From: Candidatus Peregrinibacteria bacterium
GTDB lineage: Bacteria > Patescibacteriota > Gracilibacteria > Peribacterales > Peribacteraceae
NCBI GenBank assembly: GCA_018648865.1
Contig: JABGQH010000004.1
Location: 72,961 to 136,960 of the forward strand
Length of the DNA stretch: 64,000 nucleotides
Reading direction: 5' to 3'
In this document: positions 1-64,000 of the stretch, piece after piece
Layout: every line of letters starts with the position of its first letter
How positions within the stretch are numbered: position 1 is the stretch's first letter
The notes under the pieces: model-generated
What the model was told of the DNA's origin: nothing
Database searches by the model: none
The model's input: only the letters and a program-made list of their open reading frames with translations
Made by a program: the position numbers and the translations under genes

Positions 1-731
1 ATGAGGTTATGGAGAGAGCAGGCAAAGGATTGCTTGGAGGAATAAAGAAAAGGAAATTAAGTAAGATCTTCCATGATTTAAGGACATGGGACGCAGAGGC
101 AGCAGATAGGCCAGATGTATTACTGGCAAACTCTGAAGAAGTTAAAAGAAGAATAGAGCTGTATTGGAGAAGGGAGTCCGAAGTAGTAAATCCACCAATC
201 GAAGACTTTTGGTTTGAAAAAGACCTGCGACCTGCGACCTGCGACCTTAGCCCCTTCCTAATCGTTTCTACCTTAACTTCTTACAAAAACATAGATATCG
301 CAATCAAAGCATGTAATCAACTTGAGTTACCACTAACAATAGTTGGTGAAGGACCAGATAAAAAAAGGTTAAAGAAAATGGCAGGGCCTACAATCAAATT
401 CCTAGGATACAAAAGTAATGAGGAAGTACGAGATCTATACACAGAATCCAAAGCAGTTCTATTTACCTGCAATGATGATTTTGGGCTTGTACCACTAGAA
501 GCAAATGCATGTGGGACACCAGTAATCGCAATTGATAAAGGTGGTGCGAAAGAAACAGTGATAGATGGAGAGACCGGAATCTTCTTTAACGAATCAACAA
601 GTGACTCATTAATTGAGGGCATACATCGATTTACTAAAATGAATTTTGATTCAGAAACTTGTATAAATCATGCAAAAGGATTTAAACGTGAGGTATTTGA
701 AAAAAAGATATTAGAAATAATTAATCTGTAA
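1..731 (+). CDS. Glycosyltransferase family 4 (GT-B fold), 5'-truncated by the window edge
   Basis: The C-terminal domain matches GT4 sugar-donor motifs (LTIVGEGPDKKRL...FGLVPLEANACGTPVIAIDKGGAKETVIDGETGIFF). The frame stays open to position 3, so the N-terminal domain lies upstream of the window. Confidence 0.8.
   Translation, partial: EVMERAGKGLLGGIKKRKLSKIFHDLRTWDAEAADRPDVLLANSEEVKRRIELYWRRESEVVNPPIEDFWFEKDLRPATCDLSPFLIVSTLTSYKNIDIAIKACNQLELPLTIVGEGPDKKRLKKMAGPTIKFLGYKSNEEVRDLYTESKAVLFTCNDDFGLVPLEANACGTPVIAIDKGGAKETVIDGETGIFFNESTSDSLIEGIHRFTKMNFDSETCINHAKGFKREVFEKKILEIINL
222..246 (+). repeat. In-frame tandem heptanucleotide repeat (GACCTGC) x3.5 inside the glycosyltransferase gene
   Basis: Direct reading gives gacctgc gacctgc gacctgc gacc. 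It is GC-rich against an AT-rich background and encodes DLRPATCDL in the inter-domain linker. Confidence 0.9.
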
Positions 732-747
732 GTGCTACACTTAAATC

Positions 748-1188
748 ATGAAGCCAGAAACAATTGGATTAATCATAGGTGGAGTTGTTCCTGCGTTTGC
801 ATTTGGAATCTCTAACGTATTCATGAAAGCTAGTACAAAAGGTGGAATATCTGTTGCTCCTTATTTGCTTATTTCTGCGTTGGCATTACTAACAGTTGCA
901 ATAATATTGTTTGTTTTTACAAAAGGAAATTCTGTTTCTTTTCAATCAGGAGCATATGCATTCGTAGCGACTTTCATATGGGGACTAGCAATCGCTAGTG
1001 CGACCATTGCTCTTAGCTCCTATGGAGTAAGTTTGAGCAGAATAGTACCTATATTTAATATGAATACACTTATATCTGTATTGCTAGCTTTATGGGTATT
1101 TGCAGAATGGAAACAGGTAAAAGTCCCACAACTTTTAATTGGAACATTATTAATAATGGCTGGAGGAATAATGGTTGCAAAAAGCTAA
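748..1188 (+). CDS. Small polytopic membrane protein, DMT/EamA-like half-transporter (possible lipid-linked sugar flippase)
   Basis: 146 aa, almost entirely hydrophobic helices. It starts 17 nt after the glycosyltransferase stop. Family assignment rests on size and topology only. Confidence 0.4.
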   Translation: MKPETIGLIIGGVVPAFAFGISNVFMKASTKGGISVAPYLLISALALLTVAIILFVFTKGNSVSFQSGAYAFVATFIWGLAIASATIALSSYGVSLSRIVPIFNMNTLISVLLALWVFAEWKQVKVPQLLIGTLLIMAGGIMVAKS

Positions 1189-1467
1189 ACAGAATATTTT
1201 GTTGTTTCTAAATTAATATCTAACTATACACAAATACTTCTGTGCACCTTCTTCTCCAACTTTTACGTAAAACTAATTCATTACATGTTCATTTTTTGTC
1301 TTAATACAAAAAACGAACCAAAAAAAATCAAGGCAAGCACAGACTCGTTCGTCGCATACTTGCTAGATATAAGTTTGACTCACAGAGACAAGTCATCTGT
1401 TCGTGTATCACTAAAAACTATGCTTTGCTCCTCACTCAAACAAATGCGCTTGCCATTTTGTCTTTCA

Positions 1468-1498
1468 CTTAAAGCTTACAGCTTATAGCTCAAAGCTA
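1468..1498 (-). repeat. Heptamer array copy 1 (CT TAAAGCT TACAGCT TATAGCT CAAAGCT A), 2 nt downstream of the ruvB stop
   Basis: Read directly from the sequence. The same about 32-nt array recurs at 45329, 58163 and 61753 in the same orientation. Confidence 0.85.
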
Positions 1499-1500
1499 AT

Positions 1501-2526
1501 TCAAGCTGCAACACTCAATTTCCCAAGCATCTTATAAGCCCTCTCAGTCGCTATTCTTCCCTGAGCAGTTCTTTGTAAATACCCAGATTGAATTAGATAT
1601 GGTTCATATACATCCTCCAAAGTTTCTTGCTCCTCTGCAATAGAGGCACAAAGAGTAGATAGCCCGACTGGCCTACCGCCAAATTTTTCTACAAGAGAAT
1701 GAAGTATTAAACGATCGGTTTCGTCTAATCCTCTTTCGTCTATTCCAAGTGACATCAGTGTGTCTTTGGCACGCTCTAATGTGATTGTTTTTTCGTCTCT
1801 AACTTGTGCAAAGTCTCTTACAGATCGTACCAATCTATTTGCGATGCGAGGTGTTGCCCTACAACAACCAGACATAAAGGCTGCTACACCATCTTCTATT
1901 TTTACATTTAATATATCGGAACTCCTCTCTACTATTTTTTCCATCTCTGGAAGAGAATAAAAATTAAGTTTATAAGTATGAACAAATCTATCACGAAGAG
2001 GTGCACTCATTCCTCCTGCTTTTGTTGTAGCTCCTATTAGAGTGAATGGTTTTAGATCAAGACGCATAGATCTAGCAGTTGGGCCTTTTCCTATTACTAG
2101 ATCCAAAGCGTAATCCTCCATGGCGCTATAAAGTACTTCTTCTATAACTGGTCTCATTCTATGAATCTCGTCTATAAAAAGTACGTCACCCTCTTTCAAA
2201 TTTGTTAATAGAGAAGCCAAGTCCCCCGGCTTTTCTATAGCTGGCCCACTAGTTGTACGCATCTGTGCATTCATCTCGTGTGCAACAATGTTTGCTAGGG
2301 TTGTTTTACCAAGCCCAGGTGGTCCATAAAGCAATGTATGTCCCATTGGCTCGCTCCTTTTCCTAGCAGCCTCCATATGAATTAATAGATGTTCTTTTAT
2401 TTTTCCTTGCCCAACATACTCAGCAAGATTCTTTGGTCTAAGTGTCTGCTCAAACACATCATTATCTTTAGTAGATTTTTTTGGACTTACAACTGATGCC
2501 TGCTCTGTAGTTCTTTTTATTACCAC
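1501..2526 (-). CDS. ruvB: Holliday junction branch migration helicase RuvB
   Basis: AAA+ Walker A motif LYGPPGLGKTTLA, Walker B motif VLFIDEIH, and RuvB-type N-terminal region and C-terminal winged helix along the full length. Confidence 0.95.
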   Translation of the reverse strand: MVIKRTTEQASVVSPKKSTKDNDVFEQTLRPKNLAEYVGQGKIKEHLLIHMEAARKRSEPMGHTLLYGPPGLGKTTLANIVAHEMNAQMRTTSGPAIEKPGDLASLLTNLKEGDVLFIDEIHRMRPVIEEVLYSAMEDYALDLVIGKGPTARSMRLDLKPFTLIGATTKAGGMSAPLRDRFVHTYKLNFYSLPEMEKIVERSSDILNVKIEDGVAAFMSGCCRATPRIANRLVRSVRDFAQVRDEKTITLERAKDTLMSLGIDERGLDETDRLILHSLVEKFGGRPVGLSTLCASIAEEQETLEDVYEPYLIQSGYLQRTAQGRIATERAYKMLGKLSVAA

Positions 2527-2577
2527 GTAAATATAATAACACGAGACTCAAGAAAATTATGCTACAATCCAATTTAG

Positions 2578-3222
2578 ATGGATAAAAAATCTCTCATGAC
2601 TAGAAATAATAGGATTATAATTGGTGTTTTGGCTGCAATTATTGCAATTGGAGCTATAGATTTATTGTTAATAGAAAAAGACTGGGTTGTATCTGAAAGA
2701 AAGAAGATCGCAGAACAAGAAGAACCATATGTACCAGTTCTAACAATAGATGAACCAAATCAAGTTATTGAACCAACGGAGGCAGGAATTCGCAAAAGAC
2801 AAGAAATTAACGTATTGAATGTGCTTCAAGCATTAGAATTTGAGGCAAAAGAGACAGATGAACTTACACTCATTAAACAAATAATCCCAAATGACTTAGC
2901 TCAGGTACACGTAATAACCCTATTAAAAGATGGGGATAGAGCAGGAAGTGTAGCTTGGTCTGATTCTATGGAGGTTAAAACATATTTTTTGGCGCTAAAA
3001 GAGGCATTGCACACGACTTTTTCTCCTCATATGAAAGATTTGGTAGATGAAACACAACAAAGAGAAGGAAAGCCAACCAGAAATATGCTCACTTTTAAGG
3101 ACCCATTTATAAGTGAAGAAAGAATAGTATTTGTAAGAATTAGAGAGAGAATATACGAATTCCACGTAGCTGAAGGCATGGACGACGAAATTTTTGAGTT
3201 AGTTGAGACAGTGTCTGAGTAA
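2578..3222 (+). CDS. Hypothetical N-terminally membrane-anchored protein
   Basis: 214-aa ORF with one N-terminal TM helix (IIIGVLAAIIAIGAIDLLLI). No recognisable motifs. Confidence 0.5.
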   Translation: MDKKSLMTRNNRIIIGVLAAIIAIGAIDLLLIEKDWVVSERKKIAEQEEPYVPVLTIDEPNQVIEPTEAGIRKRQEINVLNVLQALEFEAKETDELTLIKQIIPNDLAQVHVITLLKDGDRAGSVAWSDSMEVKTYFLALKEALHTTFSPHMKDLVDETQQREGKPTRNMLTFKDPFISEERIVFVRIRERIYEFHVAEGMDDEIFELVETVSE

Positions 3223-3279
3223 AAGGAAGTGAAGGAAATTATTGACGCTACTGCACCATATACGTACAGTATCGCGCGC

Positions 3280-3702
3280 ATGGCAAAAAAGATTGTAAAA
3301 CTCATCAAAGTGCAAGCAAAAGGAGGGCAGGCAAATCCTGCACCACCACTTGGTCCTGTTCTAGGACAAGCTGGTGTAGATATAAACGCTTTCTGTTCAC
3401 AATTTAACGAATCAACAAAAGACAGAATGGGACAGGTAGTACCTATCGAAATAACAGTATTTGATGACAGATCATTCTCTTTCATACTAAAACAACCACC
3501 TGCAGCTAACTTGATATTAGAAAAAGCAAAACTAAAAAAGGGAAGTGGAGAACCTAACAAGAACAAGGTTGGATCACTTAATAAATCACAACTAAAAGAG
3601 ATCGCCGAGACAAAAATGCCTGATCTAAATGCTAATGACGTAGAAGGAGCAATGGAAATTATTGCTGGAACAGCCAGAAGCATGGGCGTTACTATCGAAT
3701 AA
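3280..3702 (+). CDS. rplK: 50S ribosomal protein L11
   Basis: [33 protein letters not shown]... is the canonical L11 N-terminus. Start set at the ATG giving MAKK rather than the upstream GTG at 3229. Confidence 0.95.
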
Positions 3703-3813
3703 GCTAACCCTTGTCTCATCACAAAGTGTAAACAAGCGCAACGTATTTAAGATGCGCAAAAGGAATGAAAGCCGTAGGCTGTTTTTAACCTTTCTAAGTA
3801 CCCAAACGTCGCC

Positions 3814-4524
3814 ATGCCAGATACACCCCTCTTCTCCGCCATGTTTAGTTTTGTCGGAATGATGTACGGAATTTTAGTTCCGCTAACAATAACACTCGTG
3901 TTATCAACAGTTATAGGAGCAAGTATGTTACAAAAAGACGCTCGTCCAAGAGAAATAGCTCAAAGTCTATTTTGCTATTTAATGATGTCACTTGGAGTTT
4001 TACTTATGAGTGCAGGTGCTTTGCCAACAATAATTAGTGTTCTTGCCGGTGTTAAATTATCTGGAGCAACTTATTTCACACTATTAATAGTTTTTTCTGC
4101 AGGAGGAATGCTGTTTTTGTGGAACGATGCACTTGTTCATGCAATTCCAGAACGTTCTAGAATGGTTCCAGAAACAATCTATATATATCTATTTAGAATT
4201 ATTGGACATTTGCTTCTATTCCTATGGCTACTCTCTTTAGTTGTTTCTATGCTAAACGGATTACCAGAAGAAAAAGGATGGTGGATCATGCCAATCATAA
4301 TGATCATTTATGGAGGACTATTTGTATGGTGCACAAGACCAGATACAGACGAAAACTACTTTATAGCCTCATGTTGTAAGAAAGGTCACATGTTTACTAC
4401 TACAAGCTGCGCACCAAAGAAAACAATTAATAAAGTAGTGATTGCCAAAAAAGCTGCCCCAAAGAAGAAGGTAGCAACAAAGAAGAAGGCACAGCCTAAG
4501 AAAGTACGCAGCAAAAGACGATAA
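3814..4524 (+). CDS. Polytopic membrane protein with a histone-H1-like Lys/Ala/Pro-rich C-terminal tail
   Basis: Several hydrophobic helices followed by KKAAPKKKVATKKKAQPKKVRSKRR. It is inserted between rplK and rplA. Confidence 0.6.
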   Translation: MPDTPLFSAMFSFVGMMYGILVPLTITLVLSTVIGASMLQKDARPREIAQSLFCYLMMSLGVLLMSAGALPTIISVLAGVKLSGATYFTLLIVFSAGGMLFLWNDALVHAIPERSRMVPETIYIYLFRIIGHLLLFLWLLSLVVSMLNGLPEEKGWWIMPIIMIIYGGLFVWCTRPDTDENYFIASCCKKGHMFTTTSCAPKKTINKVVIAKKAAPKKKVATKKKAQPKKVRSKRR

Positions 4525-4619
4525 AATCGTTGCATTAAGGCATATTACTGCATTAGGATCCTTTTACTTATTTGTGGGAGTCAACATTTTGACACTAGTA
4601 CCACATTCCCAATTTTATT

Positions 4620-5330
4620 ATGACAAAGAAGGATAAAAACAAGAAAATCGACAAACGTGCTAGAGGAAAGAAATATAAAGAGAAAGAGGCTCTAATTACA
4701 GAGAGTTCATATCCTGTTCCACAGGCTATGGAGCTTTTAGAAAAAATAAGTACAACATCATTTGATGCTACTGCAGAAGCTCACTTCCGTATAAATGCAG
4801 ATACTACTCAAGCAGATCAACTTGTTAGAACAACTGTTACTTTGCCACATGGAACAGGTAAAAAGGTAAGGATCGCAGCATTTGTAAAAGATGATCAAAT
4901 TGAATCTGCTAAAAAGGCTGGTGCAGACATTGCAGGCTACGAAGATCTAATTAAAAAAGTAGAAGGAGGAGAAATTAATTTTGATATTGCAGTCGCAGTT
5001 CCAGAAGTAATGAAAGATCTAGGTAAAATTGCTAAAACGCTTGGACAAAAAGGATTAATGCCAAACCCAAAAGCTGGAACAGTTACAAAAGATATTTCCA
5101 AGACAATTGATGAGCTAAAGAAAGGACGAGTTGAATGTAAAATGGACAAAGATGGAATCATCCATGTGGCTTTTGGAAAAATTTCTTTTGGTGCAAAAAA
5201 GCTTACAGAGAATTATGAAATTCTTATGTCAGCCATTAATGAAGCTAAGCCAGTAGGAATAAAAGGAGTATATATTCAATCTATTGCAATCACTCCTTCT
5301 ATGGGTCCATCAATACACGTAGAATTTTAG
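4620..5330 (+). CDS. rplA: 50S ribosomal protein L1
   Basis: Conserved L1 blocks VTLPHGTGKKVRIAAF and KGLMPNPKAGTVT, with typical length. Confidence 0.95.
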   Translation: MTKKDKNKKIDKRARGKKYKEKEALITESSYPVPQAMELLEKISTTSFDATAEAHFRINADTTQADQLVRTTVTLPHGTGKKVRIAAFVKDDQIESAKKAGADIAGYEDLIKKVEGGEINFDIAVAVPEVMKDLGKIAKTLGQKGLMPNPKAGTVTKDISKTIDELKKGRVECKMDKDGIIHVAFGKISFGAKKLTENYEILMSAINEAKPVGIKGVYIQSIAITPSMGPSIHVEF

Positions 5331-5333
5331 TTC

Positions 5334-6299
5334 TTAAACTTGCGAGAGTATTTGTTTTACCTCTTCAACTGATTCAACACGAACTAGTTGAGATCGTAAT
5401 ACACTAGCTCCATCTATACCTTTTACGTAGCCTGCCAAATGCTTTCGCATTTCTAGCATTCCTTTGCGCTCCCCTTTTGTTTTAACAGACAGCTCACAAT
5501 GAGAGATTATAAATGGGATTTTTTCTTCAAAGGATAGACGCTGTACAGACGGAACGTCTGGAATCTTTCCGTGAATAATTGCATCTGCGATATCACGCAT
5601 TATCCAAGGATTGCCGAATGTTCCCCTACCAATCATTACTCCATCTAAGTTTCCTAATTTGTTAACTGCATCTTTTGCGCAATTAATATCACCATTACCT
5701 ATAACTGGAACACTTACATTTTTCTTTAACTCATAAATGGGATCCCAATTAGATTCACCAGAAAATTTTTGAGTATACGTTCTACCATGAATAGCCAAAG
5801 CATCTGCACCTTCTTCTATTAAAGATTTACAAAATGGTATTAGCTCGTCTTCACTCTCCCAACCAAGCCTTGTTTTTACGCTAACTGGAATAGATACAGC
5901 CTTTTTAGTAGCAGATACTATCTGCCTTGCTAGGTTTACATCCTTCATTAAAGCAGAACCATGACAAGAAGAAACAACCTTGGCAGCAGGGCACCCCATA
6001 TTTATGTCAATTCCATCTGCACCCATTTCTTCTATTATCTTTGCAGCAGAAAGAAAATGCTCAGGATCTTTACCAAAAATCTGCACAATGAATGGACGCT
6101 CTTTCTCTGGATCAAAATTAATCATCCCCATAGTTTTTTTTGCTCCATAATGAATTGCATCTGTACTTAAAAATTCTGTATAAACAACTGTTTCTGGTGC
6201 CAACAGTTTAATTACCTGACGGAACGATGCGTCAGTTAATCCTGCCATTGGTGCCAATGCAACGATTGGTTTAGTGATTTTATCCCAACAGAAATCCAT
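5334..6299 (-). CDS. tRNA-dihydrouridine synthase (Dus family)
   Basis: Motifs ALAPMAGLTDASFRQ, DINMGCP and HGRT are typical of FMN-dependent Dus enzymes. Start moved to internal Met27 (ATG at 6299). Confidence 0.9.
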   Translation of the reverse strand: MDFCWDKITKPIVALAPMAGLTDASFRQVIKLLAPETVVYTEFLSTDAIHYGAKKTMGMINFDPEKERPFIVQIFGKDPEHFLSAAKIIEEMGADGIDINMGCPAAKVVSSCHGSALMKDVNLARQIVSATKKAVSIPVSVKTRLGWESEDELIPFCKSLIEEGADALAIHGRTYTQKFSGESNWDPIYELKKNVSVPVIGNGDINCAKDAVNKLGNLDGVMIGRGTFGNPWIMRDIADAIIHGKIPDVPSVQRLSFEEKIPFIISHCELSVKTKGERKGMLEMRKHLAGYVKGIDGASVLRSQLVRVESVEEVKQILSQV

Positions 6300-6407
6300 A
6301 TATTTATAGTAAGCTAGAATGTGCAGACGCAATACAATAAAACTATTTATCTTTCTTGTCATCTCAACTCTACTCATAAATCAAAAATTTTCCGCATAAT
6401 AAGCCCA

Positions 6408-6770
6408 ATGAAAACACTAACAATCCGAACTATAGGAATCAGCTTTCTAACAATTCTACCTACTGTTGCTATTGCACAGGGTCTTATATCTGCAGATGTC
6501 GTCGAATGTAGTTTTGCTACAGGCATGTTATCTGCTGAGTGCGTACCAGCATTTATTTCTTATGTGATTAAGTTTATCTTTGCGATGATAGGAGGAATTG
6601 CGCTTGTACAGATAATTATATCTGGATACCAAATTGCTTTAGCAAAGACAATGGGTAGAGATAGAAGTGAAGGGTTAACACGGCTTCGTGTTGCCATTAT
6701 TGGATTTATACTTTGCGCATTCTCTTGGTACATTGTCGACTTTATTGTTTCTTCCCTTGCAGGAATATGA
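6408..6770 (+). CDS. Small secreted two-TM protein, VirB2/TrbC-like (T4SS pilin-like)
   Basis: Signal peptide (…LPTVAIAQG), a Cys pair, then two long hydrophobic helices separated by a short charged loop (GRDRSEG). The call rests on architecture only. It has a 4-nt ATGA overlap with the next gene. Confidence 0.45.
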   Translation: MKTLTIRTIGISFLTILPTVAIAQGLISADVVECSFATGMLSAECVPAFISYVIKFIFAMIGGIALVQIIISGYQIALAKTMGRDRSEGLTRLRVAIIGFILCAFSWYIVDFIVSSLAGI

Positions 6771-8017
6771 CCTCACAGAAAAAACCTCAGAATCATTTTA
6801 CTTCTCTACGCATTATAGGAAAGAAGGCCCAAAACATGATTGAGCGTGCCAAACAAACTAGCGACAAAGAGAGAAAGAAATCCAGTAGCTCTAAGCTACC
6901 AAAGAAGGAAACATTAGAAGAAGTGCTCGCTCATATATCTGTGTTAAGTATTGTGAAAGGAACATTCGCAATTCTATTTATTATTATTGGTGCATATGCT
7001 CTGTATCAAACAAGAGACAAAGTGATTTTACTGCTTTTTGCAGTTTTTCTTGCAGTAGTAATAGATCCAGGAGTTCAAACATTAGAAAAATGGGGAGTGC
7101 CACGAGGAGTAGGTGTAATAATTCAGTATTTAGCATTCCTATTTTTATTCTTTTTCCTTGTTCTGTCTCTTATCCCAATTATTGCTAATCAATTAAGAGA
7201 AATAGCAGTACTCTTGAGTGTAAAGGTAGATACGTTCCTAGCTAATCCTCAAATAGATCTCCCATTGCTTTCCAACCAACTTAATGAACAACTAACTGCC
7301 ATTTCTCAAACTACACTACAGAACTTAGAAATAGATAAGTTTACAGATGCACTAGAGCAACTCAGTAGTCAGCTTTCTGGAGCAGCATCTCAATCAATTC
7401 TATATGCAGCTAATCTGGCAGGGTCAGTACTCAAATTCTTTGTAAGCTTGGTTATCGTTATGGTACTTGCATTCTTTATCCAGCTTGAAAAAGAAAAGAT
7501 TATTAACTGGGCAATAGGATTCTTTCCAGATAAATACAAAATGTACCTAGATAATAAGTCAGAAGCTATTCACACAAAAATTGGCCAATGGGCAAGAGGT
7601 CAAATGATGCTTAGCTTAAGCATCTTCTCATTAACCCTAATTGCTTTAATTATATTAGATATAGATTACGCACTTACTTTGGCAGTACTTGCGGGGTTCT
7701 GTGAACTTATACCCGCTGTTGGACCATTCTTTGCGGCTATACCTGCTGTACTTATTGCAGCAACAAAAGGTGGAATGCTGTGGATGCTAATTATTGCAGC
7801 AATGTATTACGTAATTCAGTGGTGTGAAAATAATCTTCTTGTTCCATTAATCATGAAACGAGCTGTGGGACTTTCTCCTATTGCTATCTTATTTGCGATG
7901 TTAATTGGAATTAGTTTCCCAGATATTATTCATCCAATACTTGGTGTAATGCTAGCAATACCTGTAACCACCATAATAACTATCTTTTTGGAAGATTGGA
8001 GAAAACACGGAAAGTAG
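6767..8017 (+). CDS. AI-2E family transporter (PerM/UPF0118)
   Basis: Polytopic protein with the family-typical C-terminal block ELIPAVGPFFAAIPAVLIA...YVIQWCENNLLVPLIM. Confidence 0.85.
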   Translation: MTSQKKPQNHFTSLRIIGKKAQNMIERAKQTSDKERKKSSSSKLPKKETLEEVLAHISVLSIVKGTFAILFIIIGAYALYQTRDKVILLLFAVFLAVVIDPGVQTLEKWGVPRGVGVIIQYLAFLFLFFFLVLSLIPIIANQLREIAVLLSVKVDTFLANPQIDLPLLSNQLNEQLTAISQTTLQNLEIDKFTDALEQLSSQLSGAASQSILYAANLAGSVLKFFVSLVIVMVLAFFIQLEKEKIINWAIGFFPDKYKMYLDNKSEAIHTKIGQWARGQMMLSLSIFSLTLIALIILDIDYALTLAVLAGFCELIPAVGPFFAAIPAVLIAATKGGMLWMLIIAAMYYVIQWCENNLLVPLIMKRAVGLSPIAILFAMLIGISFPDIIHPILGVMLAIPVTTIITIFLEDWRKHGK

Positions 8018-8098
8018 ATAGCGATACCACTTTTTATCCATTCCTACCACTCCCGCAAGTGATCAAAATGTGATAGAGTATTGCGAATACTAGACTGT

Positions 8099-8125
8099 TT
8101 AGCACTCATGGTGATAGACTGCTAG
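8099..8125. promoter_or_regulatory. CIRCE-like inverted repeat (HrcA operator candidate) upstream of clpC
   Basis: TTAGCACTC-N9-GACTGCTAG compared with the CIRCE consensus TTAGCACTC-N9-GAGTGCTAA (9/9 and 7/9). It lies 31 nt upstream of the clpC ATG. Confidence 0.5.
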
Positions 8126-8155
8126 TTCCAAGCATTTCTTCATTCCCCTACTTAA

Positions 8156-10774
8156 ATGCATCCATTCGATAGATTCACTCCAAACGCAAAACTTGCTCTA
8201 CAGATCGCAGAACAAGAAGCAAAAAACATGAAAAGTAATTACATTGGAACAGAACATCTTATTTTGGGGCTTCTTAGTATCCCAAAATCTCTTGGGTTCT
8301 CTATCTTTACAGGGGCAGGAGTAACTCTTGAAAATGTAAGAATTTTGCTGAAAGCAATGAAATCACAAGATATTGAAGGGAAAGAAGTAAAACACGGACT
8401 ATCAAGCTATCTTCATTCAGTTATAGAACAGAGTGTTATAACTGCTCATAAATTTAGACACGCTAATGTTGGGACAGAACATTTACTACATGCACTAGTA
8501 TCAACAGGAAGCAACGGGGCAACTGCACTGCTAGAGCAAATGCAAGTAGAGCCAGAGGATCTAAAATCACATGTAGAAGAAATGTTTGGTCAGATTAATC
8601 AGTTCAAACAACAAAGTGGAAACATGGAACAGTCACTTGAGTCCTTCTTTCAAGGATTGCAAGGAGCAATAGTTGGAATGCAAGGAGGAACAGGACCAGG
8701 AATGCTGGAGCCAGAAGACGCCAAGAGAAGAAAAGGAGATGGCAAAAGCAAAACACCTGTTCTAGATTATTTCACTGATGATCTAATCGTCAGAGTGAAA
8801 GAAGGGAAAACAGATCCAGTAATAGGTAGAGACACAGAGATTGATAGAATGATTCACATTCTAAATAGGAAAACAAAAAATAATCCCGTATTGATAGGAG
8901 AACCAGGTGTAGGAAAAACTGCAATAGCAGAAGGATTGGCTCAAAGAATCGCTCATGGAAAAGTGCCATCTAGCTTAAGGAACAAACGAGTATTAGTTTT
9001 AAATATGGGTTCCTTGGTAGCTGGTACCAAGTACAGAGGAGAATTTGAACAAAGATTTGATGACATTATTAAAGAAGCAATCTCATGTGAAAATGAGATC
9101 CTGCTATTTATAGATGAGCTTCATACAGTAGTAGGTGCCGGATCCGCAGAAGGATCACTAGATGCAGCTAATATCCTTAAGCCAGCTCTTAGTAGAGGTG
9201 CTATTCAAGTAATAGGAGCAACTACAACAGATGAATTCAAGACAATCGAAAAAGACCGAGCATTAGAAAGGCGCTTCCAATCAATATTGGTAGAAGAACC
9301 AACTATGGATGACACAATTAAAATCCTAAAAGGAATTAGAAAAGGATTTGAGGAATTCCACAGACTTACAATTTCTGATGATGCATTGAAAGCATCAGTA
9401 CAATTAAGTAAGAGATACATTAACGACAGATTCCTGCCAGATAAAGCAATTGATGTATTAGATGAGGCAGCAGCCCAACTAAGCATTCAACAAACAGATG
9501 AATCACCAAAACTAAAAAAACTAGAAGATGCGCTAGAAGCATTAATAGAAAAACAACAGGATGCTGTTAAAGATCAAAAGTATCATGTGGCTCTTAAGCT
9601 AAAACAAGAACAACAAGTTCTTCAAGAAAAGATTGAAGAAGCAAGAGCAGCAATGGATGGAGACAAGAGAACTCCATTACGAATCACAGAAGATAACATT
9701 GCTCATGTAATTGGAAACATGACTGGGATACCAGTTACAAAGATTCTAAAAAGCGAAAACAAGAAACTTCAGAACCTAGAAGTATTAATGAGAAAGCATG
9801 TTGTTGGGCAAGATGAGTCCATTAAAAAGGTTGCCAGAGCAATTAGGAGGTCTCGTGTAGGGATAGGAGATCAACGCAGACCAATAGGCTCTTTCTTGTT
9901 CCTAGGTCCTACAGGTGTAGGTAAAACGGAATTGGTAAGAACAATTGCAGAAGAAGTATTCGGCAAAGAGGATGCTCTAATAAAAATAGATATGTCTGAG
10001 TTTATGGAAAGACATAATGTGTCTAGATTAGTTGGTGCAACAGCAGGATATGTTGGATACGAAGATGGAGGGCAACTAACAGAAATGGTGCGAAGAAAAC
10101 CTTATTCTGTAGTTCTATTTGATGAAATAGAAAAAGCACATCCTGAGTTCTTTAATATTCTATTACAAGTACTAGAAGATGGAGTGCTAACTGATGGACA
10201 TGGAAAACAGGTTGATTTCCGAAATACTGTAATAGTTATGACCAGTAATATTGGAGCAGGAAAGCTTACAAAAGAGGCGGCAAAAATTGGATTTAAAACA
10301 CTGATCGATTCCGAGAAAGAAGACAAAGCCTACGAAGAAAAATGCGAAGAAGTAATTTCTGAGCTAAAGGAAAATGTTCGTCCTGAATTCTTGAATCGTG
10401 TTGATCACGTAATTGTGTTCAATGCACTACATCAAGAGCATATTAGAAAGATTGTAAATATCCATATTGATATGCTTACAAATAGGCTTAAGGAAAAAGG
10501 ATACAAGCTAGAAATAGATCAAAAAGCTGTAAATTTCTTAGCAGAAAAAGGATTTGATCAAGAATATGGTGCTAGACCAGTACGTCGTGTGATCCAAGAG
10601 CATGTAGAAGATGAAATAGCTGAACACATTCTAAAGGGCATATTTAACACTGGTGACACAATATGCGTGATTAAGAAGAAGGATAAAGAAGCTCTGGATT
10701 TTATGCCAAAAGAGGTAAGCAAGAAGCCGAAAGTAAAGAAGGCACCCCCAAAAGCCAAAGCCAAAGCTGCATAA
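8156..10774 (+). CDS. clpC: ATP-dependent Clp protease ATP-binding subunit ClpC (class I AAA+), with an extra Lys-rich tail
   Basis: Double Clp_N repeat, two AAA+ modules (GEPGVGKTAIAEGLA; FLFLGPTGVGKTEL), and a UVR-like linker (DQKYHVALKLKQEQQ). The C-terminus ends KKPKVKKAPPKAKAKAA. Confidence 0.9.
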   Translation: MHPFDRFTPNAKLALQIAEQEAKNMKSNYIGTEHLILGLLSIPKSLGFSIFTGAGVTLENVRILLKAMKSQDIEGKEVKHGLSSYLHSVIEQSVITAHKFRHANVGTEHLLHALVSTGSNGATALLEQMQVEPEDLKSHVEEMFGQINQFKQQSGNMEQSLESFFQGLQGAIVGMQGGTGPGMLEPEDAKRRKGDGKSKTPVLDYFTDDLIVRVKEGKTDPVIGRDTEIDRMIHILNRKTKNNPVLIGEPGVGKTAIAEGLAQRIAHGKVPSSLRNKRVLVLNMGSLVAGTKYRGEFEQRFDDIIKEAISCENEILLFIDELHTVVGAGSAEGSLDAANILKPALSRGAIQVIGATTTDEFKTIEKDRALERRFQSILVEEPTMDDTIKILKGIRKGFEEFHRLTISDDALKASVQLSKRYINDRFLPDKAIDVLDEAAAQLSIQQTDESPKLKKLEDALEALIEKQQDAVKDQKYHVALKLKQEQQVLQEKIEEARAAMDGDKRTPLRITEDNIAHVIGNMTGIPVTKILKSENKKLQNLEVLMRKHVVGQDESIKKVARAIRRSRVGIGDQRRPIGSFLFLGPTGVGKTELVRTIAEEVFGKEDALIKIDMSEFMERHNVSRLVGATAGYVGYEDGGQLTEMVRRKPYSVVLFDEIEKAHPEFFNILLQVLEDGVLTDGHGKQVDFRNTVIVMTSNIGAGKLTKEAAKIGFKTLIDSEKEDKAYEEKCEEVISELKENVRPEFLNRVDHVIVFNALHQEHIRKIVNIHIDMLTNRLKEKGYKLEIDQKAVNFLAEKGFDQEYGARPVRRVIQEHVEDEIAEHILKGIFNTGDTICVIKKKDKEALDFMPKEVSKKPKVKKAPPKAKAKAA

Positions 10775-10837
10775 TTTGCAACAATGCGCTTAGCTAGTGG
10801 ATTAAATACGTAAAATATGATAGAATAGATAGATTCT

Positions 10838-11299
10838 ATGCCTATAGATCCTGTCAAAATTCCACAAAATGTAAATGTGGAAGATCGGGTAATCGGACCA
10901 GTATCACTGAGACAGATATTCCTGTTGCTCGGTGGCGGTGGTACAAGTTACATAATATGGGCTCTAATGAATAGCATGGGAATCATAAAAATATGGGCAG
11001 GCATAGTCGCTGCTATCCCTGCAGTAATAATGGTTTTATTCGCATTCGTTAAGGTTCAAGAAATATCATTACTACGTCTACTATTCCTTCAAATAGAAAA
11101 AAGTAAAAAGCCGAGTATCCGATTCTGGCAACCTAGAAAAGGAATAAATATTCAAAATATTGCAATGCATTCCAGAGCTAGTAAGAATAATCGTGCAAAC
11201 CAGAAGACTGTGGAAAAGACTCATAAATCATCAGTAATAGATGAATTAAGTTCAGTTCTAGACACAGAAGTATTATCCCCTACTGAATCACCAGCTTAA
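10838..11299 (+). CDS. PrgI family (VirB3-like) membrane protein
   Basis: The N-terminal pattern VKIPQNVNVEDRVIGPVSLRQIFLLLGG followed by TM helices matches the PrgI-family signature as I recall it. Confidence 0.6.
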   Translation: MPIDPVKIPQNVNVEDRVIGPVSLRQIFLLLGGGGTSYIIWALMNSMGIIKIWAGIVAAIPAVIMVLFAFVKVQEISLLRLLFLQIEKSKKPSIRFWQPRKGINIQNIAMHSRASKNNRANQKTVEKTHKSSVIDELSSVLDTEVLSPTESPA

Positions 11300-11304
11300 G
11301 TAAG

Positions 11305-12105
11305 ATGCCAGAGGAAACAAATAAAGCAGAGGCAATAGAAGAAATAAAGAAAGATGCAGATACAGATGCAAAAAAAGTACCTGCTAAGAAAAAAACAAAA
11401 AGAAAACCAAAAAGCACAGTAAGAAAAAGCAAAGGTAACAAGCACTCTTCCACTCAAAGATATCTTCCAATAGCAGAAATACGAAACAATACTGTTCTGC
11501 TAAAAAATGGAGGACTAAGAGCAGTACTAGAAGTAGAAGCATTAAACTTTAATCTTAAAAGCGAGACTGAGCAGCAAGGAATAATTGCTGGTTATCAATC
11601 TTTTATTAATTCAATTACTTTCCCTATACAAATAGTTGTACGTTCTAGAAGGGTAAACATCGCTCCATATCTAAAAGAAATTAAGTTAATGGCAAAGAAT
11701 CAAAAGAATCCATTATTAAAGAAACAGACCGAATCATATGCAATGTTCGTAGAAAAAGTTGTAGAAGTTGCAGATATTATGAAAAAGAAATTCTATGTAA
11801 TTGTCCCGCTAGACGACCAAGCTATACAACAGAAAAAAAGTACATTACGACAATTGTTCTCTTGGCTTCAAATAGATGATTCAGGGGGCCGCGCAGTTCA
11901 AAGATACAAAAGCTTTGTTTCTAAGCATACAAAACTAATAGATAGACTTAATTTGGTTCAATCTGGACTTAATAGCATCGGACTTATAACACACAGACTT
12001 AATACAAAAGAGCTTATTGAGCTCTATTACGAAACATACAATCCACACGCAAGCGCAGTCCAAAAACTAAATGAAGATCTAAATCTTGATCAATTTGCTA
12101 TTTAG
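11305..12105 (+). CDS. Stand-alone VirB4/TrsE N-terminal-domain-like protein (no ATPase domain)
   Basis: YLPIAEIRNNTVLLKNGGLRAVLEVEALNFNLKSETEQQGIIAGYQSFINSITFPIQIVVRS resembles the conserved N-terminal block of Gram-positive VirB4 (CagE/TrbE/VirB family). The ORF ends before any Walker motif. Confidence 0.55.
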   Translation: MPEETNKAEAIEEIKKDADTDAKKVPAKKKTKRKPKSTVRKSKGNKHSSTQRYLPIAEIRNNTVLLKNGGLRAVLEVEALNFNLKSETEQQGIIAGYQSFINSITFPIQIVVRSRRVNIAPYLKEIKLMAKNQKNPLLKKQTESYAMFVEKVVEVADIMKKKFYVIVPLDDQAIQQKKSTLRQLFSWLQIDDSGGRAVQRYKSFVSKHTKLIDRLNLVQSGLNSIGLITHRLNTKELIELYYETYNPHASAVQKLNEDLNLDQFAI

Positions 12106-12180
12106 GACGTAAAACCAACAAAAGTTAACGGATTAAGTAATTGACTGATTTAATGCATAATGCAAAAATATCGGTGTTAA

Positions 12181-12232
12181 GGTCTTTTCGCTGCTCGTGC
12201 AAGAGCGACAGACCACATTCATTTTTTATTTC
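12181..12232 (+). terminator. Candidate intrinsic terminator after the VirB4-N-like gene
   Basis: GGTCT..CGCT..AGCG..AGACC hairpin followed by a T-rich tract (cattttttatttc). Confidence 0.45.
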
Positions 12233-12257
12233 TTAATCCTTGCACCACCCTTTTTGT

Positions 12258-13655
12258 ATGGCAAAAACAACAACAACGTCCGTAATGGACACTTTACTAG
12301 AAAACGGACCAACAATTCTACGAATCAGACCTGGTGAATTACTAGAAGGAACCGTAGTTTTTAAAGGAAAGAATAAATTACTTATAGATATTGGTGGAGT
12401 AGCTACTGGTATTATTTCTGGTCGTGAATTAAGAGACTCATTTAATACATTTAAAGAACTAACAATCGGGAGCTCAGTAATGGCCATGGTGTTAGAGGAA
12501 GAAAACAACGAAGGAATGCATGTGCTTAGTTTGCGTATGGCTAGCCAGCAAAAAGCATGGGAACAATTCCATAGACTAATAGAAGAAGGAGGAACAATGA
12601 AGTTTGTTGCGCAAGAAGCAAACAAAGGAGGACTTCTATCTAACATTGATGGTATTAGAACATTCCTACCTGTTTCTCAATTAGCTCCAGCTCATTACCC
12701 AAGAGTTAACAACGCAGATCAAAGCGAAATCATTAATCGTTTATTAAAATACGTAAACTTCACATTCACTGTAAAAATTATAACTATGGATGAGGAGGCA
12801 GGAAAAATCGTAGTATCCGAACGTGAAGCACTATCAGAAAAGCGAGCTAATTCACTTGAGTCTCTAAAGATAGGAGACACAAAAGATGGAATGGTTACAG
12901 GAGTTGTTAAGTTTGGATTATTCGTAGCATTCGATGGGTTAGAAGGACTAGTACACATCTCTGAAATTGCATGGGGTCACGTAAAGAATCCTTCTGAACA
13001 CGCAGTAGTAGGAGACAAGGTTAAAGTAAAGATTATTGGAATAGATGGAGACAAACTTAGCCTAAGTATGAAACAGCTAACCAGAGATCCATGGGAAGAG
13101 ATTGCAGAAAGATACCCAGTTGGCAAAAAAGTTACTGGAACTGTAGTACGTTTCGCAGATTACGGAGCATTCCTTAAGCTAGAAAAAGATATTAATGGAT
13201 TGATTCATCTTACAGAGGTGTCTCACCTAAAAGCAGATGATCCTTCTGAGGTACTCACAATAGGCCAGAAAGTTGATGCTCAGGTCATAAACATAGATAT
13301 TGATGAAAGACGCATTGGACTATCTCTTAAAGCTCTACAGCCAATAGACAAAGAAACTCTAGAAAAGCTAAAAGCAGAACAAGCCAAGAAAGAAGAAGAG
13401 GCAGCTAAAGAAGTAGAGAAAAAAGAAAAGAAAGTAGCTAAAAAGAAAACTGAAGATAAGAAAGAAGAAAAAACTGAAGAGAAAGAAGAAAAAAGCGAAA
13501 AATCAGAGCCTAAAACAGAAGGTGGATTCGTAGCTTCTAAATCTGGAAAGAAGTTTTACTCTGTAGAAAGCGCACAAGGCAAAAAAATTAAAGAAGAAAA
13601 CCGCGTGTACTTTGCAACAGAAGAAGAAGCAGAAAAAGCAGGACTAAGTAAATAA
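12258..13655 (+). CDS. rpsA: 30S ribosomal protein S1 (four S1 domains) with a Lys/Glu-rich linker and a small extra C-terminal domain
   Basis: Repeated S1 OB-fold modules (e.g. GMVTGVVKFGLFVAFDGLEGLVHISE; VTGTVVRFADYGAFLKL). Start set at ATG 12258 (MAKTTT). Confidence 0.9.
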   Translation: MAKTTTTSVMDTLLENGPTILRIRPGELLEGTVVFKGKNKLLIDIGGVATGIISGRELRDSFNTFKELTIGSSVMAMVLEEENNEGMHVLSLRMASQQKAWEQFHRLIEEGGTMKFVAQEANKGGLLSNIDGIRTFLPVSQLAPAHYPRVNNADQSEIINRLLKYVNFTFTVKIITMDEEAGKIVVSEREALSEKRANSLESLKIGDTKDGMVTGVVKFGLFVAFDGLEGLVHISEIAWGHVKNPSEHAVVGDKVKVKIIGIDGDKLSLSMKQLTRDPWEEIAERYPVGKKVTGTVVRFADYGAFLKLEKDINGLIHLTEVSHLKADDPSEVLTIGQKVDAQVINIDIDERRIGLSLKALQPIDKETLEKLKAEQAKKEEEAAKEVEKKEKKVAKKKTEDKKEEKTEEKEEKSEKSEPKTEGGFVASKSGKKFYSVESAQGKKIKEENRVYFATEEEAEKAGLSK

Positions 13656-13672
13656 GAGTTTTAAAAAAATAT

Positions 13673-13708
13673 GGAGTGTAAGACGAAAGTTTGCACTCCT
13701 ATTTTTTT
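13673..13708. terminator. Bidirectional intrinsic terminator between rpsA and the HIT gene
   Basis: GGAGTG...CACTCC stem flanked by an A-run upstream and a T-run downstream. Confidence 0.65.
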
Positions 13709-14048
13709 ATTCCTTAATTGGTTCCTGACTTAAAAAATGTAAGTGGAGAAAGAACACTTCTTGCCCACCACCTTTTCCTACATGAAATTTGAGCTGATAA
13801 CCATCTATTCCATTCTGCTTGGCAAATGTTTGAGCAGCACTAATCAGAAGTAATGGAACATGAGAAGTGGAGTCCGAAAGATCAGCAATAGATGCTACGA
13901 AATCCTCTTCTTGCTTCGCTATAAACAAAATATGAGTCGGAGCCCTAGGGTTAATATCCTTAAAACCTAGTACTCTCTCTGTCTCGTACACTTTGCCTGA
14001 GGAAATACTGCCGTCTAATATCTTGTGAAATATTGTCGTATTATCCAT
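13707..14048 (-). CDS. HIT family (histidine triad) nucleotide hydrolase
   Basis: The N-terminus IFHKILDG...V and the C-terminal triad-like FFLHLHFLS are typical of HinT-like proteins. Start set at Met18. Confidence 0.85.
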   Translation of the reverse strand: MDNTTIFHKILDGSISSGKVYETERVLGFKDINPRAPTHILFIAKQEEDFVASIADLSDSTSHVPLLLISAAQTFAKQNGIDGYQLKFHVGKGGGQEVFFLHLHFLSQEPIKE

Positions 14049-14135
14049 ATATCCCAATTGTAGCAGGAAGCAATAGACAACCAAGGTGACATTCGGCAAA
14101 TTGACTTTTTAGCCAAAAAAAGGGAAAATAGACAT

Positions 14136-14624
14136 GTGACAGGAACATCTACTCCAGAAAAAGGTAAATCAGTTGAATCAAATTTAGAACAAAGTGATGC
14201 TTTGATTGTATCTCAACCTAAAAAACTAGAGGGGTTGCTAGAAACCATCTCTCTTATAGATAAAGTAAGTGAGAAATTGGGTGAAGATAAATCTGGTGAC
14301 ATGGGATCAGGTGGGCAAACCTCTATGTCTAAAAGTAGCAAGTCATCTAGTTCTAGTAGAGCACAAGCAATCGCAAATTTGCCAGAACCTAGAGTCATGC
14401 AAAAGAGTTTAGAAAAACATATCCATCACGAAGTTAAATTACTACAAAAGAAAGTTAAAAAGATTACAAAAGAATCAAAAGAAGGAAACGCTCATAAGCT
14501 AAATGAACTCTACGCACACATGCGTAGGTTAAATGGAATTCTATCTGAACTCGTAGAAGCATCTTATGACATTGTAAAAAGGCTCTACGTACGAATCTTT
14601 GTAGATAAGCAGAATATAACTTAA
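14136..14624 (+). CDS. Hypothetical protein (Ser-rich middle, helical C-terminus)
   Basis: The ORF fills the intergenic space. No recognised motifs. Confidence 0.45.
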   Translation: MTGTSTPEKGKSVESNLEQSDALIVSQPKKLEGLLETISLIDKVSEKLGEDKSGDMGSGGQTSMSKSSKSSSSSRAQAIANLPEPRVMQKSLEKHIHHEVKLLQKKVKKITKESKEGNAHKLNELYAHMRRLNGILSELVEASYDIVKRLYVRIFVDKQNIT

Positions 14625-14629
14625 AGAAA

Positions 14630-14911
14630 CTACTTCTTGGATTTCTTCTTCTTTGTAGATTTCTTCTTCTTTTTAGCAGCGTCTTTTTCTTTGTACTTAG
14701 CCTCTAAAAACTGAACAACAACATCCAATCCTTGATCTGCAAAAGATAAAGGTTTTAAAAGTGTGCCCTCTACCTGAGAAGTAATGTCTTGAACACGACG
14801 AACAATTTTACGTGCATCAACAACGATAAACAAAACATGATACAAAACAATTAGAACAACTATGGCAATTACTATTTGTAATCCTAGAAGAACATCTTGA
14901 ACAGGAAGCAT
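14630..14911 (-). CDS. Small N-terminally anchored membrane protein (DUF948-like) with a poly-Lys tail
   Basis: One TM helix, then a helical region, then KKKKKSTKKKKSKK. Confidence 0.5.
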   Translation of the reverse strand: MLPVQDVLLGLQIVIAIVVLIVLYHVLFIVVDARKIVRRVQDITSQVEGTLLKPLSFADQGLDVVVQFLEAKYKEKDAAKKKKKSTKKKKSKK

Positions 14912-14956
14912 ATGTAACAGGGAAAAGGTACAATGAGGTTACCGCTAAGGCACATA

Positions 14957-15289
14957 ATGCGCAACATACTCTTTTTCCCTCGGCAGATACTTATAGTTTT
15001 TATACGACTGTATCAAAACACTCTTTCGCCAGACCATGGACCATTAAAAGCTATTTATCCATATGGCTACTGCAGGCATCTACCAACTTGTAGCCAGTAC
15101 GCAATTAATGAAATAAGAAAAAAAGGAGTAATTGTAGGAACAGTTAAAGCTTTTTGGCGAATCCTCCACTGTTCACCATGGCATACACCTTCGGATAAGA
15201 AGATTATTTCTATATTGTCTGATGAATATCTAACAATGCCTAATATGAAAGAAGATATTAAAAATTGTGATCAAGAGATAGATTTATGA
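14957..15289 (+). CDS. yidD: Membrane protein insertion efficiency factor YidD (with C-terminal extension)
   Basis: IRLYQNTLSP...CRHLPTCSQYAINEIRKKG...RILHCSPW is the YidD signature. Confidence 0.85.
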   Translation: MRNILFFPRQILIVFIRLYQNTLSPDHGPLKAIYPYGYCRHLPTCSQYAINEIRKKGVIVGTVKAFWRILHCSPWHTPSDKKIISILSDEYLTMPNMKEDIKNCDQEIDL

Positions 15290-15369
15290 AATACAAACAT
15301 GCTTATACTTAAATATTTATAATGTAATTCGTCTATGAACTAATTATAGATGAATATTCCTTGCTTAGG

Positions 15370-15390
15370 TGATACACTTTTGATACACTT
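15370..15390 (+). promoter_or_regulatory. Tandem direct repeat TGATACACTT x2 (11-bp register), candidate operator of the RHH antitoxin
   Basis: Read directly: tgatacactt t tgatacactt, ending 25 nt upstream of the antitoxin ATG. Confidence 0.35.
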
Positions 15391-15414
15391 AATGCATTGT
15401 TACTATTTAAATAT

Positions 15415-15645
15415 ATGCCTACCAATAAGAAGAGAATTAATATTACACTCCCCAATCACATTGCTATTTTCTTAGAAGAAATAGCTCTACGTGATGATGT
15501 ACCACAGGCAACAAAAGCTGCTGAATTATTAGAACGAGCATTGGAACTAGAAGAAGATACTTTTTTTAGTAAAGCCGCTGATGAAATAGATACAAAAAAA
15601 TCAGAATTTATTTCTCATAATGATTTCTGGTCAAAAGTTTTATGA
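15415..15645 (+). CDS. Ribbon-helix-helix (CopG/RelB-like) antitoxin
   Basis: KKRINITLPNHIAIFLEEIA is an RHH beta-strand plus helix pattern. It has a 4-nt ATGA overlap with the downstream RelE/ParE gene. Confidence 0.7.
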   Translation: MPTNKKRINITLPNHIAIFLEEIALRDDVPQATKAAELLERALELEEDTFFSKAADEIDTKKSEFISHNDFWSKVL

Positions 15646-15920
15646 AATATTTAGTAACATATTCCACGCTATTAAATACAAAAGAAATCCAACGTTTTCC
15701 TAAGCCAGATCTTAAAAGAATAAAAAAGACCATAGAAGATAAACTTACTACTAATCCAGAAGCATTTGGTAAACCACTTCGATTTTCTTTAAAGGGACAC
15801 CGTAGCCTACGTGTAGGTGATTATAGAATTATTTTTCGTATAGAAAATGATACTGTAAAAATATTAGTAATTAGCCATAGGTCAGTTGTTTACGAAGATT
15901 ATAAAAATAGGTTAATTTGA
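15642..15920 (+). CDS. Type II toxin, RelE/ParE family
   Basis: 92 aa with the C-terminal core LRVGDYRIIFRIENDTVKILVISHRS, typical of RelE/ParE. Confidence 0.8.
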   Translation: MKYLVTYSTLLNTKEIQRFPKPDLKRIKKTIEDKLTTNPEAFGKPLRFSLKGHRSLRVGDYRIIFRIENDTVKILVISHRSVVYEDYKNRLI

Positions 15921-15949
15921 TTTGAGTTATTACTTGAGCAAAACTCAAA
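15921..15949 (+). terminator. Hairpin directly after the toxin gene
   Basis: TTTGAGTT...AACTCAAA forms an 8-bp stem. There is no strong T-run. Confidence 0.4.
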
Positions 15950-15987
15950 ATATAGTTACTCTCATTATCGTAGCTTAAATAAATTAA

Positions 15988-16062
15988 GCGGGTATAGCAC
16001 AATGGCTAGTGCATCAGCCTTCCAAGCTGAGGATACGGGTTCGATCCCCGTTACCCGCTCCA
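15988..16062 (+). tRNA. tRNA-Gly (anticodon TCC) with encoded CCA
   Basis: Manual cloverleaf: acceptor stem GCGGGTA/TACCCGC, D arm GCAC..GTGC, anticodon stem TCAGC/GCTGA with loop CTTCCAA, T arm ACGGG-TTCGATC-CCCGT, discriminator T, then CCA. Confidence 0.95.
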
Positions 16063-16069
16063 CGAAGCA
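16055..16069 (+). repeat. tRNA-Gly 3'-end segment (CCGCTCCACGAAGCA), left copy of a direct repeat
   Basis: The identical 15-mer recurs at 16877-16891. A partial copy (CCCGCGAAGCAAAC) lies at 16195-16208. Confidence 0.8.
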
Positions 16070-16253
16070 AACTTCGCTTCGCTCAGTTGCTACGTGGCGC
16101 TGCCTTTATCATCGAACCTCTTTCTTAAGTTTGCTGAGTGTCATGTAGTCTGCCGAAGGCAGTACTTCTGCGACACAAAAACCCCTTTCGAAGACCCGCG
16201 AAGCAAACGAATGAGAATTATTCATTCCAAGAATTTACATTAATACTGAATTA

Positions 16254-16835
16254 TTGTATAATACAAATATGACAACAGAACCTGAAAGGAATCCGAACGA
16301 ACCAGAATTAATATTGTCCCCTGGTGACCTAGATAGAAGAATTATTAGCGCACTTAATTCAATAAACTTTAGTAATCCCACATACTATGAAATTGCTGAG
16401 TTACTAGAAAAAATGTCTAAATTAGAACGTAAGGCAGAAAAAAAATTGAGAGCTCTTGAGCACGATTCTGAATCATACGAAGATCTAAAAGGAGAAATTG
16501 AAAATGATATTTACGAAGCAAGGAAACGTATGCATAAGTTATTTTTACGTGATTATGAATATGACTCAAATAAACCAAGCCTTACAATAGTGCCAAGTGA
16601 CGCTTATAAAAATAGAGAAGTAGAAGATTTACCATTTAGAAACTCAGATCTTAAATATCTCGCTCACCATATAGCAATGATGGCCAGATTTGAACAAGAG
16701 TTAGAATCTTATCTAACTGAATGGGATGAATTACCTGATAGAGAAAGGAATGTAATGATGAGGGACACAATGAAAAAGCTGGAAAGTTACAAAGAACTTG
16801 TAACTGAACGATTGCTTGGTAAATATGATGAGTAA
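16254..16835 (+). CDS. Hypothetical protein (ORFan, helical and charged)
   Basis: 193-aa ORF lying between the two copies of the tRNA 3'-end repeat. Confidence 0.5.
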   Translation: MYNTNMTTEPERNPNEPELILSPGDLDRRIISALNSINFSNPTYYEIAELLEKMSKLERKAEKKLRALEHDSESYEDLKGEIENDIYEARKRMHKLFLRDYEYDSNKPSLTIVPSDAYKNREVEDLPFRNSDLKYLAHHIAMMARFEQELESYLTEWDELPDRERNVMMRDTMKKLESYKELVTERLLGKYDE

Positions 16836-16876
16836 AGTTATATTAAGGTTTTATAGTTGTAATACCTCGTACCCAT

Positions 16877-16891
16877 CCGCTCCACGAAGCA
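16877..16891 (+). repeat. Right copy of the tRNA-Gly 3'-end direct repeat
   Basis: CCGCTCCACGAAGCA is identical to 16055-16069. The flanks are also similar (cgtaccca / cgttaccc). Like the left copy, it is followed by a CGAAG...CTTCG hairpin. Confidence 0.8.
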
Positions 16892-16965
16892 GGATTCACT
16901 TCGTATTATCGCCGATACATTTTTTACATACTAGTAACCGAAAATACACCTGATACACTATCCAA

Positions 16966-17448
16966 GTGATTACATTCCAATCTCCAACTGATTTCCCAAA
17001 AGGGACAGTCTCGCAATTACTGACAGAAAGTTATGGCTCCTTGGTAAATAAAACTGAAACATGGACAAGACTAGTTAAGCAATTTAATGATGCAGATGAA
17101 TTAGTGCACACAAGACCAGAAGTTGCACGTTGCACTTTTATCACTAAAAAAAATGGAAAACCAATCGGACTAGGATGTTTTGATCCAAGGGATCCTGAAT
17201 ACGGAATTATTGGTCACAACTGCATCATTCCTTCGGAGCAAGGAAATGGATACGGCCAACAGCAAATTAAAGAGATTTTCAATCGTTTACGAAAACATAA
17301 GATTAGAAAAGCACGTGTTTCCACAGGCGCAGGAAAGTTTGCTGCACCGGCACGTCAAATGTATGAAGCTTGTGGCTTTACAGAAACTAGAAGATTTAAA
17401 GATGATGGCTGGGAAGAAGATATGGTCGAGTACGAAGTTGAGTTGTAA
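16966..17448 (+). CDS. GNAT family N-acetyltransferase
   Basis: The acetyl-CoA-binding motif A region (IIPSEQGNGYGQQQIKEI) and ARQMYEACGF are typical of the GNAT fold. Confidence 0.8.
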   Translation: MITFQSPTDFPKGTVSQLLTESYGSLVNKTETWTRLVKQFNDADELVHTRPEVARCTFITKKNGKPIGLGCFDPRDPEYGIIGHNCIIPSEQGNGYGQQQIKEIFNRLRKHKIRKARVSTGAGKFAAPARQMYEACGFTETRRFKDDGWEEDMVEYEVEL

Positions 17449-17486
17449 CAAGGTTCAAGTGCCCAGTCCATGAAATTTATAAAAGA

Positions 17487-18032
17487 ATGAGATATAATCA
17501 ATACGTGAATTTCACATCAACAACATACATCGTTGCTCAAGTATTTGCTTTACTCGCAATGGCTGCTTTTACATGGAGTCAGCAATGCAAAAAACGTAAG
17601 TCCCTACTAATATATATAATTTTGGGTAACTCATTGAATGCCGTTCATTTTTTCCTTCTAGGTGCTGTAACAGGAATGGTACTTGCAATTATTGGAGCTA
17701 TTCGCTTTGGAGTATCTATATATTCCATAAATAAGTTATGGCTAATCTTTTTTCTTATAACAAACACAGTTGCAGCTTTCTATGTATTTGAAGGATACCT
17801 ACTATCAGGAACATCATATTTGGCAGCTACACTTATTATAATTTCCAGCTTTCTAAAATCTGATCACTGGATGAGAGTAGCAATTATAATTGGTGCACTT
17901 GGATGGTTAATTTACGGAGTGTTAATTGGTTCAATAGTGGCAGTAGTTTCAAATGCAATCTTCCTCATTAGCAGCATTACAGGATGGTATAGACATGTAT
18001 ATATCGTAAAAAGAATTCCTGTTGAGTTATAG
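17487..18032 (+). CDS. Inner membrane protein, YgjV-like
   Basis: 181 aa with about 5-6 TM helices. Family assignment rests on overall pattern only. Confidence 0.4.
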   Translation: MRYNQYVNFTSTTYIVAQVFALLAMAAFTWSQQCKKRKSLLIYIILGNSLNAVHFFLLGAVTGMVLAIIGAIRFGVSIYSINKLWLIFFLITNTVAAFYVFEGYLLSGTSYLAATLIIISSFLKSDHWMRVAIIIGALGWLIYGVLIGSIVAVVSNAIFLISSITGWYRHVYIVKRIPVEL

Positions 18033-18123
18033 ATTCCGTTAGCACAATCTCCTAGCATCTCATTCTATTATAAGCTCCCAAAACGAACCCCAAACCAAAT
18101 TAACTTTTTCTAACACTAAAAAA

Positions 18124-18155
18124 ACACATGAAGAGTTAACTCCATGTGTCTTTTT
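18124..18155. terminator. Bidirectional intrinsic terminator between the convergent ygjV-like and csp genes
   Basis: ACACATG...CATGTGT stem flanked by an A-run and a T-run. Confidence 0.6.
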
Positions 18156-18171
18156 ATAAGTATTAAAGTTA

Positions 18172-18417
18172 TTACACTTTTGAAACTTGATCAGCTTTAG
18201 GGCCTTTTGGTCCGCTACCAACCTCGAACTGTACTTGGTCTTCTTCTTGTAGAGAGTCAAAAGAGACGTCTACTAGATCTGCTGAGTGGAAGAAAAGATC
18301 TTCGCCACCTTCGCGGGAGATAAAACCAAAACCGTTTAACAGTTTCTTAATTGTACCTGTTTCCATAAAATAGAATGAAAAAAAATAGAAAATGTAATCG
18401 TAATCTGGAAAAAGCAT
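18172..18417 (-). CDS. Cold-shock domain protein (CspA family), possibly with a 17-aa aromatic N-terminal extension
   Basis: The CSD core GTIKKLLNGFGFISREGGEDLFFHSADL carries RNP1/RNP2-like motifs. The ATG at 18417 is preceded by GAAGGAGGT at 5-nt spacing. The conventional CSD start (METGT) is the ATG at 18366, which has no SD. Confidence 0.85.
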   Translation of the reverse strand: MLFPDYDYIFYFFSFYFMETGTIKKLLNGFGFISREGGEDLFFHSADLVDVSFDSLQEEDQVQFEVGSGPKGPKADQVSKV

Positions 18418-18607
18418 TTCTACCTCCTTCAAAACTAAGCTTACGCTGGAAAGTATATCATGCTTATATAATTTTATATAGCGATTCCTCTGTTTTATTT
18501 GACGTTAAAAGCGCCTAGAACCCCTCTTAACTGCAATAACAAACCTTTTTGAATGCATTTGCCTTTTAAAAATAGAAATATTTACTTGCTGGTTATATAA
18601 TCAGATC

Positions 18608-19438
18608 ATGAAATGGGGTTTAGCACTATCTGGTGGCGGATCTTGGGGAATTGCCAATGGAGGCATTATTGAAGTTTTAGATTCGAATAATATAAAACCT
18701 AATTACATATCAGGCAGCAGTATGGGGGCCATAATTGGTGCTCTGTATGCACTCGGGTATCCCCCATCTGTCTTCACTGATCTTGTAAATGATATTTCAT
18801 TGTGGAATATTGCCAATTTTAAAAGAAAAACACTTAAAGGGGGGTTACATGCTGGGATTCTGTCTCAGAATATTTCAAAATTATTAAATCCATTAATTGG
18901 AGATGCGCTAATAGAAGATTGTAAAATCCCTTTTGTTTGTGTTGCTGGCAAAGTTAGTAATCCAATTAAGTGGCAAAATATATTACTTGGATCATTCACA
19001 GATGAAATATCAGAAACTGTTGAATTACACGTATTCTCAAAACAAACTCGTATTGTGGATGCGATAATGGCAAGTAGCGCTATACCAGTATTATTTTCAC
19101 CTGTAGAAATTGATGGCGACTCTTTTATAGATCTTTGTTCATTTGGCGCAATCCCCACCAGGACGCTACGTGATACATATCACCCAGATATTATTGTTGC
19201 TACAAAAACAACTCCTACATATAAATATATTAAAAAATTAGCTCCATTTGGATTAAGGAAATTTTTAGAAGCAGGACAAAAAAGTTTATCTGAAAGTGTA
19301 GATGTTTCTGATTTAATTATAGAACCAAAGCTATCTGGAAATGTTGCATGCTTTAATCTAGCTAATAAATTTTATAATGCTGGTAAAAAAGCAGGAGAAA
19401 GAAACATAGATACAATCATTAATCTTATTTCAAATTAA
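18608..19438 (+). CDS. Patatin-like phospholipase
   Basis: Oxyanion motif GLALSGGGSWG and nucleophile elbow GSSMG. Confidence 0.85.
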   Translation: MKWGLALSGGGSWGIANGGIIEVLDSNNIKPNYISGSSMGAIIGALYALGYPPSVFTDLVNDISLWNIANFKRKTLKGGLHAGILSQNISKLLNPLIGDALIEDCKIPFVCVAGKVSNPIKWQNILLGSFTDEISETVELHVFSKQTRIVDAIMASSAIPVLFSPVEIDGDSFIDLCSFGAIPTRTLRDTYHPDIIVATKTTPTYKYIKKLAPFGLRKFLEAGQKSLSESVDVSDLIIEPKLSGNVACFNLANKFYNAGKKAGERNIDTIINLISN

Positions 19439-19447
19439 TTTAATAAA

Positions 19448-20011
19448 ATGGATTTAATTAACACAATCATCATAGCAATTGCACTCGCGATGGATTCATT
19501 TACTGTTGCGATTAGCGGAGGGGCTAGTTTAAAGAAATATAGCTTTAAAAGCTCTGCATTAGTTGCAGCATATTTTGGATTTTTTCAATTTATTATGTTT
19601 CTATCAGGATATATTGGAGGAGATAGATTAAGAATATATATTGACTCATATGATCATTGGATAGCCTTATTATTATTAATATTTATAGGAAATAAAATGA
19701 TTATTGGATACTTTGATGAATCAGAAGAAATAGTGTTTTCTTTAAAACATAAGATTCTATTAATACTTGCGTTGGCAACCAGTATAGATGCTCTTGGAAT
19801 AGGATTAAGTTATTCACTACTAAACAAGCCATTACTTTTACCATCAATCTTAATAGGAATTGCTGCTTTTATATTTTCTATAATAGGTATGAGTCTAGGA
19901 AAATTTATTAAGAGAATACTTAAAAATAGATCTGAATTATTTGGTGGAATTATATTAATTTTGATCGGTTACAATATTGCTATTCAACATAATGCATTTG
20001 GATTTTTATAG
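19448..20011 (+). CDS. mntP: Manganese efflux pump MntP
   Basis: The N-terminal IAIALAMDSFTVAISGG and the repeated SIDALGIG motif are typical of MntP. Confidence 0.85.
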   Translation: MDLINTIIIAIALAMDSFTVAISGGASLKKYSFKSSALVAAYFGFFQFIMFLSGYIGGDRLRIYIDSYDHWIALLLLIFIGNKMIIGYFDESEEIVFSLKHKILLILALATSIDALGIGLSYSLLNKPLLLPSILIGIAAFIFSIIGMSLGKFIKRILKNRSELFGGIILILIGYNIAIQHNAFGFL

Positions 20012-20024
20012 ATCTAAATTTAAT

Positions 20025-21794
20025 TTACAATAACCCTTTTAGCTTATTTCTAGCAGGCTCTAAATCTGGATTGTAACGAAGTGCATTATTAAATGCCGCA
20101 ATTGCCTCATTCTTTCTGTTTAGTTTTTGGTAAGCAGAACCCATATTGTAATACGCATTTGCATAGAATGGATTTATATTTATTGCTAATTGATACTGGT
20201 CTATTGCGTCTTCGTATCTATTAAATTGAGCATACAGCCCACCTAGGTTTAGGTATGTCTTTGCCTTATTATCAGCATCGACTTCTATAGCTTGTTTATA
20301 AGCAAATTCAGCTCTTTCAAACTCCCCTGCCTGTGCGAACAATATTCCCATTCCAAAGAATGCATCATATTCTGATGGATTAACTTCTAATGCCTTTTGA
20401 TACAAAGTAAGAGACTTATTTAAATCATTTTTACGACGATACAATGTAGCCAAATTACTGTAGGTGCTAGCAAGTGGTCTTATTTCAATTGCCTCTGAGT
20501 AATGATGTTCTGCTTTATCTAAAGCTCCATTTCGATAATAAACAGTGCCTAAATTATTATGTGCTGCCTGAGCAGATGGATACAAAGACAATGCATGCGT
20601 AAATAAAGACTCACTCCCAGCCCATACTTTTGATTGTTGAAAAGAGAGATAAGCAAACAGTGCGATTATCACAGAGAGCAATCCAATAACTACCTGTTTA
20701 TATTTATTAACCAAAACAGAACAAAGGATTGCGAACAAAATGATTAAACCAATAGAAGGAATATATGCATAACGGTCTGATGCAAAATATATATCTGCTG
20801 CTCCAAAACCTTTTCTGTAATTTATAAATGTAGGAGCAAGAGTGATTAAGAAAAAGAGCAAAGCAAACAGTGGTAGTCTTGTCTTTTTTATTAGCAAAAC
20901 CGAAAGAGCAAAAAGTAATACAACGACCACAGCAGAAACTAAAATATCTGGAGTCGAAATAGAAATTGCTAAATCATATGGATAAATAACAGCTAACCGA
21001 GTTGGCAGTATTAATTTACCTAAATAGAATGCTGAGCTTTTTATAGCCATTAAAACACCTTCTAGGGGGCTGCTGGTTCCTATTTGCCCTGGCTTACCAA
21101 CAATTGCGATTATTCCAAAGATAAAACTAAGAGCTACAAATGGAATTAAATCTTTAATACGGGATAACTTAATTCTTCCCTCTTTGTACCAATCTGTAAT
21201 TAACAAAATCACAGGCAATGTAACAACTACAACTTTAGAAAACAGTGCGAATAAGAAAAACAAAATACTAAAAATATATGTCCTTCTGTTCTCTGATTCT
21301 CTGTATCTTAAAAATACATAATACGAGAGGAGGAAAAACATAGTAGATAGAACATCCTTTCGTGCGCTAATCCATGATACCGCCTCTGTATGCAATGGAT
21401 GCACCGCAAATAGCAGCCCCGCTGCTATTGCCGCTACCTTGTTCTTTCCAGATAGATAGTATGAGATCCCAATAACTAGTAATGCATTAATAGAATGCAG
21501 TAGTGCATTTGTTAAATGGTATACAAAAGGATCAACCCCAGAAATTGCATAATTGATCTGATAACTAAAAAACGTAAAAGGTATATAAAGCTCTGGATCA
21601 TACATTGTAAAAATCTTCCAGATAGTCCAAGGGGATATAGCCCAAACAACAGGATTATCAAATACCAATAGGTCATCATCCCAAAAGACAAATTCCCCAA
21701 AGAGTGATGGCCAAAATGTAATTAATACCAATAGGAATAATGCTCCAAATATTAACAAATTCCTTTTATGTAGCAATAGGTGTTTAAAATTCAC
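20025..21794 (-). CDS. Polytopic GT-C-like (PMT/ArnT, GT39-like) membrane protein fused to C-terminal TPR repeats
   Basis: About 390 aa of TM helices followed by at least five TPR-like units (AHNNLGTVYYRNGALDKAEHHYSEAIEI... etc.). Confidence 0.7.
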   Translation of the reverse strand: MNFKHLLLHKRNLLIFGALFLLVLITFWPSLFGEFVFWDDDLLVFDNPVVWAISPWTIWKIFTMYDPELYIPFTFFSYQINYAISGVDPFVYHLTNALLHSINALLVIGISYYLSGKNKVAAIAAGLLFAVHPLHTEAVSWISARKDVLSTMFFLLSYYVFLRYRESENRRTYIFSILFFLFALFSKVVVVTLPVILLITDWYKEGRIKLSRIKDLIPFVALSFIFGIIAIVGKPGQIGTSSPLEGVLMAIKSSAFYLGKLILPTRLAVIYPYDLAISISTPDILVSAVVVVLLFALSVLLIKKTRLPLFALLFFLITLAPTFINYRKGFGAADIYFASDRYAYIPSIGLIILFAILCSVLVNKYKQVVIGLLSVIIALFAYLSFQQSKVWAGSESLFTHALSLYPSAQAAHNNLGTVYYRNGALDKAEHHYSEAIEIRPLASTYSNLATLYRRKNDLNKSLTLYQKALEVNPSEYDAFFGMGILFAQAGEFERAEFAYKQAIEVDADNKAKTYLNLGGLYAQFNRYEDAIDQYQLAININPFYANAYYNMGSAYQKLNRKNEAIAAFNNALRYNPDLEPARNKLKGLL

Positions 21795-21879
21795 ATGGAT
21801 AGAATACTAGATAGGGTAAGCATATTCCATCAATCAATTCGTAAAACATATGTTATACACTATAATTGAATGTGAATTT

Positions 21880-23073
21880 ATGAAAAATATTCATAGACTA
21901 ATGTTGGCTAGCTTCTTGTTTGGATTAAGCTTCTCCCTTCCAATCGAAACATTATTTTTTATTGAGAAAGGAATATCTCTATATGAATTGATGATACTTG
22001 AATCGATCCTTCTCATTTCAGTAATCATATTCGAAATTCCCACTGGAATAATAGGTGATAAGATCGGACGTAAATGGAGTCTTGTTTTTAGTTTTGTTAT
22101 AAATATTTTTGCATGGATCCCTTGGTTGCTAGCTGATAGCTTTTTCTTATTTGCAATAACATTCTTCATGTTTGGAATTGCTTGTGCGTTTTATTCTGGA
22201 TCTGACCAAGCTCTAATTTACGATGATTTAAAAGCTGTAGGGAAAGAAGGCAAAATGAAAAAGGTATACGGAATGTATGATTCTATGAAAGTATTCTCAG
22301 CTGGGATTGCTGCTTTAATTGGCGGATATATTGCACATCAACACCTACTTGAAGAATTCTATAATCTCTTCTTTTTGTGTATAGTTGCTCAAATAATTGG
22401 ATTGATTGTTCTATTAACAGTAAAAGAACCAAGCCGTTCTATTAAAGGGATGCAAAAAAAACATGCACCAGAGAAAGCATTAGTACTATTTAAAGATGGA
22501 ATACGCCTGATACTTAGTAATAAGAAATTGCGAAAAATACTTTTGCTTTCAGCTTTTACAATGCCTTTTTCTTACGTACTAATACGTTTCTATCAACCAT
22601 ATTTTAAACTAGCAGATGTTCCCAATATTTGGTTCGGACAAGCCTTATTTTTATCTTGTATTCTATCCGCATTCGCAAAAATATTTGCTTATAAAATTGA
22701 ATCTATCTTTGGAGTAGATAAAGGAACACTAATTATAACAATAGTGCCATCAATATTGTGGGGGCTAATGGCTGTTGTATTCCATCCTGCACTAGCAATT
22801 ATGATATTTATTTTAAACGATGGAGCAGGGTGTATAAGAGACCCAATATTCGCGGATTATCAAAACAGACACATAGAAAGCAAAAACAGAGCCACAGTTC
22901 TATCAACAATATCTCTCATAATATCCTTGTATCACCTAATTATGCGTCCAATCATTGGGTATTTTGCAGATATAGATATTCGATACAGTTTTATCATAAT
23001 GGCTGTGCTTATCCTTTTCGGAGCAATAATATTTAGGATTAAAGAAGAAGATGTAAAACCTAATACATTATAA
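21880..23073 (+). CDS. MFS transporter
   Basis: About 12 TM helices with the loop 2-3 motif GIIGDKIGRKW. Start set at ATG 21880 (MKNIHRL). Confidence 0.8.
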   Translation: MKNIHRLMLASFLFGLSFSLPIETLFFIEKGISLYELMILESILLISVIIFEIPTGIIGDKIGRKWSLVFSFVINIFAWIPWLLADSFFLFAITFFMFGIACAFYSGSDQALIYDDLKAVGKEGKMKKVYGMYDSMKVFSAGIAALIGGYIAHQHLLEEFYNLFFLCIVAQIIGLIVLLTVKEPSRSIKGMQKKHAPEKALVLFKDGIRLILSNKKLRKILLLSAFTMPFSYVLIRFYQPYFKLADVPNIWFGQALFLSCILSAFAKIFAYKIESIFGVDKGTLIITIVPSILWGLMAVVFHPALAIMIFILNDGAGCIRDPIFADYQNRHIESKNRATVLSTISLIISLYHLIMRPIIGYFADIDIRYSFIIMAVLILFGAIIFRIKEEDVKPNTL

Positions 23074-23130
23074 ATTGTGATATTTCTTTTGTATAAGCGT
23101 TAAGAAAGGAATCTTGAAAACCTCTAACTA

Positions 23131-23159
23131 TAGACACAAAGCCCGATTTTTGTTATAAT
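23131..23159 (+). promoter_or_regulatory. Sigma-70-type promoter of the sensor kinase / response regulator operon
   Basis: TAGACA - 17 nt - TATAAT, with a TG extension (TGTTATAAT). The -10 element ends 13 nt before the ATG, which implies a very short leader. Confidence 0.45.
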
Positions 23160-23172
23160 TAAGAGAAAATAA

Positions 23173-24534
23173 ATGAATAACAAAAAAATCACTCGCAGGA
23201 TGCTGCGTCTTCTATCAATGAAGATAAGTATAACAACTGTAGTTGTTGCTGTATCTACAACTGTTGCCTTGTTCGGAGGGCACATTGTAATTGTTAGTGC
23301 TCAGTTAGAGGACCGCACTACACTATTTACTGTTGCGGGCTTACTGATAGTACTTTCTTGGGGTGCTGCATGGATCATTCCTAAATTACTATCTGAATCA
23401 TTAGAAGAACACAGTGGAATACTGCGTGCATTGCTAATTGGTAATGATGATAGAAATGGAGAAGATAATGAAGATTACGATAGCCAAACATTCCGTCATC
23501 TTGCAGAGAATGTAAATGAGGTATTTTGGGTTGCAGATCAAACTGGAAAGAAAATGCAATATGCCAGCCCCGCATTTGAAAAGATTTGGGGTAAATCGTT
23601 AGAAGTATTAGAAGAGCAAGATAAAAATTGGATTGATACTATCCATATAAACGATCAAGAAAACGTATCTGCTGTAGTAGCTAAAAGTACTAATGATTCA
23701 TTTGATATTGAGTTTCGAATTATTAGAGCAGACGGAGTAGTTAGATGGATTAGGAACCGTGGTTTTCCTGTTAGGAACGATAAGGGAAAACTAACCAGTA
23801 TGGTTGGAATTGCAGAGGACATTACAGAGAGCAAAGTTGTAGAGCTTGCTAAAACTGAATTCGTATCTTTGGCTTCTCATCAGCTTAGAACTCCCCTATC
23901 TACCTTAAAATGGGCTATTGAGGTACTTAGCGAGAGCACTACTAACTTCTCGGATACTCAGAAAAGGCTACTAGATAATGCGCAAGCAGCAATGGTACGT
24001 ATGGGTGAAACAATTAACGCCATGCTTACTGCATCACGCATTCAATCACAACAAATTAGCATGCAAGCAAAGAATGTAGATGTTAAGAAAATGCTTAATA
24101 AGATTTTACAAACATACAAAATACAATCAGATAAAAAGAGTCATACTGTAAAAATCGAATGCCCCGATGAATGTTTTGTATATACAGATGAGAACATGCT
24201 TACAGAGATTATTAGTAATCTACTAAGTAATGCTATTCATTACACACAAGACAAAGGAGCAATTACTCTAAGCGCAAAAGAAAACAAAGAAACTGACACT
24301 GTTACAATTGGCGTTTCGGACAATGGAATTGGTATTCCAAAAGAAGATCAGTCCATGCTGTTTAGTAAGCTATTTAGAGGAAAGAATGCAATGCTTATGG
24401 ATACAAATGGCACAGGGCTTGGTTTATATGTAAGTAAATCACTTACAGATGTAATAGGTGGAAAGATTTCATTTAAATCAGAGGAAAACAAAGGAACATC
24501 CTTTGATATTGAATTACCAATTAGTGAAAGATAA
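23173..24534 (+). CDS. PAS-domain sensor histidine kinase
   Basis: Two N-terminal TM helices, a PAS/PAC region (WVADQTGK...VRWIRNRGFPV), the HisKA H-box SLASHQLRTPL, and HATPase N, G1 and G2 boxes (LLSNAIHYT, DNGIGI, GTGLGL). Confidence 0.9.
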   Translation: MNNKKITRRMLRLLSMKISITTVVVAVSTTVALFGGHIVIVSAQLEDRTTLFTVAGLLIVLSWGAAWIIPKLLSESLEEHSGILRALLIGNDDRNGEDNEDYDSQTFRHLAENVNEVFWVADQTGKKMQYASPAFEKIWGKSLEVLEEQDKNWIDTIHINDQENVSAVVAKSTNDSFDIEFRIIRADGVVRWIRNRGFPVRNDKGKLTSMVGIAEDITESKVVELAKTEFVSLASHQLRTPLSTLKWAIEVLSESTTNFSDTQKRLLDNAQAAMVRMGETINAMLTASRIQSQQISMQAKNVDVKKMLNKILQTYKIQSDKKSHTVKIECPDECFVYTDENMLTEIISNLLSNAIHYTQDKGAITLSAKENKETDTVTIGVSDNGIGIPKEDQSMLFSKLFRGKNAMLMDTNGTGLGLYVSKSLTDVIGGKISFKSEENKGTSFDIELPISER

Positions 24535-24537
24535 AAC

Positions 24538-24942
24538 ATGGAACCTGAAACAAATAACAACGGCTCCAATAATGCAAAGGTAATGATTGCAGAAGATGAT
24601 GTATCTCTAATGGAGATAATGAGCATGCAGCTAAAGAAAAAGGGATACAACGTAATTAGTGCAACCAATGGCAAAAAGGCAGTCGAAATGGTTAGAGAGG
24701 TAAATCCAGACATATTACTACTAGACCTGCTAATGCCAGAAATGGATGGTTTTGAAGTGCTTCAGTACATGCAAGAGAATGATATTCATGTTCCAACTAT
24801 GGTTTTAACAAACCTAGGGCAAGAACAAAACTGCGACAAAAGCAAAGAACTAGGAGCAATTGATTGTTGCGTTAAAAGTGACACTCCACTTAATCTACTT
24901 GCTACAAAGATTGAAGGTATTTTGAAAAGCGTAGGTAAGTAA
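24538..24942 (+). CDS. Single-domain response regulator (CheY-like receiver)
   Basis: Receiver motifs IAEDD and ILLLDLLMPEMDG, with no output domain. Confidence 0.9.
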   Translation: MEPETNNNGSNNAKVMIAEDDVSLMEIMSMQLKKKGYNVISATNGKKAVEMVREVNPDILLLDLLMPEMDGFEVLQYMQENDIHVPTMVLTNLGQEQNCDKSKELGAIDCCVKSDTPLNLLATKIEGILKSVGK

Positions 24943-24944
24943 GT

Positions 24945-25196
24945 CTATTTCGATACTCTCTTCCTTTTTCTAGTAAGTGTGTTTTTTACTAACCGCTTTC
25001 CTTCTTTAGATTTAGGAGCAGAGGAATCATCGTCTTGAAAGAATAGGCCTTCTGTACTGTCATCAGGTGGCTTAATTACTCCAACTGGGTTGCCCCTATA
25101 GAGTAATACATACGTTTTCCCTTCCTGTAATCCAGCACGGACCTCTGGGAAACTATATCTGAGTTGTTTCGTAGTTATAAATTTAGTAGTTGGCAT
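24945..25196 (-). CDS. Phd/YefM-like antitoxin-fold protein with a basic tail, no adjacent toxin gene
   Basis: The N-terminus ITTKQLRYSFPEVRAGLQEGKTYVLLYRGNPVGVIKP resembles the Phd/YefM N-terminal domain. The tail reads TRKRKRVSK. Confidence 0.45.
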   Translation of the reverse strand: MPTTKFITTKQLRYSFPEVRAGLQEGKTYVLLYRGNPVGVIKPPDDSTEGLFFQDDDSSAPKSKEGKRLVKNTLTRKRKRVSK

Positions 25197-25323
25197 ATAA
25201 AAAATATACTACTCGCGAAGTTATAAGTAAAGTTACACCTTGAGTTATAACTTCAGATCTCTAAATAATCATAAAGCCTCTAATACTTGCCATATAAGAA
25301 ATTTTCGATAACCTGTCTCTCCT

Positions 25324-25902
25324 GTGACAAAAAATAAGCCATGTACAGTTGCATTACTTAGACCGCCAGAGACGAGCCTGATATTGTCTGAAACACAAAA
25401 TTTTGAAGATGATGAACCAGAATACAGCGGTTGGATAGAAGATTGGATAGACGACTATCGAGAAGATATCCAAGAAGTTGCAGAAAATGAAAAAACAAAT
25501 GTATCCGTAAGTGAACATCAACTTTTTAATGAAATCCCAGGAAAAGCGCGAAGAAAATTTATAATGGAGAATGACATTATTACTACAATTGATCCATCTG
25601 ATATGACATGGGGGCTGGTTTCAGGACATATAAGGAACAATCCCATTGGGCGTGCAATACTTGCATTTTCTTCAAGAGAAGAATTTGAAGATTCACTTCA
25701 ATTTATCGGCGCGATGAGAACTAAATGTTTTACAGAAACTCTGTCTAAAACAAGGGATGGAATGCGAGCAGTGCTGATGAATGGAGTAATACCAAGATGT
25801 TTTGCCTTTTGGTATAAAGATAATGAACAAATGCAAAATGCAGTAGGACAAGCTCTTGTATTCCCAAATGGACCGATAATTACATCTACAAACATACTAT
25901 AA
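25324..25902 (+). CDS. Hypothetical protein (acidic N-terminus)
   Basis: 192-aa ORF with a GTG start and no recognised motifs. Confidence 0.4.
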   Translation: MTKNKPCTVALLRPPETSLILSETQNFEDDEPEYSGWIEDWIDDYREDIQEVAENEKTNVSVSEHQLFNEIPGKARRKFIMENDIITTIDPSDMTWGLVSGHIRNNPIGRAILAFSSREEFEDSLQFIGAMRTKCFTETLSKTRDGMRAVLMNGVIPRCFAFWYKDNEQMQNAVGQALVFPNGPIITSTNIL

Positions 25903-25912
25903 ACTCATTAAT

Positions 25913-26350
25913 ATGGAAGAAAGATCAGACGAACAACCATTGGAGAAAAAATCTAATAACAATTCATCTATTATTGACTATGAAATTAAAAAACATTTTT
26001 CTGCAATGCTTGGTGTTATATCTAGAAATATAAAAATAAAGTTTTCAGAAAGAAATGGATGTGATCTATATACATTAAGACCATCGAGTGATGATATTAA
26101 TGCTATCTTAAAACTTCACTTATGGATGTGTACAAGAAACAAAATTAAAGCGTTAATAATGCTATCAGATTCATTTAAAACATCTAAAATTAATTTAAAT
26201 CAGCATGAACAATATAATAGAAATATGGTTAGATTTGAATCTGAAGAAGAGCTATCAGAAGTTCTAACAAACCAAACCTTATTATTATCTTCAATAATTA
26301 TAGGAAACGCCTGTAGAAAAAAGTTAGATATGCAGGAGCTTCCAATATAA
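25913..26350 (+). CDS. Hypothetical protein
   Basis: 145-aa ORF starting 10 nt after the previous one. It shares a short F-x-S-x-EE-[FL]-x-[DE]-x-L motif with its neighbour. Confidence 0.4.
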   Translation: MEERSDEQPLEKKSNNNSSIIDYEIKKHFSAMLGVISRNIKIKFSERNGCDLYTLRPSSDDINAILKLHLWMCTRNKIKALIMLSDSFKTSKINLNQHEQYNRNMVRFESEEELSEVLTNQTLLLSSIIIGNACRKKLDMQELPI

Positions 26351-26362
26351 TAGATGAGCTCA

Positions 26363-27478
26363 CTACACCTGATTAACTAGATGAACAGTACGAGTTGGGA
26401 AAGCCATCTCTATTCCCTCTTTCTCGAACACTTCTACTATAGCTAGATTCATCTTCTGCTGAGAGTTCATATAGTCTGTGTAATCTGCACTCTTAATGAA
26501 ATAAACAACTTCGAAGTTAAGACTAGAATCTGCAAATTCCTTAAAATGCACACGATCCATTTGAATCAATGCATCCTCTTTTGCAATTTTTTTAATCATT
26601 GCAGGTATCTTCTTTAATTTTTTGTGAGGAGTGTCGTAAGTAACACCAAATCCAAATACTATTCTTCGTTTTTTGAGCTTTTTAAAGTTTTGGATTTTGC
26701 TGTTTGTTAATTCTGAATTAGAGATAATTACCTCTTCGCCTTGCAGTGCTTCCATACGTGTAGTTTTTAGACCAATGCTTTTTACTGTTCCAGAGAACTC
26801 TCCGTAAACTACGAAATCCCCTTCCTCGAACGGTTTGTCTAAAATGATAGAGAATGAACTGAACATATCTTGGAACAATGGCTGCAAAGCTAGTGATACA
26901 GCCAACCCTCCAATACCCATACTAGCGATTAAGGATGTAACATTTACACCCATATTAGATAGGATTAACAGTAAACCAACTGACCAAAGAACTATTCTAA
27001 CAATCAAACCTACTGCAACTGTTAGATTTTTTGCTCCTGTATCAGATTTTTTAAATTTAATAGAAATCAAAGCCTTAACAACAACCTCTACTATCTTTAT
27101 TACCTCAAAAACAATTGCGAATAAGAAGATTGCCCTAATACCTAAACTAATAACATTTGATAGAGCCAAATGTTGTACAGAAAAGAAGAGCGAAACAGAA
27201 AAATAAAAGAAAGAACTAATATTTTTTAAAGACAAAGTTACTACATCGTCTATTTTCCACTTGGTCTTTTTAGCTATGGTATGGAGCCTACTAATTAATA
27301 TCTTTTTTCCTCCATGCAATAAAACAGAAAAGAATAAAAACAAAAAAAGTGCAATAATCCACTGTAAAACCGTATTTTGCAGAACAGTTGTACTTAAAAA
27401 TGAAAGATCCGAAATGCCAATCTTCTGCAAAGAAGAGTCGATTAGATCTGCTGCTTGGGTAGTTGCTTCCTGTTCCAT
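26363..27478 (-). CDS. Mechanosensitive ion channel, MscS family
   Basis: TM3 plus beta-domain signature GGLAVSLALQPLFQDMFSSFSIILDKPFEEGDFV...GTVKSIGLKTTRM. Confidence 0.85.
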   Translation of the reverse strand: MEQEATTQAADLIDSSLQKIGISDLSFLSTTVLQNTVLQWIIALFLFLFFSVLLHGGKKILISRLHTIAKKTKWKIDDVVTLSLKNISSFFYFSVSLFFSVQHLALSNVISLGIRAIFLFAIVFEVIKIVEVVVKALISIKFKKSDTGAKNLTVAVGLIVRIVLWSVGLLLILSNMGVNVTSLIASMGIGGLAVSLALQPLFQDMFSSFSIILDKPFEEGDFVVYGEFSGTVKSIGLKTTRMEALQGEEVIISNSELTNSKIQNFKKLKKRRIVFGFGVTYDTPHKKLKKIPAMIKKIAKEDALIQMDRVHFKEFADSSLNFEVVYFIKSADYTDYMNSQQKMNLAIVEVFEKEGIEMAFPTRTVHLVNQV

Positions 27479-27556
27479 AAAAGATAGTAGGGTAATAATT
27501 TATAAACAGTGTAGTACTAGCTTGCACTAAGACGCAAAAAACAAGACCATAGGCAT

Positions 27557-28072
27557 ATGAGAGAAGTGACATTAACAGACAAAGAAGGCAATAAAATAGG
27601 GCAGGCAGAAATCCTAGAAGCTCACACTGGTGAAGGCATGTTGCATCGCGCATTCTCTATATATGTATTTAGAAATAATAGATCAGAGGTACTCATTCAA
27701 AAAAGGGCTAATACAAAATTATTATTTGCAGGCATTTGGGCAAATACATGTTGCAGTCATCCCTTTATAGATGAAGATGTACTAAACGCAGGAGAAAGAA
27801 GACTTAATGAGGAATGTGGATTTACTGCCCATCTAAAAGTAGAAGGAACTCTTGTTTACAAGGCAGAGGACCCAAATGGGAATGGAGTAGAATATGAACA
27901 TGTAACACTGCTTACTGCTGATCTGAATGGAGATGTTGGATTAGATCCAAACCCAGAAGAGATTGAGGCAATGGAATGGAGAGATGTAAGTAACCTAAAA
28001 GAAGACATGAAAAATAATCAACATGCTTATGCTCCATGGTTTCATTTGGGGCTGAATATAATCTGCAAATAA
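27557..28072 (+). CDS. idi: Isopentenyl-diphosphate delta-isomerase, type 1 (Nudix fold)
   Basis: HRAFSIYVF...LIQKRA..K..FAGIWANTCCSHP and the Nudix-like AGERRLNEECG are typical of IDI-1. Confidence 0.85.
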   Translation: MREVTLTDKEGNKIGQAEILEAHTGEGMLHRAFSIYVFRNNRSEVLIQKRANTKLLFAGIWANTCCSHPFIDEDVLNAGERRLNEECGFTAHLKVEGTLVYKAEDPNGNGVEYEHVTLLTADLNGDVGLDPNPEEIEAMEWRDVSNLKEDMKNNQHAYAPWFHLGLNIICK

Positions 28073-28098
28073 TATTAAATTGTTATACTTTAATTCGT

Positions 28099-28782
28099 AT
28101 GAAGACACCTGATTCCAAATTACATATTGCAATAATCCCAGACGGCAACCGTCGTTGGGCAAAAAAGAGGACACTATCCCCTTGGAAAGGACACGAGAAA
28201 GCAATTCAGAACTTTAAAGAATCATTAGAATGGTGCTATGCACAGCCAGAAATTGGAGTTTTAACAATTTGGTGTTTCTCTACCGAGAACTGGAAGAGGA
28301 GTGAGAAAGAAATCGATAAACTAATGAAAATATTAGAAGAATATCTAATAAATCAAAGAGGAGAATTTATAGAAAAGGGTATACGCATATTGCACTCAGG
28401 CAGAAAAGATAGACTCCCCGCTTCTTTAATAAAAGAGATCTCTAAATTGGAAGAAGAAACAAAAGACAACAAAGAATGCACTCTTAATCTAGCCATAGAT
28501 TATGGAGGAAAAGATGAAATACTTAGAGCAATTAAAAAAAGTGAATCAGATGGAATAGAATCAGAAGATCAATTAAAGAAATATTTAGATCAACCAGATC
28601 TACAAGATCTAGATCTAATAATTCGAACGTCGGGAGAGAACCGAACAAGTAACTTTTTTCTTTGGCAAAGTGCATATGCAGAATGGATGTTTTTACCAAT
28701 TTTGTTTCCTGACTTTGGAGTTAAAGAATTAGAAGAGTGTGTAAATACTTTTAAAAAACGATCTAGAAGATTTGGAAGTTAA
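28099..28782 (+). CDS. uppS: Undecaprenyl-diphosphate synthase (cis-prenyltransferase)
   Basis: HIAIIPDGNRRWAKK, FSTENWKR and IRTSGE.R.SNFLLWQ.AYAE are the UppS signature. Confidence 0.9.
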   Translation: MKTPDSKLHIAIIPDGNRRWAKKRTLSPWKGHEKAIQNFKESLEWCYAQPEIGVLTIWCFSTENWKRSEKEIDKLMKILEEYLINQRGEFIEKGIRILHSGRKDRLPASLIKEISKLEEETKDNKECTLNLAIDYGGKDEILRAIKKSESDGIESEDQLKKYLDQPDLQDLDLIIRTSGENRTSNFFLWQSAYAEWMFLPILFPDFGVKELEECVNTFKKRSRRFGS

Positions 28783-28786
28783 TATA

Positions 28787-29629
28787 ATGAAAACCATTTC
28801 ATCCGCACCGGCAAAAATAATTCTCTCTGGAGAATACGCTGTTGTATTTGGATACCCTGGGATCGCAATTCCTGCAAATTGTGGGATCACAGCCGAATAT
28901 GAGCTAGATTTAGGAAGACCAGATCTGATAATAGAATGGCCAAATTCGAATGCTGGTTGGATAGAATACACAAATGAGATTGTTAATAAGTGTAAGGAAT
29001 ACGAAGACCAGATTTTTGGAACTCTAAAAATAAATTCCACAGCTCCACTTGGTAAAGGAATGGGATCTTCAACAGCTTTGGTAATTGCAATATGCAGAGC
29101 ACTACTTGGCGAAAGCTGTGAGCTGAAAGCAAAAGAAATAGAAGATGCATTAAATATTGGTAACAGTGGTATAGATTTTGCAGTTATCTGGAACAATTCA
29201 GCGATAGAGTTTAGAAAAGGAGAAGAGCCAAAAAAGGTAAAATTAAAAGAAGGAATCTTAAAAAATATGTATTTGATAGATACAGGTAAGCCAGAGCAAG
29301 CGACCCCAGAGCTAGTAGAATGGACTACCTCTAGAAAAGATTCTTTAGAAGAGTCTTTTAAAGTAATAGGGAGGTGCACCGAACGTGTAATAGGAGGAGA
29401 AGATTTAGAAGAAATTATTAAGGACCACAACAAAGCTCAAATAAAACTTGGAGTTGTTCCAAAAAACGTACAAGAACTAATCGAAAGTATCGAAACATCA
29501 GGAGGTTACGCAAAAGTAATTGGAGCAGGAGGAAAAACTGGTGGAGCAGGAATGGTTTTAGTAATCATTGATAATTTTGAAGCGCTTAGCTCAATTATAA
29601 GTAATACTTCTTTTACATTATTTTCTTAA
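28787..29629 (+). CDS. mvk: Mevalonate kinase (GHMP family)
   Basis: APAKIILSGEYAVVFG (compare APGKxILFGEHAVV), GHMP motif PLGKGMGSSTAL, SGID catalytic region, and AKVIGAGGKTGGAG. Confidence 0.8.
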   Translation: MKTISSAPAKIILSGEYAVVFGYPGIAIPANCGITAEYELDLGRPDLIIEWPNSNAGWIEYTNEIVNKCKEYEDQIFGTLKINSTAPLGKGMGSSTALVIAICRALLGESCELKAKEIEDALNIGNSGIDFAVIWNNSAIEFRKGEEPKKVKLKEGILKNMYLIDTGKPEQATPELVEWTTSRKDSLEESFKVIGRCTERVIGGEDLEEIIKDHNKAQIKLGVVPKNVQELIESIETSGGYAKVIGAGGKTGGAGMVLVIIDNFEALSSIISNTSFTLFS

Positions 29630-29635
29630 ATTTGT

Positions 29636-30640
29636 ATGAAAACCGCTATTTCTGCACCAAACAGCGCATGGATTAAGTATTGGGGCAATAGAAACAATGG
29701 CCTTAGGCTGCCTGTTGCAGACTCATTTTCTATGACTTTAGACAGCCCAACTGTAGAGATTGATATAGATCATTCAGAAACACTAACCGTGAAATCTATT
29801 AATTCAGATGGATCTGAGAGAATACTAAAAGAGTCTGAAGTTGGAAGGTTTCAAATAACATTGGATCTAGCGAAGAAATATTTAGAGACACTAGATGTTC
29901 CGGAAGCAATCCCCGCTTCTGTTGCACTTGAAATTAGATCTCATATTCCTGCTGCTGTAGGCCTTGCATCTTCTGCTGCAGTATTTAGTTGTTTTGCTCG
30001 TGCAATCCAAGGGTTAATTGAGGAGACAATCAATCTAACAGACGAACAGACAAGTGTTATAGCTAGGCTAGGGTCTGGCTCTGCTGCTCGTAGTGCTTCT
30101 GGAGGATTTATTGCGCTTAGAGCAGGTGAAGGAGACGAAATAGGCAGTTCTTATGGTGAACAAATGGCAGATGAGAACCATTGGGTGTTGCATGATTTTA
30201 TTCTTGTTCCATCTATGGAAGAGAAAAAAGTTGGTTCAACAAAGGGGCACGCAAGCGCGCAGTCCAGTCCTCATTTTTCGCAAAGAGTGGAAGATATAAT
30301 GGAAAGGAGACAAAAAGAATGTATAGACGCCGTACTTGGTAAAGACTTTGAGAAATTACAGCGAGTAGCAGAGGAAGATTGCGATGACATGCACAGAGTG
30401 ATGCTAACAAGTAATCCACCACTTGATTACCTAACAGATGTTACGCACAGAATAGTAAGAGATATAAAAGCATTTAGAGATAGTGAGCATTTAGAAGTTT
30501 TTTACACAATGGATGCAGGCCCTACAGTGCAGTTATTATGCACAGAAGAGTCTAAAGAGAAGGTTGCAGAGTTTGCTAACAATCAGGAGGATTGCACTAT
30601 ATTTACAGCCAAAACTGGCCCTGGAGCTAGACTAATTTAA
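29636..30640 (+). CDS. mvaD: Diphosphomevalonate decarboxylase family enzyme (substrate, MVAPP or MVAP, not resolvable here)
   Basis: SAPNSAWIKYWGNRN, GLASSAAVF and RLGSGSAARS match the MVD family motifs. Confidence 0.85.
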   Translation: MKTAISAPNSAWIKYWGNRNNGLRLPVADSFSMTLDSPTVEIDIDHSETLTVKSINSDGSERILKESEVGRFQITLDLAKKYLETLDVPEAIPASVALEIRSHIPAAVGLASSAAVFSCFARAIQGLIEETINLTDEQTSVIARLGSGSAARSASGGFIALRAGEGDEIGSSYGEQMADENHWVLHDFILVPSMEEKKVGSTKGHASAQSSPHFSQRVEDIMERRQKECIDAVLGKDFEKLQRVAEEDCDDMHRVMLTSNPPLDYLTDVTHRIVRDIKAFRDSEHLEVFYTMDAGPTVQLLCTEESKEKVAEFANNQEDCTIFTAKTGPGARLI

Positions 30641-30642
30641 CA

Positions 30643-31803
30643 ATGGATTTACGAAATTTACCCGAAGGCCTGTCTGCAAAAGCACGTTGCGATAAGCGAC
30701 GCGAAATGATCGAAGGCGAACTCGAATGTGAACTGAATCTACTTAAAATTAATGAAGATACACTCGGACTTGCAGACGAAAGAAACTGCGAAAACATGTT
30801 TGGGCAAGTTCCAATTCCTGTAGGTCTAGCTGGCCCTTTAAAATTAACTTTAAATTCAACAGAAAACACAGTCGTTCACCTTCCGCTAGCAACTACAGAA
30901 GGTGCACTAGTTGCGAGCGTGAATAGAGGATGCAAAGCACTTACCATGAGTGATAGTGTACGAACGTACTATGAAAGAATTGGAATCTCTCGTTCAATTG
31001 GATTGAATATAAAAAATTCATCAAAAGATATTTATGAATTTATTTGTGATAATGAAGAAGAATTAAAAAAGATTGCGCAGTCCACAAGCTCTCATTTAAA
31101 AGTTCTTTCTTTTGATATAGATAAATCTGGAGACTATTTGTTCCTCACCTTGTACGCAGATACAGATGAAGCAATGGGAATGAATATGATTACAATCGCC
31201 GCACAAAAAGTTGGAGATTGGATATCTGAATCTACTGGATCTGAGCTAGTAACAATTGCTGCCAATGTAGATAGCGATAAGAAGCCAAGCAAAAGAACAC
31301 ACGATAAAGGGCGTGGAATAAGCGCTACAGCTACAGCAGAAATCCCCTCTTCTGTTATTGAGCAGGTCTTTAAAACAACTCCAGAAAAACTACTAAAAGT
31401 CGCAGATGCTAAATTAAATCATGGATCAAAAATTGCTGGAGCAATCGGATCGAATCTACATGTCGCCAATGTTATTGCAGCTCTGTATTTAGCAACAGGG
31501 CAAGATGCTGCACATGTTGTAGAGGGGTCACTAGCAGATACTACTGTAGAGAAGAGTGAAGATGGGATAATTATACAAACAAAACTGCCTGCAATACTTG
31601 TTGGAACTATTGGTGGAGGCACTAGCCTGCCAGCACAAAAACAATGCTTAGATTTGTTACTTAATAATGAATACGGGGTAAAACAGTTCGCACAAATTAT
31701 TGCTGCTGCTGTACTAGCAGGGGAAATTTCTCTACTTGCTGCGCAAGCAACAAACACATTAGCATCAGCCCATAAATCACTTGGTCGAGAGGCTGGAAAG
31801 TAA
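30643..31803 (+). CDS. HMG-CoA reductase, class I (archaeal-size, soluble)
   Basis: Class I motifs ENMFGQVPIPVGLAGPL, TTEGALVASVNRGCKA, DAMGMNM and GTIGGGT. It is 386 aa with no membrane domain. Confidence 0.9.
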   Translation: MDLRNLPEGLSAKARCDKRREMIEGELECELNLLKINEDTLGLADERNCENMFGQVPIPVGLAGPLKLTLNSTENTVVHLPLATTEGALVASVNRGCKALTMSDSVRTYYERIGISRSIGLNIKNSSKDIYEFICDNEEELKKIAQSTSSHLKVLSFDIDKSGDYLFLTLYADTDEAMGMNMITIAAQKVGDWISESTGSELVTIAANVDSDKKPSKRTHDKGRGISATATAEIPSSVIEQVFKTTPEKLLKVADAKLNHGSKIAGAIGSNLHVANVIAALYLATGQDAAHVVEGSLADTTVEKSEDGIIIQTKLPAILVGTIGGGTSLPAQKQCLDLLLNNEYGVKQFAQIIAAAVLAGEISLLAAQATNTLASAHKSLGREAGK

Positions 31804-31850
31804 AGGTTAATTTGCTTAAATTAGACTCTAATTACTGTACAATCTGCTGG

Positions 31851-32873
31851 ATGAATAGATCTGCAATCGTTGGTTTTGGTATGTATATTCCAAATCAGCG
31901 TATACGAACAGCGGATATAGCCGCACACTGGCAACAGGATTCCAAAGCAATAAGTGCAGGGATAGGTGTTAATGAAAAATCTGTACCCTCTTCCTCGGAA
32001 GATGCTTTTACTATGGCGTTTGAGGCAGGAAAGCAGGCAATAGAGACGGCAGATATAGCAAGTACACAAATATCTGCTTGTTATATAGGCTCAGAGAGCC
32101 ATCCTTATGCAGTTAAACCAACAAGTGGAATGGTTGCCGCTGCATTAGAGCTAGATCCATTCTGCTTTTGTGCAGATTTGGAATTTGCCTGCAAAGCAGG
32201 AACAGCAGGTATGCAAATTGTTGATTCAATGGTCAAGAGCAAACAAGTTCGATATGGATTAGCAATTGGTAGTGATACAGCACAATCAGCACCAGGAGAT
32301 GCTTTGGAATACACTGCTGCTGCTGGAGCGGCGGCATTTGTAATTGGTAGCGAGAAAGATGAAAAAGCAATATGCAGAATGGACTACACATTATCTTTTA
32401 CAACAGACACACCAGATTTTTGGAGACCAGCAGAGAAAAAATACCCAAGTCACGCAGGAAGGTTCACAGGCGAACCTTCTTATTTTCGTCATGTCCGTGA
32501 AGCTATAAAAGGAATAATCCAAACAGCAGATTGTTCTGTAGAAGACATTAATCATGTTGTTTTACACATGCCAAATGCAAAGTTCCCTAAAAAAATTGCG
32601 AAGGAGTTTGGATTTACAAAGGAACAGATGGAGCATGGCTTTATAGTGCCAAATATAGGCAATACGTATAGTGCTTGTTCACCTTTAGGACTTGCTCATG
32701 TATTGCAAAAAGCAAAGAAACAAGAAACAATTCTTTTAATATCTTATGGATCTGGTGCTGGATCCGATGCATTCCTATTTACTATGTTAAAAGATGGTTC
32801 AGCTCTGCCACAGGATGAAAGAGAGAAACAATATTTAACTTATGGTGAGTACATGCACTGTCAAACTCAATAA
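31851..32873 (+). CDS. HMG-CoA synthase, archaeal-type (about 340 aa)
   Basis: Thiolase-fold condensing enzyme with GSESHPYAVKP and ACKAGT around the catalytic Cys. Its size matches archaeal HMGS, and it sits between the reductase and thiolase genes. Confidence 0.8.
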   Translation: MNRSAIVGFGMYIPNQRIRTADIAAHWQQDSKAISAGIGVNEKSVPSSSEDAFTMAFEAGKQAIETADIASTQISACYIGSESHPYAVKPTSGMVAAALELDPFCFCADLEFACKAGTAGMQIVDSMVKSKQVRYGLAIGSDTAQSAPGDALEYTAAAGAAAFVIGSEKDEKAICRMDYTLSFTTDTPDFWRPAEKKYPSHAGRFTGEPSYFRHVREAIKGIIQTADCSVEDINHVVLHMPNAKFPKKIAKEFGFTKEQMEHGFIVPNIGNTYSACSPLGLAHVLQKAKKQETILLISYGSGAGSDAFLFTMLKDGSALPQDEREKQYLTYGEYMHCQTQ

Positions 32874-32883
32874 ATTATTTATA

Positions 32884-33993
32884 ATGGAAAAAGCAATCTA
32901 CATAGCAGGCACAGGAATGACCCCATTCGGAGAATGGTGGGACAAAAGTATAAGAGAGTTGATGGATGAAGCTGTAGAAAAGGCACTAGAAAGCGCCGAA
33001 TGCAATGCACTTGATATAGATACAATCATTGTTGCGAACATGCTTGCAGAAAGTACAAGTAACCAAGCACACCTTGGCCCCCTTGCTGCAAATTTGCTTC
33101 CTCATGCACCACCTGCACTTAGGGTGGAATCTGCATGTGCATCTGGAGCAATAGCTATGCACACAGCTTGTGGATTACTAGAAAGTGGACGATCAGAAAC
33201 AATACTAGTTATTGGAGTAGAAAAAATGACAGACATAGCACCGTCTGATATTTCTACTGCCCTTATGGGTGCAGCAGATGCAGAAAAAGATGCTCCATGT
33301 GGACTAACTTTCCCTGGAATATTTGGATTGGTCGCAAGTAGTTACATGAATGAATATGGACTTACCAGAGAAGACTTAAGTCTTGTAAGTTCACGTCACC
33401 ACGCAAATGCTGCTAAGAATCCTTATGCACAATTTAGAAATCAAGTTACACCTGAGAACGTTACAAACAGTACAAAAGTAGCAGATCCACTACGCATGCT
33501 AGATTGCTCACCAATCAGTGATGGAGCTGCAGCATGCATATTATCTACAAAATTTGCATCTTCATTTAGGCTAGCAGCATCTCAAATTGCTACTGATTCT
33601 GTAAGCATTACAGATAGGGCCTCACTAACATCGTTCCCTGCAACAAAGGATGCAATGAGCAAAGCGCTAAAAGAAGCAGAAATAGAAAGAGATGAAATTA
33701 ACCACATAGAAATTCATGATTGCTTTTCTATCGCAGCAGTTATTAATGTAGAGGACTTAGGATTTGCTGAGGCTGGGAAAGGAATAAATGCCTACAAAAA
33801 AGAAAATTCATCTTTAACTATTAATGCTAGCGGCGGATTAAAAGCATGTGGCCATCCAGTTGGAGCAACTGGAGTGAAACAAATTATCGATTCAGTAAAA
33901 CAATTACATACCTCTAAAAAACAATTTGCATTAACACAGAATTTTGGAGGAGCATGTGCAAGTTGTGCAATTCATATAATCGAACAAGTATGA
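32884..33993 (+). CDS. Acetyl-CoA acetyltransferase (archaeal-type thiolase)
   Basis: VESACASGAIA (active-site Cys), HDCFS, and C-terminal GGACASC, in a protein of about 370 aa. Confidence 0.85.
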   Translation: MEKAIYIAGTGMTPFGEWWDKSIRELMDEAVEKALESAECNALDIDTIIVANMLAESTSNQAHLGPLAANLLPHAPPALRVESACASGAIAMHTACGLLESGRSETILVIGVEKMTDIAPSDISTALMGAADAEKDAPCGLTFPGIFGLVASSYMNEYGLTREDLSLVSSRHHANAAKNPYAQFRNQVTPENVTNSTKVADPLRMLDCSPISDGAAACILSTKFASSFRLAASQIATDSVSITDRASLTSFPATKDAMSKALKEAEIERDEINHIEIHDCFSIAAVINVEDLGFAEAGKGINAYKKENSSLTINASGGLKACGHPVGATGVKQIIDSVKQLHTSKKQFALTQNFGGACASCAIHIIEQV

Positions 33994-34919
33994 CCAATCC
34001 CCCAACCCAGCACAGAGCCCAAAAGAAACTACGCAATAACATGCAAGAAGGAACGATTCTTGCCATAACTACTGTTTCTCACCCCCCAGCAGGATTTAAT
34101 AAGGCACCTAGAAACATTGCTCTAATCAAATTAAATAATGGAACACGAGTGCTAGGATGCCTAACTACAATGGATTCGGCAGCTATAGGAAAAACTGTTC
34201 GTCCACGAATGCAATTACAACGTGTCATGGAAACTGGATTAAGAATATATGACGTTTCTTACGAACCAGTATTAATGAAAGAGGTAAAACAAGAGTCACT
34301 TGATCATGTTTTCCCTGGTTACATAATTGCACTAAGCGGACCATCTGGAGTTGGTAAATCTACTGTAAGCTCATTGCTAGTACGCACTGCGTCTGAATAT
34401 GTAGAACGAGTACCTATAATTACGACAAGAAAAGGAATGCAAGGTGATAACGAAGAATACATACATGTAACGAATACTGAGTTTAAAGAAATGTGTGATA
34501 GAGGAGAAGTTGTTGCATGTACCAATATTCCTGATAGAAATGTACAAAGACAATACGGTTATAAGGCTAAAGATATTGAGTCAATATGGACAAAGGGCAA
34601 GATACCTGTCGTAGTAACCGAGGAACATTTACTACAAGGTCTTTCTGACCATTTTGGCAGAAGATCATTACTTTCTTTTGGTCTTTTGCCACCCGGTGAA
34701 AGCAAAAGAGCAATGCTGTCTCAACTGCTACATAGGCTAAGAAAGCGCAATAGAGACACAAAAGAGAGCATAGAAGACCGTATAAAGAATGCAGAAAAAG
34801 ATATTGATTGCTTAAGGGAAAGAAATGATTTATTTGATCACATTCTAGTTAATGAACATTTAGAGTCCGTAATTGATACGCTTGTAGGCCATGTAATGAA
34901 CACAGCAAAGACTAAATAA
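33990..34919 (+). CDS. Fusion protein: DUF35-type OB-fold domain (no Zn ribbon) + divergent guanylate-kinase-like P-loop kinase
   Basis: The N-terminal GTILAITTVSHPPAGFNKAPRNIALIKLNNGTRVLGCL...IGKTVRP fits the DUF35 OB-fold pattern. The C-terminal SGPSGVGKSTV, ITTRKG and QYGY follow the Gmk fold order. It has an ATGA overlap with the thiolase stop. Confidence 0.7.
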   Translation: MTNPPTQHRAQKKLRNNMQEGTILAITTVSHPPAGFNKAPRNIALIKLNNGTRVLGCLTTMDSAAIGKTVRPRMQLQRVMETGLRIYDVSYEPVLMKEVKQESLDHVFPGYIIALSGPSGVGKSTVSSLLVRTASEYVERVPIITTRKGMQGDNEEYIHVTNTEFKEMCDRGEVVACTNIPDRNVQRQYGYKAKDIESIWTKGKIPVVVTEEHLLQGLSDHFGRRSLLSFGLLPPGESKRAMLSQLLHRLRKRNRDTKESIEDRIKNAEKDIDCLRERNDLFDHILVNEHLESVIDTLVGHVMNTAKTK

Positions 34920-34963
34920 ATATTACAACACCAGAGATCATAATAAGTACAAGTACTCAACCA

Positions 34964-34992
34964 TTCTCAAAAGAGCGTTTTTTTGGTATAAT
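34964..34992 (+). promoter_or_regulatory. Candidate extended -10 promoter of the glycogen gene cluster
   Basis: TGGTATAAT at 34984-34992, with a weak -35 (TTCTCA) 17 nt upstream of the TATAAT hexamer. The ATG is at 35020. Confidence 0.35.
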
Positions 34993-35019
34993 CTTTAGAT
35001 TTAAAGCAAATAAACATAA

Positions 35020-36240
35020 ATGTCAGTACATTCACTCATGTTCGGCTGGGAGTATCCTCCAATCCATTTGGGTGGCTTGGGAGTTGCATGCCAAGGGCTT
35101 GTAAATGGACTTCTTAGACATAATGTAAAAGTTACATTGGTACTTCCTCATCCAAATCCGAGTTCACAGGAAGGGCTAGATATACTGACTCCAACAGAAG
35201 ATGAACTAAAACGAATTATTGTAAGAAGCCAATTACATCCATACGATTCAGTTCAGAAATACGAAGAACGAATCCAGCTCATTTCTAAAAGTGGAAAAAC
35301 AGAAAAGATTTACGGGGATGACCTTGGACAAGAGATTGAAAATTTTACAGCTATGAGCGTTGAACTAACAAAAGATGTACAGCCAGATTTAGTTCATTGT
35401 CATGACTGGATGACATATGAAGCTGGGGCAAGAAGTGCTGCCTATCACAATAAGCCACTAGTTGCGCATATACATGCTACTGAACTAGATAGAACACACT
35501 TCCAACCAGATGAATGGATATATAAAAAGGAGCAAAGAGGATTTAATAAAGCAGACCAAATTGTTGCTGTTAGCAATTACACAAAAAGCATACTAGTTAA
35601 ACACTATGGGATTTCTTCTGACAAAATTCAGGTAGTGCACAATGGAAATGCAAAGGTACAGATGCAAAGAGAATCTATAATTAAATCTGTACATGGGCAA
35701 AAGCCTGCTCCAATGGTTTTATTTTTAGGTCGTATGACAGTGCAAAAAGGCCCTGTTCAGTTCCTAAATATGGCAGCGGAAATACATAAATCAAGACCAG
35801 ATGTTCAATTTGTACTAGCAGGAGACGGAAACATGCTAGGTGAATTAATACACAGAGCACATGATTTAAATCTACAAGAAAATATAATATTTGCTGGAAA
35901 AGTAAGTAACTCAGAAGCACAAAAACTCTTTGCTAAAGCAGATTGTTTTGTAATGCCTTCTGTATCTGAGCCATTTGGATTAGTAGCTCTAGAAGCTCTA
36001 GCTCAGGGCACACCTGTAGTACTCTCTAAGCAATCAGGTGCATCAGAAGTAGTACACAACGCATTCAAAGTAGACTTCTGGGATACATCTAAGATGGCTG
36101 ATTGTGTGCTAACTATATTGCGAGAAGACGCATTAGTAAGACAAATACGATCAGAGGCTCCAAATATTCTTCAAAAATTGACGTGGGAAAACCAAGCAAG
36201 GGAAATTAGATCCCTATATAACAAAGTTATAAATTTTTAA
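35020..36240 (+). CDS. Glycogen synthase-like glycosyltransferase (GT-B fold, archaeal GlgA-like)
   Basis: The N-terminal FGWEYPPIHLGGLGVACQGL resembles the K/E-x-GGL motif of glycogen synthases. The C-terminal PSVSEPFGLVALEALAQGTPVV supports the call, as does co-location with the GH57 and GH15 genes. Confidence 0.7.
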   Translation: MSVHSLMFGWEYPPIHLGGLGVACQGLVNGLLRHNVKVTLVLPHPNPSSQEGLDILTPTEDELKRIIVRSQLHPYDSVQKYEERIQLISKSGKTEKIYGDDLGQEIENFTAMSVELTKDVQPDLVHCHDWMTYEAGARSAAYHNKPLVAHIHATELDRTHFQPDEWIYKKEQRGFNKADQIVAVSNYTKSILVKHYGISSDKIQVVHNGNAKVQMQRESIIKSVHGQKPAPMVLFLGRMTVQKGPVQFLNMAAEIHKSRPDVQFVLAGDGNMLGELIHRAHDLNLQENIIFAGKVSNSEAQKLFAKADCFVMPSVSEPFGLVALEALAQGTPVVLSKQSGASEVVHNAFKVDFWDTSKMADCVLTILREDALVRQIRSEAPNILQKLTWENQAREIRSLYNKVINF

Positions 36241-36274
36241 TTTTTATAAAACTAAAAATACACAAAAATAAAAT

Positions 36275-37651
36275 ATGAACACAAACCCAAATATCTGTTT
36301 ATACTTCCAAGTTCACCAGCCATACAGACTGCGTGACCTAAGATACAATGAAATTGGAGGAGGTACTGAATATTTTGACGAACAGAAAAACAAAGAGATA
36401 TTTAGAAAAGTAGCCGAGAAGTGTTATTTACCAGCAAATAAATTAATGCTTGATCTACTAAACGAGCATGAAGATTTTAGAATCTCATACTCGATCTCTG
36501 GAGTATTTTTGGATCAATGTGAAGAATATGGACAAGACGTGCTTGAATCTTTTCAGGCATTAGCAAAAACAGGAAAAGTAGAATTTATGGCAGAAACGTA
36601 TTACCACTCACTAAGTGCTATACACTCATTGCCAGAGTTCTGTGAGCAAGTTTCTATGCATGCGAATAAGATACAAGAGCTATTTGGTTCGTATCCAAGG
36701 ATATTTAGAAACACAGAACTAATATTTAGTAATGAGATTGCTCATATAGTCCGTATGATGGGTTTTAGAGGAATTCTCGCAGAAGGAGCTGACCACATAC
36801 TGCAAGGCAGATTACCAAATGATCCATATATTCCACCTAATTTTCATCTTCCAGAAAGTGAATATTGGAACGTAATTAAAGAAAAGTTCCCAGATAGTGT
36901 CCCAGATAAAAACATTTATGTTCTGTTAAAAAATTATCGTTTATCAGACGATGTAGCATTTAGGTTCTCGGATAAATCATGGATGGGGTTCCCACTAACT
37001 ACGGAAAGATTTACAGATTGGATTTTGCAAAATCATGGACACAGCATAAATCTGTTTATGGATTATGAAACATTTGGAGAACACCAATGGGCAGAGACAG
37101 GAATATTTAATTTTTTGAAAAAGATGCCAGATGAATGGAATAAGAGAAGTATTAAAACACTCACGCCATCACAGATTATTGATGAATGGGAAAATCGTAT
37201 TGGTGTTGTAGTCGAAAATGACAAGAAAGAGCACAAAGAAGACGTTAAGAAAATAGTTCAAGTGCTTAAGTCTCTGTGGGAAAGACCAAAAACTACAGAT
37301 AGCCCAATGGAGAAATTTTCAGTAGAAAAACAATACAACGCCCATTGCCCCGTTTCTTGGGCAGATACAGAAAGAGATATTTCTGCTTGGGAAGGTAATG
37401 AAATTCAAAAAGCTGCAATAGAAATGTTGTACTCCCTAGAAGATAAAGTTAAACAAAGTAAAGATCCACACATGGTAGAAACGTGGCGAAAATTACAAAC
37501 ATCAGATCACTTTTACTACATGTGTACAAAGTATTGGAGTGATGGAGACGTACATAAATACTTCAGTCCTTATGATTCACCATACGAAGCATATAGACGG
37601 TTCTCTCATGCATTACAGGACCTACAATTACAATCCGAAAACACCAATTAA
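36275..37651 (+). CDS. Glycoside hydrolase family 57 (alpha-amylase / alpha-glucanotransferase type)
   Basis: The N-terminal ICLYFQVHQPYRL is the typical GH57 region 1. The later block WADTE supports the call. Confidence 0.75.
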   Translation: MNTNPNICLYFQVHQPYRLRDLRYNEIGGGTEYFDEQKNKEIFRKVAEKCYLPANKLMLDLLNEHEDFRISYSISGVFLDQCEEYGQDVLESFQALAKTGKVEFMAETYYHSLSAIHSLPEFCEQVSMHANKIQELFGSYPRIFRNTELIFSNEIAHIVRMMGFRGILAEGADHILQGRLPNDPYIPPNFHLPESEYWNVIKEKFPDSVPDKNIYVLLKNYRLSDDVAFRFSDKSWMGFPLTTERFTDWILQNHGHSINLFMDYETFGEHQWAETGIFNFLKKMPDEWNKRSIKTLTPSQIIDEWENRIGVVVENDKKEHKEDVKKIVQVLKSLWERPKTTDSPMEKFSVEKQYNAHCPVSWADTERDISAWEGNEIQKAAIEMLYSLEDKVKQSKDPHMVETWRKLQTSDHFYYMCTKYWSDGDVHKYFSPYDSPYEAYRRFSHALQDLQLQSENTN

Positions 37652-37670
37652 TTACTAAATTATTAACTCT

Positions 37671-39713
37671 ATGCCAAGATCTCTAATCATTGGAAACGGC
37701 TCTACCCTAGCTACATTTGACGACAATGCGCAGATGCGCGATCTATACTATCCATATGTAGGGATGGAAGACCACACAAAATATGGAGACGTACACAGAG
37801 TTGGCGTTTGGGTAGAAGACATAGGATTTTCTTGGTTTAGCGATCCAGAATGGGAATGTACATTAAACTACAGACCAGAAACATTGGTTACTCATTCATT
37901 ATTACGTAATGAAAAACTGGGGCTAGTAATAACATCCGAAGATTATGTGCATCCTGTAAAAAATATTCTAGTTAGGAATTTCCGCGTAGTTAGTACAGAC
38001 GGAAAAGATAAGAATGTTAAGTTCTTTTTTAACCATGATTTTCACATTTACGGAGACAAACAAAAGGACACCGCTTTCTTTGAGCCATACACAAATTCTG
38101 TTATTCACTATAGGCAAAGACGATATTTCTTGGTTGGAGGGAATACATCAAATCCATACGAACAGAAGGATGATCCAGAAATAAGTGAATTCCAATCCAT
38201 GATTAATTGTGAAAAAAGAAACAACCATTTTGGGATTAATTCATACAGTATAGGAAAATCAGAATACCAAGGGAAAGAAGGAACATGGAAAGATGCAGAA
38301 GACGGAGAGCTATCAATGACAACAATTGATCAAGGTTCCGTTGATTCCACAGTAGGAATTTTCTGTTCTGTATCCCCTAATAAGGAATCAGAAATAAATA
38401 TGTGGGTATGTCTTGGAAAATCGCTAGAGGAAGTAGTTGATCTACAAAATTTCATTCAAGATGAAACACCTGAAAATGCAAAAAGGAATTGTCACAATTA
38501 TTGGAAAAGCTGGGTAAACAAATCCGACAATAATTTTGGGACCCTAGATAAAAAGATCATAGATTTATATAAAAGGAGTCTGCTTACCATCCGTATGCAT
38601 GCAGACAATAATGGAGGGATAGTTGCCGCAGCAGATGCAGATATTATGGCTTTTAACAAAGATACATACACATATGTATGGCCAAGAGATGGAGCATTTG
38701 TTTCTTTGGCCCTAGATAAAGCAGGCTACATGGAAGTAACCAGAAGGTTCTTTGAATTCTGTGTAAAAACACAAAGCGAAGAAGGTTATATGCTTCACAA
38801 ATTCAATCCAGATGGATCATATGGGTCTTCTTGGCACCCATGGTTTAATAACAATTCATCACAATTACCAATTCAAGAAGATGAAACCGCATTAGTTCTT
38901 TATGCTATGTGGAAACATTTTGAGCATGTTAAAGATTTTGAATTTATTCAATACATGTACGAAAATTTTGTAAAGAAAGCAGCAGAATTCTTATATATTT
39001 ATACAGAAGAAGATACTGGGCTACCATTGCCTAGTTATGACCCATGGGAAGAGCACAGAGGTGTATTTACATACACAACAGCTTGCACAATAGCGGGGCT
39101 ACATGCTGCTTCAAAAATGTGTCATATCCTTGGGCACTACAATCATGAAGAAAAATATCAAGATGCAGCAGATAAAATGAAACAAGCTCTGCTTTTCCAT
39201 TTATTTGATGAGGAGAAAGGAAGATTTGTAAAAAAGATTGATAGAGAAAATGGGAAAACTACAAATACTGATTACACAATAGATGCCAGTGTAACTACTG
39301 TGTGGAAATTAGGAATTCTGTCACCAGAAGATCCACGATCTGTTTCTACAATGAATCAATTAGTAGATTCACTAACAGTAAATACTCCAATAGGAGGAAT
39401 TGCTAGATACACAGATGATTACTATCACTCAGTTACAGAGCCAACAAATGATATACCAGGAAATCCATGGATAATTACTACTCTTTGGAAGGCCCAATGG
39501 AATATTTCACGCGCAAAAGATATTAATGATCTTAAGCCAGCAAAAGAAATACTTAGCTGGGTTGAATCACATGCAACTAAATCTGGAATGTTGCCAGAGC
39601 AATTAAATCCATTCACAGGTCAGCATCTATCTGTTTCCCCTCTTACTTGGAGCCACGCAACATTCGTAGAAACAGTGATTGATTTCTTAGAAAAAGAGAA
39701 GGAGCTAAGTTAA
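37671..39713 (+). CDS. Glycoside hydrolase family 15 (glucoamylase-like) with N-terminal beta-sandwich domain
   Basis: The N-terminus LIIGNGSTLATFDDNAQMRDLYYPYVG and the catalytic-domain blocks YVWPRDGAF, LPIQEDETA, PSYDPWEE and LPEQL are typical of archaeal/bacterial GH15. Confidence 0.85.
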   Translation: MPRSLIIGNGSTLATFDDNAQMRDLYYPYVGMEDHTKYGDVHRVGVWVEDIGFSWFSDPEWECTLNYRPETLVTHSLLRNEKLGLVITSEDYVHPVKNILVRNFRVVSTDGKDKNVKFFFNHDFHIYGDKQKDTAFFEPYTNSVIHYRQRRYFLVGGNTSNPYEQKDDPEISEFQSMINCEKRNNHFGINSYSIGKSEYQGKEGTWKDAEDGELSMTTIDQGSVDSTVGIFCSVSPNKESEINMWVCLGKSLEEVVDLQNFIQDETPENAKRNCHNYWKSWVNKSDNNFGTLDKKIIDLYKRSLLTIRMHADNNGGIVAAADADIMAFNKDTYTYVWPRDGAFVSLALDKAGYMEVTRRFFEFCVKTQSEEGYMLHKFNPDGSYGSSWHPWFNNNSSQLPIQEDETALVLYAMWKHFEHVKDFEFIQYMYENFVKKAAEFLYIYTEEDTGLPLPSYDPWEEHRGVFTYTTACTIAGLHAASKMCHILGHYNHEEKYQDAADKMKQALLFHLFDEEKGRFVKKIDRENGKTTNTDYTIDASVTTVWKLGILSPEDPRSVSTMNQLVDSLTVNTPIGGIARYTDDYYHSVTEPTNDIPGNPWIITTLWKAQWNISRAKDINDLKPAKEILSWVESHATKSGMLPEQLNPFTGQHLSVSPLTWSHATFVETVIDFLEKEKELS

Positions 39714-39773
39714 TAACAAAATCAGCCTCTTTCAAATTACATTAAACCTGCTAAAGTAGATTCACCCTTTCCT

Positions 39774-40628
39774 ATGAATCACAGGATACTGGTTGCGATA
39801 ATACTCAGTACATTTCTATTTGGAATGTCATCACAAACTTATGCGCAACAAGCTTTCACAGGCAGTGTAACAACTAGTGAATCACCCTCTCTTAAATTAG
39901 AGGACAACAGTGATGCACTATGGCAACAGCGGATAGATAGATCCGAAGGATTTAGAGCAAAAATGCTATCTACACATCACGGACTTAACCTTTTTGCCGA
40001 ATATAAAAAAGCATATATGAGGAACAGAATAGAACATTCTGTTGACTGTCGCCTTGCACAAAGGAAATCAAACAAAGAAGGTCTCTTTTCTGTTTCCGCT
40101 CGTTGTTATAGAACAAGCTTGCTTATGGAAAGGGAATTCTGGCAAAAGCACAGCCAACAAATAGAAAGCATTCCTGGGGTAAGCAATAAGATTAGGGGGA
40201 AAGCAATCAGTGCTATAACTGAAATGATTGATGCGATTGATGCGATTATCCTTGGAATAGATAGTTCAGTTTACAAATCACTTGATGGGCTGCTAGAAGC
40301 TAAACAAAATCTTCATAAAAAATACAGAGCACCTGTTTCACTTTCAATTTCTCATGTTAGAGCAGATAGAACACTATCTTGGATAGCACATTTTATGACA
40401 AGCATGCTTTCGATAATCGAGACAGAGGACATATCAGAAGAAACATTCTCTGAGCTAATGAAAGCTTCATATTGTCTAGAAATGGGAGAGCTATTTATGA
40501 AAGAAATACTGATTCAGGAAGATAATTCGCAAGCTAGCCTGATTTTAAGCCAATCTCTTGTTCACCTTCAGTCTTGTGAACAATATTTTAAGCAAGCATA
40601 CGATTCTAATCAAAAACTAGACATATAA
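39774..40628 (+). CDS. Hypothetical secreted protein
   Basis: Signal peptide (ILSTFLFGMSSQTYAQQ) followed by a helical body. No motifs recognised. Confidence 0.5.
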   Translation: MNHRILVAIILSTFLFGMSSQTYAQQAFTGSVTTSESPSLKLEDNSDALWQQRIDRSEGFRAKMLSTHHGLNLFAEYKKAYMRNRIEHSVDCRLAQRKSNKEGLFSVSARCYRTSLLMEREFWQKHSQQIESIPGVSNKIRGKAISAITEMIDAIDAIILGIDSSVYKSLDGLLEAKQNLHKKYRAPVSLSISHVRADRTLSWIAHFMTSMLSIIETEDISEETFSELMKASYCLEMGELFMKEILIQEDNSQASLILSQSLVHLQSCEQYFKQAYDSNQKLDI

Positions 40629-40698
40629 GCTGTTTTGATCATGTTTAAGTAATAGTGATAGAAAATCTCGGTCTTGGGTAAAAGCAGATGTATACTTC

Positions 40699-41412
40699 AT
40701 GCTCCCCATGCAAAATTCCCCTGCATATAAACGCCGGGTAGAGAGGACTAAAAACAAGCACTCTCGTGCCGTATACCAAAACGGGACAATAGTAATTCGC
40801 CTAGCTAAAGGCCTTTCTATAATGGAGGAGCAAAATCACATAGAGAGCTTATATCGCACAATGATTGGAAAATTGCTGGAAGAAGAGCGAACAAAAATTT
40901 TGATCGACCCCTTCAGATTTCTATTAGATGGAAGTGAAAAAACTACAATCACACTAGCAACTGGAAAACGTTATACATTTACATTAAAACCTGGAAATAA
41001 GCTTAAATCTGAACGAACACCACGCGGATGGCGCATTACTATTGCCCCAGGAGTAAGACGTGGTTCTTTGCATCGTTTCTTGTGGAAAATAATCGCAGAA
41101 GAAGAGAAAGAGCGTATAAAACACCTTGTTACAAGTATTAACGAAGAATCGCTCGGAGTAGGCATAAGCGATGTAAGGCTAAACTTTGCAACAACTCAAT
41201 GGGGCAGCTGTAGTCCCCGAGGTATCATCATGATTAACGCAGCATTGCTCTTTGTGCCTCCTTCTCTGCTCAAATACGTAATAGTACATGAATTAGCACA
41301 CAGAAGACGCTGTGACCACTCACCGAGCTTCTGGAGATGGGTAGAGCTTGGGATGCCAAGGTACAAAAAAGCTAAAAATCTACTTAAAGGTTATAGATTA
41401 CCAAATCTTTAA
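40699..41412 (+). CDS. YgjP/DUF45-type (M48-like) metal-dependent hydrolase
   Basis: The C-terminal motif YVIVHELAHRRRCDHSPSFWRWVE is the DUF45 HExxH region. Confidence 0.8.
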   Translation: MLPMQNSPAYKRRVERTKNKHSRAVYQNGTIVIRLAKGLSIMEEQNHIESLYRTMIGKLLEEERTKILIDPFRFLLDGSEKTTITLATGKRYTFTLKPGNKLKSERTPRGWRITIAPGVRRGSLHRFLWKIIAEEEKERIKHLVTSINEESLGVGISDVRLNFATTQWGSCSPRGIIMINAALLFVPPSLLKYVIVHELAHRRRCDHSPSFWRWVELGMPRYKKAKNLLKGYRLPNL

Positions 41413-41993
41413 ATAAATGATTCGATCGTAAGCCCTGCATCATTCAGGATTTTGCCAAATTCAAATATAGGTAGACCAACTACTCCAGTAAAGTTCCCTT
41501 CAATTCTCTCTATCATTATTTGTCCTTTCCCTTCTATTTGAAAAGCACCAGATCGGTTTTCCCACTCCCCTGTTTTTATCCACCAATCTATAGTTTCTTC
41601 ACCCAGATCTGAAAAAGTTACAGAAGAAGAGTTTGTTATTTCTAACACTTTAGAAGATGGCAATAATAAACATAGAGACGAATGAACTAAGGATGTATTA
41701 CCACTATGCATTCTTAACATAGATCTAGCCTCTGATTCATTAGCAGGTTTTTCTAGGAGTGTTCCATCAGACGAAACAACTAATGTATCTGCTCCTAGTA
41801 CACATGCATCTGGGTTCTTATCAAATACATCCTGTGCTTTCATTTTTGCCAAACTTACAGACCTATTTACTGGATCAGCCTCTTTACAAATAGATTCATC
41901 AACAGAGCTTGGAACAACAGAAAACTTAAGCCCTATTTCTTTTAATAACTTTTCCCTTTGTGGACTAGCCGATGCAAGTAGAAACCTAGACAC
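41409..41993 (-). CDS. maf: Maf-like nucleoside triphosphate pyrophosphatase
   Basis: LASASPQREKLLKEIGL, GADTLV and AGAFQIEG are Maf signatures. Confidence 0.85.
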   Translation of the reverse strand: MSRFLLASASPQREKLLKEIGLKFSVVPSSVDESICKEADPVNRSVSLAKMKAQDVFDKNPDACVLGADTLVVSSDGTLLEKPANESEARSMLRMHSGNTSLVHSSLCLLLPSSKVLEITNSSSVTFSDLGEETIDWWIKTGEWENRSGAFQIEGKGQIMIERIEGNFTGVVGLPIFEFGKILNDAGLTIESFI

Positions 41994-42029
41994 ACTATTC
42001 AGTGTATCAAATTTCTAAGTATTTACCTC

Positions 42030-42737
42030 TTATTCCTCAATAAAACCCATAGGTCGCACCGATGCTCTCTTGCTTTTAAGTCCACTAATAGCTTCATCAA
42101 TCATTTGTAATCTTAGCTTTAGGGTAGATGGACCAACTCTATGTTTACTGCGAAGAAAAATATTATCATTCTGGATTCCAACTGGAGCAGCTTTCTCACT
42201 AGATCCTAAAATATCTTGGCATAAGTCATAAAGCATAATCCCTGCTGTTTTAGAACAGAATCCAGCACGAGTATAAGTACGCAACATCAGTCTTTGCTCT
42301 GTAGAAAGCTCGCGCTGATAAGATACGGAATTGTTTACGCGGTGTTCTACTTCTCCTGGAGTTGGCGCATCCCCTGCATCGTCTTGATCTTCTGGTGCAG
42401 CTGAATGTGCATCTAATGGGACATAAGTAGAAGTATCATTAAAATCTGGGCATTCAACATCTTCTCCATTTCGTAAACGATCTCTACATCTTTCTACTGC
42501 TCTAGAGTATGCACGGCGTTGCATATGAAATGTGTTTCTATAATCTTGTGCTAAAGCATGTATATCAATTGTCTCTTGAATAACTCTGCCTTCTTGGTCT
42601 ATAGACCTATAAAGAGAAACCAATTCTGCTGTATGTAATCCGGAACTACTCATAAAGACCTGAGCAAGTAATGGCAGAGCCATAACTACAGCAAGCAGAA
42701 TAATTACAGGACGTCTCGTAGATCTATTTTTTTTCAT
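42030..42737 (-). CDS. Hypothetical exported or anchored protein
   Basis: N-terminal hydrophobic segment (VIILLAVVMALPLLAQVF). No motifs recognised. Confidence 0.5.
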   Translation of the reverse strand: MKKNRSTRRPVIILLAVVMALPLLAQVFMSSSGLHTAELVSLYRSIDQEGRVIQETIDIHALAQDYRNTFHMQRRAYSRAVERCRDRLRNGEDVECPDFNDTSTYVPLDAHSAAPEDQDDAGDAPTPGEVEHRVNNSVSYQRELSTEQRLMLRTYTRAGFCSKTAGIMLYDLCQDILGSSEKAAPVGIQNDNIFLRSKHRVGPSTLKLRLQMIDEAISGLKSKRASVRPMGFIEE

Positions 42738-42783
42738 GTGTGTTTTTTTGTAAAGTTCCCTATATTCTATCAGAAATTGCCCT

Positions 42784-43743
42784 TTAACGCAATCCTACTG
42801 CTTTTTTAACTCTATCCATCGTAACTTCTGCGATGGATGAAGCGCTTACAGACCCGCTATCTAGTATTTCCTTAACGTCTGAATCAGATAGTGAATCTCT
42901 CTTCTTCCTCATAGAGGAGAATGTATCCATAAATGTTTCTAACAATTTATTTTTAGCATCTCCGTATCCCAGTCCCCCAGCCTTATACTGATCTGCTAAA
43001 TCTTTTTGCTCTTTATCACTTAATAAAGGTGCATGCATTTGATACACAATGCATTCCTCTGGATTCTTTGGCTCCTCTACAGATTTGGAATCTGTAGTAA
43101 TTCCCATAATCGCCTTTTTGATTACTGACTCATCTGCAAATAATGGGATTGTATTTCCATAACTCTTACTCATTTTTTGACCATCCGTTCCAGGTATTAC
43201 AGCTACATCCTTTCGAATTCTAACATCTGGAACTACTAACGTTCCTTCTGCATATTGGTTATTGATTTTCTGAGCTATGTCTCTAGTAATTTCTATGTGC
43301 TGTTTTTGATCCTTACCAACAGGAACTATGTCTGTATCGTAAAGTAAAATATCTGCGGCTTGAAGTACTGGGTATGTAAATAGTCCAGCAGAAGCACTTA
43401 GGCCTTTTTCTACCTTCTCTTTATAACTAACAGCACGCTCCAATAGTCCCATTGGAGTAATGCAAGAGAGTATCCAAGAAAGCTCTGTGTGATAAGGGAT
43501 ATCCGATTGGAAAAACAGAATCCCCTTATTTGGATCAAAACCACATGCCAATATGTCTTTTGCCAAATCCCATCTAAAACGATTTAGCTCATCTGCGTCA
43601 TGAACAGAGGTAAGTGCATGTAGATCTGCAATCATGTATAAATTTTCATCTTCACCAAGTAAATCAATATTTGGCTTAATAGAACCTAAGTAATTACCAA
43701 GGTGTGCATCGCCAGATGGTTGCATTCCAGAAAGAACTCTCAT
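42784..43743 (-). CDS. trpS: Tryptophan--tRNA ligase
   Basis: SGMQPSGDAHLGNYLG (HIGH-type region), GKDQKQH and KMSKS. Start set at ATG 43743 (MRVLSG). Confidence 0.95.
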   Translation of the reverse strand: MRVLSGMQPSGDAHLGNYLGSIKPNIDLLGEDENLYMIADLHALTSVHDADELNRFRWDLAKDILACGFDPNKGILFFQSDIPYHTELSWILSCITPMGLLERAVSYKEKVEKGLSASAGLFTYPVLQAADILLYDTDIVPVGKDQKQHIEITRDIAQKINNQYAEGTLVVPDVRIRKDVAVIPGTDGQKMSKSYGNTIPLFADESVIKKAIMGITTDSKSVEEPKNPEECIVYQMHAPLLSDKEQKDLADQYKAGGLGYGDAKNKLLETFMDTFSSMRKKRDSLSDSDVKEILDSGSVSASSIAEVTMDRVKKAVGLR

Positions 43744-43826
43744 GTGCACAGTATGTAACAGAAATTAAGATAGTACAAATACAGTATTAAGTATTGAGCA
43801 ATATTTTTTTATAGTAAACATAACAG

Positions 43827-43910
43827 CCCCTCTCCCCGACCCTCTCCCGAAGGGAGAGGGAGGTTTTATCCCCTCTCCCCCAAAAGGGGGAGAGGGTTAG
43901 GGAGAGGGGG
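43827..43910. repeat. GC-rich nested palindromic element (predicted three-way junction)
   Basis: The outer stem pairs a 10-mer CCCCTCTCCC within CCCCTCTCCCC (43827-37) with GGGAGAGGGG within 43900-10. Hairpin 1 is CCCTCTCCC-GAA-GGGAGAGGG (43840-60). Hairpin 2 is an 11-bp stem CCCTCTCCCCC (43871-81) / GGGGGAGAGGG (43886-96) around loop AAAA. A half copy lies at 61677-61710. Confidence 0.85.
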
Positions 43911-43937
43911 TAAATTGATATTTAAATACTGTTACAT

Positions 43938-44582
43938 TTAAATCTTCCCAATAAGCGCTTCAAAAGACTTCGGTATATCTGATTCAACCTTTATAACATC
44001 ACCAGTAATTGGATGATTCATCGTTAATTTATGTGCATGAAGAAAGAATTTTCTAAAACCTGTTTCCTTTGAACATGCTTTATTTATTTTCTCATCTCCG
44101 TAAACACTATCTAGCAATAGAGGATGCTTGATAGATGCGAAGTGCCTCCTAATTTGGTGATGCCTACCTGTATTTATCTTGCAAGAAACATATGCGAATA
44201 AAGGGAACTGCTTAACGATGTAATATTTAGTTGAAGCATCTACCAAATCCTTTGAGCTACGTGCAGGCAATGGTCTATCGATCTCTCCACTCTTAGGAAC
44301 CACACGACCAGATACTAATGCTTTGTATGTCTTTTCCCATGTAGAAATGGATTTCTTTGAATTTTCGAAAGCCTCTTTCGACTTAGCAAAAACTACAATT
44401 CCAGAAGTCTCAAAATCTAAACGATTAAGTGGCCTAAGACTGGGATAATCAATTTTCAGAAAATCAAGAAGAGGAAGTTTTTGCACCTTCCCTTTTCCTT
44501 TTACTACTAGCTCTCCACTCCTCTTATTTACAATAAGCAGATGATCATCTTCGTACAAAATTCTGTCAGCAGATATAGGCAT
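43938..44582 (-). CDS. RluA-family pseudouridine synthase (no S4 domain)
   Basis: Catalytic motif NRLDFETSGIVVFAK and HHQIRRHFA. Confidence 0.85.
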   Translation of the reverse strand: MPISADRILYEDDHLLIVNKRSGELVVKGKGKVQKLPLLDFLKIDYPSLRPLNRLDFETSGIVVFAKSKEAFENSKKSISTWEKTYKALVSGRVVPKSGEIDRPLPARSSKDLVDASTKYYIVKQFPLFAYVSCKINTGRHHQIRRHFASIKHPLLLDSVYGDEKINKACSKETGFRKFFLHAHKLTMNHPITGDVIKVESDIPKSFEALIGKI

Positions 44583-44665
44583 ATAAATTGTTAGAAACTA
44601 GGTTAATTATGCGTTCTTCTGCAAAAATACGCTAATAATGAAGCGATTTAATCTTAAATTATAGG

Positions 44666-44941
44666 CTATAAAACGCTCGTAGTACCCACTACTTTCTTCT
44701 TCTTGTACTCAGAATTAGTCATGAGCAAAAAGATAGCTGGGAATATTCCGATGGAATTAACCAACAAAAGTGGAATATACCAATATATCTTGCCCATACG
44801 AGCAGCACGCCACAGTGCCCATCCTTTCAAGGCAGCATCTACTAAAGAAAGAGCCATAAAAACACCAATCATTGGACCCAAGTTAAACGAATCCATTAGG
44901 AATGGTGCATTTTGCGATAAAATATCAAGTTTGTCAGTCAT
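44666..44941 (-). CDS. Small membrane protein, DUF5652-like
   Basis: KGWALWRAARMGKIYWYIPLLLVNSIGIFPAIFLL matches the pattern I associate with DUF5652. Confidence 0.5.
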   Translation of the reverse strand: MTDKLDILSQNAPFLMDSFNLGPMIGVFMALSLVDAALKGWALWRAARMGKIYWYIPLLLVNSIGIFPAIFLLMTNSEYKKKKVVGTTSVL

Positions 44942-44975
44942 GCGCAGATTGTATCATCAATTTATGAATAAATCT

Positions 44976-45164
44976 CTATTGTTCTTTTTCTGTATTTGTT
45001 GATCTTGGCTTAATCAATGGTGTTGCTTTTAGTGCGGACCTTTCCCGTTCAAACTCAGCAATCATATTCCCTAAGAGCTTCCCCACAGGGGAAACATCAT
45101 CTATTACTTTTTCATCAGCGGGAGGATTTTCATCCCCATCTGAAATATTATCTGGATTAGACAT
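44976..45164 (-). CDS. Hypothetical small acidic protein
   Basis: ORF only. Start chosen at the internal ATG (MSNPDN). Confidence 0.3.
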   Translation of the reverse strand: MSNPDNISDGDENPPADEKVIDDVSPVGKLLGNMIAEFERERSALKATPLIKPRSTNTEKEQ

Positions 45165-45277
45165 AATTATTATATAGAAATTTGTCTGATTATACACTTA
45201 TTACAGAAATGTCAAGTATTGGATATATAAATCTTATAATAATGCTAATTTTTAATTTTTTGTTAAATAGAAAATCT

Positions 45278-45303
45278 GAACCTCAAGGTTAACCTCGAGG
45301 TTC
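45278..45303. terminator. 26-nt near-perfect palindrome (GAACCTCAAGGTT|AACCTCGAGGTTC)
   Basis: Read directly, with one mismatched pair. It lies just beyond heptamer array copy 2, on the downstream side for minus-strand transcription. Confidence 0.45.
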
Positions 45304-45328
45304 AAATAGTAAACTAATTTGAATTTAT

Positions 45329-45360
45329 GCTTAAAGCTTAAGTCTTATAGCTTAAAGCTA
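45329..45360 (-). repeat. Heptamer array copy 2 (GCT TAAAGCT TAAGTCT TATAGCT TAAAGCT A)
   Basis: Read directly. It abuts the duplicated dcd 3'-end fragment, and the fragment's TAG stop is part of the array end. Confidence 0.85.
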
Positions 45361-45386
45361 TTTAAACTCTGGATCTAAGCTTAATC
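45359..45386 (-). pseudogene. Duplicated fragment of the dcd 3' end (encodes ...SLDPEFK*)
   Basis: 25 of 28 nt are identical to 46823-46850, the real dcd 3' end (LSLDPEFK*). In the same frame it reads S L D P E F K stop. Confidence 0.7.
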
Positions 45387-45395
45387 ATTACTACG

Positions 45396-46379
45396 CTATG
45401 ACTCGATTTTCAAATTGCCTGTTCCATCAAATTTTAACCTCTGATCTAAGCCAGCATTAGATATTTCATCATTTATCCACTGTTCAAATAATTCCCTCTG
45501 TTGTGGATTCATCTGTGAAAATACATTTTGTGCCTTGTCGATTGCTAAATCATATTTAACTGAATCAACATTGTCGTTTCTTAAAGCAGAAACTAAATCA
45601 TCTGCTATTTTACGAGAATGATATCCATCTTCAAATTGATCAATTATAGCATCATCATTTGCATCAAATTCTTCATCCTTATATGTGTCTGTATATGTCC
45701 CCTTCTTTTCATCTAATTTAATATCTACTTCATCAAAAGTTTGATTTAAATTGATTTGCATTGGCTTAGTATCTGTAGACAACCTATTTGCTTCATTGAT
45801 ATTATTATTTACTAGTGTTTTAATTTGCCTATAACGATCATCTGATGGATCAATCTGTGACAATTCATCAATTAATGATATACCTTGTCTATCCATATTA
45901 GATAAACGATGTAGACAGTCATTTAATACACGAGATTGCATTTCCATGTCTCTACTCATTTGTGCATGAACATCTGAAAGACGATCATCTAATAAATCAA
46001 CATGCTTGCTAACTGACGCTTCAGCCCAAGACTGTAACCTGCTCTGAAGCGCATCTTTTGATTCGAGTGTGTATTGTATATTTTTTGAAAAAACATCAAT
46101 ATTTTTAGATTGAATTTCCCTATTTCTTTTGTCTCGTTCTGTTAATCCATTTGCATTTTCAGAAGACGCTTCATCTTGCACTTGTTCTGTATCCGCATTC
46201 TCACTTTGTATTGATTCCTCGGTTGGTGGTAGATCAATATCTGGACCTAAATTTTCATTAGAATCTTCTTTTGGAATTTCTTTTTCTACCTCCTCTGGAG
46301 CAGAGGAATGCTCAAAGCCCTCAAAATGTATTAATCTTTGTTCAGAGAAAAGCCGAAGATATTTATTTAAATGATTCAT
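45396..46379 (-). CDS. Hypothetical acidic, helical protein (cassette gene 2)
   Basis: 327-aa ORF with a 4-nt overlap with the upstream ORF. No recognised motifs. Confidence 0.5.
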   Translation of the reverse strand: MNHLNKYLRLFSEQRLIHFEGFEHSSAPEEVEKEIPKEDSNENLGPDIDLPPTEESIQSENADTEQVQDEASSENANGLTERDKRNREIQSKNIDVFSKNIQYTLESKDALQSRLQSWAEASVSKHVDLLDDRLSDVHAQMSRDMEMQSRVLNDCLHRLSNMDRQGISLIDELSQIDPSDDRYRQIKTLVNNNINEANRLSTDTKPMQINLNQTFDEVDIKLDEKKGTYTDTYKDEEFDANDDAIIDQFEDGYHSRKIADDLVSALRNDNVDSVKYDLAIDKAQNVFSQMNPQQRELFEQWINDEISNAGLDQRLKFDGTGNLKIES

Positions 46380-46711
46380 TTTATTTTTTTAATATGTGTT
46401 TCTATTTGATTGCAGTCTTCGTCATCTTGGCCTTTTGAAAGATTTTCTAATGCTCCAATAACGAATGAATGTAATTCATGAGCTTTGTCATCTAGCTCAA
46501 GTGTCTTTACTTTTAGCATCTCATTAAATTTTTGAAATGCTTCATAATATCTCATCCCTCGCTCTTTTAAGCTTTTAGGAGATTCATCTTTATACTTCTC
46601 TTTTAATTTTGGCAATTCACCTAAAACAAGATCTGGTTCAATGTCGACCATGATCGAATCATAAAATTCATTTGCCCCTTTTGGGATTTGAAGTAGTGGT
46701 AGTTTTGTCAT
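46376..46711 (-). CDS. Hypothetical protein (cassette gene 1)
   Basis: Start moved to ATG 46711 (MTKLPLL), because the longer ORF would overlap the predicted -10 box. Confidence 0.5.
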   Translation of the reverse strand: MTKLPLLQIPKGANEFYDSIMVDIEPDLVLGELPKLKEKYKDESPKSLKERGMRYYEAFQKFNEMLKVKTLELDDKAHELHSFVIGALENLSKGQDDEDCNQIETHIKKIK

Positions 46712-46729
46712 GTTTGTTTTTGTATTAAT

Positions 46730-46758
46730 ATTATACATTAAAATAAGTATTTATTCAA
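46730..46758 (-). promoter_or_regulatory. Near-consensus sigma-70 promoter inside the cassette
   Basis: On the minus strand: TTGAAT - 17 nt - TATAAT, with TG immediately upstream of the -10. The -10 ends 18 nt before the ATG at 46711. Confidence 0.55.
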
Positions 46759-46792
46759 TATTCTTCACTGTTTCACTGTTTTACTGCTTCAC

Positions 46793-46806
46793 CCCGCGTT
46801 CGCGGG
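46793..46806 (-). terminator. GC-rich hairpin (CCCGC-GTTC-GCGGG) flanked by CACTGTTT-type octamer repeats, just downstream of dcd
   Basis: Read directly. No U-run follows, so terminator function is uncertain. Confidence 0.3.
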
Positions 46807-46821
46807 ACTTCGCTGTTTTAC

Positions 46822-47400
46822 TTATTTAAATTCTGGATCTAAACTCAATCTACTCTCCTCTGGCAAAACCTGATTCTGATATTTGCTGTTTGGCTTAGCA
46901 TTGTATGGAGTTTGTGCTGCACTAGTCATAACCTCGAATGCTAACTGGCAAACACGCATCCCTGCATACAGAGCAACTGGCAAACGATTCAAATTACTGA
47001 TTTCTAATGTGATTGTTCCACTAAAGCCAGGATCTACAAAACCAGCAGTGGAATGAATGATTATTCCGAGCCTACCAAGTGAACTACGACCCTCTACCCT
47101 AGCGACTAGATCATCTGGCAATGTAATAGTTTCTTGAGTCACACCTAATACAAACTCACCTGGCTGTACTATAAATGGCTCACCATCAGAGATTTCTATG
47201 GACCGCATATTATCCTTGAACGATTCTGGCTGTTTTGGGTCTAAGATAGCGAATTTACTATGCTCATATAGCTTAAAATGGTTACCAAGACGTAAATCCA
47301 TGCTACTTGCATGTATGTGATTTGGGGTTTCGGAGTCTGAAGTAACTTTAATCCTTTCAGAGTCTATTGCTTCCCGAATATCTTTGTCTGACAGAATCAT
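46822..47400 (-). CDS. dcd: dCTP deaminase
   Basis: MILSDKDI at the N-terminus, then EGRSSLGRLGI and VCQL, typical of Dcd. 192 aa. Confidence 0.9.
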   Translation of the reverse strand: MILSDKDIREAIDSERIKVTSDSETPNHIHASSMDLRLGNHFKLYEHSKFAILDPKQPESFKDNMRSIEISDGEPFIVQPGEFVLGVTQETITLPDDLVARVEGRSSLGRLGIIIHSTAGFVDPGFSGTITLEISNLNRLPVALYAGMRVCQLAFEVMTSAAQTPYNAKPNSKYQNQVLPEESRLSLDPEFK

Positions 47401-47481
47401 ACAAAGACGAGGTTAACACAGAACAGAAAAAGACAAGAAGAAAATACTAAGAAGAGTACTTTTTAAGTATAATTTATTTAC

Positions 47482-49248
47482 ATGAACTCTGTTCAAGCTC
47501 TCACAGGAAATACGGTTGAGACTAATCTGGATACAGATGAAGATGCAAATCAAACACAGCAAAGCGAAAAAGATTTACACAATGAATGTCATGGAATTCA
47601 AATGCAGATTTTAGGGTTGTTATCCGAGGGTGTAAGTCAGCATTATTTAACAGACAAAGATCGATTAGACTATATGGGTGCGATCTCTTTAGAAAAGCTA
47701 GAAGAAGGGGGTGCAGTTAGCTGGGAGCAAAAGAAAAGATGGCTAGAAGATAATATGAGGAGTTATGTTCCACATTTTCTATCCGAAGCAAGGCACATGA
47801 CAGATGAGTTCATGGGGGAAATCAGTAAGGCAAAGAAACAAAAATGGATATCTAGTTCTAGTGCAGAAAGATGGAGAGATAGACTCTTTCAAAGATCTAC
47901 AAACTGGGCAGAAACAAAGTCATTTCTGATTCAATTTAAAAAAGGGTATATGGAAAATTGGAAGAAATTATCAGAAAAAAGAAAGACCATAGAAGGAAAG
48001 AAAAAAGAACTAAAAGTAACAGCAAAAGAAGTTCCCGAACTTAAATTGCTAGAAAAATCTGGTTTTGATGAGCTACACTTCTTTGAAAAAATGAGAATTG
48101 CAAGTGAGGCACTGGTTGCACTTAATATGTACAAAGAAACTAGTGAACATAAAAAGAAACTGTATGAACAGGCAAAGAAAATGATGAATGGGGCAATAAA
48201 AAGTCGGTTTATTAGGCAAGATAGAGCCATGAAATGGATTGAGGATTTATTCAGTTCTAAGCTCCCTGCAGAAAAGATTGAACAAAATATAAACGGGAAA
48301 ATGACAAATTACATAGGCGAGTGGACAAAGGTTAAATACAGATACGATCGTATTTTAAGAAGAATGGAAAAAGGTGTTCCACCAGGAACAGAAAAATTGA
48401 ATGAACAACAATTCTTAAATCTACTCTACAAAGAAAAAATGAGTTATGTAGAAGAAGCTGAACACGCACTCAATTTGATCGATACAGGATTTAGCTCCAG
48501 GGAGATCGATGGAATGAAACTGGAAATTCGAAGCTTGATGGCTCAAAAAGATTGGGAAGGGGCAAAAGAAGTACTTAAATCCGCTAAAGCAATTGCGCAA
48601 GGAGAAGATATATATGAACTAGATTCTATGGATAGATTTATAAAACAATTTTCTTCTGTAGAAGAGAAAGAAACAGCAAATGAATCAGCTGCAAATATAA
48701 ACGAAGACATCCGTAGAGAATTAGGCAACGTACCTGCAAGTATACAAAAACTATATATTCAAGCGTTGCAGTATGGGCCACAAGTGTTTGCAAGTTTGTG
48801 CACTCTTGAATACAACAGAACTTGGTGTTGGAACAACGGATACTTAGATGCAGAAAAGGAAGATAATCTATATAACAAATCTTTTAAAGATACCGAAGAA
48901 ATAGTAGAAAATGGACACAAGAAACGTGGTCTTGAAAATATAAATCTAGATATTATCGAGGATAACGAGAAGGATAAAGCAATGCGCCCTTACGAAAACA
49001 CATGGGCACCAACAATCATCCATATGGATGCAAGTGATGGAGGATCATGTAATCGACTTCTAAATGAGTTGAAAGGGAAAGAAAGAGCCAGAGACTATTG
49101 GACATCCTTAATTGTAAAAAACATAACATACGAAAAACAAAGAGAATTAACCCTAGGCACAAATAGAAAAATGAAAAGCAGTATCAGAAAACTACATGCG
49201 AAAGGATTTGGATTTAGTTTGATAGGAGACCCAATCTCATTGAATTAA
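47482..49248 (+). CDS. Hypothetical large helical protein (ORFan)
   Basis: 588-aa ORF, Lys/Glu-rich, with no motif recognised. Confidence 0.5.
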   Translation: MNSVQALTGNTVETNLDTDEDANQTQQSEKDLHNECHGIQMQILGLLSEGVSQHYLTDKDRLDYMGAISLEKLEEGGAVSWEQKKRWLEDNMRSYVPHFLSEARHMTDEFMGEISKAKKQKWISSSSAERWRDRLFQRSTNWAETKSFLIQFKKGYMENWKKLSEKRKTIEGKKKELKVTAKEVPELKLLEKSGFDELHFFEKMRIASEALVALNMYKETSEHKKKLYEQAKKMMNGAIKSRFIRQDRAMKWIEDLFSSKLPAEKIEQNINGKMTNYIGEWTKVKYRYDRILRRMEKGVPPGTEKLNEQQFLNLLYKEKMSYVEEAEHALNLIDTGFSSREIDGMKLEIRSLMAQKDWEGAKEVLKSAKAIAQGEDIYELDSMDRFIKQFSSVEEKETANESAANINEDIRRELGNVPASIQKLYIQALQYGPQVFASLCTLEYNRTWCWNNGYLDAEKEDNLYNKSFKDTEEIVENGHKKRGLENINLDIIEDNEKDKAMRPYENTWAPTIIHMDASDGGSCNRLLNELKGKERARDYWTSLIVKNITYEKQRELTLGTNRKMKSSIRKLHAKGFGFSLIGDPISLN

Positions 49249-49300
49249 AAATGTCATATTTATACTTTTAATGTGCATACACAAAAGTACAATATATCAC

Positions 49301-49879
49301 ATGAATAAACTCACACTATTAATCCCAATTATCGCACTCGCAGGCTGTGCCAATTCACAAACTGATTCTATCAGTTTAGATAAATTGCTAGAAAATCCTC
49401 TATTCGCAGAAAGATACGCAGACGAAAAAGTAGATGCAATTGTAGAATTTAAAATTCAAAAAGACCCAATTATAGAAGACTCAAGCAAAGAAAAAATAAT
49501 GGAGAAAGAAAGAAAGGAATGGCTAGCAGTAGCCAAAGACGCAACTGCTAAGCAAAGAGCAGGGACGAGAGGAAATCTGATAGAAATAACTGAATATGCA
49601 AACGGAGAAGCATTGTATTTGGAAGATAAATTATATTTTGGACCTGAGCTTGAAACAATTCCATCCGTAGAATTGCACGTTTATCTAACAACTGTTGTTG
49701 ACCCAAGAGACATTGAATTCCCAGATGAGCAAGCTCTAGATCTAGGAGAACTACAAACCCCTTATGGAGCTCAAGTTTATAATGTTCCTCATCAAGAAGA
49801 TCCACTGCTGTACAGAACAGTAGTTATTTGGGATGAAAAACTAGAAAAAATATGGAGCTTCGCCCAATTAAGTAAATAA
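49301..49879 (+). CDS. Lipoprotein, DM13-domain-like
   Basis: Lipobox IALAGC. The C-terminal region (ALYLEDKLYFGPELETIPSVELHVYLT) resembles the DM13 pattern. Confidence 0.45.
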   Translation: MNKLTLLIPIIALAGCANSQTDSISLDKLLENPLFAERYADEKVDAIVEFKIQKDPIIEDSSKEKIMEKERKEWLAVAKDATAKQRAGTRGNLIEITEYANGEALYLEDKLYFGPELETIPSVELHVYLTTVVDPRDIEFPDEQALDLGELQTPYGAQVYNVPHQEDPLLYRTVVIWDEKLEKIWSFAQLSK

Positions 49880-49884
49880 GGAAT

Positions 49885-50469
49885 CTATAAATTCTGAGTT
49901 AATCGTTCAAGCTCTGCATCAATTGCATCGCCTAATGTATCAAACCCTGTTTGAACTTGTTTTCCATTTACGTAAAACGTAGGAGTGCCACGCACATTTA
50001 GATCACGACCTTCTTGATAGTCTGATAATACAATATCCTTTTTACCCCCAGACTTAAGACAACTTTTATATAAATCCATATCTAGATTTAAAGACTCGCC
50101 CCATTCAATTAAAGCACTGCTGTTTAATGATTCTTGATTCTCGTATGCGATGTCTATAAATTCCCAAAACTTTCCTTGGTCTGCGGCACATTCACTTGCC
50201 TCTGATGCCTCTAATGCAAATCTATGAATAGACATAAGAGGAAAATGCTTAAAGTTAAGTGCAATATCATTTCCATATTTATCTATAATAGGCTTAACAA
50301 CACGGAAATGTATAGATTTACAAGCAGGACACTGAATGTCTGAAAACTCAGATAATACAACAGCAGCATTAGGATTTCCTTTTGGCCCCCTACTGGACTG
50401 GGGAGTAGGACCTCCATCACATGAAACCAGAAATAGAACCGATAATATTAGAGCAAGTTGATATCGCAT
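49885..50469 (-). CDS. DsbA-family thiol:disulfide oxidoreductase lipoprotein
   Basis: Lipobox FLVSC, thioredoxin-fold CPAC active site, and C-terminal GTPTFYVNG. Confidence 0.75.
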   Translation of the reverse strand: MRYQLALILSVLFLVSCDGGPTPQSSRGPKGNPNAAVVLSEFSDIQCPACKSIHFRVVKPIIDKYGNDIALNFKHFPLMSIHRFALEASEASECAADQGKFWEFIDIAYENQESLNSSALIEWGESLNLDMDLYKSCLKSGGKKDIVLSDYQEGRDLNVRGTPTFYVNGKQVQTGFDTLGDAIDAELERLTQNL

Positions 50470-50594
50470 AGTGTAGCTATGTTCTCATGAATACATAAAA
50501 ATCGCAATTACTGGGAAAGGAATAAGATTAATAATTCTTATGTTAATCTGAGTTCCCCGAAGTAAAAAAAGAGGGTACAATTCTTTTCCAAACT

Positions 50595-52106
50595 ATGTCT
50601 CTATACCGAACATATCGGCCGTTATCATTTGCAGACGTTGTGGGGCAAGATCACATAGTAACTACATTAGAACAAGCTTCAGCACAAAATAAATTATCAC
50701 ATGCTTATTTATTTGCTGGAAGCAGAGGGACAGGCAAAACATCTGTTGCGCGCATACTTGCAAAAGCACTTATGACGAAGGAGATTGAAGATCAAGTAAT
50801 GCAAAAACAAATTATTAAGAATATTGAAGAAGGAAACATTGTTGATCTATTAGAGATAGATGCAGCAAGTAATCGTGGGATTGATGATATTCGCGATTTA
50901 ATCGAGAAAATTCAATTTTCACCTGTGGTAGCAAGTGCAAAGGTATACATAATTGATGAAGCTCACATGCTTACAAAAGAAGCATTTAATGCATTGCTAA
51001 AAACATTAGAAGAACCACCTGAATACGCATATTTTATTCTAGCTACGACTGAGCTAAACAAAATTCCAGTAACCATACAATCTAGGTGCCAGAGCTTTCC
51101 TTTTAGGAGGATAAGAGAAGAAGATATAATTAGAAGGCTACAATATATTGCAGATCAAGAACGAATAACCATAGAACGAGAAGCCCTGAGAGCTATCGCT
51201 AATCATGTAGATGGAGGATTGCGTGATGCAATTTCATTGCTAGATCAAATGAGATCCCTAGAAACAATAACACTAGAAGACATTGAAAATCGTGTAGGTA
51301 GTACAGGAATGCAATATGTTGAGGATGTATTGTCTGCTCTTTCTGAAAATGACAGTGAAAGCATTTTAAAGATTGTTAAAAGTATAGAAGAAACAGGGGT
51401 TCCTTTAGACGTTTTCCTAAGACAACTTCTAAAAATAATGAGAACAAAATTGCGAGAATCTGTAGAAAAGAAAGAATCTACAGACAACATAATTATTATT
51501 TTAGATACGCTGCTAGATGCTATTCGTAATTTGCGATTTTCACCAGTTCCAGGACTGGTATTAGAATCCGCTCTTCTGTCTATGTGTAATAGCAATAATG
51601 AAAAGAGTAATCGCGGAGATGTATTTAAAACGGCAGAAAAAGAAGAGAGTAAAAAAGAAAAGAAAGAAAAAGAACAAGAACCTAAAAAAGAGATAAAGAG
51701 TACTGAGAAAGAGGAAAAGAAAGAGGGAGAAGATAATCAGGAAAAAGAGGGAAAAGAGGAAATATCAGAAGCTCTAGTAGAAGCTCCTGAACTTAGTATT
51801 GAATCTATCAAGGAGCACTGGGAAGAGATTGTTAAACAGGCATCACCAGCATCCGTGAAGATGTCTTTAAAGAACGGGCGTGTAACTAAAATAGAAGATG
51901 GTAATATTTCTATTTCATTCTCCTCTGCATTCCACAAAGACACAGTATCTAAAACAGAGGCAAGCATATGCGTAGAAAAGGCTATAGAGAATGTATTTAA
52001 GCAAAATATTAGAATCAAATGTGTCTTAGAAAGTGATGAAAGCGTAGCAAATACTAAAACAAGTGAATCTGTAAATATGGCAGAAGCAGCAGCAGAAATA
52101 TTCTAA
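50595..52106 (+). CDS. dnaX: DNA polymerase III subunit gamma/tau
   Basis: YRPLSFADVVGQDHIV, GSRGTGKTSVARILAKAL, IIDEAHML and SRCQSF. Confidence 0.9.
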   Translation: MSLYRTYRPLSFADVVGQDHIVTTLEQASAQNKLSHAYLFAGSRGTGKTSVARILAKALMTKEIEDQVMQKQIIKNIEEGNIVDLLEIDAASNRGIDDIRDLIEKIQFSPVVASAKVYIIDEAHMLTKEAFNALLKTLEEPPEYAYFILATTELNKIPVTIQSRCQSFPFRRIREEDIIRRLQYIADQERITIEREALRAIANHVDGGLRDAISLLDQMRSLETITLEDIENRVGSTGMQYVEDVLSALSENDSESILKIVKSIEETGVPLDVFLRQLLKIMRTKLRESVEKKESTDNIIIILDTLLDAIRNLRFSPVPGLVLESALLSMCNSNNEKSNRGDVFKTAEKEESKKEKKEKEQEPKKEIKSTEKEEKKEGEDNQEKEGKEEISEALVEAPELSIESIKEHWEEIVKQASPASVKMSLKNGRVTKIEDGNISISFSSAFHKDTVSKTEASICVEKAIENVFKQNIRIKCVLESDESVANTKTSESVNMAEAAAEIF

Positions 52107-52124
52107 TTCTCATTTCTATTAATC

Positions 52125-52721
52125 ATGAAAGCGCTAGAAGATAAGAGGCAAATAAGAGAAGAAGTTGAAAAGAATCTGCGCGAAAAAGACCCAGAAGAAA
52201 TTAAGCATGAGAATGAAAGAATCTGCCGAATTATTCTAGAAAACATAAGAGAAGATGTTCGAATTGTTTGTGCTTACGTCGCCTTAGAAACAGAGGCAGA
52301 TTTAACAACTGTTATAGATGTATTAAAAAAGAGAGGGGTTAAAGTTTTCTTACCTTGTAGCAACGATAGTGGCAATGGAATGACATTTAGAGAATTTGAT
52401 AATTGGGAAGAGTTAAAAAGTGGAAAATTTGGAACAAAAGAACCCAAAGAAGATTCACCAACTCTTAAGCAAGGAGAAGCAGATATAGTACTAATCCCCG
52501 GCAGAGCATTCGATATAAATGGGGATAGAGTAGGCCGAGGAGGTGGCTCTTATGATACTTGGATAGAATCTGAAAGATCTTTAGATGAATCCAATAGCGA
52601 ATATTGGGGAGTAGCACTAACTGATCAAGTTGTAGAATACATACCAGTAGAAGATCACGACCAGAAAATGGACGCGGTAATTACCCCTGATGAAATAGTA
52701 GTTACTAAAAAAGATGCATAG
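52125..52721 (+). CDS. 5-formyltetrahydrofolate cyclo-ligase
   Basis: IVLIPGRAFDINGDRVGRGGGSYD is the family motif. Confidence 0.85.
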   Translation: MKALEDKRQIREEVEKNLREKDPEEIKHENERICRIILENIREDVRIVCAYVALETEADLTTVIDVLKKRGVKVFLPCSNDSGNGMTFREFDNWEELKSGKFGTKEPKEDSPTLKQGEADIVLIPGRAFDINGDRVGRGGGSYDTWIESERSLDESNSEYWGVALTDQVVEYIPVEDHDQKMDAVITPDEIVVTKKDA

Positions 52722-52775
52722 CAGCATAAATAAGATGTAAGATAAACTTGCTTGCCTCCTACCCACCAAATATAC

Positions 52776-54041
52776 ATGCCAATATATGATAATCTAGAAG
52801 TAGCAGACCCAGATATATATAACGCACTAATGGGAGAAATAAAAAGACAAAAAGAAGGAGTAGAACTAATACCATCTGAGAATTATATATCACCTGCCGT
52901 CATGGAAATTATGGGCAGTGTATTTAATAATAAATATTCAGAAGGTTACCCAGGTAGGCGTTATTATGGAGGGCAGGAATACACAGATTGTGTTGAGTCT
53001 TTAGCTATAGAAAGAGCCACAAAACTATTTAATTGTGAACATGCCAATGTGCAACCTCACGCAGGAGCACCAGCTAACCTAGCACTATACTTTGCACTAC
53101 TGGAGCCCGGTGACACAGTACTTGGAATGGATTTAAGTCATGGAGGACATTTAACACATGGACACCCTGTAACTTACATCACAAAAGTATTCAATTTTGT
53201 AAGATATAAGATGAAAGACGTAGAAACAGGAGAAATTGATTACGATGAAATGAGAGAGGTAGCAATTAGAGAAAGGCCAAAAATTATACTGGCAGGGTTC
53301 TCTGCTTATCCAAGAGAATTGGATTACGCAAAAATGAAGGCTATCGCAGACGAGGTAGGCGCATACACAGTAGCTGATATGGCACATATTGCAGGCATGA
53401 TCGCTGGGAAGGCCCTTAGGAACCCATTCGATGATGGGTTCGATGTTATAACAACTACAACCCACAAAAGCCTAAGAGGACCTAGGGGTGGAATGATTCT
53501 ATGTAAGAATCTAGATCTTGGTAAAAAGATAGATAAATCTGTTTTCCCTGGTTTTCAGGGTGGACCAATCATGCAGATGGTTGCAGCTAAAGCAGTAGCC
53601 TTTAAAGAAGCTCTAAAGCCTGAGTTTAAAGATTATGCAGCTCAAATTATTACGAATGCAAAAAAGATGGCAGATGTATTTATGGATAATGGAGCAAAGC
53701 TAGTTACAAATGGAACAGATAATCATCTTATGATGGTTGACTGTGTAACCTCTTGGGGAATAACAGGGCAAGAGACAGAAACACTATTTGATCGCATTGG
53801 TGTAACACTAAATAAAAATATGATTCCAGATGATCCAAGAAAACCAATGGATCCATCTGGTATAAGATTTGGAACACCTGCAATCACAACTCGTGGTATG
53901 AAAGAGGCAGATGTAGAAATGATCGCAAAGTTTATGCTACAAGCAGTAGAAAAAAGAAACGACGATTCTGCAATAGAAAGACTGCATGATGAAGTAATAG
54001 ACTTTTGTCTTAAGTTCCCTGTCCCAGGTATTAATGCTTAA
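52776..54041 (+). CDS. glyA: Serine hydroxymethyltransferase
   Basis: ELIPSENY, YPGRRYYGG, VQPHAGAPAN and TTTTHKSLRGPRGG. Start set at ATG 52776. Confidence 0.95.
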   Translation: MPIYDNLEVADPDIYNALMGEIKRQKEGVELIPSENYISPAVMEIMGSVFNNKYSEGYPGRRYYGGQEYTDCVESLAIERATKLFNCEHANVQPHAGAPANLALYFALLEPGDTVLGMDLSHGGHLTHGHPVTYITKVFNFVRYKMKDVETGEIDYDEMREVAIRERPKIILAGFSAYPRELDYAKMKAIADEVGAYTVADMAHIAGMIAGKALRNPFDDGFDVITTTTHKSLRGPRGGMILCKNLDLGKKIDKSVFPGFQGGPIMQMVAAKAVAFKEALKPEFKDYAAQIITNAKKMADVFMDNGAKLVTNGTDNHLMMVDCVTSWGITGQETETLFDRIGVTLNKNMIPDDPRKPMDPSGIRFGTPAITTRGMKEADVEMIAKFMLQAVEKRNDDSAIERLHDEVIDFCLKFPVPGINA

Positions 54042-54090
54042 AAATGTGATTATTAATAACAATCTGAGACCATGTAAATAGAAGATAGTT

Positions 54091-54124
54091 GCAAAGGAGG
54101 TGTACAAGTGTACACTCCTTTTGC
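54091..54124 (+). terminator. Strong hairpin terminator downstream of glyA
   Basis: GCAAAGGAGGTGTACA-AG-TGTACACTCCTTTTGC forms a stem of about 15 bp with a single-base bulge in each arm and runs into a T-tract. Confidence 0.7.
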
Positions 54125-54353
54125 ATGACCCCTGTAGCAGCAATTCATAGGCAACCAAAGATCGTAGTGGATTGGTCTACAGCAGTAAAAAGCAATGATG
54201 TAGACAACGCAGATCGCCTAATTAACTGGATTAAAACATCTCCTCAAGCAAAAGAAATACATGTTTATTTGGGCTCTACACAACACAGACCAAACGGCAG
54301 ACGATTACAAAACGCACTACTAGCTATGGGATGCATGGTCACAAAGAGGTCCC

Positions 54354-57047
54354 CTATGAGCTCTGTTTCTTCTTATCAATCAAGTCTTGCAGAGACTTGC
54401 TAATAGGAGGAACTCCTCCTCCCTTCTCTAGTTTTTGCTCTAGATCCTTCATCTGTTTCTTTTCATTATCATCAAGATTCGATTCTAGTAGGTCTCTTTT
54501 TCGTAGCATATTAAAATCGTTCATCCACATTTCTTTATCTCTCCATGCCCTGTATTCATCTAGCTTCATGCCTTTTTTTCGTGCCTTTTTACTCTCTTCA
54601 TCAGCTTTATCCTTAGCCTTAGAAGCTGATACAGATTGAGTCCTAGCCGCTTTTGCGCTCTCTGCCCACTTAGAAATTTTATCCTCTACTATGCTGCGTT
54701 TTTCAGAATATCTTTCTCGTGATAGTTTTCGAATTGTTTTAAGCCTTCCATCATCTTGTTCAAAATCAGGAGGAGGTAAAGTGGATACAGAGAAAGGCTT
54801 ACTTGGCATACCTTCTATCATAAGTCTTACATAAGCATGATACTTTGGCAGGCTTAGAATGTCTTTTGGCTCAACCATTTCTTCAAACTGCAAACTGAAT
54901 ACCTCTGCATCATCTGATCCTACTTGGAACGTGATTAGAGAACCTACATTTCCAAATACAGCGTCTTTTAGTGCAGTACTTTTATCCCCTATTAATAGCT
55001 GACCAACGTATTGGTTTGCCATAGTTAGTGATAAACGATACTTCCTAGCTTCACTTAGGATTGTAGCAAATGACTCAGTCGCAAAGTTCTGAAATTCATC
55101 AACATATAAGTAAAAGTCTTTTCTTTCATCCTCTGGAACATCTGCACGACTCATCGCGTCTATTTGAAACTTAGTTACGAGCATAGAACCTAGGAAAGCA
55201 GAAGTATCCTCACCTATTTTTCCCTTACTTAAGTTAACTAGAACAATCTTTCCAGAATCCATTGCATGACGAATATCTAGTGAGCTTTTTACCTGCCCTA
55301 CAATATTTCTAATAAGAGGTGTAGATAGCAACTGACCAACTTTATTCTGAATAGCAGAAATAGCTTCTGTTCTATATTTCTCGCTCCAAACTGCATATTC
55401 ATCTAGCCAGAAACTTTTTACTAAAGGATCACTTACCTTAGAAACTATCTTATTTCTATACTGGTCATCTGCATACATACGCATAATGCCAAGCATAGAA
55501 GTCCCCTCGTTTTCCAGTAGAGCCAAGAGAGTATTTCTTAAAATATGTTCCATACGTCCACTCCATACATCTGGCCATAGTTTTGTGAACACACTCATAA
55601 TTCCAGATGCAACTAGCACTCGTTGATCCTTGCTCTTACAATCTAAAATATTAAATGAGATCGGATAATCTGTATCCGAAGGATCAAACAAAACTACATC
55701 GTTAGATCTGCTCTTTGGAATAAATCTTAAAATTGCTTCTATTAAATCTCCATGTGGATCTATAACACCAACTCCTTTGCCATCATGAATATCAGAGAAC
55801 ACCATGTTCTCTAATAGAGTAGATTTACCCATTCCAGTTTTTCCTATGCAATAGATATGTCTGCGACGATCATCTTGTTTTATACCAAACTGATTTCTGT
55901 TTCCTCTAAATACAGCATCACCAAGAACAGTTAGATCAGATGAAGTTGATTTATTATCTATAAGAGGTAAATCAATTGGTGGCTCTAGTTTTTTAGAAAA
56001 GACCCAATCAATATTAGGAGTCTTAACCATTAGTGTTGGCAAATGCCACAATGTAGCTATTTCTTCAGTAGAAAGAATATAGGGAGTCTTCTTGAAGCCG
56101 AGATTAATCTGATCACTAGAAGAGACTTTTCCACATTCAAATTCATTACTCTGAGGAAGAGAGAACTGCTGCAGGCTACCAACAATCTCTTTTAATTTTC
56201 TTTGTGCCTCAATTTTTTCACCCTTTGGAGCAATAACACTTATCCTTATATTAACTAAGAATAATTGATGACTAACCTTGTCTGCTGCTCCTGCAATACT
56301 GTCTTCTCTATCATGAGATCTCATGCTTGAACTATCAATATCATCTTCTGAATAAGAATCTGAAGTTACTTCCCCCGTGCTTAAAGAAATATTGCTAGAA
56401 AAAATCTTATTAAAACCTGGCCACGCTTTAAATCCACCAAGCAGAATTGCTAGTGGATAAAACGCTAAACGTCTAAACCCTCTAGATAACTGTGCTTTTG
56501 TAAATAAAATGGCATATAAAGGAAAATGCGATGATAAACCACTGTTTAACAAAGGAAGGAATCTACGTGCTCTCCTACGGAACTTACCTCCTATCGGCTT
56601 AATAATAACTTGCAAATGCCCACGCATCCCTGGGATTTTGTATCTAACTAGAGATGAAGTAATCCCTGCAATTGGATCAACATTAACTCTAGAAAGCATG
56701 TCATCAAATTGTGGGTGCCTTTTTATTGGGAAAACCTCTGGGCTACCAAGCGATATATCAACAGAGAAAACTTCTTCTTTATCAGAAGCTATAAATGGAT
56801 CGCTTTGTATGTGGTCTATATCCACATCTGGATACTGTGCATACAACTGACTTTCACAAAGCCCTATTGCACCCTCATTTGCCCTCATAAACAGACTGAT
56901 TTTTCCATCTACTAAGCCGATTTCTAGGTTTACTTGTTTCTCTGCTCCTTTTAAAGAATGCAAAGCAGATATAGCTGATTCCATATATAGCGGTCCACGC
57001 TCATTCTCTTGCCCTGCCCGAATTTTTAGTAAAATATTTTTATCCAT
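54354..57047 (-). CDS. FtsK/HerA-superfamily ATPase, TraD/VirD4 (type IV coupling protein)-like, with a long N-terminal domain and a charged C-terminal tail
   Basis: Walker A CIGKTGMGKST, then VIDPHGDL, VVLFDPSD..YPISFNIL, Walker B YLYVDEFQNF, and ARKYRLSLTMANQYVGQL...GNVGSLITFQVG (TraG-D_C-like order). Confidence 0.7.
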   Translation of the reverse strand: MDKNILLKIRAGQENERGPLYMESAISALHSLKGAEKQVNLEIGLVDGKISLFMRANEGAIGLCESQLYAQYPDVDIDHIQSDPFIASDKEEVFSVDISLGSPEVFPIKRHPQFDDMLSRVNVDPIAGITSSLVRYKIPGMRGHLQVIIKPIGGKFRRRARRFLPLLNSGLSSHFPLYAILFTKAQLSRGFRRLAFYPLAILLGGFKAWPGFNKIFSSNISLSTGEVTSDSYSEDDIDSSSMRSHDREDSIAGAADKVSHQLFLVNIRISVIAPKGEKIEAQRKLKEIVGSLQQFSLPQSNEFECGKVSSSDQINLGFKKTPYILSTEEIATLWHLPTLMVKTPNIDWVFSKKLEPPIDLPLIDNKSTSSDLTVLGDAVFRGNRNQFGIKQDDRRRHIYCIGKTGMGKSTLLENMVFSDIHDGKGVGVIDPHGDLIEAILRFIPKSRSNDVVLFDPSDTDYPISFNILDCKSKDQRVLVASGIMSVFTKLWPDVWSGRMEHILRNTLLALLENEGTSMLGIMRMYADDQYRNKIVSKVSDPLVKSFWLDEYAVWSEKYRTEAISAIQNKVGQLLSTPLIRNIVGQVKSSLDIRHAMDSGKIVLVNLSKGKIGEDTSAFLGSMLVTKFQIDAMSRADVPEDERKDFYLYVDEFQNFATESFATILSEARKYRLSLTMANQYVGQLLIGDKSTALKDAVFGNVGSLITFQVGSDDAEVFSLQFEEMVEPKDILSLPKYHAYVRLMIEGMPSKPFSVSTLPPPDFEQDDGRLKTIRKLSRERYSEKRSIVEDKISKWAESAKAARTQSVSASKAKDKADEESKKARKKGMKLDEYRAWRDKEMWMNDFNMLRKRDLLESNLDDNEKKQMKDLEQKLEKGGGVPPISKSLQDLIDKKKQSS

Positions 57048-57062
57048 AATATAAATAAGACG

Positions 57063-57779
57063 TTACTGGCGTCCGCTGTTAAGTAATTCTGTAATTAGCT
57101 CTAACACAACTGTATTATACGCATAATCCATTCTCATTGGACCCAAAATTCCTACTACCCCCCGTTCATCTCTAACACCATAAGAAGTAACAACCATACT
57201 GCAGCTCTGAAACTGAGGTAGAATGTGTTCTTCGCCTATGTAATAGCGAACCTGATCATCTGTTTCTACATTTTCTAAAATAGTATGTAAATGCTCTTCT
57301 AAAACTTCTGCCACTCCCATAGCTAGCTCTGGATTTGCCTGAAACTCTGGCTGCTTAAGAACATTTGCTAAGCCCATAAAATAAACTCTTTCTTTATAAG
57401 GGACAGATGCGAATGCTACATTTGGAACCATACTAGAAAGTAATGAGACTGCCTCATACACACGCTCCTGATCTTTCTTTTGAAAGTATTGCTCTTGTAG
57501 TGACGCGAATTTTTTTCTAACTTCCTTTTCCTGGGAAGAAGGCTCCATGAATTGTTTTACATACGCACGATATCCCTTGGCTGTAGGAATGCGTCCTGCA
57601 GATATATGTGGCTGCTGAAGAAACCCTTCATCTTCTAGATGAAACATCTCATTGCGGATGGTCGCAGATGAACAATCGAAATTAGATACTTCTAGAAGCT
57701 TCTTTGATCCAACCGGTAATGCTGTGTGTATGAACTGATCAATGATCGCAACCAGCAATCTACTTTGCCTTTCATTCAT
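57063..57779 (-). CDS. hrcA: Heat-inducible transcription repressor HrcA (short form)
   Basis: The N-terminal winged-helix block R.SRLLVAIIDQFIHTALPVGSKKLLE...SSATIRNEM..LE..G.L..PH.SAGRIPT..GYR.YV is the HrcA signature. Confidence 0.85.
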   Translation of the reverse strand: MNERQSRLLVAIIDQFIHTALPVGSKKLLEVSNFDCSSATIRNEMFHLEDEGFLQQPHISAGRIPTAKGYRAYVKQFMEPSSQEKEVRKKFASLQEQYFQKKDQERVYEAVSLLSSMVPNVAFASVPYKERVYFMGLANVLKQPEFQANPELAMGVAEVLEEHLHTILENVETDDQVRYYIGEEHILPQFQSCSMVVTSYGVRDERGVVGILGPMRMDYAYNTVVLELITELLNSGRQ

Positions 57780-57789
57780 AATGTATATT

Positions 57790-57816
57790 TTAGCATTCTT
57801 ATGAGAAGAGTGCCAG
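57790..57816. promoter_or_regulatory. CIRCE-like inverted repeat immediately upstream of hrcA
   Basis: TTAGCATTC-N9-GAGTGCCAG on the plus strand; on the minus strand CTGGCACTC-N9-GAATGCTAA. It lies 11 nt upstream of the hrcA start. Confidence 0.5.
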
Positions 57817-57856
57817 AAAACCGCTTAAGCTTGAACTTGGAATACTTTGTAGGATA

Positions 57857-58069
57857 TTAATCTCTGGATGCAGCCATCCTTTTTCTGAATCGCTCAATTC
57901 TGCCTCCTTTTACCTCTGTTTGTTGTTTACCAGTGTAAGCAGGATGGCATAATCTGCATGATTCAACTGTTTGTTCCTCAATTAAGCTAGGAATCTCGAA
58001 TACAGCATTACAAGACGAACAAGTCGTTTTTGCATTTTCTACTGCCTTTGGGTGGATTCCAGCTTTCAT
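57857..58069 (-). CDS. rpmE: 50S ribosomal protein L31
   Basis: MKAGIHPK, C..C and CHPAYTGKQ are the L31 signature. Confidence 0.9.
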   Translation of the reverse strand: MKAGIHPKAVENAKTTCSSCNAVFEIPSLIEEQTVESCRLCHPAYTGKQQTEVKGGRIERFRKRMAASRD

Positions 58070-58162
58070 AGCCCGCAAATTCTATAGAGAATCACTCAAT
58101 TTGCAAAGAAAAATCAGTTAGTTTTTCAGTTATTTCTTACTTAGATTAAGAAATTTCCAATT

Positions 58163-58194
58163 GCTAAAAGCTCAAAGCTTAAGTCTTAAAGCTA
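58163..58194 (-). repeat. Heptamer array copy 3 (GCT AAAAGCT CAAAGCT TAAGTCT TAAAGCT A), 5 nt downstream of the gyrA stop
   Basis: Read directly. Confidence 0.85.
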
Positions 58195-58199
58195 TTTAA

Positions 58200-60869
58200 T
58201 TACTTTTTCTTCACAATTTTAGCTGCTCTTTTCACTTTCCTCTCCTCTTTTTTTATAACCTCTACCTCCACTTCTCTTTGCTCTTCTGCTGCCTCTAGAG
58301 TTGCCTCTTTGCCTTCTTTGTCCTGCATTACGACACTCATAGTTGCAACTTTATCTTTTGCCTTTAGCCTCATTACAATAACTCCCTGAGTAGCTCTACC
58401 TCGTGAAGGAATATCACTCAAAAGCATTCGAATTGCTTGCCCTTGTTTACTAATACAAAGTAAATCACCATCTTCTCCATCCTTCAAAATACATCCACCT
58501 ACTACTTCACCAGTTTTGGCTGTTAATTGAGCTGCCTTTACACCTGTTCCTCCGCGCCCTTGGAACCTATATTGGCTAACCGCAGTCATTTTACCGAGTC
58601 CGTTCTCCATAACTATAAGTAGTTTGCTAGTTTTAGGATCATCTATAACTCCTGCCTCTACTACTCTGTCTCCTGCTGAAAGACGAATACCACGAACTCC
58701 TGCTGCACTTCGACCCATTACTCTTACATCTTCTTCTTTAAATCTAATTGCTTTTCCTTTTTTAGACAGAAGCATTACTTCGTTTGTTCCATTTGTAGCA
58801 ACAACCCATCGTAGCTCATCTCCCTTTGGAACCTTTTGAGCAATTAATCCATTTCTTCTTATGTTTTCAAATTGAGTAATCTCTGTTCGTTTTACAGTTC
58901 CATTTCTAGTCACCATAAATAGATATTTATTATCTTCTGGATCTGCCTTCAATATAGCTGCAACAAATTCCTCTGGTTGTAACTGAAGCAAATTAACTAT
59001 GGCCTGCCCCTTTGCTACTCTGCTTCCTTGTGGCAATTCAAAGGCTGGGACCTTGAATACACGACCTGTATTAGTAAAGAATAGTAAGTCATCGTGATTC
59101 ATTACATGAAGGATAGAAGCCAATTCATCGTCTTCTTTTGTAGTCATACCACGGACACCCTTTCCACCACGATGCTGAGCTCTAAATTGCATTGGACTAA
59201 GCCTCTTTACATAACCACCCTGTGTTAATGCAACAATCATAGGAGCATTTGGAATAGTGTCTTTTGCACTAAACTCTCCAACTGCATTCTTCACAATTGT
59301 AGTTCTACGCTTGTTTGCATATGTTTTTTTAATATCTTCAAGCTCTTCTTTGATAATGCTATCCATCTTTGATTGGCTAGAAAGCAATGCCTCACACTCT
59401 GCAATAAACTTTTTCTTTTCTTTAAGTTCATCCTCTATCTTCTGCTGCTCTAGTCCAGCTAGTGTTTGCAAACGCATTTGCAAAATAGCATCTGCTTGTA
59501 AATCGCTTAACTTAAATTTCTTTACCAAGTTATCTTTTGCAATCTCTTTTGTACTACTCTTTTTAATAGTTTCAATTACTTTATCAATATCATGCAAAGC
59601 AATCACGAGGCCTTCCAATATATGCTCGCGCTCTTTGGCTTTGTTTCTATCAAACTCAATACGGTTACGTACAACATTTCTGCGATGATCTATAAAAATC
59701 TGCAAAAACTCCTGCAAATTTAGGAGCCTAGGCTGAATACCATCTGCCAATGCAATAGTATTGTATCCAAAGCTATTTTGAAGATCTGTATGCTTAAATA
59801 GTTGATTCAAAACCTTTTGTGGATACGAATCTTTCTTTAATTCAATAATAATCCTAATCCCCTCCCTATCTGACTCATCTCTAATATCAGATATTCCCTG
59901 AATAACTTTATCTTGTACTAGCCTTGCCATCTTTTCGATCATGGAAGACTTGTTAACCTGATAAGGGATTTCACTTACACGAATAAAGTATCTTCCAGTC
60001 TTTCCTTCTTCTATAACTGCTGTACCTCTAACTACAACAGACCCTCTACCAGTTAGGTAAGCCTGCTTCAATGTTTCCATGTTGTATACGATTCCACCTG
60101 TTGGGAAATCTGGACCATGAACAAACTCAAGTAGATCTTCTACAGTAGAATCTGGTGAATCAATTAAATGGGTTGTTGCATCTACCAATTCTCCTAAATT
60201 ATGAGGAGGAATATTAGTTGCCATTCCAACAGCAATACCGACTGTTCCATTTAATAGTAAGTGAGGCAATTTTGCAGGTAATACAACTGGCTCTTTCCTA
60301 GAGCCATCATAACTTGGCCTAAAATCAACAGTGTTCTTATCTATATCCTGCAACATTTCTTCTGCAATCTTCTCCATTTTTGCCTCTGTGTACCTATAAG
60401 CAGCTGCGCTGTCCCCGTCTATCGAACCATAGTTACCCTGACCATTCACAAGTGGATGACGCATAGAAAAGTCTTGAGCCATTCGCACCATAGAATCATA
60501 TACAGCAGTATCACCATGTGGATGATACTTACCAAGTACTTCACCAACTACATTTGCAGACTTTCTAAAACGAGCAGAGCTCCTTAAGCCTAATTCATGC
60601 ATAACATATAAGATTCTTCTATGAACAGGTTTTAGTCCGTCTCTAGCATCTGGTAAGGCACGTGAAACAATAACGCTCATAGCGTAACTTAAATAACTTT
60701 CCTCCATCTCGTTAACAATTGGCCTCGGTTTAATATCACCTATTAAAGAGAGTGCTTTTTCAGACATTACTTTCTTTTTAGGATCTTCAACTTCTATTTC
60801 TCCTTCTGAAAACATTTCTTCTTGAGGAGAATCGGCATTGTTATCTTTTGGGTCTTTTTTGCTTGGCAT
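58200..60869 (-). CDS. gyrA: DNA gyrase subunit A, with an extra Lys-rich C-terminal tail
   Basis: [17 protein letters not shown] and AAAYRYTE (the active-site Tyr region), plus C-terminal beta-pinwheel repeats. The tail reads [17 protein letters not shown]. Confidence 0.95.
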
Positions 60870-60981
60870 ACTAAAATAGGAAGGTTATTTCTAAAGAATA
60901 ATAGCAGAGAAGTATCAATGCGAAAGAGGATGAGGCGAAAAAGGTTGGGTAAGTTTGTTTTATAATTGATTAATATTATGA

Positions 60982-61668
60982 GAGAATAATTACATCCTAT
61001 CCATAGTCGCAACCCCCATCGGTAATCTTGGTGATATAACCATTAGAGCAATAGAAACTCTAAAGATATGTGATGCAATTATCTGCGAAGACACACGCAA
61101 TACAGGTAATTTAATCAAAATGTTAGATCTGCCAAAGAAACCAATGATTTCTTTTCATGGATACAGCGATACAAAGAAAATCGAAGAAATAATTAAGAAA
61201 TTAAAAAATGGAGAACATCTAGTACTAGTAAGTGATGCAGGTACTCCTGGTATTTCTGACCCTGGATATGCGCTCACATCTAAGCTAGCTGATCAAAAAA
61301 TTGATACAGAGGTTATCCCTGGTGCTTCAGCATTTCTAGCTGCACTGAGTGTAAGTGGGCTACCAATAAATCATTTTATTTATCTAGGATTTCTACCATT
61401 AAAAAAGGGCAGACAAACAATGCTCAAATCATTTATAGATGAGGATAAAACAATCGTTTTTTATGAGTCTGTTCATAGAATAGAAAAGACACTACTCCAA
61501 TTTGCAGAATTCTTTAAAGACCAGCCAAGTAGGAAAATTGTGATAGCTAGAGAGTTAACCAAAATGCATGAAGAAGTAATCAGGACTGAAGTATCTGAAC
61601 TTAAATCAGTTGCTGAATCTATTACGAAAAAGGGTGAATTTGTAGTGGTACTGGGAGGAAGGCCTTAG
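60982..61668 (+). CDS. rsmI: 16S rRNA (cytidine1402-2'-O)-methyltransferase RsmI; the conserved N-terminus lacks an in-frame canonical start
   Basis: The in-frame translation from 60982 reads ENNYILSIVATPIGNLGDITIRAIETLKICDAIICEDTRNTG, the RsmI N-terminal signature. The first in-frame ATG is at 61120. An ATG at 60978 is offset by one nucleotide. Confidence 0.8.
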   Translation, partial: ENNYILSIVATPIGNLGDITIRAIETLKICDAIICEDTRNTGNLIKMLDLPKKPMISFHGYSDTKKIEEIIKKLKNGEHLVLVSDAGTPGISDPGYALTSKLADQKIDTEVIPGASAFLAALSVSGLPINHFIYLGFLPLKKGRQTMLKSFIDEDKTIVFYESVHRIEKTLLQFAEFFKDQPSRKIVIARELTKMHEEVIRTEVSELKSVAESITKKGEFVVVLGGRP

Positions 61669-61676
61669 TACCTAAA

Positions 61677-61710
61677 CCCCTCTCCCCAGCCCTCTCCCCT
61701 CGGGAGAGGG
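61677..61710. repeat. Half copy of the GC-rich palindromic element (CCCCTCTCCCC-AG-CCCTCTCCC-CTC-GGGAGAGGG)
   Basis: Read directly. It lies between the convergent rsmI and M23 peptidase genes, so it is probably a bidirectional terminator hairpin. Confidence 0.8.
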
Positions 61711-61752
61711 AGACGAAATCCAATCCTCTTTTTGTGATACGTTTAATTCCAT

Positions 61753-61784
61753 GCTTAAAGCTTACAGCTTAAAGCTCAAAGCTA
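61753..61784 (-). repeat. Heptamer array copy 4 (GCT TAAAGCT TACAGCT TAAAGCT CAAAGCT A), 20 nt downstream of the M23 peptidase stop
   Basis: Read directly. Confidence 0.85.
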
Positions 61785-61804
61785 TTTAACTTTACTGATG
61801 CCCT

Positions 61805-63052
61805 TTAGGGCAGAACTGAAATAGGGTTTATATGTTTCCCATTTTGTATAACTTCAAAGTGAAGATGGGCGCCTGTTGTCATAGGCCCAGCTCCAACCGT
61901 ACCAGGAGTTCCTCCGCTTAAACCTAACATCTGCCCCCTGCTAACATCCTGCCCAGCAACTACATTTATCTTTGATAAATGACCATAAAGCGTTGCGGTT
62001 CCACCCTGATGACCGATCAGTACATAAGAATATCCTTTGGCTCCACCATGGCGAGCTGCATAAACAACACCATCTGCAGCCACAGTAACAGGACTACCTT
62101 GTGGTACTGCTATATCTATTCCCTTATGAGGAAAACCAAAGAATTTCTGATAACCAGCGTCATAGTACCCTGCACTTATTCTGGCATATGCTGGCCAAGA
62201 TATAGTCGCAGCTGATCCTACAATTTTACCTCCTGAATATTCCCCTTCTTTTGGCGATAGTAATCCCTTCTCTATTAGAACACGTTCTGCACGCCTACGA
62301 ACTCTGGCATCTATTCTAGCTAGCTCAGATTGCATCTGAGAAATACGTGATTGAACCTCATAAACTGTTCTTTCAATTTCATTCTGTTTAGATGCACTGC
62401 TATGCAACCTTTGCTCAGCCAAATCATTTTTATCCTGCATTACAAAATATTCAACAAGCAAATCTTCATGCTGGTCTCTTAAAGTATCTAAAGTATCTGG
62501 TAACCCATGAGCTACTTTAAGTAGAGACAGTAGATCCTTTCTAGATTGTAATATCGCATTTAAACGGATTGATTTTTCTGTGCGTTCTGCAAGCGTATCT
62601 ATGCCAGAAATTTGCCCAAGCATTGTTTGTAAAGCTACTACAGATTGAGACTCTTGAGCCAAATACAATGAACGGAGAAACCCATTAGAATCCTGTAATT
62701 CATCTTCAAATATATTCAAAACTGCATCCGAGTCATGTGGATCAATCCCATGCTCTAGAATTATTTTTTCATTTTTCAAGGCAGAAGAAAGCTGTAGTCG
62801 AATTGCCCTCTTCTCCCTAGCGAGCCTGCGCAATTCAACTTCTGTTTCATTAATATCTTTTTTACTATCACCTTTAATATTATTCATTTCAATTCCTTCA
62901 GCACTTTGCACAGATACTTCAAAAGATGCATTTAAAATATCTTCTTGTATTTTGTATCTGTCATCTGCCTCTGTTAGCGCAAGCGCTGTTGTAAAGGGCA
63001 GAGCTACCAATACACAGATGAATACGGCGAGTAATCTTTGTTCTAATCGCAT
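61805..63052 (-). CDS. M23 family (LytM-type) peptidoglycan metalloendopeptidase with an N-terminal coiled coil
   Basis: HKGIDIAVPQGSPV, LIGHQGGTATLYGHLS and GAHLHFEV (the HxxxD / HxH motifs), with a signal peptide at the N-terminus. Confidence 0.85.
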   Translation of the reverse strand: MRLEQRLLAVFICVLVALPFTTALALTEADDRYKIQEDILNASFEVSVQSAEGIEMNNIKGDSKKDINETEVELRRLAREKRAIRLQLSSALKNEKIILEHGIDPHDSDAVLNIFEDELQDSNGFLRSLYLAQESQSVVALQTMLGQISGIDTLAERTEKSIRLNAILQSRKDLLSLLKVAHGLPDTLDTLRDQHEDLLVEYFVMQDKNDLAEQRLHSSASKQNEIERTVYEVQSRISQMQSELARIDARVRRRAERVLIEKGLLSPKEGEYSGGKIVGSAATISWPAYARISAGYYDAGYQKFFGFPHKGIDIAVPQGSPVTVAADGVVYAARHGGAKGYSYVLIGHQGGTATLYGHLSKINVVAGQDVSRGQMLGLSGGTPGTVGAGPMTTGAHLHFEVIQNGKHINPISVLP

Positions 63053-63105
63053 TTCTTATTATTATACAATAATTTTTGTGTTTTGTGAATACCTATATTA
63101 AACGC

Positions 63106-63681
63106 TTACAAAGAGCGTAATGCAGCAGTAACCCTCTCTTCTGTAGATTTCAAATCAGGAGAAATCTCCTTCAATGCAGAAATGATAGTTGGGCTGTCAT
63201 ATCCCAGTACTTTTAAGGCATCCATAGCGTCTTTATCATATTGCGCTCCGAGATCCTTATTAGAATCAGTAAACGCACCTGGGATTAGTTCAAGTAAAGA
63301 TTTAAGCTCCAAAAGTAGTTTTTCTGCTCTCTTTTTGCCAATTCCTTTAATACTAGTTAAAAGTTCACAATCCTGCTCAGAAATTGCTTTACCAAGCATA
63401 TTTCTAGGAACAGAACAAAGTTCTAAGGCCAAACTTGGCCCAATGCCAGACATTTTAACTAAATGAGCAAAAAGCATACGACTAGACCAATCGATAAATC
63501 CGAAAAGTTCTAATCTATCCTCTCTTACATATGTGTACACAAAAAATGTTGCATCAATTTCATCTGTAGATCCATCCCACACATCAAGTGGAACATTTAA
63601 TAAATAGCCAACATTAGATACATCTACCGATAATACTCCAGGTTTCAACTTTTTTACTGTTCCATGTAGATGAGAAATCAT
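63106..63681 (-). CDS. ruvA: Holliday junction DNA helicase RuvA
   Basis: MISHLHGTV...V.V..VGY....P (OB domain), HhH motifs (GIGPSLA, IKGIGKKRAEK), and a C-terminal domain III. Confidence 0.9.
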   Translation of the reverse strand: MISHLHGTVKKLKPGVLSVDVSNVGYLLNVPLDVWDGSTDEIDATFFVYTYVREDRLELFGFIDWSSRMLFAHLVKMSGIGPSLALELCSVPRNMLGKAISEQDCELLTSIKGIGKKRAEKLLLELKSLLELIPGAFTDSNKDLGAQYDKDAMDALKVLGYDSPTIISALKEISPDLKSTEERVTAALRSL

Positions 63682-63740
63682 GAACGAAGTATAGCAGAAT
63701 TGCTACCACACGCTGCCAGTTTATGTACAATAGATATCCT

Positions 63741-64000
63741 ATGGTACACATCGACATCACAGGCGCTATGGCAAGCGCCATTACACCAACAAGAGGCATA
63801 TCTGATCAAGAACTACAGAGTATTTCTACAGGACTAAAAAAATACGTAGAAGATTTTTTAGCAGAAAGAGAAAAAGGTGAGCACGCATGGTCTATGAATC
63901 CATATGATAAAAATATAATTCAGCAGGTAAAAGAAACTGCCGAAAGAGCAAAGTCAGAAAAAATTCAAACAGTAGTTTGGATAGGCATAGGAGGATCTGG
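63741..64000 (+). CDS. pgi: Glucose-6-phosphate isomerase, 3'-truncated by the window edge
   Basis: My own translation from ATG 63741 reads MVHIDITGAM...EHAWSMNPYD...VVWIGIGGSG, the PGI N-terminal region with the GIGGS motif. The frame is open to the window end and the ORF is absent from the supplied track. Confidence 0.65.
   Translation, partial: MVHIDITGAMASAITPTRGISDQELQSISTGLKKYVEDFLAEREKGEHAWSMNPYDKNIIQQVKETAERAKSEKIQTVVWIGIGGS

What the first reader, a model, noticed from the sequence alone, without database searches (positions are those of the whole stretch)
33990..34919. DUF35 scaffold domain fused to a divergent guanylate-kinase-like kinase at the end of a mevalonate operon that has no recognisable second kinase
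Seen in sequence:
- Eight co-directional genes run from 27557 to 34919 with very small gaps or overlaps: idi, uppS, a single GHMP kinase (mevalonate-kinase motifs), an MVD-family decarboxylase, class I HMGR, HMGS and thiolase, then this 309-aa ORF, whose ATG overlaps the thiolase TGA (ATGA).
- Its first ~95 aa fit the OB-fold half of DUF35 but lack the Zn-ribbon cysteines.
- The remaining ~200 aa follow the guanylate kinase order (GPSGVGKST P-loop, TTR, ...YG...).
- Positions that bind GMP in canonical Gmk look replaced. TTRxPRxGE becomes TTRKGMQGD, the Glu of the F-x-E motif is missing, and YGT becomes YGY.

Established knowledge:
- In archaea, DUF35 scaffolds the thiolase/HMGS complex.
- Every known mevalonate route needs a second phosphorylation, either by phosphomevalonate kinase (GHMP fold) or by isopentenyl-phosphate kinase (amino-acid-kinase fold).
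- Animals use a non-orthologous P-loop NMP-kinase-fold phosphomevalonate kinase.

Inference: the fused P-loop kinase may be the missing phosphomevalonate or isopentenyl-phosphate kinase, physically tethered to the pathway's entry complex. I do not recognise such an arrangement as described.
Basis: partly seen in the sequence, partly recalled or inferred. Interest (0 to 1): 0.85.

Follow-up and report, generated by a model that had tools for sequence, protein, structure and literature searches.

The report
Scaffold-fused kinase completing a mevalonate pathway
In a group of tiny uncultured bacteria (Peregrinibacteria), the last gene of the mevalonate operon joins a scaffold domain to a remodelled guanylate-kinase-like enzyme that has lost its guanine-binding residues, and it is the best candidate for the pathway's missing last kinase, most likely a new type of isopentenyl-phosphate kinase.

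Summary
ORF 33990..34919 (309 aa) overlaps the thiolase stop (ATGA). It encodes a DUF35-type OB fold without the zinc ribbon, a linker, and a guanylate-kinase (GK) fold.

- **Conservation.** The fusion family is conserved in Peregrinibacteria and always closes the operon idi-uppS-MVK-decarboxylase-HMGR-HMGS-thiolase.
- **Kinase site.** The ATP site is intact. The residues invariant in 77 canonical Gmk are replaced: Ser to Ile143, Glu to Ala176, Thr to Tyr191. There are also two family-specific insertions.
- **Related complete genome.** Ca. Peribacter riflensis has the same operon and a separate 200-aa gmk. Its annotation table lists no phosphomevalonate kinase and no amino-acid-kinase-type IPK.
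- **The decarboxylase.** The operon's "MVD" is of the phosphomevalonate-decarboxylase (PMD) type. Its best solved relative is Anaerolinea PMD, and it carries the Asn/Arg/His specificity residues. So the missing step is most likely isopentenyl phosphate to IPP.
- **Stand-alone relatives.** Stand-alone copies of the kinase sit beside uppS or idi in other uncultured bacteria.

No description of such an enzyme was found. The function is inferred and not assayed. I rate it a new variant of a known kind, with fairly high interest.

The parts
27557..28072 (+). idi, type 1 isopentenyl-diphosphate isomerase (first gene of the operon)
   Evidence: NUDIX domain; NF002995 scores 143 bits against a cut-off of 127.
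28036..28782 (+). uppS, cis-prenyltransferase (undecaprenyl-diphosphate synthase). The true start is probably the ATG at 28099.
   Evidence: PF01255 239.5 bits; TIGR00055 217 bits against a cut-off of 110. The profile alignment starts near residue 25-34.
28772..29629 (+). Mevalonate kinase, the only GHMP kinase in the operon. The probable start is the ATG at 28787.
   Evidence: GHMP_kinases_N. The best NCBIfam match is TIGR00549 mevalonate kinase (84 bits, below its cut-off). The phosphomevalonate kinase model scores only 16 bits.
29636..30640 (+). MVD-family decarboxylase, predicted to be a phosphomevalonate decarboxylase (PMD) that makes isopentenyl phosphate
   Evidence: - The best solved relative is 6N0X/6N0Y, Anaerolinea thermophila PMD (164.8 bits). 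The best true DMD scores 133 bits. The identity of 6N0X comes from PMC9254496.
- Specificity residues are Asn18, Arg24 and His205, where DMDs have Lys, Ile (Asn in some) and Met.
- The same residues occur in 110/110 and 116/117 family members.
30643..31803 (+). Class I (NADPH-type) HMG-CoA reductase
   Evidence: PF00368 326 bits. TIGR00533 scores 301 bits against 59 bits for the class II model.
31812..32873 (+). Archaeal-type HMG-CoA synthase. The probable start is the ATG at 31851.
   Evidence: NF003274 434 bits (cut-off 244); TIGR00748 HMG_CoA_syn_Arc 388 bits (cut-off 353).
32842..33993 (+). Archaeal-type acetoacetyl-CoA thiolase. The probable start is the ATG at 32884.
   Evidence: PRK06064 388 bits; NF053570 AcCoTHIOL_METTL 338 bits; Thiolase_N and Thiolase_C domains.
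33990..34271 (+). Fusion protein, residues 1-94: a conserved N-terminal helix followed by a DUF35-type OB fold with no zinc ribbon. Predicted to dock on the thiolase/HMGS pair.
   Evidence: - PF01796 32 bits.
- The family profile's best solved match is 6ESQ_E 'Pfam DUF35', E = 5e-8. Only its OB part (residues 49-112) aligns.
- AF2 predicts helix 5-17 and five strands, with pLDDT of 90 or more.
- There is no Cys before residue 57.
34272..34316 (+). Fusion protein, residues 95-109: variable linker
   Evidence: Lowest pLDDT in the model (66-77). This is the length-variable, unconserved region of alignment A1.
34317..34919 (+). Fusion protein, residues 110-309 plus the stop codon: a guanylate-kinase-fold P-loop kinase with a remodelled phosphate-acceptor site. 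The P-loop GPSGVGKST lies at 34338-34364. Predicted isopentenyl-phosphate kinase.
   Evidence: - PF00625 52 bits. TIGR03263 scores 82 bits against a cut-off of 160.
- Foldseek top hits are all Gmk, with TM-scores normalised to the target up to 0.87.
- Site statistics against 77 canonical Gmk.
- The family separates from Gmk by HMMER score: at least 173 bits for the family, about 90 bits or less for single-domain Gmk-length proteins.
34964..34992 (+). Promoter-like site (TTCTCA, 17-nt spacer, TATAAT with TG) in the 100-nt gap after the fusion gene. It marks the end of the operon and the start of the glycogen-type gene cluster.
   Evidence: Consensus scan, 10 of 12 matches. This is a consensus match only.

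Best explanation
The 309-aa protein has two jobs.

First, its N-terminal OB fold is a zinc-ribbon-less version of the DUF35 subunit that holds archaeal-type thiolase and HMG-CoA synthase together. It docks the protein on that entry complex.

Second, its C-terminal domain is a catalytically competent P-loop kinase derived from guanylate kinase. The ATP site and lid are intact. The guanine pocket has been rebuilt into a smaller, more hydrophobic acceptor site (Ile143, Ala176, Tyr191, Leu214, Leu215), with new conserved charged residues (Glu185, Arg187, Arg240).

The domain keeps the GK chemistry, which is transfer of the ATP gamma-phosphate onto a phosphomonoester. It applies this to isopentenyl phosphate, giving IPP.

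The operon then encodes a complete Chloroflexi/haloarchaea-style route:
- acetyl-CoA to HMG-CoA to mevalonate;
- mevalonate to mevalonate-5-P (MVK);
- mevalonate-5-P to isopentenyl phosphate (PMD-type decarboxylase);
- isopentenyl phosphate to IPP (GK-fold kinase);
- IPP to DMAPP (IDI), and on to undecaprenyl-PP (UppS).

Shown here: the domain identities, conservation, synteny, remodelled site, PMD-type residues, and absence of other annotated kinases in a related complete genome. Inferred: the substrate, the activity, and the complex formation.
For: 1. Domains. OB_ChsH2_C plus Guanylate_kin. The AF2 model has a mean pLDDT of 91.5. Foldseek's top hits are all guanylate kinases. The OB profile's best solved match is 6ESQ_E, the DUF35 chain of the archaeal thiolase/HMGS complex.

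2. Catalytic competence. P-loop GPSGVGK[ST]T, TTR147, Tyr157, Tyr189 and lid Arg249, Arg253 and Arg264 are invariant in all 48 fusions and match canonical Gmk.

3. Not a Gmk.
- Ser to Ile143, Glu to Ala176, Thr to Tyr191 and Gly to Leu214, at positions that are 72-77 of 77 conserved in canonical Gmk.
- The equivalog score is 82 bits against a cut-off of 160.
- The Peribacter riflensis genome has a separate 200-aa gmk.

4. A pathway hole.
- The published analysis of the complete Peribacter genomes calls the pathway 'near-complete' and lists no step from mevalonate-5P to mevalonate-5PP.
- The uncut gene table has no K00938, K13273 or K06981.
- The window has no other GHMP, amino-acid-kinase or GK gene.

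5. The decarboxylase is PMD-type.
- Its best solved relative is AthPMD 6N0X at 164.8 bits, against 133 bits for the best DMD.
- It has Asn18 and His205. These are exactly the two positions at which the 6N0Z sequence differs from 6N0X in the printed alignments (Asn to Lys, His to Met). From memory, 6N0Z is the specificity-engineered variant; I could not check this.
- It has Arg24 at the position where Dellas et al. place the MPD-specific Arg.
- The signature is universal in the family: N 110/110, R 110/110, H 116/117, including Peribacter riflensis.

6. Synteny. The fusion follows thiolase in the window, Peribacter, L003, L081/L082 and L083.

7. Stand-alone homologues. They share the same remodelled site and lie beside isoprenoid genes, with no MVK or decarboxylase next to them:
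- idi-uppS-kinase (L086);
- uppS-HisPhos-kinase (L085);
- uppS divergently adjacent (L088/L089);
- uppS-polyprenyl synthase-HisPhos-kinase.
This mirrors the IPK-IDI synteny reported for CPR bacteria (PMC6107057).

8. Weak support. A distant stand-alone clade member lies 8 kb from another PMD-type decarboxylase in a 71% GC bacterium.
Against: - No activity data exist.
- Automatic annotation calls the decarboxylase a diphosphomevalonate decarboxylase: TIGR01240 scores 172 bits, just above its cut-off of 171; KEGG assigns K01597; NCBI and JGI use the same name.
- The new conserved Arg187, Glu185 and Thr178 could equally bind the carboxylate and hydroxyl of mevalonate-5-phosphate.
- Position 150 (Arg41 of yeast Gmk, a phosphate ligand; recalled) is Lys in most members but Met in this protein.
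- Tethering the last kinase to the first two enzymes has no obvious kinetic logic.
- Three minority clusters of the fusion (P0124, P0125, P0129) have degenerate kinase motifs yet still follow HMGS-thiolase. So the domain can be kept without catalysis.
- Peribacter has a lone 265-aa 'proB' (amino-acid-kinase fold, below its KO threshold, with no proA or proC in the table). It was not excluded as a cryptic IPK.
- Several stand-alone homologues lie in cell-envelope glycan clusters (WecG, Epimerase_2, Wzy_C). One lies in a gammaproteobacterial symbiont with no isoprenoid genes nearby.
- The genome of the window's own organism beyond these 64 kb was not seen.
Confidence: 0.55

Rival explanations
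1. The GK-fold domain is a phosphomevalonate kinase (mevalonate-5-P to mevalonate-5-PP). The decarboxylase, despite its PMD-like residues, works on the diphosphate. This would be the classical route with a non-orthologous PMK, as in animals.
For: - The decarboxylase passes the TIGR01240 diphosphomevalonate decarboxylase cut-off (172 bits against 171), and KEGG, NCBI and JGI name it so.
- Hoshino and Gaucher describe CPR bacteria as having the bacterial/eukaryotic route.
- The new conserved Arg187, Glu185 and Thr178 in the acceptor site could bind a carboxylate and a hydroxyl.
- Animals provide a precedent for a P-loop PMK (established knowledge).
Against: - The decarboxylase's best solved relative is a proven PMD. 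It has Asn/Arg/His where DMDs have Lys/Ile/Met, universally in the family.
- Stand-alone homologues sit beside idi and uppS with no MVK or decarboxylase next to them. A PMK would be useless there.
- The pocket changes are mainly towards hydrophobic residues (Ile143, Ala176, Tyr191, Leu214, Leu215).
Confidence: 0.15
2. The kinase acts on some other phosphomonoester unrelated to the C5 step. Candidates are a longer prenyl phosphate or a sugar or lipid-carrier intermediate of envelope glycan synthesis. Under this view its place in the operon reflects use of the product rather than completion of the pathway.
For: - Stand-alone homologues lie in clusters with WecG, UDP-GlcNAc 2-epimerase, Wzy_C and histidine phosphatases.
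- uppS, the lipid-carrier synthase, is the commonest neighbour.
- One copy sits in a gammaproteobacterial symbiont with no isoprenoid genes nearby.
Against: - The fusion is joined to the DUF35 scaffold of the pathway's entry complex. It sits in an operon that lacks exactly one kinase, and the related complete genome has no annotated alternative.
- In L086 the neighbours are idi and uppS, which use C5 units.
Confidence: 0.12
3. The GK-like domain is not a pathway enzyme. It is a structural or regulatory module, like the inactive GK domains of MAGUK proteins. It would replace the lost zinc ribbon or sense a nucleotide or metabolite to control the thiolase/HMGS complex.
For: - Minority fusion clusters (P0124, P0125, P0129) have lost the P-loop Lys, the TTR motif or lid arginines, yet keep the domain after HMGS-thiolase.
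- The zinc ribbon of canonical DUF35 is missing.
Against: - In all 48 aligned fusion sequences, and nearly all of the 8 stand-alone copies, the P-loop, TTR, both Tyr and the lid Arg are strictly invariant. That conservation is typical of catalysis.
- Stand-alone copies exist without any scaffold domain.
Confidence: 0.08
4. It is simply a guanylate kinase (housekeeping or second copy) that happens to be fused to DUF35.
For: JGI and KEGG annotate family members as guanylate kinase: K00942 at 103.7 bits against a threshold of 60. The fold and the order of motifs are those of Gmk.
Against: - The positions invariant in canonical Gmk are all replaced: Glu 77/77, Thr 77/77, Ser 72/77.
- The NCBIfam equivalog score is half the cut-off.
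- A separate canonical gmk exists in Peribacter.
Confidence: 0.03

Closest known systems
Guanylate kinase (Gmk, EC 2.7.4.8; PF00625, TIGR03263)
   Same: Same fold (Foldseek TM-score normalised to the target up to 0.87). Same P-loop, TTR motif, two phosphate-binding tyrosines and lid arginines. Same chemistry is expected: ATP gamma-phosphate onto a phosphomonoester.
   Different: The guanine-recognising Ser, Glu and Thr are replaced by Ile, Ala and Tyr. There are two family-specific insertions of 4 and 6 residues. The score is half the equivalog cut-off. The domain is fused to an OB fold, and a separate true gmk exists in a related genome.
[quoted passage not shown]
   Same: It is the best solved match of the N-terminal profile (E = 5e-8). 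The gene lies directly after archaeal-type thiolase and HMGS.
   Different: [quoted passage not shown] It carries a 200-aa kinase at its C-terminus. The host is bacterial (CPR).
Isopentenyl phosphate kinase (IPK; amino-acid-kinase fold, PF00696, K06981) of archaea, Chloroflexi and some CPR bacteria
   Same: Same predicted reaction and same place in the pathway (after MVK and PMD). The same kind of synteny with idi is seen for the stand-alone homologues.
   Different: The fold is unrelated: P-loop NMP-kinase-like rather than amino-acid kinase. This would be a non-orthologous replacement.
Animal phosphomevalonate kinase (PF04275, NMP-kinase-like P-loop fold)
   Same: It is a precedent for a P-loop nucleotide-kinase-like enzyme recruited to phosphorylate a phosphomonoester of the mevalonate pathway in place of a GHMP enzyme.
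   Different: There is no Pfam match to PF04275. It is a different branch of P-loop kinases with a different predicted substrate, and it is not fused to a scaffold.
PhnN ribose 1,5-bisphosphate phosphokinase (TIGR02322), a GK-family enzyme acting on a non-nucleotide
   Same: It shows that the GK scaffold can turn a non-nucleotide phosphomonoester into a diphosphate. There is a weak profile match (27.6 bits).
   Different: The relationship is only distant. The substrate and genomic context differ.
Chloroflexi/haloarchaeal ('alternative') mevalonate pathway: MVK, PMD, IPK (Dellas et al. 2013; VanNice et al. 2014)
   Same: Same predicted order of reactions. The decarboxylase here is closest to the Chloroflexi PMD and shares its specificity residues.
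   Different: The last enzyme is of a different fold and is fused to the DUF35 scaffold. The early enzymes are the archaeal-type thiolase/HMGS pair.

Membership tests
Guanylate kinase (Gmk, TIGR03263 / PF00625) | GK three-part fold (core, NMP-binding and lid) | tested here: met
   AF2 model with mean pLDDT 91.5. Foldseek's top 50 hits are all Gmk, with TM-scores normalised to the target up to 0.87.
Guanylate kinase (Gmk, TIGR03263 / PF00625) | ATP site: P-loop GxxGxGK[ST] and lid arginines | tested here: met
   GPSGVGKST. Arg249, Arg253 and Arg264 align with arginines conserved in 75-76 of 77 canonical Gmk.
Guanylate kinase (Gmk, TIGR03263 / PF00625) | Score at or above the curated equivalog cut-off | tested here: not met
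   TIGR03263 scores 81.9 bits against a cut-off of 160.45. The other gmk models score 44-46 bits against cut-offs of 263-318.
Guanylate kinase (Gmk, TIGR03263 / PF00625) | Guanine-recognising residues. The roles of yeast Ser34, Glu69 and Ser/Thr80 are recalled from the 1GKY literature; their conservation was measured here. | tested here: not met
   Canonical Gmk have Ser 72/77, Glu 77/77 and Thr 77/77. The family has Ile 48/48, Ala 44/48 and Tyr 48/48.
Guanylate kinase (Gmk, TIGR03263 / PF00625) | Is the organism's only gmk | tested here: inconclusive
   Not met in the complete genome of the relative Ca. Peribacter riflensis, where a separate 200-aa gmk is gene _213. The window's own genome is not available beyond 64 kb, and there is no second GK gene in the window.
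DUF35 scaffold of thiolase/HMGS complexes (PF01796 with zinc ribbon PF12172) | C-terminal OB fold of the DUF35 type | tested here: met
   PF01796 scores 32.1 bits against a cut-off of 27.1. The profile's best solved match is 6ESQ_E, E = 5e-8.
DUF35 scaffold of thiolase/HMGS complexes (PF01796 with zinc ribbon PF12172) | [quoted passage not shown] | tested here: not met
   No Cys in residues 1-56. Only residues 49-112 of 6ESQ_E align. The canonical architecture is described in PMC12960953.
DUF35 scaffold of thiolase/HMGS complexes (PF01796 with zinc ribbon PF12172) | Encoded next to archaeal-type thiolase and HMGS | tested here: met
   The window, Peribacter, L003, L081-L083, L084, L092 and L093.
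DUF35 scaffold of thiolase/HMGS complexes (PF01796 with zinc ribbon PF12172) | Forms a physical complex with thiolase and HMGS | not testable with these tools
   Needs co-purification or a multimer structure prediction.
Isopentenyl phosphate kinase (amino-acid-kinase family, PF00696 / K06981) | Amino-acid-kinase fold or sequence family | tested here: not met
   No PF00696 hit at E up to 0.01; the fold is GK. The protein can only be a functional analogue, not a member.
Isopentenyl phosphate kinase (amino-acid-kinase family, PF00696 / K06981) | Pathway context: MVK plus a PMD-type decarboxylase and no phosphomevalonate kinase | tested here: met
   PMD-type residues and best solved match. No PMK in the operon or window, or in the Peribacter genome table.
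Isopentenyl phosphate kinase (amino-acid-kinase family, PF00696 / K06981) | ATP-dependent phosphorylation of isopentenyl phosphate | not testable with these tools
   Needs an enzyme assay.
Animal-type phosphomevalonate kinase (PF04275) | Sequence family membership | tested here: not met
   PF04275 is not among the Pfam hits at E up to 0.01.
GHMP phosphomevalonate kinase (TIGR01220 / K00938) | GHMP fold | tested here: not met
   The fusion has no GHMP domain. The operon's only GHMP kinase scores 16 bits on TIGR01220 against 84 bits on the mevalonate kinase model.
Phosphomevalonate decarboxylase (for the neighbouring gene 29636..30640) | Non-Lys at the position of S. epidermidis Lys21, Arg at the position of Ile27, and His instead of Met after the GSxxG motif | tested here: met
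   Asn18, Arg24 and His205, identical to AthPMD 6N0X. The 6N0Z sequence has Lys and Met at the two positions, and DMDs (5GMD, 3F0N) have Lys and Met.

The most novel reading that the evidence does not exclude
The GK-fold domain is the founding member of a third, unrelated solution for making IPP from isopentenyl phosphate: a P-loop 'isoprenyl-phosphate kinase' family. It defines a Peregrinibacteria-type mevalonate pathway (MVK, PMD, GK-fold IPK). There the last enzyme is physically mounted, through a zinc-ribbon-less DUF35 domain, on the thiolase/HMGS channelling complex. Its stand-alone relatives beside idi and uppS would be the isoprenoid-precursor salvage kinase of other genome-reduced bacteria.
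Probability: 0.45. Interest if true: 0.85.

Novelty: new variant of a known kind. Interest (0 to 1): 0.72.

Why it matters
The mevalonate pathway has been a model for non-orthologous enzyme replacement: GHMP against P-loop phosphomevalonate kinase, DMD against PMD, and the archaeal dehydratase route. The analysis of complete Peribacteria genomes left one step unassigned ('near-complete' pathway).

- **A new enzyme family for a known reaction.** If the GK-fold domain is the missing kinase, it closes that gap and adds a new family for isopentenyl-phosphate kinase.
- **Annotation.** The decarboxylases of this phylum, now named diphosphomevalonate decarboxylase, would need re-annotation as phosphomevalonate decarboxylases.
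- **Evolution.** It links the CPR pathway to the Chloroflexi/haloarchaeal variant. This bears on the debate about the origin of the pathway and the position of the CPR bacteria.
- **Engineering.** A small P-loop IP kinase, and a natural fusion of a pathway enzyme to the thiolase/HMGS scaffold, would interest isoprenoid pathway engineers.

The claim is directly testable with one recombinant protein and commercially available substrates.

Tried and rejected
- **Genome-contig scan with the family alignment.** The tool chose the P-loop peptide as a pattern. These 77 gmk loci were reused as the canonical comparison set.
- **Metagenome-contig scan with the distant stand-alone clade, alignment A3.** Only four weak partial matches were returned. 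Nothing usable.
- **A compensating kinase beside the degenerate fusions.** I looked for a conventional IPK or PMK next to P0124, P0125 and P0129. The contigs are too short or the operon is split, so there is no answer.
- **Foldseek of the whole model.** It returned only GK chains. The OB domain was not searched as a separate model, and a sequence-profile search against PDB was used instead.
- **Papers not held.** Thomas et al. 2019 (PMD engineering) and Vögeli et al. 2018 (DUF35 complex) are not in the library. Their content is used only through PDB sequences, through citing papers, or as recalled knowledge.
- **Literature searches for a prior description.** I searched phosphomevalonate kinase or IPK together with guanylate kinase, DUF35 or CPR. 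No description of this fusion or of a GK-fold IPK was found.
- **Rejected: housekeeping gmk.** The site residues are replaced and a separate gmk exists in Peribacter.
- **Rejected: chance ORF or mis-called start.** Homologues align from the ATG at 33990.
- **The lone 'proB' of Peribacter.** I considered it as a cryptic IPK. It is judged unlikely, since it matches the glutamate-5-kinase KO at E = 3e-52 and not K06981, but it is not excluded.

Full report
**What is there.** The window (36.5% GC) carries eight co-directional, tightly packed genes from 27557 to 34919. Pfam and NCBIfam identify them as follows:
- type 1 IPP isomerase;
- UppS;
- one GHMP kinase whose best match is mevalonate kinase;
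- an MVD-family decarboxylase;
- class I HMG-CoA reductase;
- archaeal-type HMG-CoA synthase (above two curated cut-offs);
- archaeal-type thiolase;
- the 309-aa ORF 33990..34919.

The ATG of the last ORF overlaps the thiolase TGA. A promoter-like site in the 100-nt gap downstream (34964..34992) precedes a glycogen-type gene cluster, so the fusion gene closes the operon.

**The protein.** Residues 19-74 match the DUF35 OB-fold model PF01796 above its cut-off. Residues 113-298 match Guanylate_kin. The curated gmk equivalog model scores only 82 bits against a cut-off of 160.

The AlphaFold model built on a 48-sequence alignment is confident (mean pLDDT 91.5). It shows an N-terminal helix, a five-stranded OB domain, a lower-confidence linker (residues ~95-109) and a GK-like alpha/beta domain. 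Foldseek against the PDB returns only guanylate kinases, with TM-scores normalised to the target up to 0.87 against GMP-bound forms.

A profile of the N-terminal 98 residues finds, as its best solved match, chain E of 6ESQ/6ET9, deposited as 'Pfam DUF35' (E = 5e-8). From my own knowledge this is the scaffold subunit of the Methanothermococcus thermolithotrophicus thiolase/HMGS complex; that paper is not held. Only the OB part of that chain (residues 49-112) aligns. [quoted passage not shown] Here there is no cysteine before residue 57.

**A conserved family.** The protein search finds 480 relatives. The best 120 are about 290-330 aa and 50-65% identical, and nearly all show the same two domains. 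Where they carry a name, most are from Candidatus Peregrinibacteria or Peribacteraceae (CPR/Patescibacteria). Sources call them 'hypothetical', 'OB-fold domain-containing protein' or 'guanylate kinase'. The window itself is syntenic with Ca. Peribacter riflensis well outside the operon, in the run ruvB-L11-L1-dus-permease-clpC-S1.

In the exhaustive HMMER search of 1.84 billion representatives, the family stands apart. Fusion clusters score 277-502 bits, stand-alone relatives 173-286 bits, and ordinary single-domain Gmk-length proteins about 90 bits or less. A few long multi-domain proteins with ordinary GK repeats score up to about 150 bits.

**The kinase site.** I aligned 48 fusions, 8 stand-alone relatives and 77 canonical gmk genes recovered from the genome scan.

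| Feature | Canonical Gmk (n = 77) | Fusion family (n = 48) |
|---|---|---|
| P-loop GPSGVGK[ST]T | present | identical |
| TTR motif | present | identical |
| Two phosphate-binding Tyr (157, 189) | present | identical |
| Lid arginines (249, 253, 264) | 75-76 of 77 | identical |
| Position 143 | Ser 72/77 | Ile 48/48 |
| Position 176 | Glu 77/77 | Ala 44/48 |
| Position 191 | Thr 77/77 | Tyr 48/48 |
| Position 214 | Gly 76/77 | Leu 48/48 |
| Position 150 | Arg 63/77 | mostly Lys; Met in this protein |

The family also has a 4-residue insertion carrying Glu185 (46/48) and Arg187 (48/48), and a 6-residue insertion carrying Arg240 (48/48). The stand-alone relatives share these changes.

From recalled structural literature on yeast and mouse Gmk, the replaced Ser, Glu and Thr are the guanine-recognising residues. 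Whatever their role, the family has kept the phosphoryl-transfer machinery and rebuilt the acceptor pocket, largely with hydrophobic side chains.

**Is a kinase really missing?** The published analysis of five complete Peribacteria genomes lists genes that form mevalonate and mevalonate-5-P, and genes that convert mevalonate-5-PP to IPP and DMAPP. It calls the pathway 'near-complete' (PMC4736985). Its full gene table was stored without truncation and shows:
- the same operon, genes _635-_643, ending in a 312-aa 'gmk' (K00942, 103.7 bits);
- a separate canonical 200-aa gmk, gene _213 (157.7 bits);
- no K00938, K13273 or K06981.

The only amino-acid-kinase-fold genes in the table are pyrH and a 'proB'. 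In the window, no other ORF of 150 aa or more has a GK, GHMP or amino-acid-kinase domain.

**Which step?** The decisive new observation concerns the neighbouring decarboxylase.
- Its best solved relative is 6N0X/6N0Y (164.8 bits). The best true diphosphomevalonate decarboxylase scores 133 bits.
- 6N0X is the Anaerolinea thermophila phosphomevalonate decarboxylase with bound mevalonate-5-phosphate (PMC9254496).
- The window protein reads IKYWGN18RNNGLR24LP and GSTKGH205. AthPMD reads IKYWGNRDAVLRIP and GSTQGH.
- In the printed alignments, the 6N0Z sequence differs from 6N0X at exactly two positions, Asn to Lys and His to Met. The DMDs of Saccharolobus and mouse have Lys and Met there. From memory, 6N0Z is the variant from the engineering study of Thomas et al. 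2019. PMC9254496 says that study changed PMD specificity towards DMD by mutagenesis. I could not read the paper itself.
- Dellas et al. list Lys21 and Ile27 as MDD-type residues. They list a non-Lys residue and Arg as MPD-type, with the Arg clashing with the second phosphate (PMC3857490, Table 4).
- The Asn/Arg/His signature is present in the decarboxylases of L002, L081 and L083. Among the closest homologues it occurs in 110/110, 110/110 and 116/117 sequences, including Ca. Peribacter riflensis.

These enzymes are therefore predicted to make isopentenyl phosphate. The missing enzyme is then an isopentenyl-phosphate kinase, as in Chloroflexi and haloarchaea. This fits the recent placement of CPR bacteria next to Chloroflexota, as noted in PMC11052028.

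**Independent context evidence.** Stand-alone relatives of about 200 aa, with no OB domain and the same remodelled site, lie in these contexts:
- idi-uppS-kinase, with overlapping genes (L086);
- uppS-histidine phosphatase-kinase (L085);
- divergently adjacent to uppS (L088/L089);
- uppS-polyprenyl synthase-histidine phosphatase-kinase;
- histidine phosphatase x2-kinase, in the syntenic envelope cluster (L087);
- once with no isoprenoid genes nearby, in contigs assigned to the gammaproteobacterial symbiont Ca. Kentron.

None of these has MVK or a decarboxylase next to it. A phosphomevalonate kinase would make no sense there. A kinase that makes IPP for IDI and UppS would. It also parallels the IPK-IDI synteny described for CPR bacteria that lack most mevalonate genes (PMC6107057).

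A more distant stand-alone clade member lies 8 kb from another PMD-type decarboxylase (Cys/Thr/His signature; best solved match 6N0X at 195 bits) in a 71% GC bacterium. I count this as weak support only.

**How it most likely works.** The OB domain docks on the thiolase/HMGS pair in place of a canonical DUF35. The evidence is homology to 6ESQ_E, invariable gene order and translational coupling. The flexible linker carries a GK-fold kinase that transfers the ATP gamma-phosphate onto the phosphate of isopentenyl phosphate. This completes the route MVK to PMD to kinase to IDI to UppS. The domain identities, conservation, site remodelling, PMD-type residues and absence of annotated alternatives are shown. 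The substrate, the activity and the complex are inferred. I put about 0.7 on 'this is the missing pathway kinase' and 0.55 on the specific IP-kinase-plus-scaffold model.

**Caveats.**
- Automatic models and all public names call the decarboxylase a DMD.
- The new Arg187, Glu185 and Thr178 could suit mevalonate-5-phosphate.
- Three minority fusion clusters have degenerate kinase motifs (P-loop Lys to Arg, TTR lost, lid Arg lost) but keep their place after HMGS-thiolase. So the domain can persist without catalysis, and those lineages must use another kinase.
- Some stand-alone copies sit in envelope-glycan clusters.
- The lone Peribacter 'proB' was not excluded.
- Only 64 kb of this organism's genome was seen.

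**Comparison with what is known.** The domain works like a guanylate kinase chemically but fails the membership tests for Gmk: the cut-off, the base-recognition residues, and being the sole gmk. It is predicted to work like IPK but has an unrelated fold. It parallels the animal P-loop phosphomevalonate kinase and the GK-family enzyme PhnN as cases of nucleotide-kinase folds acting on non-nucleotide phosphomonoesters, but it belongs to neither family. The OB half is a DUF35 relative that fails the zinc-ribbon criterion.

Full-text searches found no description of this fusion or of a GK-fold IPK. The library does not cover most subscription journals, so absence is not proof.

**Verdict.** This is a real, conserved and previously unassigned protein family with a specific, testable predicted function that would close a documented pathway gap. 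It is a new variant of a known kind: a non-orthologous enzyme replacement plus a new domain fusion in the mevalonate pathway. Interest 0.72.

Noticed in passing
window 29636..30640; proteins P0361-P0480: All closest homologues of the operon's decarboxylase (Peregrinibacteria, including Ca. Peribacter riflensis) are publicly named 'diphosphomevalonate decarboxylase'. They nevertheless carry the phosphomevalonate-decarboxylase signature: Asn and Arg in 110/110, His in 116/117. The names are probably wrong.
   Followed up: yes
L086 2035-2643; L085 5597-6187; L087 3345-3929; L088 10001-10708: Stand-alone relatives of the kinase domain (about 200 aa, no OB domain) occur in other uncultured bacteria. 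They sit next to uppS, idi and polyprenyl synthase. A histidine-phosphatase-family gene often overlaps their start. They lie within clusters holding WecG, UDP-GlcNAc 2-epimerase and Wzy_C. The role of the phosphatase partner is unexplained.
   Followed up: partly
L084 2400-3311 (P0129); L092 4064-4951 (P0125); L093 3247-4140 (P0124): Minority versions of the fusion have degenerate kinase motifs: P-loop Lys to Arg, TTR lost, and lid arginines lost. They still follow HMGS-thiolase. Which kinase serves these lineages could not be seen because the contigs are short.
   Followed up: partly
L003 5954-6355: In this more divergent Peribacteria genome the operon runs idi-uppS-MVK-HMGR-HMGS-thiolase-fusion. 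There is only a 400-bp gap where the decarboxylase gene lies in the others, so the decarboxylase must be elsewhere or absent.
   Followed up: no
L090/L091 10001-10675 (P0356; cluster of P0128): A stand-alone copy very close to the fusion's kinase domain (286 bits) lies on contigs assigned to Candidatus Kentron, a gammaproteobacterial ciliate symbiont. It sits between type II secretion genes and purH or mlaA. This may be horizontal transfer, or a different use of the enzyme.
   Followed up: no
L095 952-2001 and 10001-10648: In a 71% GC bacterium, a distant stand-alone GK-like protein (P0151) lies 8 kb from a PMD-type decarboxylase (best solved match 6N0X, 195 bits). An FMN_dh-family gene lies at the contig edge and may be a type 2 IDI.
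   Followed up: partly
Ca. Peribacter riflensis gene table (PMC4736985, supplement 2), gene _735: There is a lone 265-aa amino-acid-kinase-fold gene annotated proB. It scores below its KO threshold (174 against 219), and no proA or proC is listed in the table. Its function is unclear. It is the only conceivable conventional-fold alternative for the missing kinase.
   Followed up: partly
window 35020..39713: Directly downstream lies a glycogen-type cluster: a GT5/GT4 glycogen-synthase-like gene, a GH57 gene and a GH15 glucoamylase-like gene. The same cluster follows the fusion gene in L081, so the neighbourhood is conserved beyond the operon.
   Followed up: partly
window 10838..12105 and 54354..57047: Type IV secretion-like genes are present: a PrgI-family gene followed by an unassigned ORF, and a VirD4/TrwB-like coupling ATPase. 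They match the TraC/VirB4-like genes listed at the syntenic place in Peribacter riflensis.
   Followed up: no
window 28036, 28772, 31812, 32842: The longest-ORF starts of uppS, MVK, HMGS and thiolase are probably too far upstream. Profile alignments begin 14-30 residues in. Internal ATGs at 28099, 28787, 31851 and 32884 give short gaps between genes instead of the 11-37-nt overlaps.
   Followed up: partly
Ca. Peribacter riflensis gene table, gene _638: In Peribacter a HAD-superfamily IIA phosphatase (NagD-like) is inserted on the opposite strand between MVK and the decarboxylase. The window has no counterpart there.
   Followed up: no

Follow-up and report, generated by a model that had tools for sequence, protein, structure and literature searches.

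What does it mean that the last codons of a housekeeping gene are found a second time, 1.46 kb downstream, with two complete genes between the copies? The question is raised by dcd in a genome of the Peribacteraceae, within a stretch of 64,000 nucleotides that we refer to as the window (Table 1). The initial annotation saw here a cassette of two ORFans with its own promoter, which had inserted behind dcd and duplicated its target. We do not think that the segment is an autonomous mobile cassette. In our best explanation, the 1.4-kb segment is a two-gene operon of a kind native to Peribacteraceae, present here as a lineage-specific copy, and the locus is best read as the scar of an ordinary recombination rather than as a new mobile element.

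Table 1. Position and strand of the features at the dcd locus.
Feature	Position	Strand	Remarks
orf62, small acidic ORF, 62 aa	44976..45164	-	between terminator and DUF5652; called by gene callers on public contigs
Predicted intrinsic terminator	45274..45307	-	15-bp stem then TTTCTATTT; -22 kcal/mol, z = -5.2
Heptamer array, GCTTAAA / GCTTAAG / TCTTATA / GCTTAAA	45329..45357	.	terminus GCTATTTAAAC runs into left copy
Left repeat copy, putative displaced remnant of the dcd 3' end	45358..45386	-	reads LSLDPEFK-TAG
Stop-rich linker, 9 nt	45387..45395	-	TAG-CG-TAG-TAA-TGA on gene strand; between orf327 stop and left copy
orf327, large partner, 327 aa	45396..46379	-	ATGA overlap, start on orf111 stop
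orf111, small helical protein (predicted), 111 aa	46376..46711	-	Peribacteraceae-wide family
Putative sigma-70-type promoter, TTGAAT-17 nt-TATAAT	46730..46758	-	best-scoring site in region, 10/12
Octamer array (TGTTTYAC units) around GC hairpin	46760..46821	.	abuts dcd stop
GC hairpin, CCCGCG-TT-CGCGGG	46793-46806		within octamer array
Right repeat copy (functional)	46822-46850	-	last 28 nt of dcd, incl. TAA stop
dcd, dCTP deaminase, 192 aa	46822..47400	-	Pfam DCD, 1.1e-49

The repeated end of dcd and its setting

The protein encoded by dcd is 82% identical to its same-genus homologue, and the C-termini of its relatives end in ...EESRLSxDPEF followed by 1-20 variable residues. As originally reported, the last 28 nt of the gene (46823-46850) recur at 45359-45386 with 25/28 identity, and a 27-mer query found a second match at three mismatches or fewer in none of 100 dinucleotide shuffles of the window. 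The left copy keeps the reading frame, LSLDPEFK and then TAG, in register with the stop codon; if a 2-nt indel is allowed, 4 more nt (AGTA) align with dcd, up to 45392/46854. In the whole genome, no gene but dcd has its 3' end repeated downstream on the far side of unrelated genes. Two lesser matches, a third copy with 76% identity inside the orf327 C-terminus (45431-45451) and a 14/16 match at 45001-45016, were rejected as being at chance level by estimate. Inside the 28-mer is a weak inverted motif, TTTAAAT-5 nt-ATCTAAA. Site-specific integration leaves exactly this kind of trace as well, 28 bp in direct repeat where a conserved gene ends.

Nine nucleotides in the left copy, TATTTAAAC, belong to a heptamer array that occurs genome-wide and form its canonical terminus, which leaves a dcd-specific remainder of 19 nt, of which 16 match. 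A mere chance similarity between the dcd end and the flank of an array could draw on these nine shared nucleotides, and on the expectation that a 19-mer with three mismatches or fewer turns up about 0.6 times per genome; the same expectation is only 0.04 per window, and the 27-mer had no match in the shuffles. Such an accident would also have to keep the strand of dcd, hold exact register with the array terminus and stay in frame with a stop, 1.46 kb from the gene. By our own estimate a match in that register has a probability of ~1e-6 per site, or ~1e-4 across all 62 arrays, and we find coincidence scarcely credible.

The copies differ at TTA/TTG, AGC/AGT and GAG/GAA, and in the stop codon, TAG/TAA. 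In this small sample all three differences, or four of four including the stop, are synonymous third-position transitions, and so both 28-mers resemble genuine dcd ends. Neutral decay of a duplicated target would give a synonymous-only pattern with p ~ (1/3)^3 to (1/3)^4, that is 0.04 to 0.01 by our own calculation, and two dcd alleles would seem to fit the differences better than a target that was duplicated and then decayed. The number of sites on which this argument rests is three to four. The copies cannot be polarised, because synonymous sites are near saturation between the genomes G000 and G001.

Both junctions are canonical gene-end contexts in this genome. On the right the stop meets the octamer array at a junction, TGTTTTAC|TTA(stop), that recurs at C9:3409; on the left, TAG adjoins the C of a heptamer array, and several genes take their stop from the TAG of just such a TAG|C-array. 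The genome has 62 heptamer arrays, 35 of them no more than 150 nt downstream of a stop codon and at least 17 at a distance of 2-11 nt. The left copy lies 2 nt from its array, an arrangement common to at least 17 real gene ends, which bears out, as regards the heptamers, the earlier remark that the palindrome and heptamers beside it form a context seen behind other genes. The octamer/hairpin block, whose fold is only weakly better than that of shuffles (z = -1.7 to -2.1), has a copy of 94% identity over 53 nt at C20:40155 and shorter ones at 10 loci or more. Elsewhere in the genome, at 10 loci or more, a heptamer half and an octamer half abut and are joined by GCTATTTAAAC, forming a composite repeat. 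The array blocks had been taken for the ends of a cassette; they are the halves of this composite, and a search for further copies of these ends found them genome-wide as array repeats that are not cassette-specific.

The signals for transcription can be described in the same terms. The fold of the terminator was matched by 0/200 shuffles, and the site is the sole terminator-like one behind dcd on the dcd strand; presumably it originally ended dcd and now ends the operon. Hairpin, octamers and TTGAAT-17-TATAAT promoter are all present between the copies, as had been noted. The promoter has a TG immediately 5' of its -10 box, which overlaps an upstream ATG at 46738, while the orf111 homologues align from the Met at 46711. 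As a class, promoter-like sites are not enriched (14 against 11.9 +/- 3.8 in shuffles). We infer that this site is the promoter of the two-gene operon.

A two-gene operon of the Peribacteraceae

The two ORFs between the copies are present and overlap as initially described, and the two genes are translationally coupled, but the label 'ORFan' has to be given up, since orf327 has three homologues and a profile of the orf111 family finds matches in 188 of 200 Peribacteraceae genomes (~94%), often in several copies. Members of the small family are ~110-145 aa long and share the motif LYDSIM-x2-IEP[DE]L...LPxL.EKY...RY..AF; orf111 aligns over its full length, and shows 47-48% identity to its counterparts on L046 and L047. 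Its single-sequence AF2 model is all-helical, with a pLDDT of 52. A single metatranscriptome contig (151 nt, n=1) maps to 46384-46534, in orf111. The product of orf327 carries an N-terminal E-x-R-L-I motif (SEQRLIHF) and an acidic disordered linker (residues 1-78), predicted to be followed by a helix of ~95 residues and a helical C-terminal domain; pLDDT in the AF2 model is 62 overall and ~80 in residues 81-200. Its three homologues, retrieved by phmmer from 1.84e9 representatives, have E values of 5e-70 to 1e-19 and 29-43% identity, with conservation running to the last residues, KIES, and in 3/3 cases an orf111 homologue precedes. The orf327 subfamily has no member among GTDB representative genomes. 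Codon usage in orf327 is native (z = +1.2), which suggests either a compositionally similar donor or long residence.

The same organisation recurs well beyond this locus. At nearly all of 30 loci examined, a small gene is followed by an abutting or overlapping large gene for an acidic coiled-coil protein, the large partner starting with the motif E-x-R-L-[IL], and the family pair occurs beside mfd, uvrB, thyA and dcd. The operon described here falls with three metagenome contigs into a rare but well supported subclade (97/99), distinct from the genome's own two paralogues; its three closest homologous pairs do not lie beside dcd, and one of them precedes thyA. Remote-homology and structure searches, proposed at the outset, gave the family and the helical models but nothing in the reference collections: both proteins returned sub-threshold noise only from Pfam, PHROGs and PADLOC, the profile of a 26-member alignment of the small protein had no match in Pfam, NCBIfam or PDB, five large partner proteins had generic coiled-coil matches only in Pfam, and Foldseek with the AF2 models, which were of poor to moderate quality, had no match below E = 1. 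The products of orf111 and orf327 probably associate into a complex in the cytoplasm, the smaller one probably serving as adaptor or chaperone for a coiled-coil scaffold. This gene pair, a small helical and a large coiled-coil protein, has not been described previously; its spread through the family makes it a lineage-defining module with a function worth testing, and a more useful by-product of this study than the scar itself.

Comparison of gene order places the operon between dcd and the former 3' flank of that gene. In G001, the sole genome from the same genus, a single contig carries dcd, then a 62-aa HicB-like ORF, DUF5652 and rluA, and neither orf111 nor orf327 can be traced; in G020 the order is dcd, a tRNA gene, rluA and trpS, and the operon is likewise absent. 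Both thus keep the order dcd-(x)-rluA-trpS without the operon, which supports the original claim of an insertion at this point, and the segment appears on this evidence to be lineage-specific. Across Peribacteraceae, synteny is conserved on the 5' side of dcd and breaks on its 3' side. No homologue of orf62 was found in the 40 relatives searched, its own genome giving the sole match; since orf62 too is missing from all 40, the whole interval from dcd to DUF5652 is variable.

Within the species the picture is uniform. About 45 public contigs are identical at the locus and all are occupied, and every contig with an identical dcd or orf327 protein carries the operon at ~100% identity, with no empty site among them. 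No empty-site joint was seen in the contigs of seven marine runs (contigs can hide rare forms), and exact-pattern scans of JGI metagenome contigs found no empty-site or donor joint. Inspection of the dcd locus in relatives, the check first envisaged for the insertion, therefore succeeded in part: the operon is missing in G001, but no empty site occurs among the contigs of the species. Among 5.8e9 proteins there is no dcd product at 83% to 99% identity, and hence no closer relative to compare.

A proposed displacement and the alternatives to it

The annotation was right that the segment holds no integrase or transposase, and there is no recombinase in or near it. In the whole genome, the tyrosine recombinase family (PF00589) has one match, Xer-like, on contig C13, the serine recombinase family (PF00239) has none, and a single rve ORF is located on contig C11; no recombinase stands beside dcd in 40 relatives. 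Further copies of the segment are absent from the genome and from all collections searched, homologous pairs elsewhere are not bordered by repeats, the two segment ends do not form an inverted repeat, and the operon has no relatives on viral contigs. An integron gene cassette was considered and rejected, the sole Xer-like recombinase being on another contig and the border hairpin being the genome-wide octamer repeat.

The target-site duplication that was first proposed, by a transposon-like or self-mobilising cassette, has in its favour a direct repeat flanking a compact segment with its own promoter. Against it, the copies differ at 3/28 positions, all of them synonymous, the species contigs are uniformly occupied, there are no terminal inverted repeats and no transposase, the segment is a single copy, and the homologous pairs elsewhere lack flanking repeats. 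The repeat is also too long, known target duplications of transposases being far shorter than 28 bp. We regard such an origin as highly improbable.

The model that we prefer, to which we would assign a probability of about 0.45, combines anchored recombination in dcd with an illegitimate far join, so that the resident end of dcd was displaced. DNA would have arrived from a related lineage in which the operon lay directly behind dcd. At one end, homologous recombination inside dcd would have served as an anchor; at the other, an illegitimate join would have taken place 28-32 nt before the resident dcd stop, and the linker behind orf327 is probably that joint. The live dcd end, meaning the right copy and the octamer array that follows it, would have come with the donor, while the resident end (the left copy), together with its heptamer array and terminator, would have been pushed 1.46 kb downstream as a scar. 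The operon would now be read from its own sigma-70-type promoter, with read-through from dcd probable, and its transcription would end at the old dcd terminator.

Several features of the locus and the genome bear on this model. The left copy follows the orf327 stop after 9 nt, in the same orientation, and has kept its former array and terminator context, as a displaced end should. The DNA-uptake genes ComEC and DprA are encoded. In one strain, an otherwise identical sequence is interrupted 2.1 kb away by a 798-bp tract that is 6.5% diverged from the window sequence, with 38 of 52 SNPs at third positions, showing that recombination with diverged relatives occurs here. The donor arrangement, dcd then operon without the left copy, is absent from every collection searched, and dcd has no compositional (GC3) break marking a crossover; identity to relatives at third positions rises somewhat in the 3' third of the gene, a trend that is not robust. 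Microhomology at the proposed joint amounts to 4 nt at most and needs a 2-nt indel.

The main rival to displacement is a decayed site-specific element, which we consider possible but doubtful. Its attP would have mimicked the dcd 3' end, making the 28-mers attL and attR; a tyrosine recombinase would have acted in cis or in trans, and the recombinase and most of the cargo would later have been deleted, leaving two genes. Much of the evidence can be read in this way, for the insert lies where a conserved gene ends and is flanked by a direct repeat of ~28 bp (25/28), dcd is intact with its reading frame restored, the site is empty in the sister genome, synonymous-only differences are also compatible with an attP that has to restore the gene, and the weak inverted motif lies within the 28-mer. 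What tells against it is the agent and the cargo. An integrase is absent from the 1.4 kb and from the surroundings of dcd in 40 relatives, the genome offers one Xer-like recombinase on a separate contig and no serine recombinase, a second att-like copy is not found in the genome, and no excision joints were seen in seven runs; the cargo belongs to a chromosomal family native to Peribacteraceae, with native codon usage and no viral-contig relatives, and on the right the inner end consists of a repeat resident throughout the genome. A different explanation is a local event at the arrays themselves. Here dcd would ancestrally have been followed by the octamer array, GTTTAAATAG and the heptamer array, and the operon inserted between the halves, perhaps through break repair from an ectopic template, with a patch of the dcd end copied via shared TTTAAATA microhomology. 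The halves that are directly adjacent at 10 loci or more do stand here in the same order and orientation, 1.4 kb apart, TTTAAATA is present at both the dcd stop and the array junction, and a resident copy matches the octamer/hairpin block at 94% identity. Yet an extra step is needed to bring in 19 nt of dcd coding sequence with only synonymous changes, the genome has no other split composite and no other gene with such a patch, and lone heptamer arrays behind stops are common, so that an ancestor with dcd followed by heptamers is equally canonical; we think this origin unlikely. Its bolder form, in which the arrays are recombination modules that capture genes at 3' ends, and the composite opened at its junction to capture the operon along with a templated copy of the gene end, strikes us as very unlikely. 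If true, it would be the first array-mediated, recombinase-independent (or Xer-dependent) cassette capture to be caught in Peregrinibacteria.

Under the displacement model, the locus offers a tidy case of gene gain in a reduced CPR genome, in which a native but patchily distributed operon was spliced behind a housekeeping gene. The surviving displaced end would then point, indirectly, to recombination with diverged relatives as something that shapes the gene content of this uncultured marine Peregrinibacterium.

Comparison with known systems

Integrative and cis-mobilisable elements can target the 3' end of a protein gene, as ICESt1/CIME does at fda in Streptococcus thermophilus. The locus described here resembles that system in its direct repeats of ~27-28 bp, one of which serves a conserved gene as its live 3' end, and in the absence of an integrase from the element itself. 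It differs in that the genome has no cognate integrase and no partner ICE, the cargo is of a native chromosomal family, the inner end consists of a repeat resident in the genome, and no excision is seen.

Another analogy is provided by homology-facilitated illegitimate recombination and the displacement of 3' ends, which leaves orphan 3' remnants and has been described for rhs loci and for the T6SS effector-immunity arrays of Vibrio cholerae (PMC5361080); de Vries & Wackernagel 2002, Prudhomme 2002 and Jackson 2009 are among the earlier work cited therein. In V. cholerae, as in our model, incoming DNA is anchored in a conserved upstream gene and brings new genes behind it, the old 3' end becomes a downstream orphan remnant, a recombinase is not needed, and the genome has genes for DNA uptake. 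The displaced end in the present case comes from the gene of a housekeeping enzyme rather than a polymorphic toxin, the remnant is only 28-32 nt long and a single round is visible, and the event is reconstructed from sequence, with donor and crossover as proposals only.

The setting of the repeat also has a parallel in the heptamer tandem repeats found behind bacterial genes (Rehm et al. 2015), inasmuch as the left copy abuts an array of 7-nt units at its stop. In our case the arrays are the setting of the scar and not the inserted element, and the heptamers are, in addition, paired with octamer arrays as a composite.

The dcd 3' end and its flanking arrays

The genome (1.13 Mb in 23 contigs, 37% GC) carries two genes, orf111 and orf327, behind dcd, and metagenomes of marine and seawater origin, dated 2012 to 2020, contain the window sequence in large number. 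The names under which its dcd relatives are listed in databases place it in Peregrinibacteria, family Peribacteraceae. The initial annotation read them as a self-transcribed cassette of two ORFans inserted at the dcd 3' end with duplication of the target. Its promoter and palindrome are both present, as is the overlapping ORF pair, joined by an ATGA, while promoter-like sites as a class show no overall enrichment in a scan of the region. The 28-nt duplication is also confirmed; 25 of 28 positions are identical, and 100 shuffled versions of the window yielded no second match to the dcd end.

Coordinates of the dcd locus and of the loci compared with it (C, contigs of this genome; L, compared loci or contigs)
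Feature	Position	Strand	Remark
Window	C20:72961-136960		
dcd	46822-47400	minus	Pfam DCD, 1e-49
Right copy (live dcd 3' end)	46823-46850		
Left copy (displaced 28-mer)	45359-45386		
Promoter TTGAAT-17-TATAAT	46758-46730		best-scoring site of the region
orf111	46376-46711	minus	
orf327	45396-46379	minus	
Palindrome	45274-45307	minus	strong terminator, 15-bp stem; sole one behind dcd
Composite/array loci in window	45329-45368; 46760-46821		
Composite loci	C9:3388-3451; C9:62707-62771; C15:53462-53541		
Further composite loci	C7:8292-8340; C10:1487-1558; C20:40155-40231		
Pair loci compared in relatives	L053-L081; L085-L087		

The left copy translates as LSLDPEFK followed by TAG. Its first nine nucleotides, TATTTAAAC, belong to a heptamer array of genome-wide occurrence, whose canonical terminus they form, so that the dcd-specific portion of the repeat is just 19 nt, of which 16 match (chance expectation 0.04 per window, 0.6 per genome); the alignment gains 4 nt if a 2-nt indel is allowed. 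Since the match abuts the array terminus in exact register, keeps the strand and preserves the frame, the probability of a chance origin is negligible. The three differences between the copies (TTG/TTA, AGT/AGC, GAA/GAG) and that between their stops (TAA/TAG) are all third-position transitions that keep the meaning. If a duplicated target decayed neutrally, the chance of such a synonymous-only pattern would be about 0.01-0.04, a figure based on 3-4 sites, and on those few sites it is the pattern that would be expected of two functional dcd alleles. When the whole genome was scanned for genes whose 3' end recurs downstream, only tandem paralogues, tandem repeats and the dcd case came up. At C9:221120-221420 and C21:6540-6860, tandem repeats of ~110-140 nt begin inside gene 3' ends, and for this reason the last 28 nt of the gene recur once just downstream; C15:58618-70461 is a recently expanded array of 5-7 tandem paralogous genes (~560 aa each) with near-identical 3' ends.

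The repeat blocks taken to be cassette ends proved instead to be resident, with 62 heptamer and more than 20 octamer arrays across the genome. At no fewer than 10 loci these form a composite of heptamers, then GCTATTTAAAC, then octamers (TGTTTTAC/TGCTTCAC), at some with the same GC hairpin, and one of the genomic copies is 94% identical over 53 nt to the octamer-hairpin block behind the live dcd end. Of the 62 heptamer arrays, 35 follow a stop codon at a distance of no more than 150 nt (at least 17 at 2-11 nt), and in several genes the TAG of a TAG/C-array junction serves as the stop, exactly as in the left copy; the dcd octamer-to-stop junction, TGTTTTAC then TTA, is that found at C9:3409. 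The surroundings of both 28-mers are therefore those that genuine gene ends typically have here. The composite follows stop codons when it lies in one orientation. In the opposite one, a -10-like TAYACT closes the octamer array 6-18 nt upstream of start codons (those of rpe, alaS, eno and a yebC-like gene), which suggests use as promoters. Six contig ends are broken inside heptamer arrays.

Comparison with relatives and strains

In the sole same-genus genome (G001; dcd 82% identical), dcd, a HicB-like ORF, DUF5652 and rluA share one contig, and the 308-bp gap behind dcd is without orf111, orf327 or the arrays. That ORF (62 aa, L002 1244-1432) encodes a HicB-like antitoxin on the opposite strand, with no HicA partner visible in the gap. 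Another family member has the order dcd, tRNA gene, rluA, trpS, and a third relative has unrelated genes behind dcd and a conserved 5' side (dnaX, dsbA, DM13, 588-aa gene). The dcd 3' side, with its differing neighbours, is therefore a synteny breakpoint, and the dcd-DUF5652 site appears to take different insertions in different lineages; orf62, beside the terminator, is species-specific as well. The 588-aa protein gene (47482-49248) has same-position homologues in most relatives, with 48% protein identity within the genus and 21-33% across the family.

Insertion of the segment between dcd and its former flank is thus supported at the genus level, where the sister genome lacks both genes, but within the species all contigs examined have an occupied site: some 45 public contigs whose dcd or orf327 protein is identical share a single arrangement at ~100% identity. 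Contigs of seven runs contained no empty-site or excision joints, JGI metagenome contigs no empty-site sequence, and the protein collection no dcd proteins of 83%-99% identity. One public assembly (JABHQZ010000011, L035) has a 1-nt insertion in DUF5652 at 44863, with which the called protein is 63 instead of 91 aa long; the cause is a frameshift in that strain or else a mistake in the assembly. In run X11 a 1-nt insertion stands a few bases off, behind 44857.

The genome encodes ComEC and DprA. One strain (ERZ4200974 NODE_2895, L036/L041) departs from the window sequence over 798 bp at 42473-43270, a tract that takes in the 3' part of trpS and the gene beside it; it has 52 SNPs (6.5%), of which 38 fall on third codon positions, and at least 6 kb of sequence flanking it is identical. 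The tract was cleanly imported by homologous recombination from a relative not yet sampled. Its distance from the operon is 2.1 kb, so diverged homologous DNA is imported at this very locus.

A gene-pair family in Peribacteraceae

Word-indexed searches with orf111 and orf327 returned self-matches only, while full phmmer against 1.84 billion representatives found three orf327 homologues (43%, 34% and 29% identity), each with an orf111 homologue directly upstream, overlapping or abutting. Of 200 Peribacteraceae genomes, 188 matched a profile of the small protein; they have 1-8 copies apiece, often clustered and sometimes tandem, and the ORFan label is not appropriate. Two further copies occur in this genome (pairs at C2:5260-7554 and C1:52340-53058). 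In nearly all of 30 loci the small gene precedes a large one of 300-775 aa, whose product is acidic, coiled-coil rich and has an N-terminal E-x-R-L-[IL] motif. Pairs lie behind mfd at 6 of the 30 loci and behind uvrB in one genus (g77), one metagenomic pair (L048) precedes thyA, and ours follows dcd; that genes of DNA repair and dTTP synthesis recur as neighbours is a lead rather than a result. The dcd-linked copy clusters with three metagenomic copies (support 97/99), far from its own-genome paralogues. By codon usage the two genes are native (z = +1.2 and +0.4), with slightly low GC.

Remote-homology and structure searches gave no relatives of the pair in Pfam, NCBIfam, PDB or Foldseek, and AF2 predicts helices throughout both proteins, with residues 1-78 of orf327 disordered and 81-174 a single long helix. 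Transcription would begin at the internal promoter, probably with read-through from dcd, since no terminator intervenes, and would end at the terminator that presumably once served dcd. A single 151-nt metatranscriptome contig on orf111 hints at expression. The two proteins would be translated as a coupled pair; in the cytoplasm the small helical one and the long acidic coiled-coil one most likely assemble into a complex. The value of the locus is that it exposes this uncharacterised family across Peribacteraceae.

Origin of the arrangement

The mobile cassette with target duplication initially proposed is not supported. The only tyrosine recombinase of the genome is Xer-like and encoded on another contig, a serine recombinase is lacking, and the one rve ORF lies away from the locus; no integrase occurs near dcd in 40 relatives, the segment ends lack terminal inverted repeats, homologous pairs elsewhere lack flanking repeats, and no relatives of the family turned up on viral contigs. 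A decayed site-specific element of the CIME type would account for the repeat equally well, but it requires a lost recombinase and foreign cargo, with no sign of either, and we consider it unlikely. Less likely still, the insertion could have split a canonical heptamer-octamer composite that lay behind dcd, a short patch of dcd being copied in from a template; the two array halves have the order and orientation that this would leave, but one extra step is required.

The allele-like differences between the copies, the absence of element signs and the signs that recombination with relatives is possible lead us to favour, at a probability of roughly 0.45, homology-facilitated illegitimate recombination, that is, 3'-end displacement. 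Incoming DNA would have recombined with its anchor in dcd, while its far side joined illegitimately 28-32 nt before the resident dcd stop. The donor would have brought the right copy and the octamer array; the left copy, heptamer array and terminator would be the old dcd end of the recipient. No donor arrangement (dcd then the operon, without the left copy) was found in the collections searched, and dcd contains no compositional break. The two copies cannot be polarised against the sister genome because synonymous sites are at or near saturation. Such displacement, which leaves orphan 3' ends downstream, has also been suggested for the loci of rhs and of T6SS effectors (PMC5361080); on this reading the left copy is likewise an orphan 3' end shifted downstream of new genes, and the dcd locus is a new instance of an already known kind of recombination scar.

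Follow-up and report, generated by a model that had tools for sequence, protein, structure and literature searches.

Heptamer arrays with an AAGCTT core behind stop codons of a Peribacteria genome: a new sequence family within known intergenic heptamer tandem repeats

Introduction

What is a short array of tandem heptamers that stands, always in the same orientation, just behind the stop codons of unrelated genes? The question is raised by a stretch of 64,000 nucleotides (hereafter the window) that is part of a 228-kb metagenome contig. An earlier note on this DNA had claimed four such arrays, at 1468-1498, 45329-45360, 58163-58194 and 61753-61784, and had not recognised them as a described repeat family. 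We analysed the window together with 10 kb to its right and 8.5 kb to its left, 82.5 kb in all, as well as related contigs and the genomes of other phyla.

Many bacterial genomes have an excess of heptamer tandem repeats, whose function, to our knowledge, has gone unexplained since 1990. The STRR repeats of heterocystous cyanobacteria, attributed to Mazel et al. in 1990, are reportedly the oldest example; their units are CCCCAAT, TTGGTCA and CAACAGT, and they are defined in Nostocales. The REP/BIME elements of enterobacteria are imperfect palindromes that are tied to RAYT transposases.

Rehm et al. (2015) described G-rich heptamers, GGGAATC in Xanthomonas and GGGGAYT in Nostoc/Anabaena, and read them as G-quadruplex formers (PMC4692102). 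On the sense strand, these repeats overlap a stop codon or are 0-50 bp away from it; the alternative is an antisense-strand position up to 50 bp ahead of an ORF. They often form convergent inverted pairs, and related strains keep them at stable positions (PMC4692102). A polymerase-slippage origin of heptamer repeats has also been proposed, in work that we know through its citation in PMC4692102. MacGregor (2015) reported TAACTGA direct repeats of 2-6 copies from Beggiatoaceae, Cyanobacteria and Bacteroidetes, which carry stops in all frames, are oriented to the nearest ORF edge, overlap stop codons in some cases and have a patchy cross-phylum distribution; a binding protein of the S1, Csp or CsrA type was proposed for them (PMC4679880).

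Results

Sequence of the arrays

All four arrays are present where they had been placed; they represent one short, dispersed repeat of 35 bases with 4-5 units of 7 bases per copy. On the plus strand, their layout is (T)GC-T-[YAAAGCT-like unit]x4-ATTTAA in three copies, the TTTAA tail having been described beforehand as usual, and the remaining copy ends in AATTCAA. The inner two units are variable (TACAGCT, TATAGCT and TAAGTCT on the plus strand). In the sense of the minus-strand genes, the copy behind ruvB (1468-1500) reads ATT-AGCTTTG-AGCTATA-AGCTGTA-AGCTTTA-AGT, the copy at a duplicated end of dcd (45329-45366) reads TTTAAAT-AGCTTTA-AGCTATA-AGACTTA-AGCTTTA-AGC, the copy behind gyrA (58163-58199) reads TTAAAT-AGCTTTA-AGACTTA-AGCTTTG-AGCTTTT-AGC, and the copy behind an M23 peptidase gene (61749-61789) reads TTAAAT-AGCTTTG-AGCTTTA-AGCTGTA-AGCTTTA-AGCATGG. 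The same contig holds two further full arrays, no more than 10 kb beyond the right end of the window, and all six share the gene-sense pattern TTAAAT-(AGCTTTR)x4-AGC. The unit consists of the palindrome AAGCTT plus one spacer base; any unit can therefore pair with any other, and because of the spacer base the two strands differ, AGCTTTR being called here S and YAAAGCT being called A.

The full pattern AAAGCTYANNNCTTANNNCTYAAAGCT has 4 matches in the window, all 4 on the plus strand, against 0.00 expected from 100 dinucleotide-preserving shuffles, and the two-unit pattern has 16 matches against 4.75 expected. A relaxed two-unit search of the window yielded no degenerate array and no array in the opposite orientation. 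Both results agree with the earlier note, which had described a single orientation and had found no opposite copy. Alignment of the copies with their flanks confined the similarity to about 37-48 nt, the flanks themselves being unrelated. Tandem Repeats Finder detected the 7-nt period, with 4.3-4.4 copies, at three of the four window sites; the succession of units is evident at all four. In total, the 82.5 kb hold six full arrays and one 2-unit array, all of them intergenic, and no degenerate full-length array was found within 82 kb.

Regarding known families, Rfam 15 at the gathering score recovered one tRNA only from the whole window and no family match for the arrays, and no significant match was obtained at an E-value threshold around the ruvB array. 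A literature search for the array string returned no match. On neither strand does an array unit contain more than one G, and the arrays do not have the four or more runs of at least three G that a G-quadruplex requires. A viral contig collection gave only 2 matches to the array, and a link to phages was dropped. AGCT and AAGCTT sites outside the arrays are neither avoided nor enriched, and at this neutral frequency a restriction-site reading was dropped as well. The same holds for a promoter reading, as no promoter-like site lies within any array. A further heptamer repeat of the window, a perfect (GACCTGC)x3.7 at 222-247 within a GT4 glycosyltransferase gene, could be a slippage-prone site; its copy number is equal in the single other assembly that covers it.

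The arrays stand behind stop codons in the sense of the upstream gene

The minus-strand genes next to the four window arrays encode RuvB, dCTP deaminase, GyrA and the M23 peptidase, identities that NCBIfam confirms. The ruvB stop codon TGA is at 1501-1503 and the first unit begins 3 nt beyond it; the final ruvB codons GCA GCT TGA themselves resemble an array unit. The gyrA stop codon TAA (58200-58202) is followed immediately by TTAAAT and the array, which lies 94 nt upstream of rpmE (57857-58069). The stop codon of the M23 peptidase gene is at 61805-61807 and the TTAAAT of its array begins 15 nt after it. At the dcd site, the array adjoins a copy of the last 8 dcd codons (LSLDPEFK; minus strand, 45361-45386), which is 26 nt long, is identical at 23 of 26 positions to 46822-46847 and takes its stop codon from the TAG of the first array unit. 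Each array was thus located 0-20 nt downstream of a minus-strand stop codon, as had been claimed, and the "duplicated dcd 3' end" of the earlier note is real. Intact dcd lies 1.45 kb from the array, beyond two ORFs without assigned function; since the copied dcd end abuts the array, the latter was once flush with dcd, and an insertion parted them.

The inserted segment (45387-46821, 1.45 kb) stands between dcd and its former array and holds ORFs of 327 aa and 120 aa, neither of which has a significant Pfam or NCBIfam match. It is bracketed by the imperfect 26-nt direct repeat of the dcd 3' end (45361-45386 and 46822-46847), looks like an att-type insertion and is present in 23/23 same-species contigs read.

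The two arrays to the right of the window, behind a purP-like DUF1246/DUF1297 gene and a 195-aa ORF, each lie 1 nt past a TAA in the sense of that gene. To the left, the 8.5 kb hold no full array; a 2-unit array is found there behind a plus-strand gene, in the sense of that gene. All six full arrays of the 82.5 kb therefore have the sense of their upstream gene, with the S strand always facing away from the end of that gene, and they begin 0-20 nt past its stop codon or supply the stop. Four to five of the six lie no more than 6 nt from a stop codon or supply it, and in three to four of the six the stop codon is inside the conserved left end of the array. The joint chance of such flush placement is about 2e-6 for four arrays set at random positions inside their own intergenic gaps, a figure that counts only arrays flush with the stop codon of a still-adjacent gene and leaves out the dcd array, whose flush stop belongs to the copied dcd end. 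These results uphold the proposed tie of the arrays to gene 3' ends with a fixed orientation. Every unit variant retains TAA or TGA across the unit junction, which gives stops in all three frames, again as had been noted.

The full arrays also share one absolute orientation (6/6, p = 0.03), and they occur behind 6 of 16 minus-strand genes vs 0 of 15 plus-strand genes (p = 0.018). Third-position skews of the whole window are +0.06 (GC3, plus-strand genes) vs +0.29 (minus-strand genes) and +0.15 vs -0.03 (AT3). From this difference the minus strand appears to be the leading one across the window, although the plus strand carries two thirds of the coding bases.

The intergenic region between gyrA and rpmE contains another heptamer motif: at 58112-58130 (minus sense), TAACTGA-aaaac-TAACTGA lies between the gyrA array and a promoter-like site upstream of rpmE. 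This is the Beggiatoaceae heptamer of PMC4679880 and may be a coincidence.

The arrays are joined to other repeat modules

Three of the four window arrays have a separate structure behind them, as the earlier note had claimed. The dcd array is followed 22 nt downstream by a canonical terminator-like hairpin of 15 pairs with a U-rich tail (45274-45307, minus strand). The peptidase array is followed on the minus strand (61669-61748) by a linker (GAATTAAACGTATCACAAAAAG..GGATTTCGT) and a GC-rich hairpin (CTCCCTCTCCCG-AGG-GGAGAGGG-CTGGGGAGAGGGG; 61677-61712), and the ruvB array by a structured repeat of about 190 nt (1269-1462, minus strand). Because a separate terminator or hairpin stands behind these three copies, the array itself is not the terminator there.

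The peptidase array, its linker and the GC-rich hairpin together make up a composite repeat of about 125 nt, of which three further copies lie outside the window, at both arrays to its right and at one array of a related contig. The order is array, conserved linker (GAATTAAACGTATYACAAAAAG..GGATTTCGT) and GC-rich hairpin (CTCCCTCTCCCG..GGGAGAGGG-YTGGGGAGAGGGG). The hairpin module of this composite also occurs as two GC-rich CCCTCTCCC/GGGAGAGGG hairpins at 43827-43909, where there is no heptamer array. The members of this hairpin family (43827-43862, 43870-43909 and 61677-61712) have CCCTCTCCC..GGGAGAGGG and a second GGGGAGAGGGG box; in a genome of 36% G+C, they stand alone or are joined to the heptamer array by the conserved linker.

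The repeat of about 190 nt has 3 copies in the genome (1269-1462 of the window in minus sense; contig L109, 13578-13787; contig L118, 3846-4026), which are 88-95% identical; of the other two copies, one lies behind a 2-unit array and one has no array. Its predicted fold has several stems, with GGCAAGCGCA/TGCGCTTGCC as the closing one; a U-run and a second hairpin come after it. No Rfam match was found for it, and it may be a small RNA gene family or a structured mobile repeat. Peribacteria intergenic DNA holds other repeats too: GTAATAC recurs every 10-11 nt or so to the left of the window (L109, 13790-13870), and tandem CGTAATT units lie directly beside an AAAGCT array in a Peribacteria contig (L037, 1888-1915).

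Solitary arrays fold weakly

For the solitary arrays, folding energies of -7 to -11 kcal/mol were obtained, lower by about 2 sd than for mononucleotide shuffles; the outer units are paired and the variable inner units are near the loop. Compared to dinucleotide-preserving shuffles, z ranges from +0.2 to -2.3 and is mostly non-significant. A terminator scan of the window called no array, and at these energies and with no U-run the window arrays do not qualify as rho-independent terminators. They do not have the structure of MITEs or foldback elements either (terminal inverted repeats with a target-site duplication), as none has an inverted partner within 100 nt. The "alternative-register pairing" that had been put forward for the arrays is apt, since AAGCUU cores of different units can pair, weak as the solitary folds are. 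Strand-asymmetric folding of the transcribed strand, analysed in 19 tandem-gene pairs, gave no consistent signal, which leaves room for a structure at the DNA level.

Host, relatives and stability within the species

The host genome is that of a member of the Peregrinibacteria/Peribacteria (CPR). The nearest relatives of its GyrA are 75-80% identical and are named Candidatus Peribacter, Peribacteraceae or Peregrinibacteria, the window holds type IV secretion-like genes that are common among CPR bacteria, and the same species is found in two NCBI MAGs. Among at least 10 same-species assemblies, no variation in unit number or in presence and absence of the arrays was found; with the unit number identical, slippage instability was dropped from consideration. 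The Pfam-annotated genes of the window and its flanks contain no transposase, integrase or RAYT domain. Against the REP/BIME (REPIN) features of an imperfect 20-40-nt palindrome and an associated RAYT transposase in the genome, the arrays show weak self-pairing, and no transposase-like domain is annotated in these genes.

Three related metagenome loci, two of them identical in sequence, carry arrays with the ATTTAA tail and the variant unit AGACTTA. Here inverted pairs stand between tandem genes in the order stop codon, sense array, loop, antisense array, U-run and next gene, so that both array orientations occur within a few dozen bases. For one such pair (contig L116), the fold has an energy of -40.1 kcal/mol (z = -4.3), and a UUUUUU run comes after it; by its predicted fold, this S-loop-A pair with its U-run would be a textbook strong intrinsic terminator. 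In another pair of the related contigs, the stop codon is within the 5' arm. The lineage-specific variant AGACTTA is shared by the related contigs and by 4 of this genome's 6 arrays, which favours copying of whole arrays.

Two Peribacteria relatives with 79-80% GyrA identity and a higher G+C content have no array in the gyrA 3' flank. One of them has a different heptamer-periodic hairpin, with ATGGATA units and a U-run, behind gyrA.

AAGCTT-core arrays in other phyla

A scan for the four-unit pattern with one genome per species gave at least 108 loci, from which taxon counts are not to be read as a census. Among the matches listed are Selenomonadaceae, Bacteroidota, Pleurocapsales cyanobacteria, Verrucomicrobiota, Planctomycetota, Desulfobacterota, several CPR groups and others, and the AAGCTT-core array thus occurs in more than ten phyla. 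The unit number in these matches peaks at 4-5 (4 in 63 arrays, 5 in 30 and at least 6 in 15), in a search that itself demanded at least 4 units.

Among the matches listed, 34 of the 112 YAAAGCT arrays are preceded (5') by an inverted partner and none is followed (3') by one (p ~1e-10), which means that pairs are always ordered sense array, loop, antisense array. The earlier note had named partner inverted repeats of a known MITE or IS element as a sign against a dedicated gene-end element: none is found in the window, and outside it partners do occur, in the related contig and in these 34 arrays. The S-loop-A pairs among the matches listed are flush with stop codons at both ends, and, of the single arrays listed, 13 of 30 in sense orientation vs 4 of 36 in antisense are no more than 6 nt away from a stop codon (p = 0.004). 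All seven stop-flush ORFs that were checked are genuine genes with Pfam domains.

In three Flavobacterium species (L005 at 7560-7690, L011 and L091), the gap between the genes for the N- and C-terminal transketolase subunits is itself an array: at the same site, the whole 70 nt consist of nine in-phase heptamers, which keep their GC and TA positions and vary at positions 4-5. Its predicted fold is sense half, loop, antisense half.

Selenomonadaceae also have S-loop-A pairs in 5' leaders, directly upstream of ribosome-binding sites. These pairs have TA flanks, and S-loop-A pairs outside the window could be foldback elements. In one locus (L033, 6790-6900), a consensus TTGACA-N17-TACAAT promoter precedes the pair and the ribosome-binding site comes after it; in L033, L020, L016 and L055 the hairpins begin right past the promoter and stop 4-6 nt before GGAGG, and they are likely 5'-terminal mRNA stem-loops. 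In Pleurocapsales (L035, L041, L009, L082 and L083), the AAAGCT array is central in a larger palindrome (GGCGTTGGT-AATGCGTAATG ... CATTAC-ACCAACGCC), a setting that is MITE-like.

Discussion

The class to which the arrays belong had already been described (PMC4692102, PMC4679880), and the view that they form no described repeat family is to be given up at that level; the sequence family itself is new. The arrays are a new family within the known intergenic heptamer tandem repeats, that is, STRR-like simple-sequence repeats of 7 nt. They have the features of the class, head-to-tail 7-nt units in dispersed non-coding copies (82.5 kb), and follow its published placement, with 4-5 units, the sense orientation in 6/6 cases, a distance of 0-20 nt from the stop codon, and pairs in relatives and other phyla. 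The unit YAAAGCT/AGCTTTR is identical to none of the named ones (STRR1-3, GGGAATC, TAACTGA). New are the AAGCTT-core sequence, which is not able to form a G-quadruplex, its occurrence in more than ten phyla, a CPR host for heptamer tandem repeats, and the strict order of sense array, loop and antisense array in inverted pairs (34 to 0 among the matches listed).

Like STRR, the arrays are dispersed intergenic tandem heptanucleotides, with several unit families per genome; the named STRR units are other sequences, however, and are defined in Nostocales. With REP/BIME they share a position as short intergenic repeats 3' of genes, hairpin potential and mosaics with other motifs, and REP/BIME are transcribed with their genes; on the other hand, REPs are not tandem heptamers and are RAYT-linked, whereas no transposase is found in the annotated genes here. 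The G-rich heptamers are alike in stop-near sense placement, about four units, inverted pairs and stable positions, but they are unrelated in sequence to the AAGCTT-core units, which have no G-quadruplex capacity, and the window arrays are in a CPR host and joined to other repeat modules (PMC4692102). The TAACTGA repeats are also heptamers with all-frame stops, ORF-edge orientation and patchy phyla, but they lie mostly just upstream of start codons, have no predicted secondary structure and use a different unit (PMC4679880). Finally, the S array, loop, A array and UUUUUU of the L116 pair satisfy the definition of a rho-independent terminator, whereas the solitary window arrays have no strong stem and no U-run.

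As the putative role of the array we tentatively favour, with a probability of about 0.4, that of a hairpin-arm module that is transcribed and stands immediately behind the stop codon. We infer that the array would be transcribed as the first 35 nt or so of the 3' untranslated region and would act as a register-tolerant hairpin arm: a lone array would give a small stem-loop directly behind the stop codon, and an S array with a following A array would give a long stem. With a U-run, the long stem would be an intrinsic terminator; without one, it would be an intercistronic hairpin, which could block exonucleases or couple the translation of neighbouring genes. Since the stops occur in all three frames, the array can abut or replace the stop codon of a gene without harm. 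The copies would have been spread several units at a time, in whole pieces, and not by local slippage, and would have been combined with intergenic modules into mosaics. This role is backed by the sense orientation in 6/6 arrays, their placement at stop codons (~2e-6 for the four flush arrays), the pairing potential, the conservation in Flavobacterium, whole-piece copying and the stable unit number, and it has a published parallel in unrelated heptamers with the same placement rules (PMC4692102). It is weakened in the window, where folds are weak, partners and U-runs are absent and terminators are separate, and by the array missing from the gyrA flank of two relatives. The single absolute orientation, with no array behind a plus-strand gene, is not predicted by a purely gene-centred RNA role.

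The arrays might alternatively be selfish or neutral repeats, a possibility that we regard as doubtful: mobile or recombination-spread DNA without host function, possibly the solo arms of S-loop-A foldbacks, whose all-frame stops make insertion into last codons harmless and whose gene-proximal arm is kept as a stop supplier. Stop codons within the conserved left end of three to four of the six arrays fit this well, as do the array-free orthologous gyrA flanks of two relatives, the mosaics with other repeat modules, the unrelated housekeeping genes ahead of the arrays, the shared variant units, which imply copying, and the TA-flanked S-loop-A pairs, which resemble foldback elements. A tolerance filter alone, however, does not explain the flush position in long intergenic gaps (~2e-6), nor, because both strands carry all-frame stops, the fixed orientation. 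Selfish spread is also at odds with the lack of degenerate full-length copies in 82 kb, of a transposase among the Pfam-annotated genes of the region and of presence/absence or unit-number polymorphism in at least 10 assemblies, and with a Flavobacterium array that keeps one site across three species. It is unlikely that the arrays are bound by an oligomeric protein that reads an AGC..TA skeleton on RNA or DNA and marks or regulates gene ends. The fixed unit number of 4-5 (matches listed), the conserved skeleton with variable positions 4-5 in the Flavobacterium orthologues and the existence of solitary arrays without a pairing partner would suit such a protein, and a binder of the S1, Csp or CsrA type has been proposed for the TAACTGA repeats (PMC4679880). 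Yet the analysis turned up no candidate protein, the core is shared by more than ten phyla whose proteomes are very different, a period of 7 bp does not keep phase with the DNA helix, and lineages differ freely in their unit sequences.

That replication direction sets the orientation, through slippage or a single-strand intermediate, and that the relation to genes is secondary, appears very unlikely to us. The shared absolute orientation of the six full arrays, with none behind a plus-strand gene (p = 0.018-0.03), speaks for such a replication-polar DNA feature together with the GC and AT skews at third positions that point to the minus strand as leading, and slippage has been proposed before as the origin of heptamer repeats, in work cited in PMC4692102. 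The sample of six is small, however; the 2-unit array to the left of the window has the opposite absolute orientation and is still in the sense of its plus-strand gene, related contigs hold both orientations within a few dozen bases, and the shared variant units oppose independent slippage at each site. We give hardly any credence to a translation back-stop, in which all-frame stops after the gene would catch read-through or frameshifted ribosomes or trigger ribosome rescue. Each unit variant does keep TAA or TGA at the junction and the array does adjoin the stop codon, but stops are frequent in any AT-rich sequence, and the antisense strand also has them in all frames, which leaves the orientation unexplained. 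Moreover, the Selenomonadaceae arrays lie in 5' leaders directly upstream of ribosome-binding sites, and G-rich heptamer families obey the same placement rules (PMC4692102).

For heptamer repeats in general, the published placement rules (about four units, stop-flush, sense, convergent pairs) hold here without a G-quadruplex, and the G-quadruplex explanation is thereby weakened; as AAGCTT-core units show the same placement without this capacity, the rules are unlikely to depend on G-quadruplexes. The strict order of inverted pairs is a constraint on any mechanism, and the transketolase gap of Flavobacterium, which is genetically tractable, offers a direct experimental handle on heptamer arrays. 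For annotation, the arrays mark true gene ends and, in some lineages, intrinsic terminators. A broader proposition, to which we would give slim odds, is that unrelated heptamer arrays share one ORF-edge grammar, in which some 4 units (28 nt) directly adjoin the stop codon and the sense array comes before the antisense array. If this were true, a conserved, sequence-independent process would make or read heptamer arrays, and it could couple to translation termination, to uncoupling of RNA polymerase and ribosome, or to polymerase slippage. The shared grammar would be independent of G-quadruplexes and of lineage-specific proteins, and the solitary arrays of this reduced CPR genome would be its minimal functional form.
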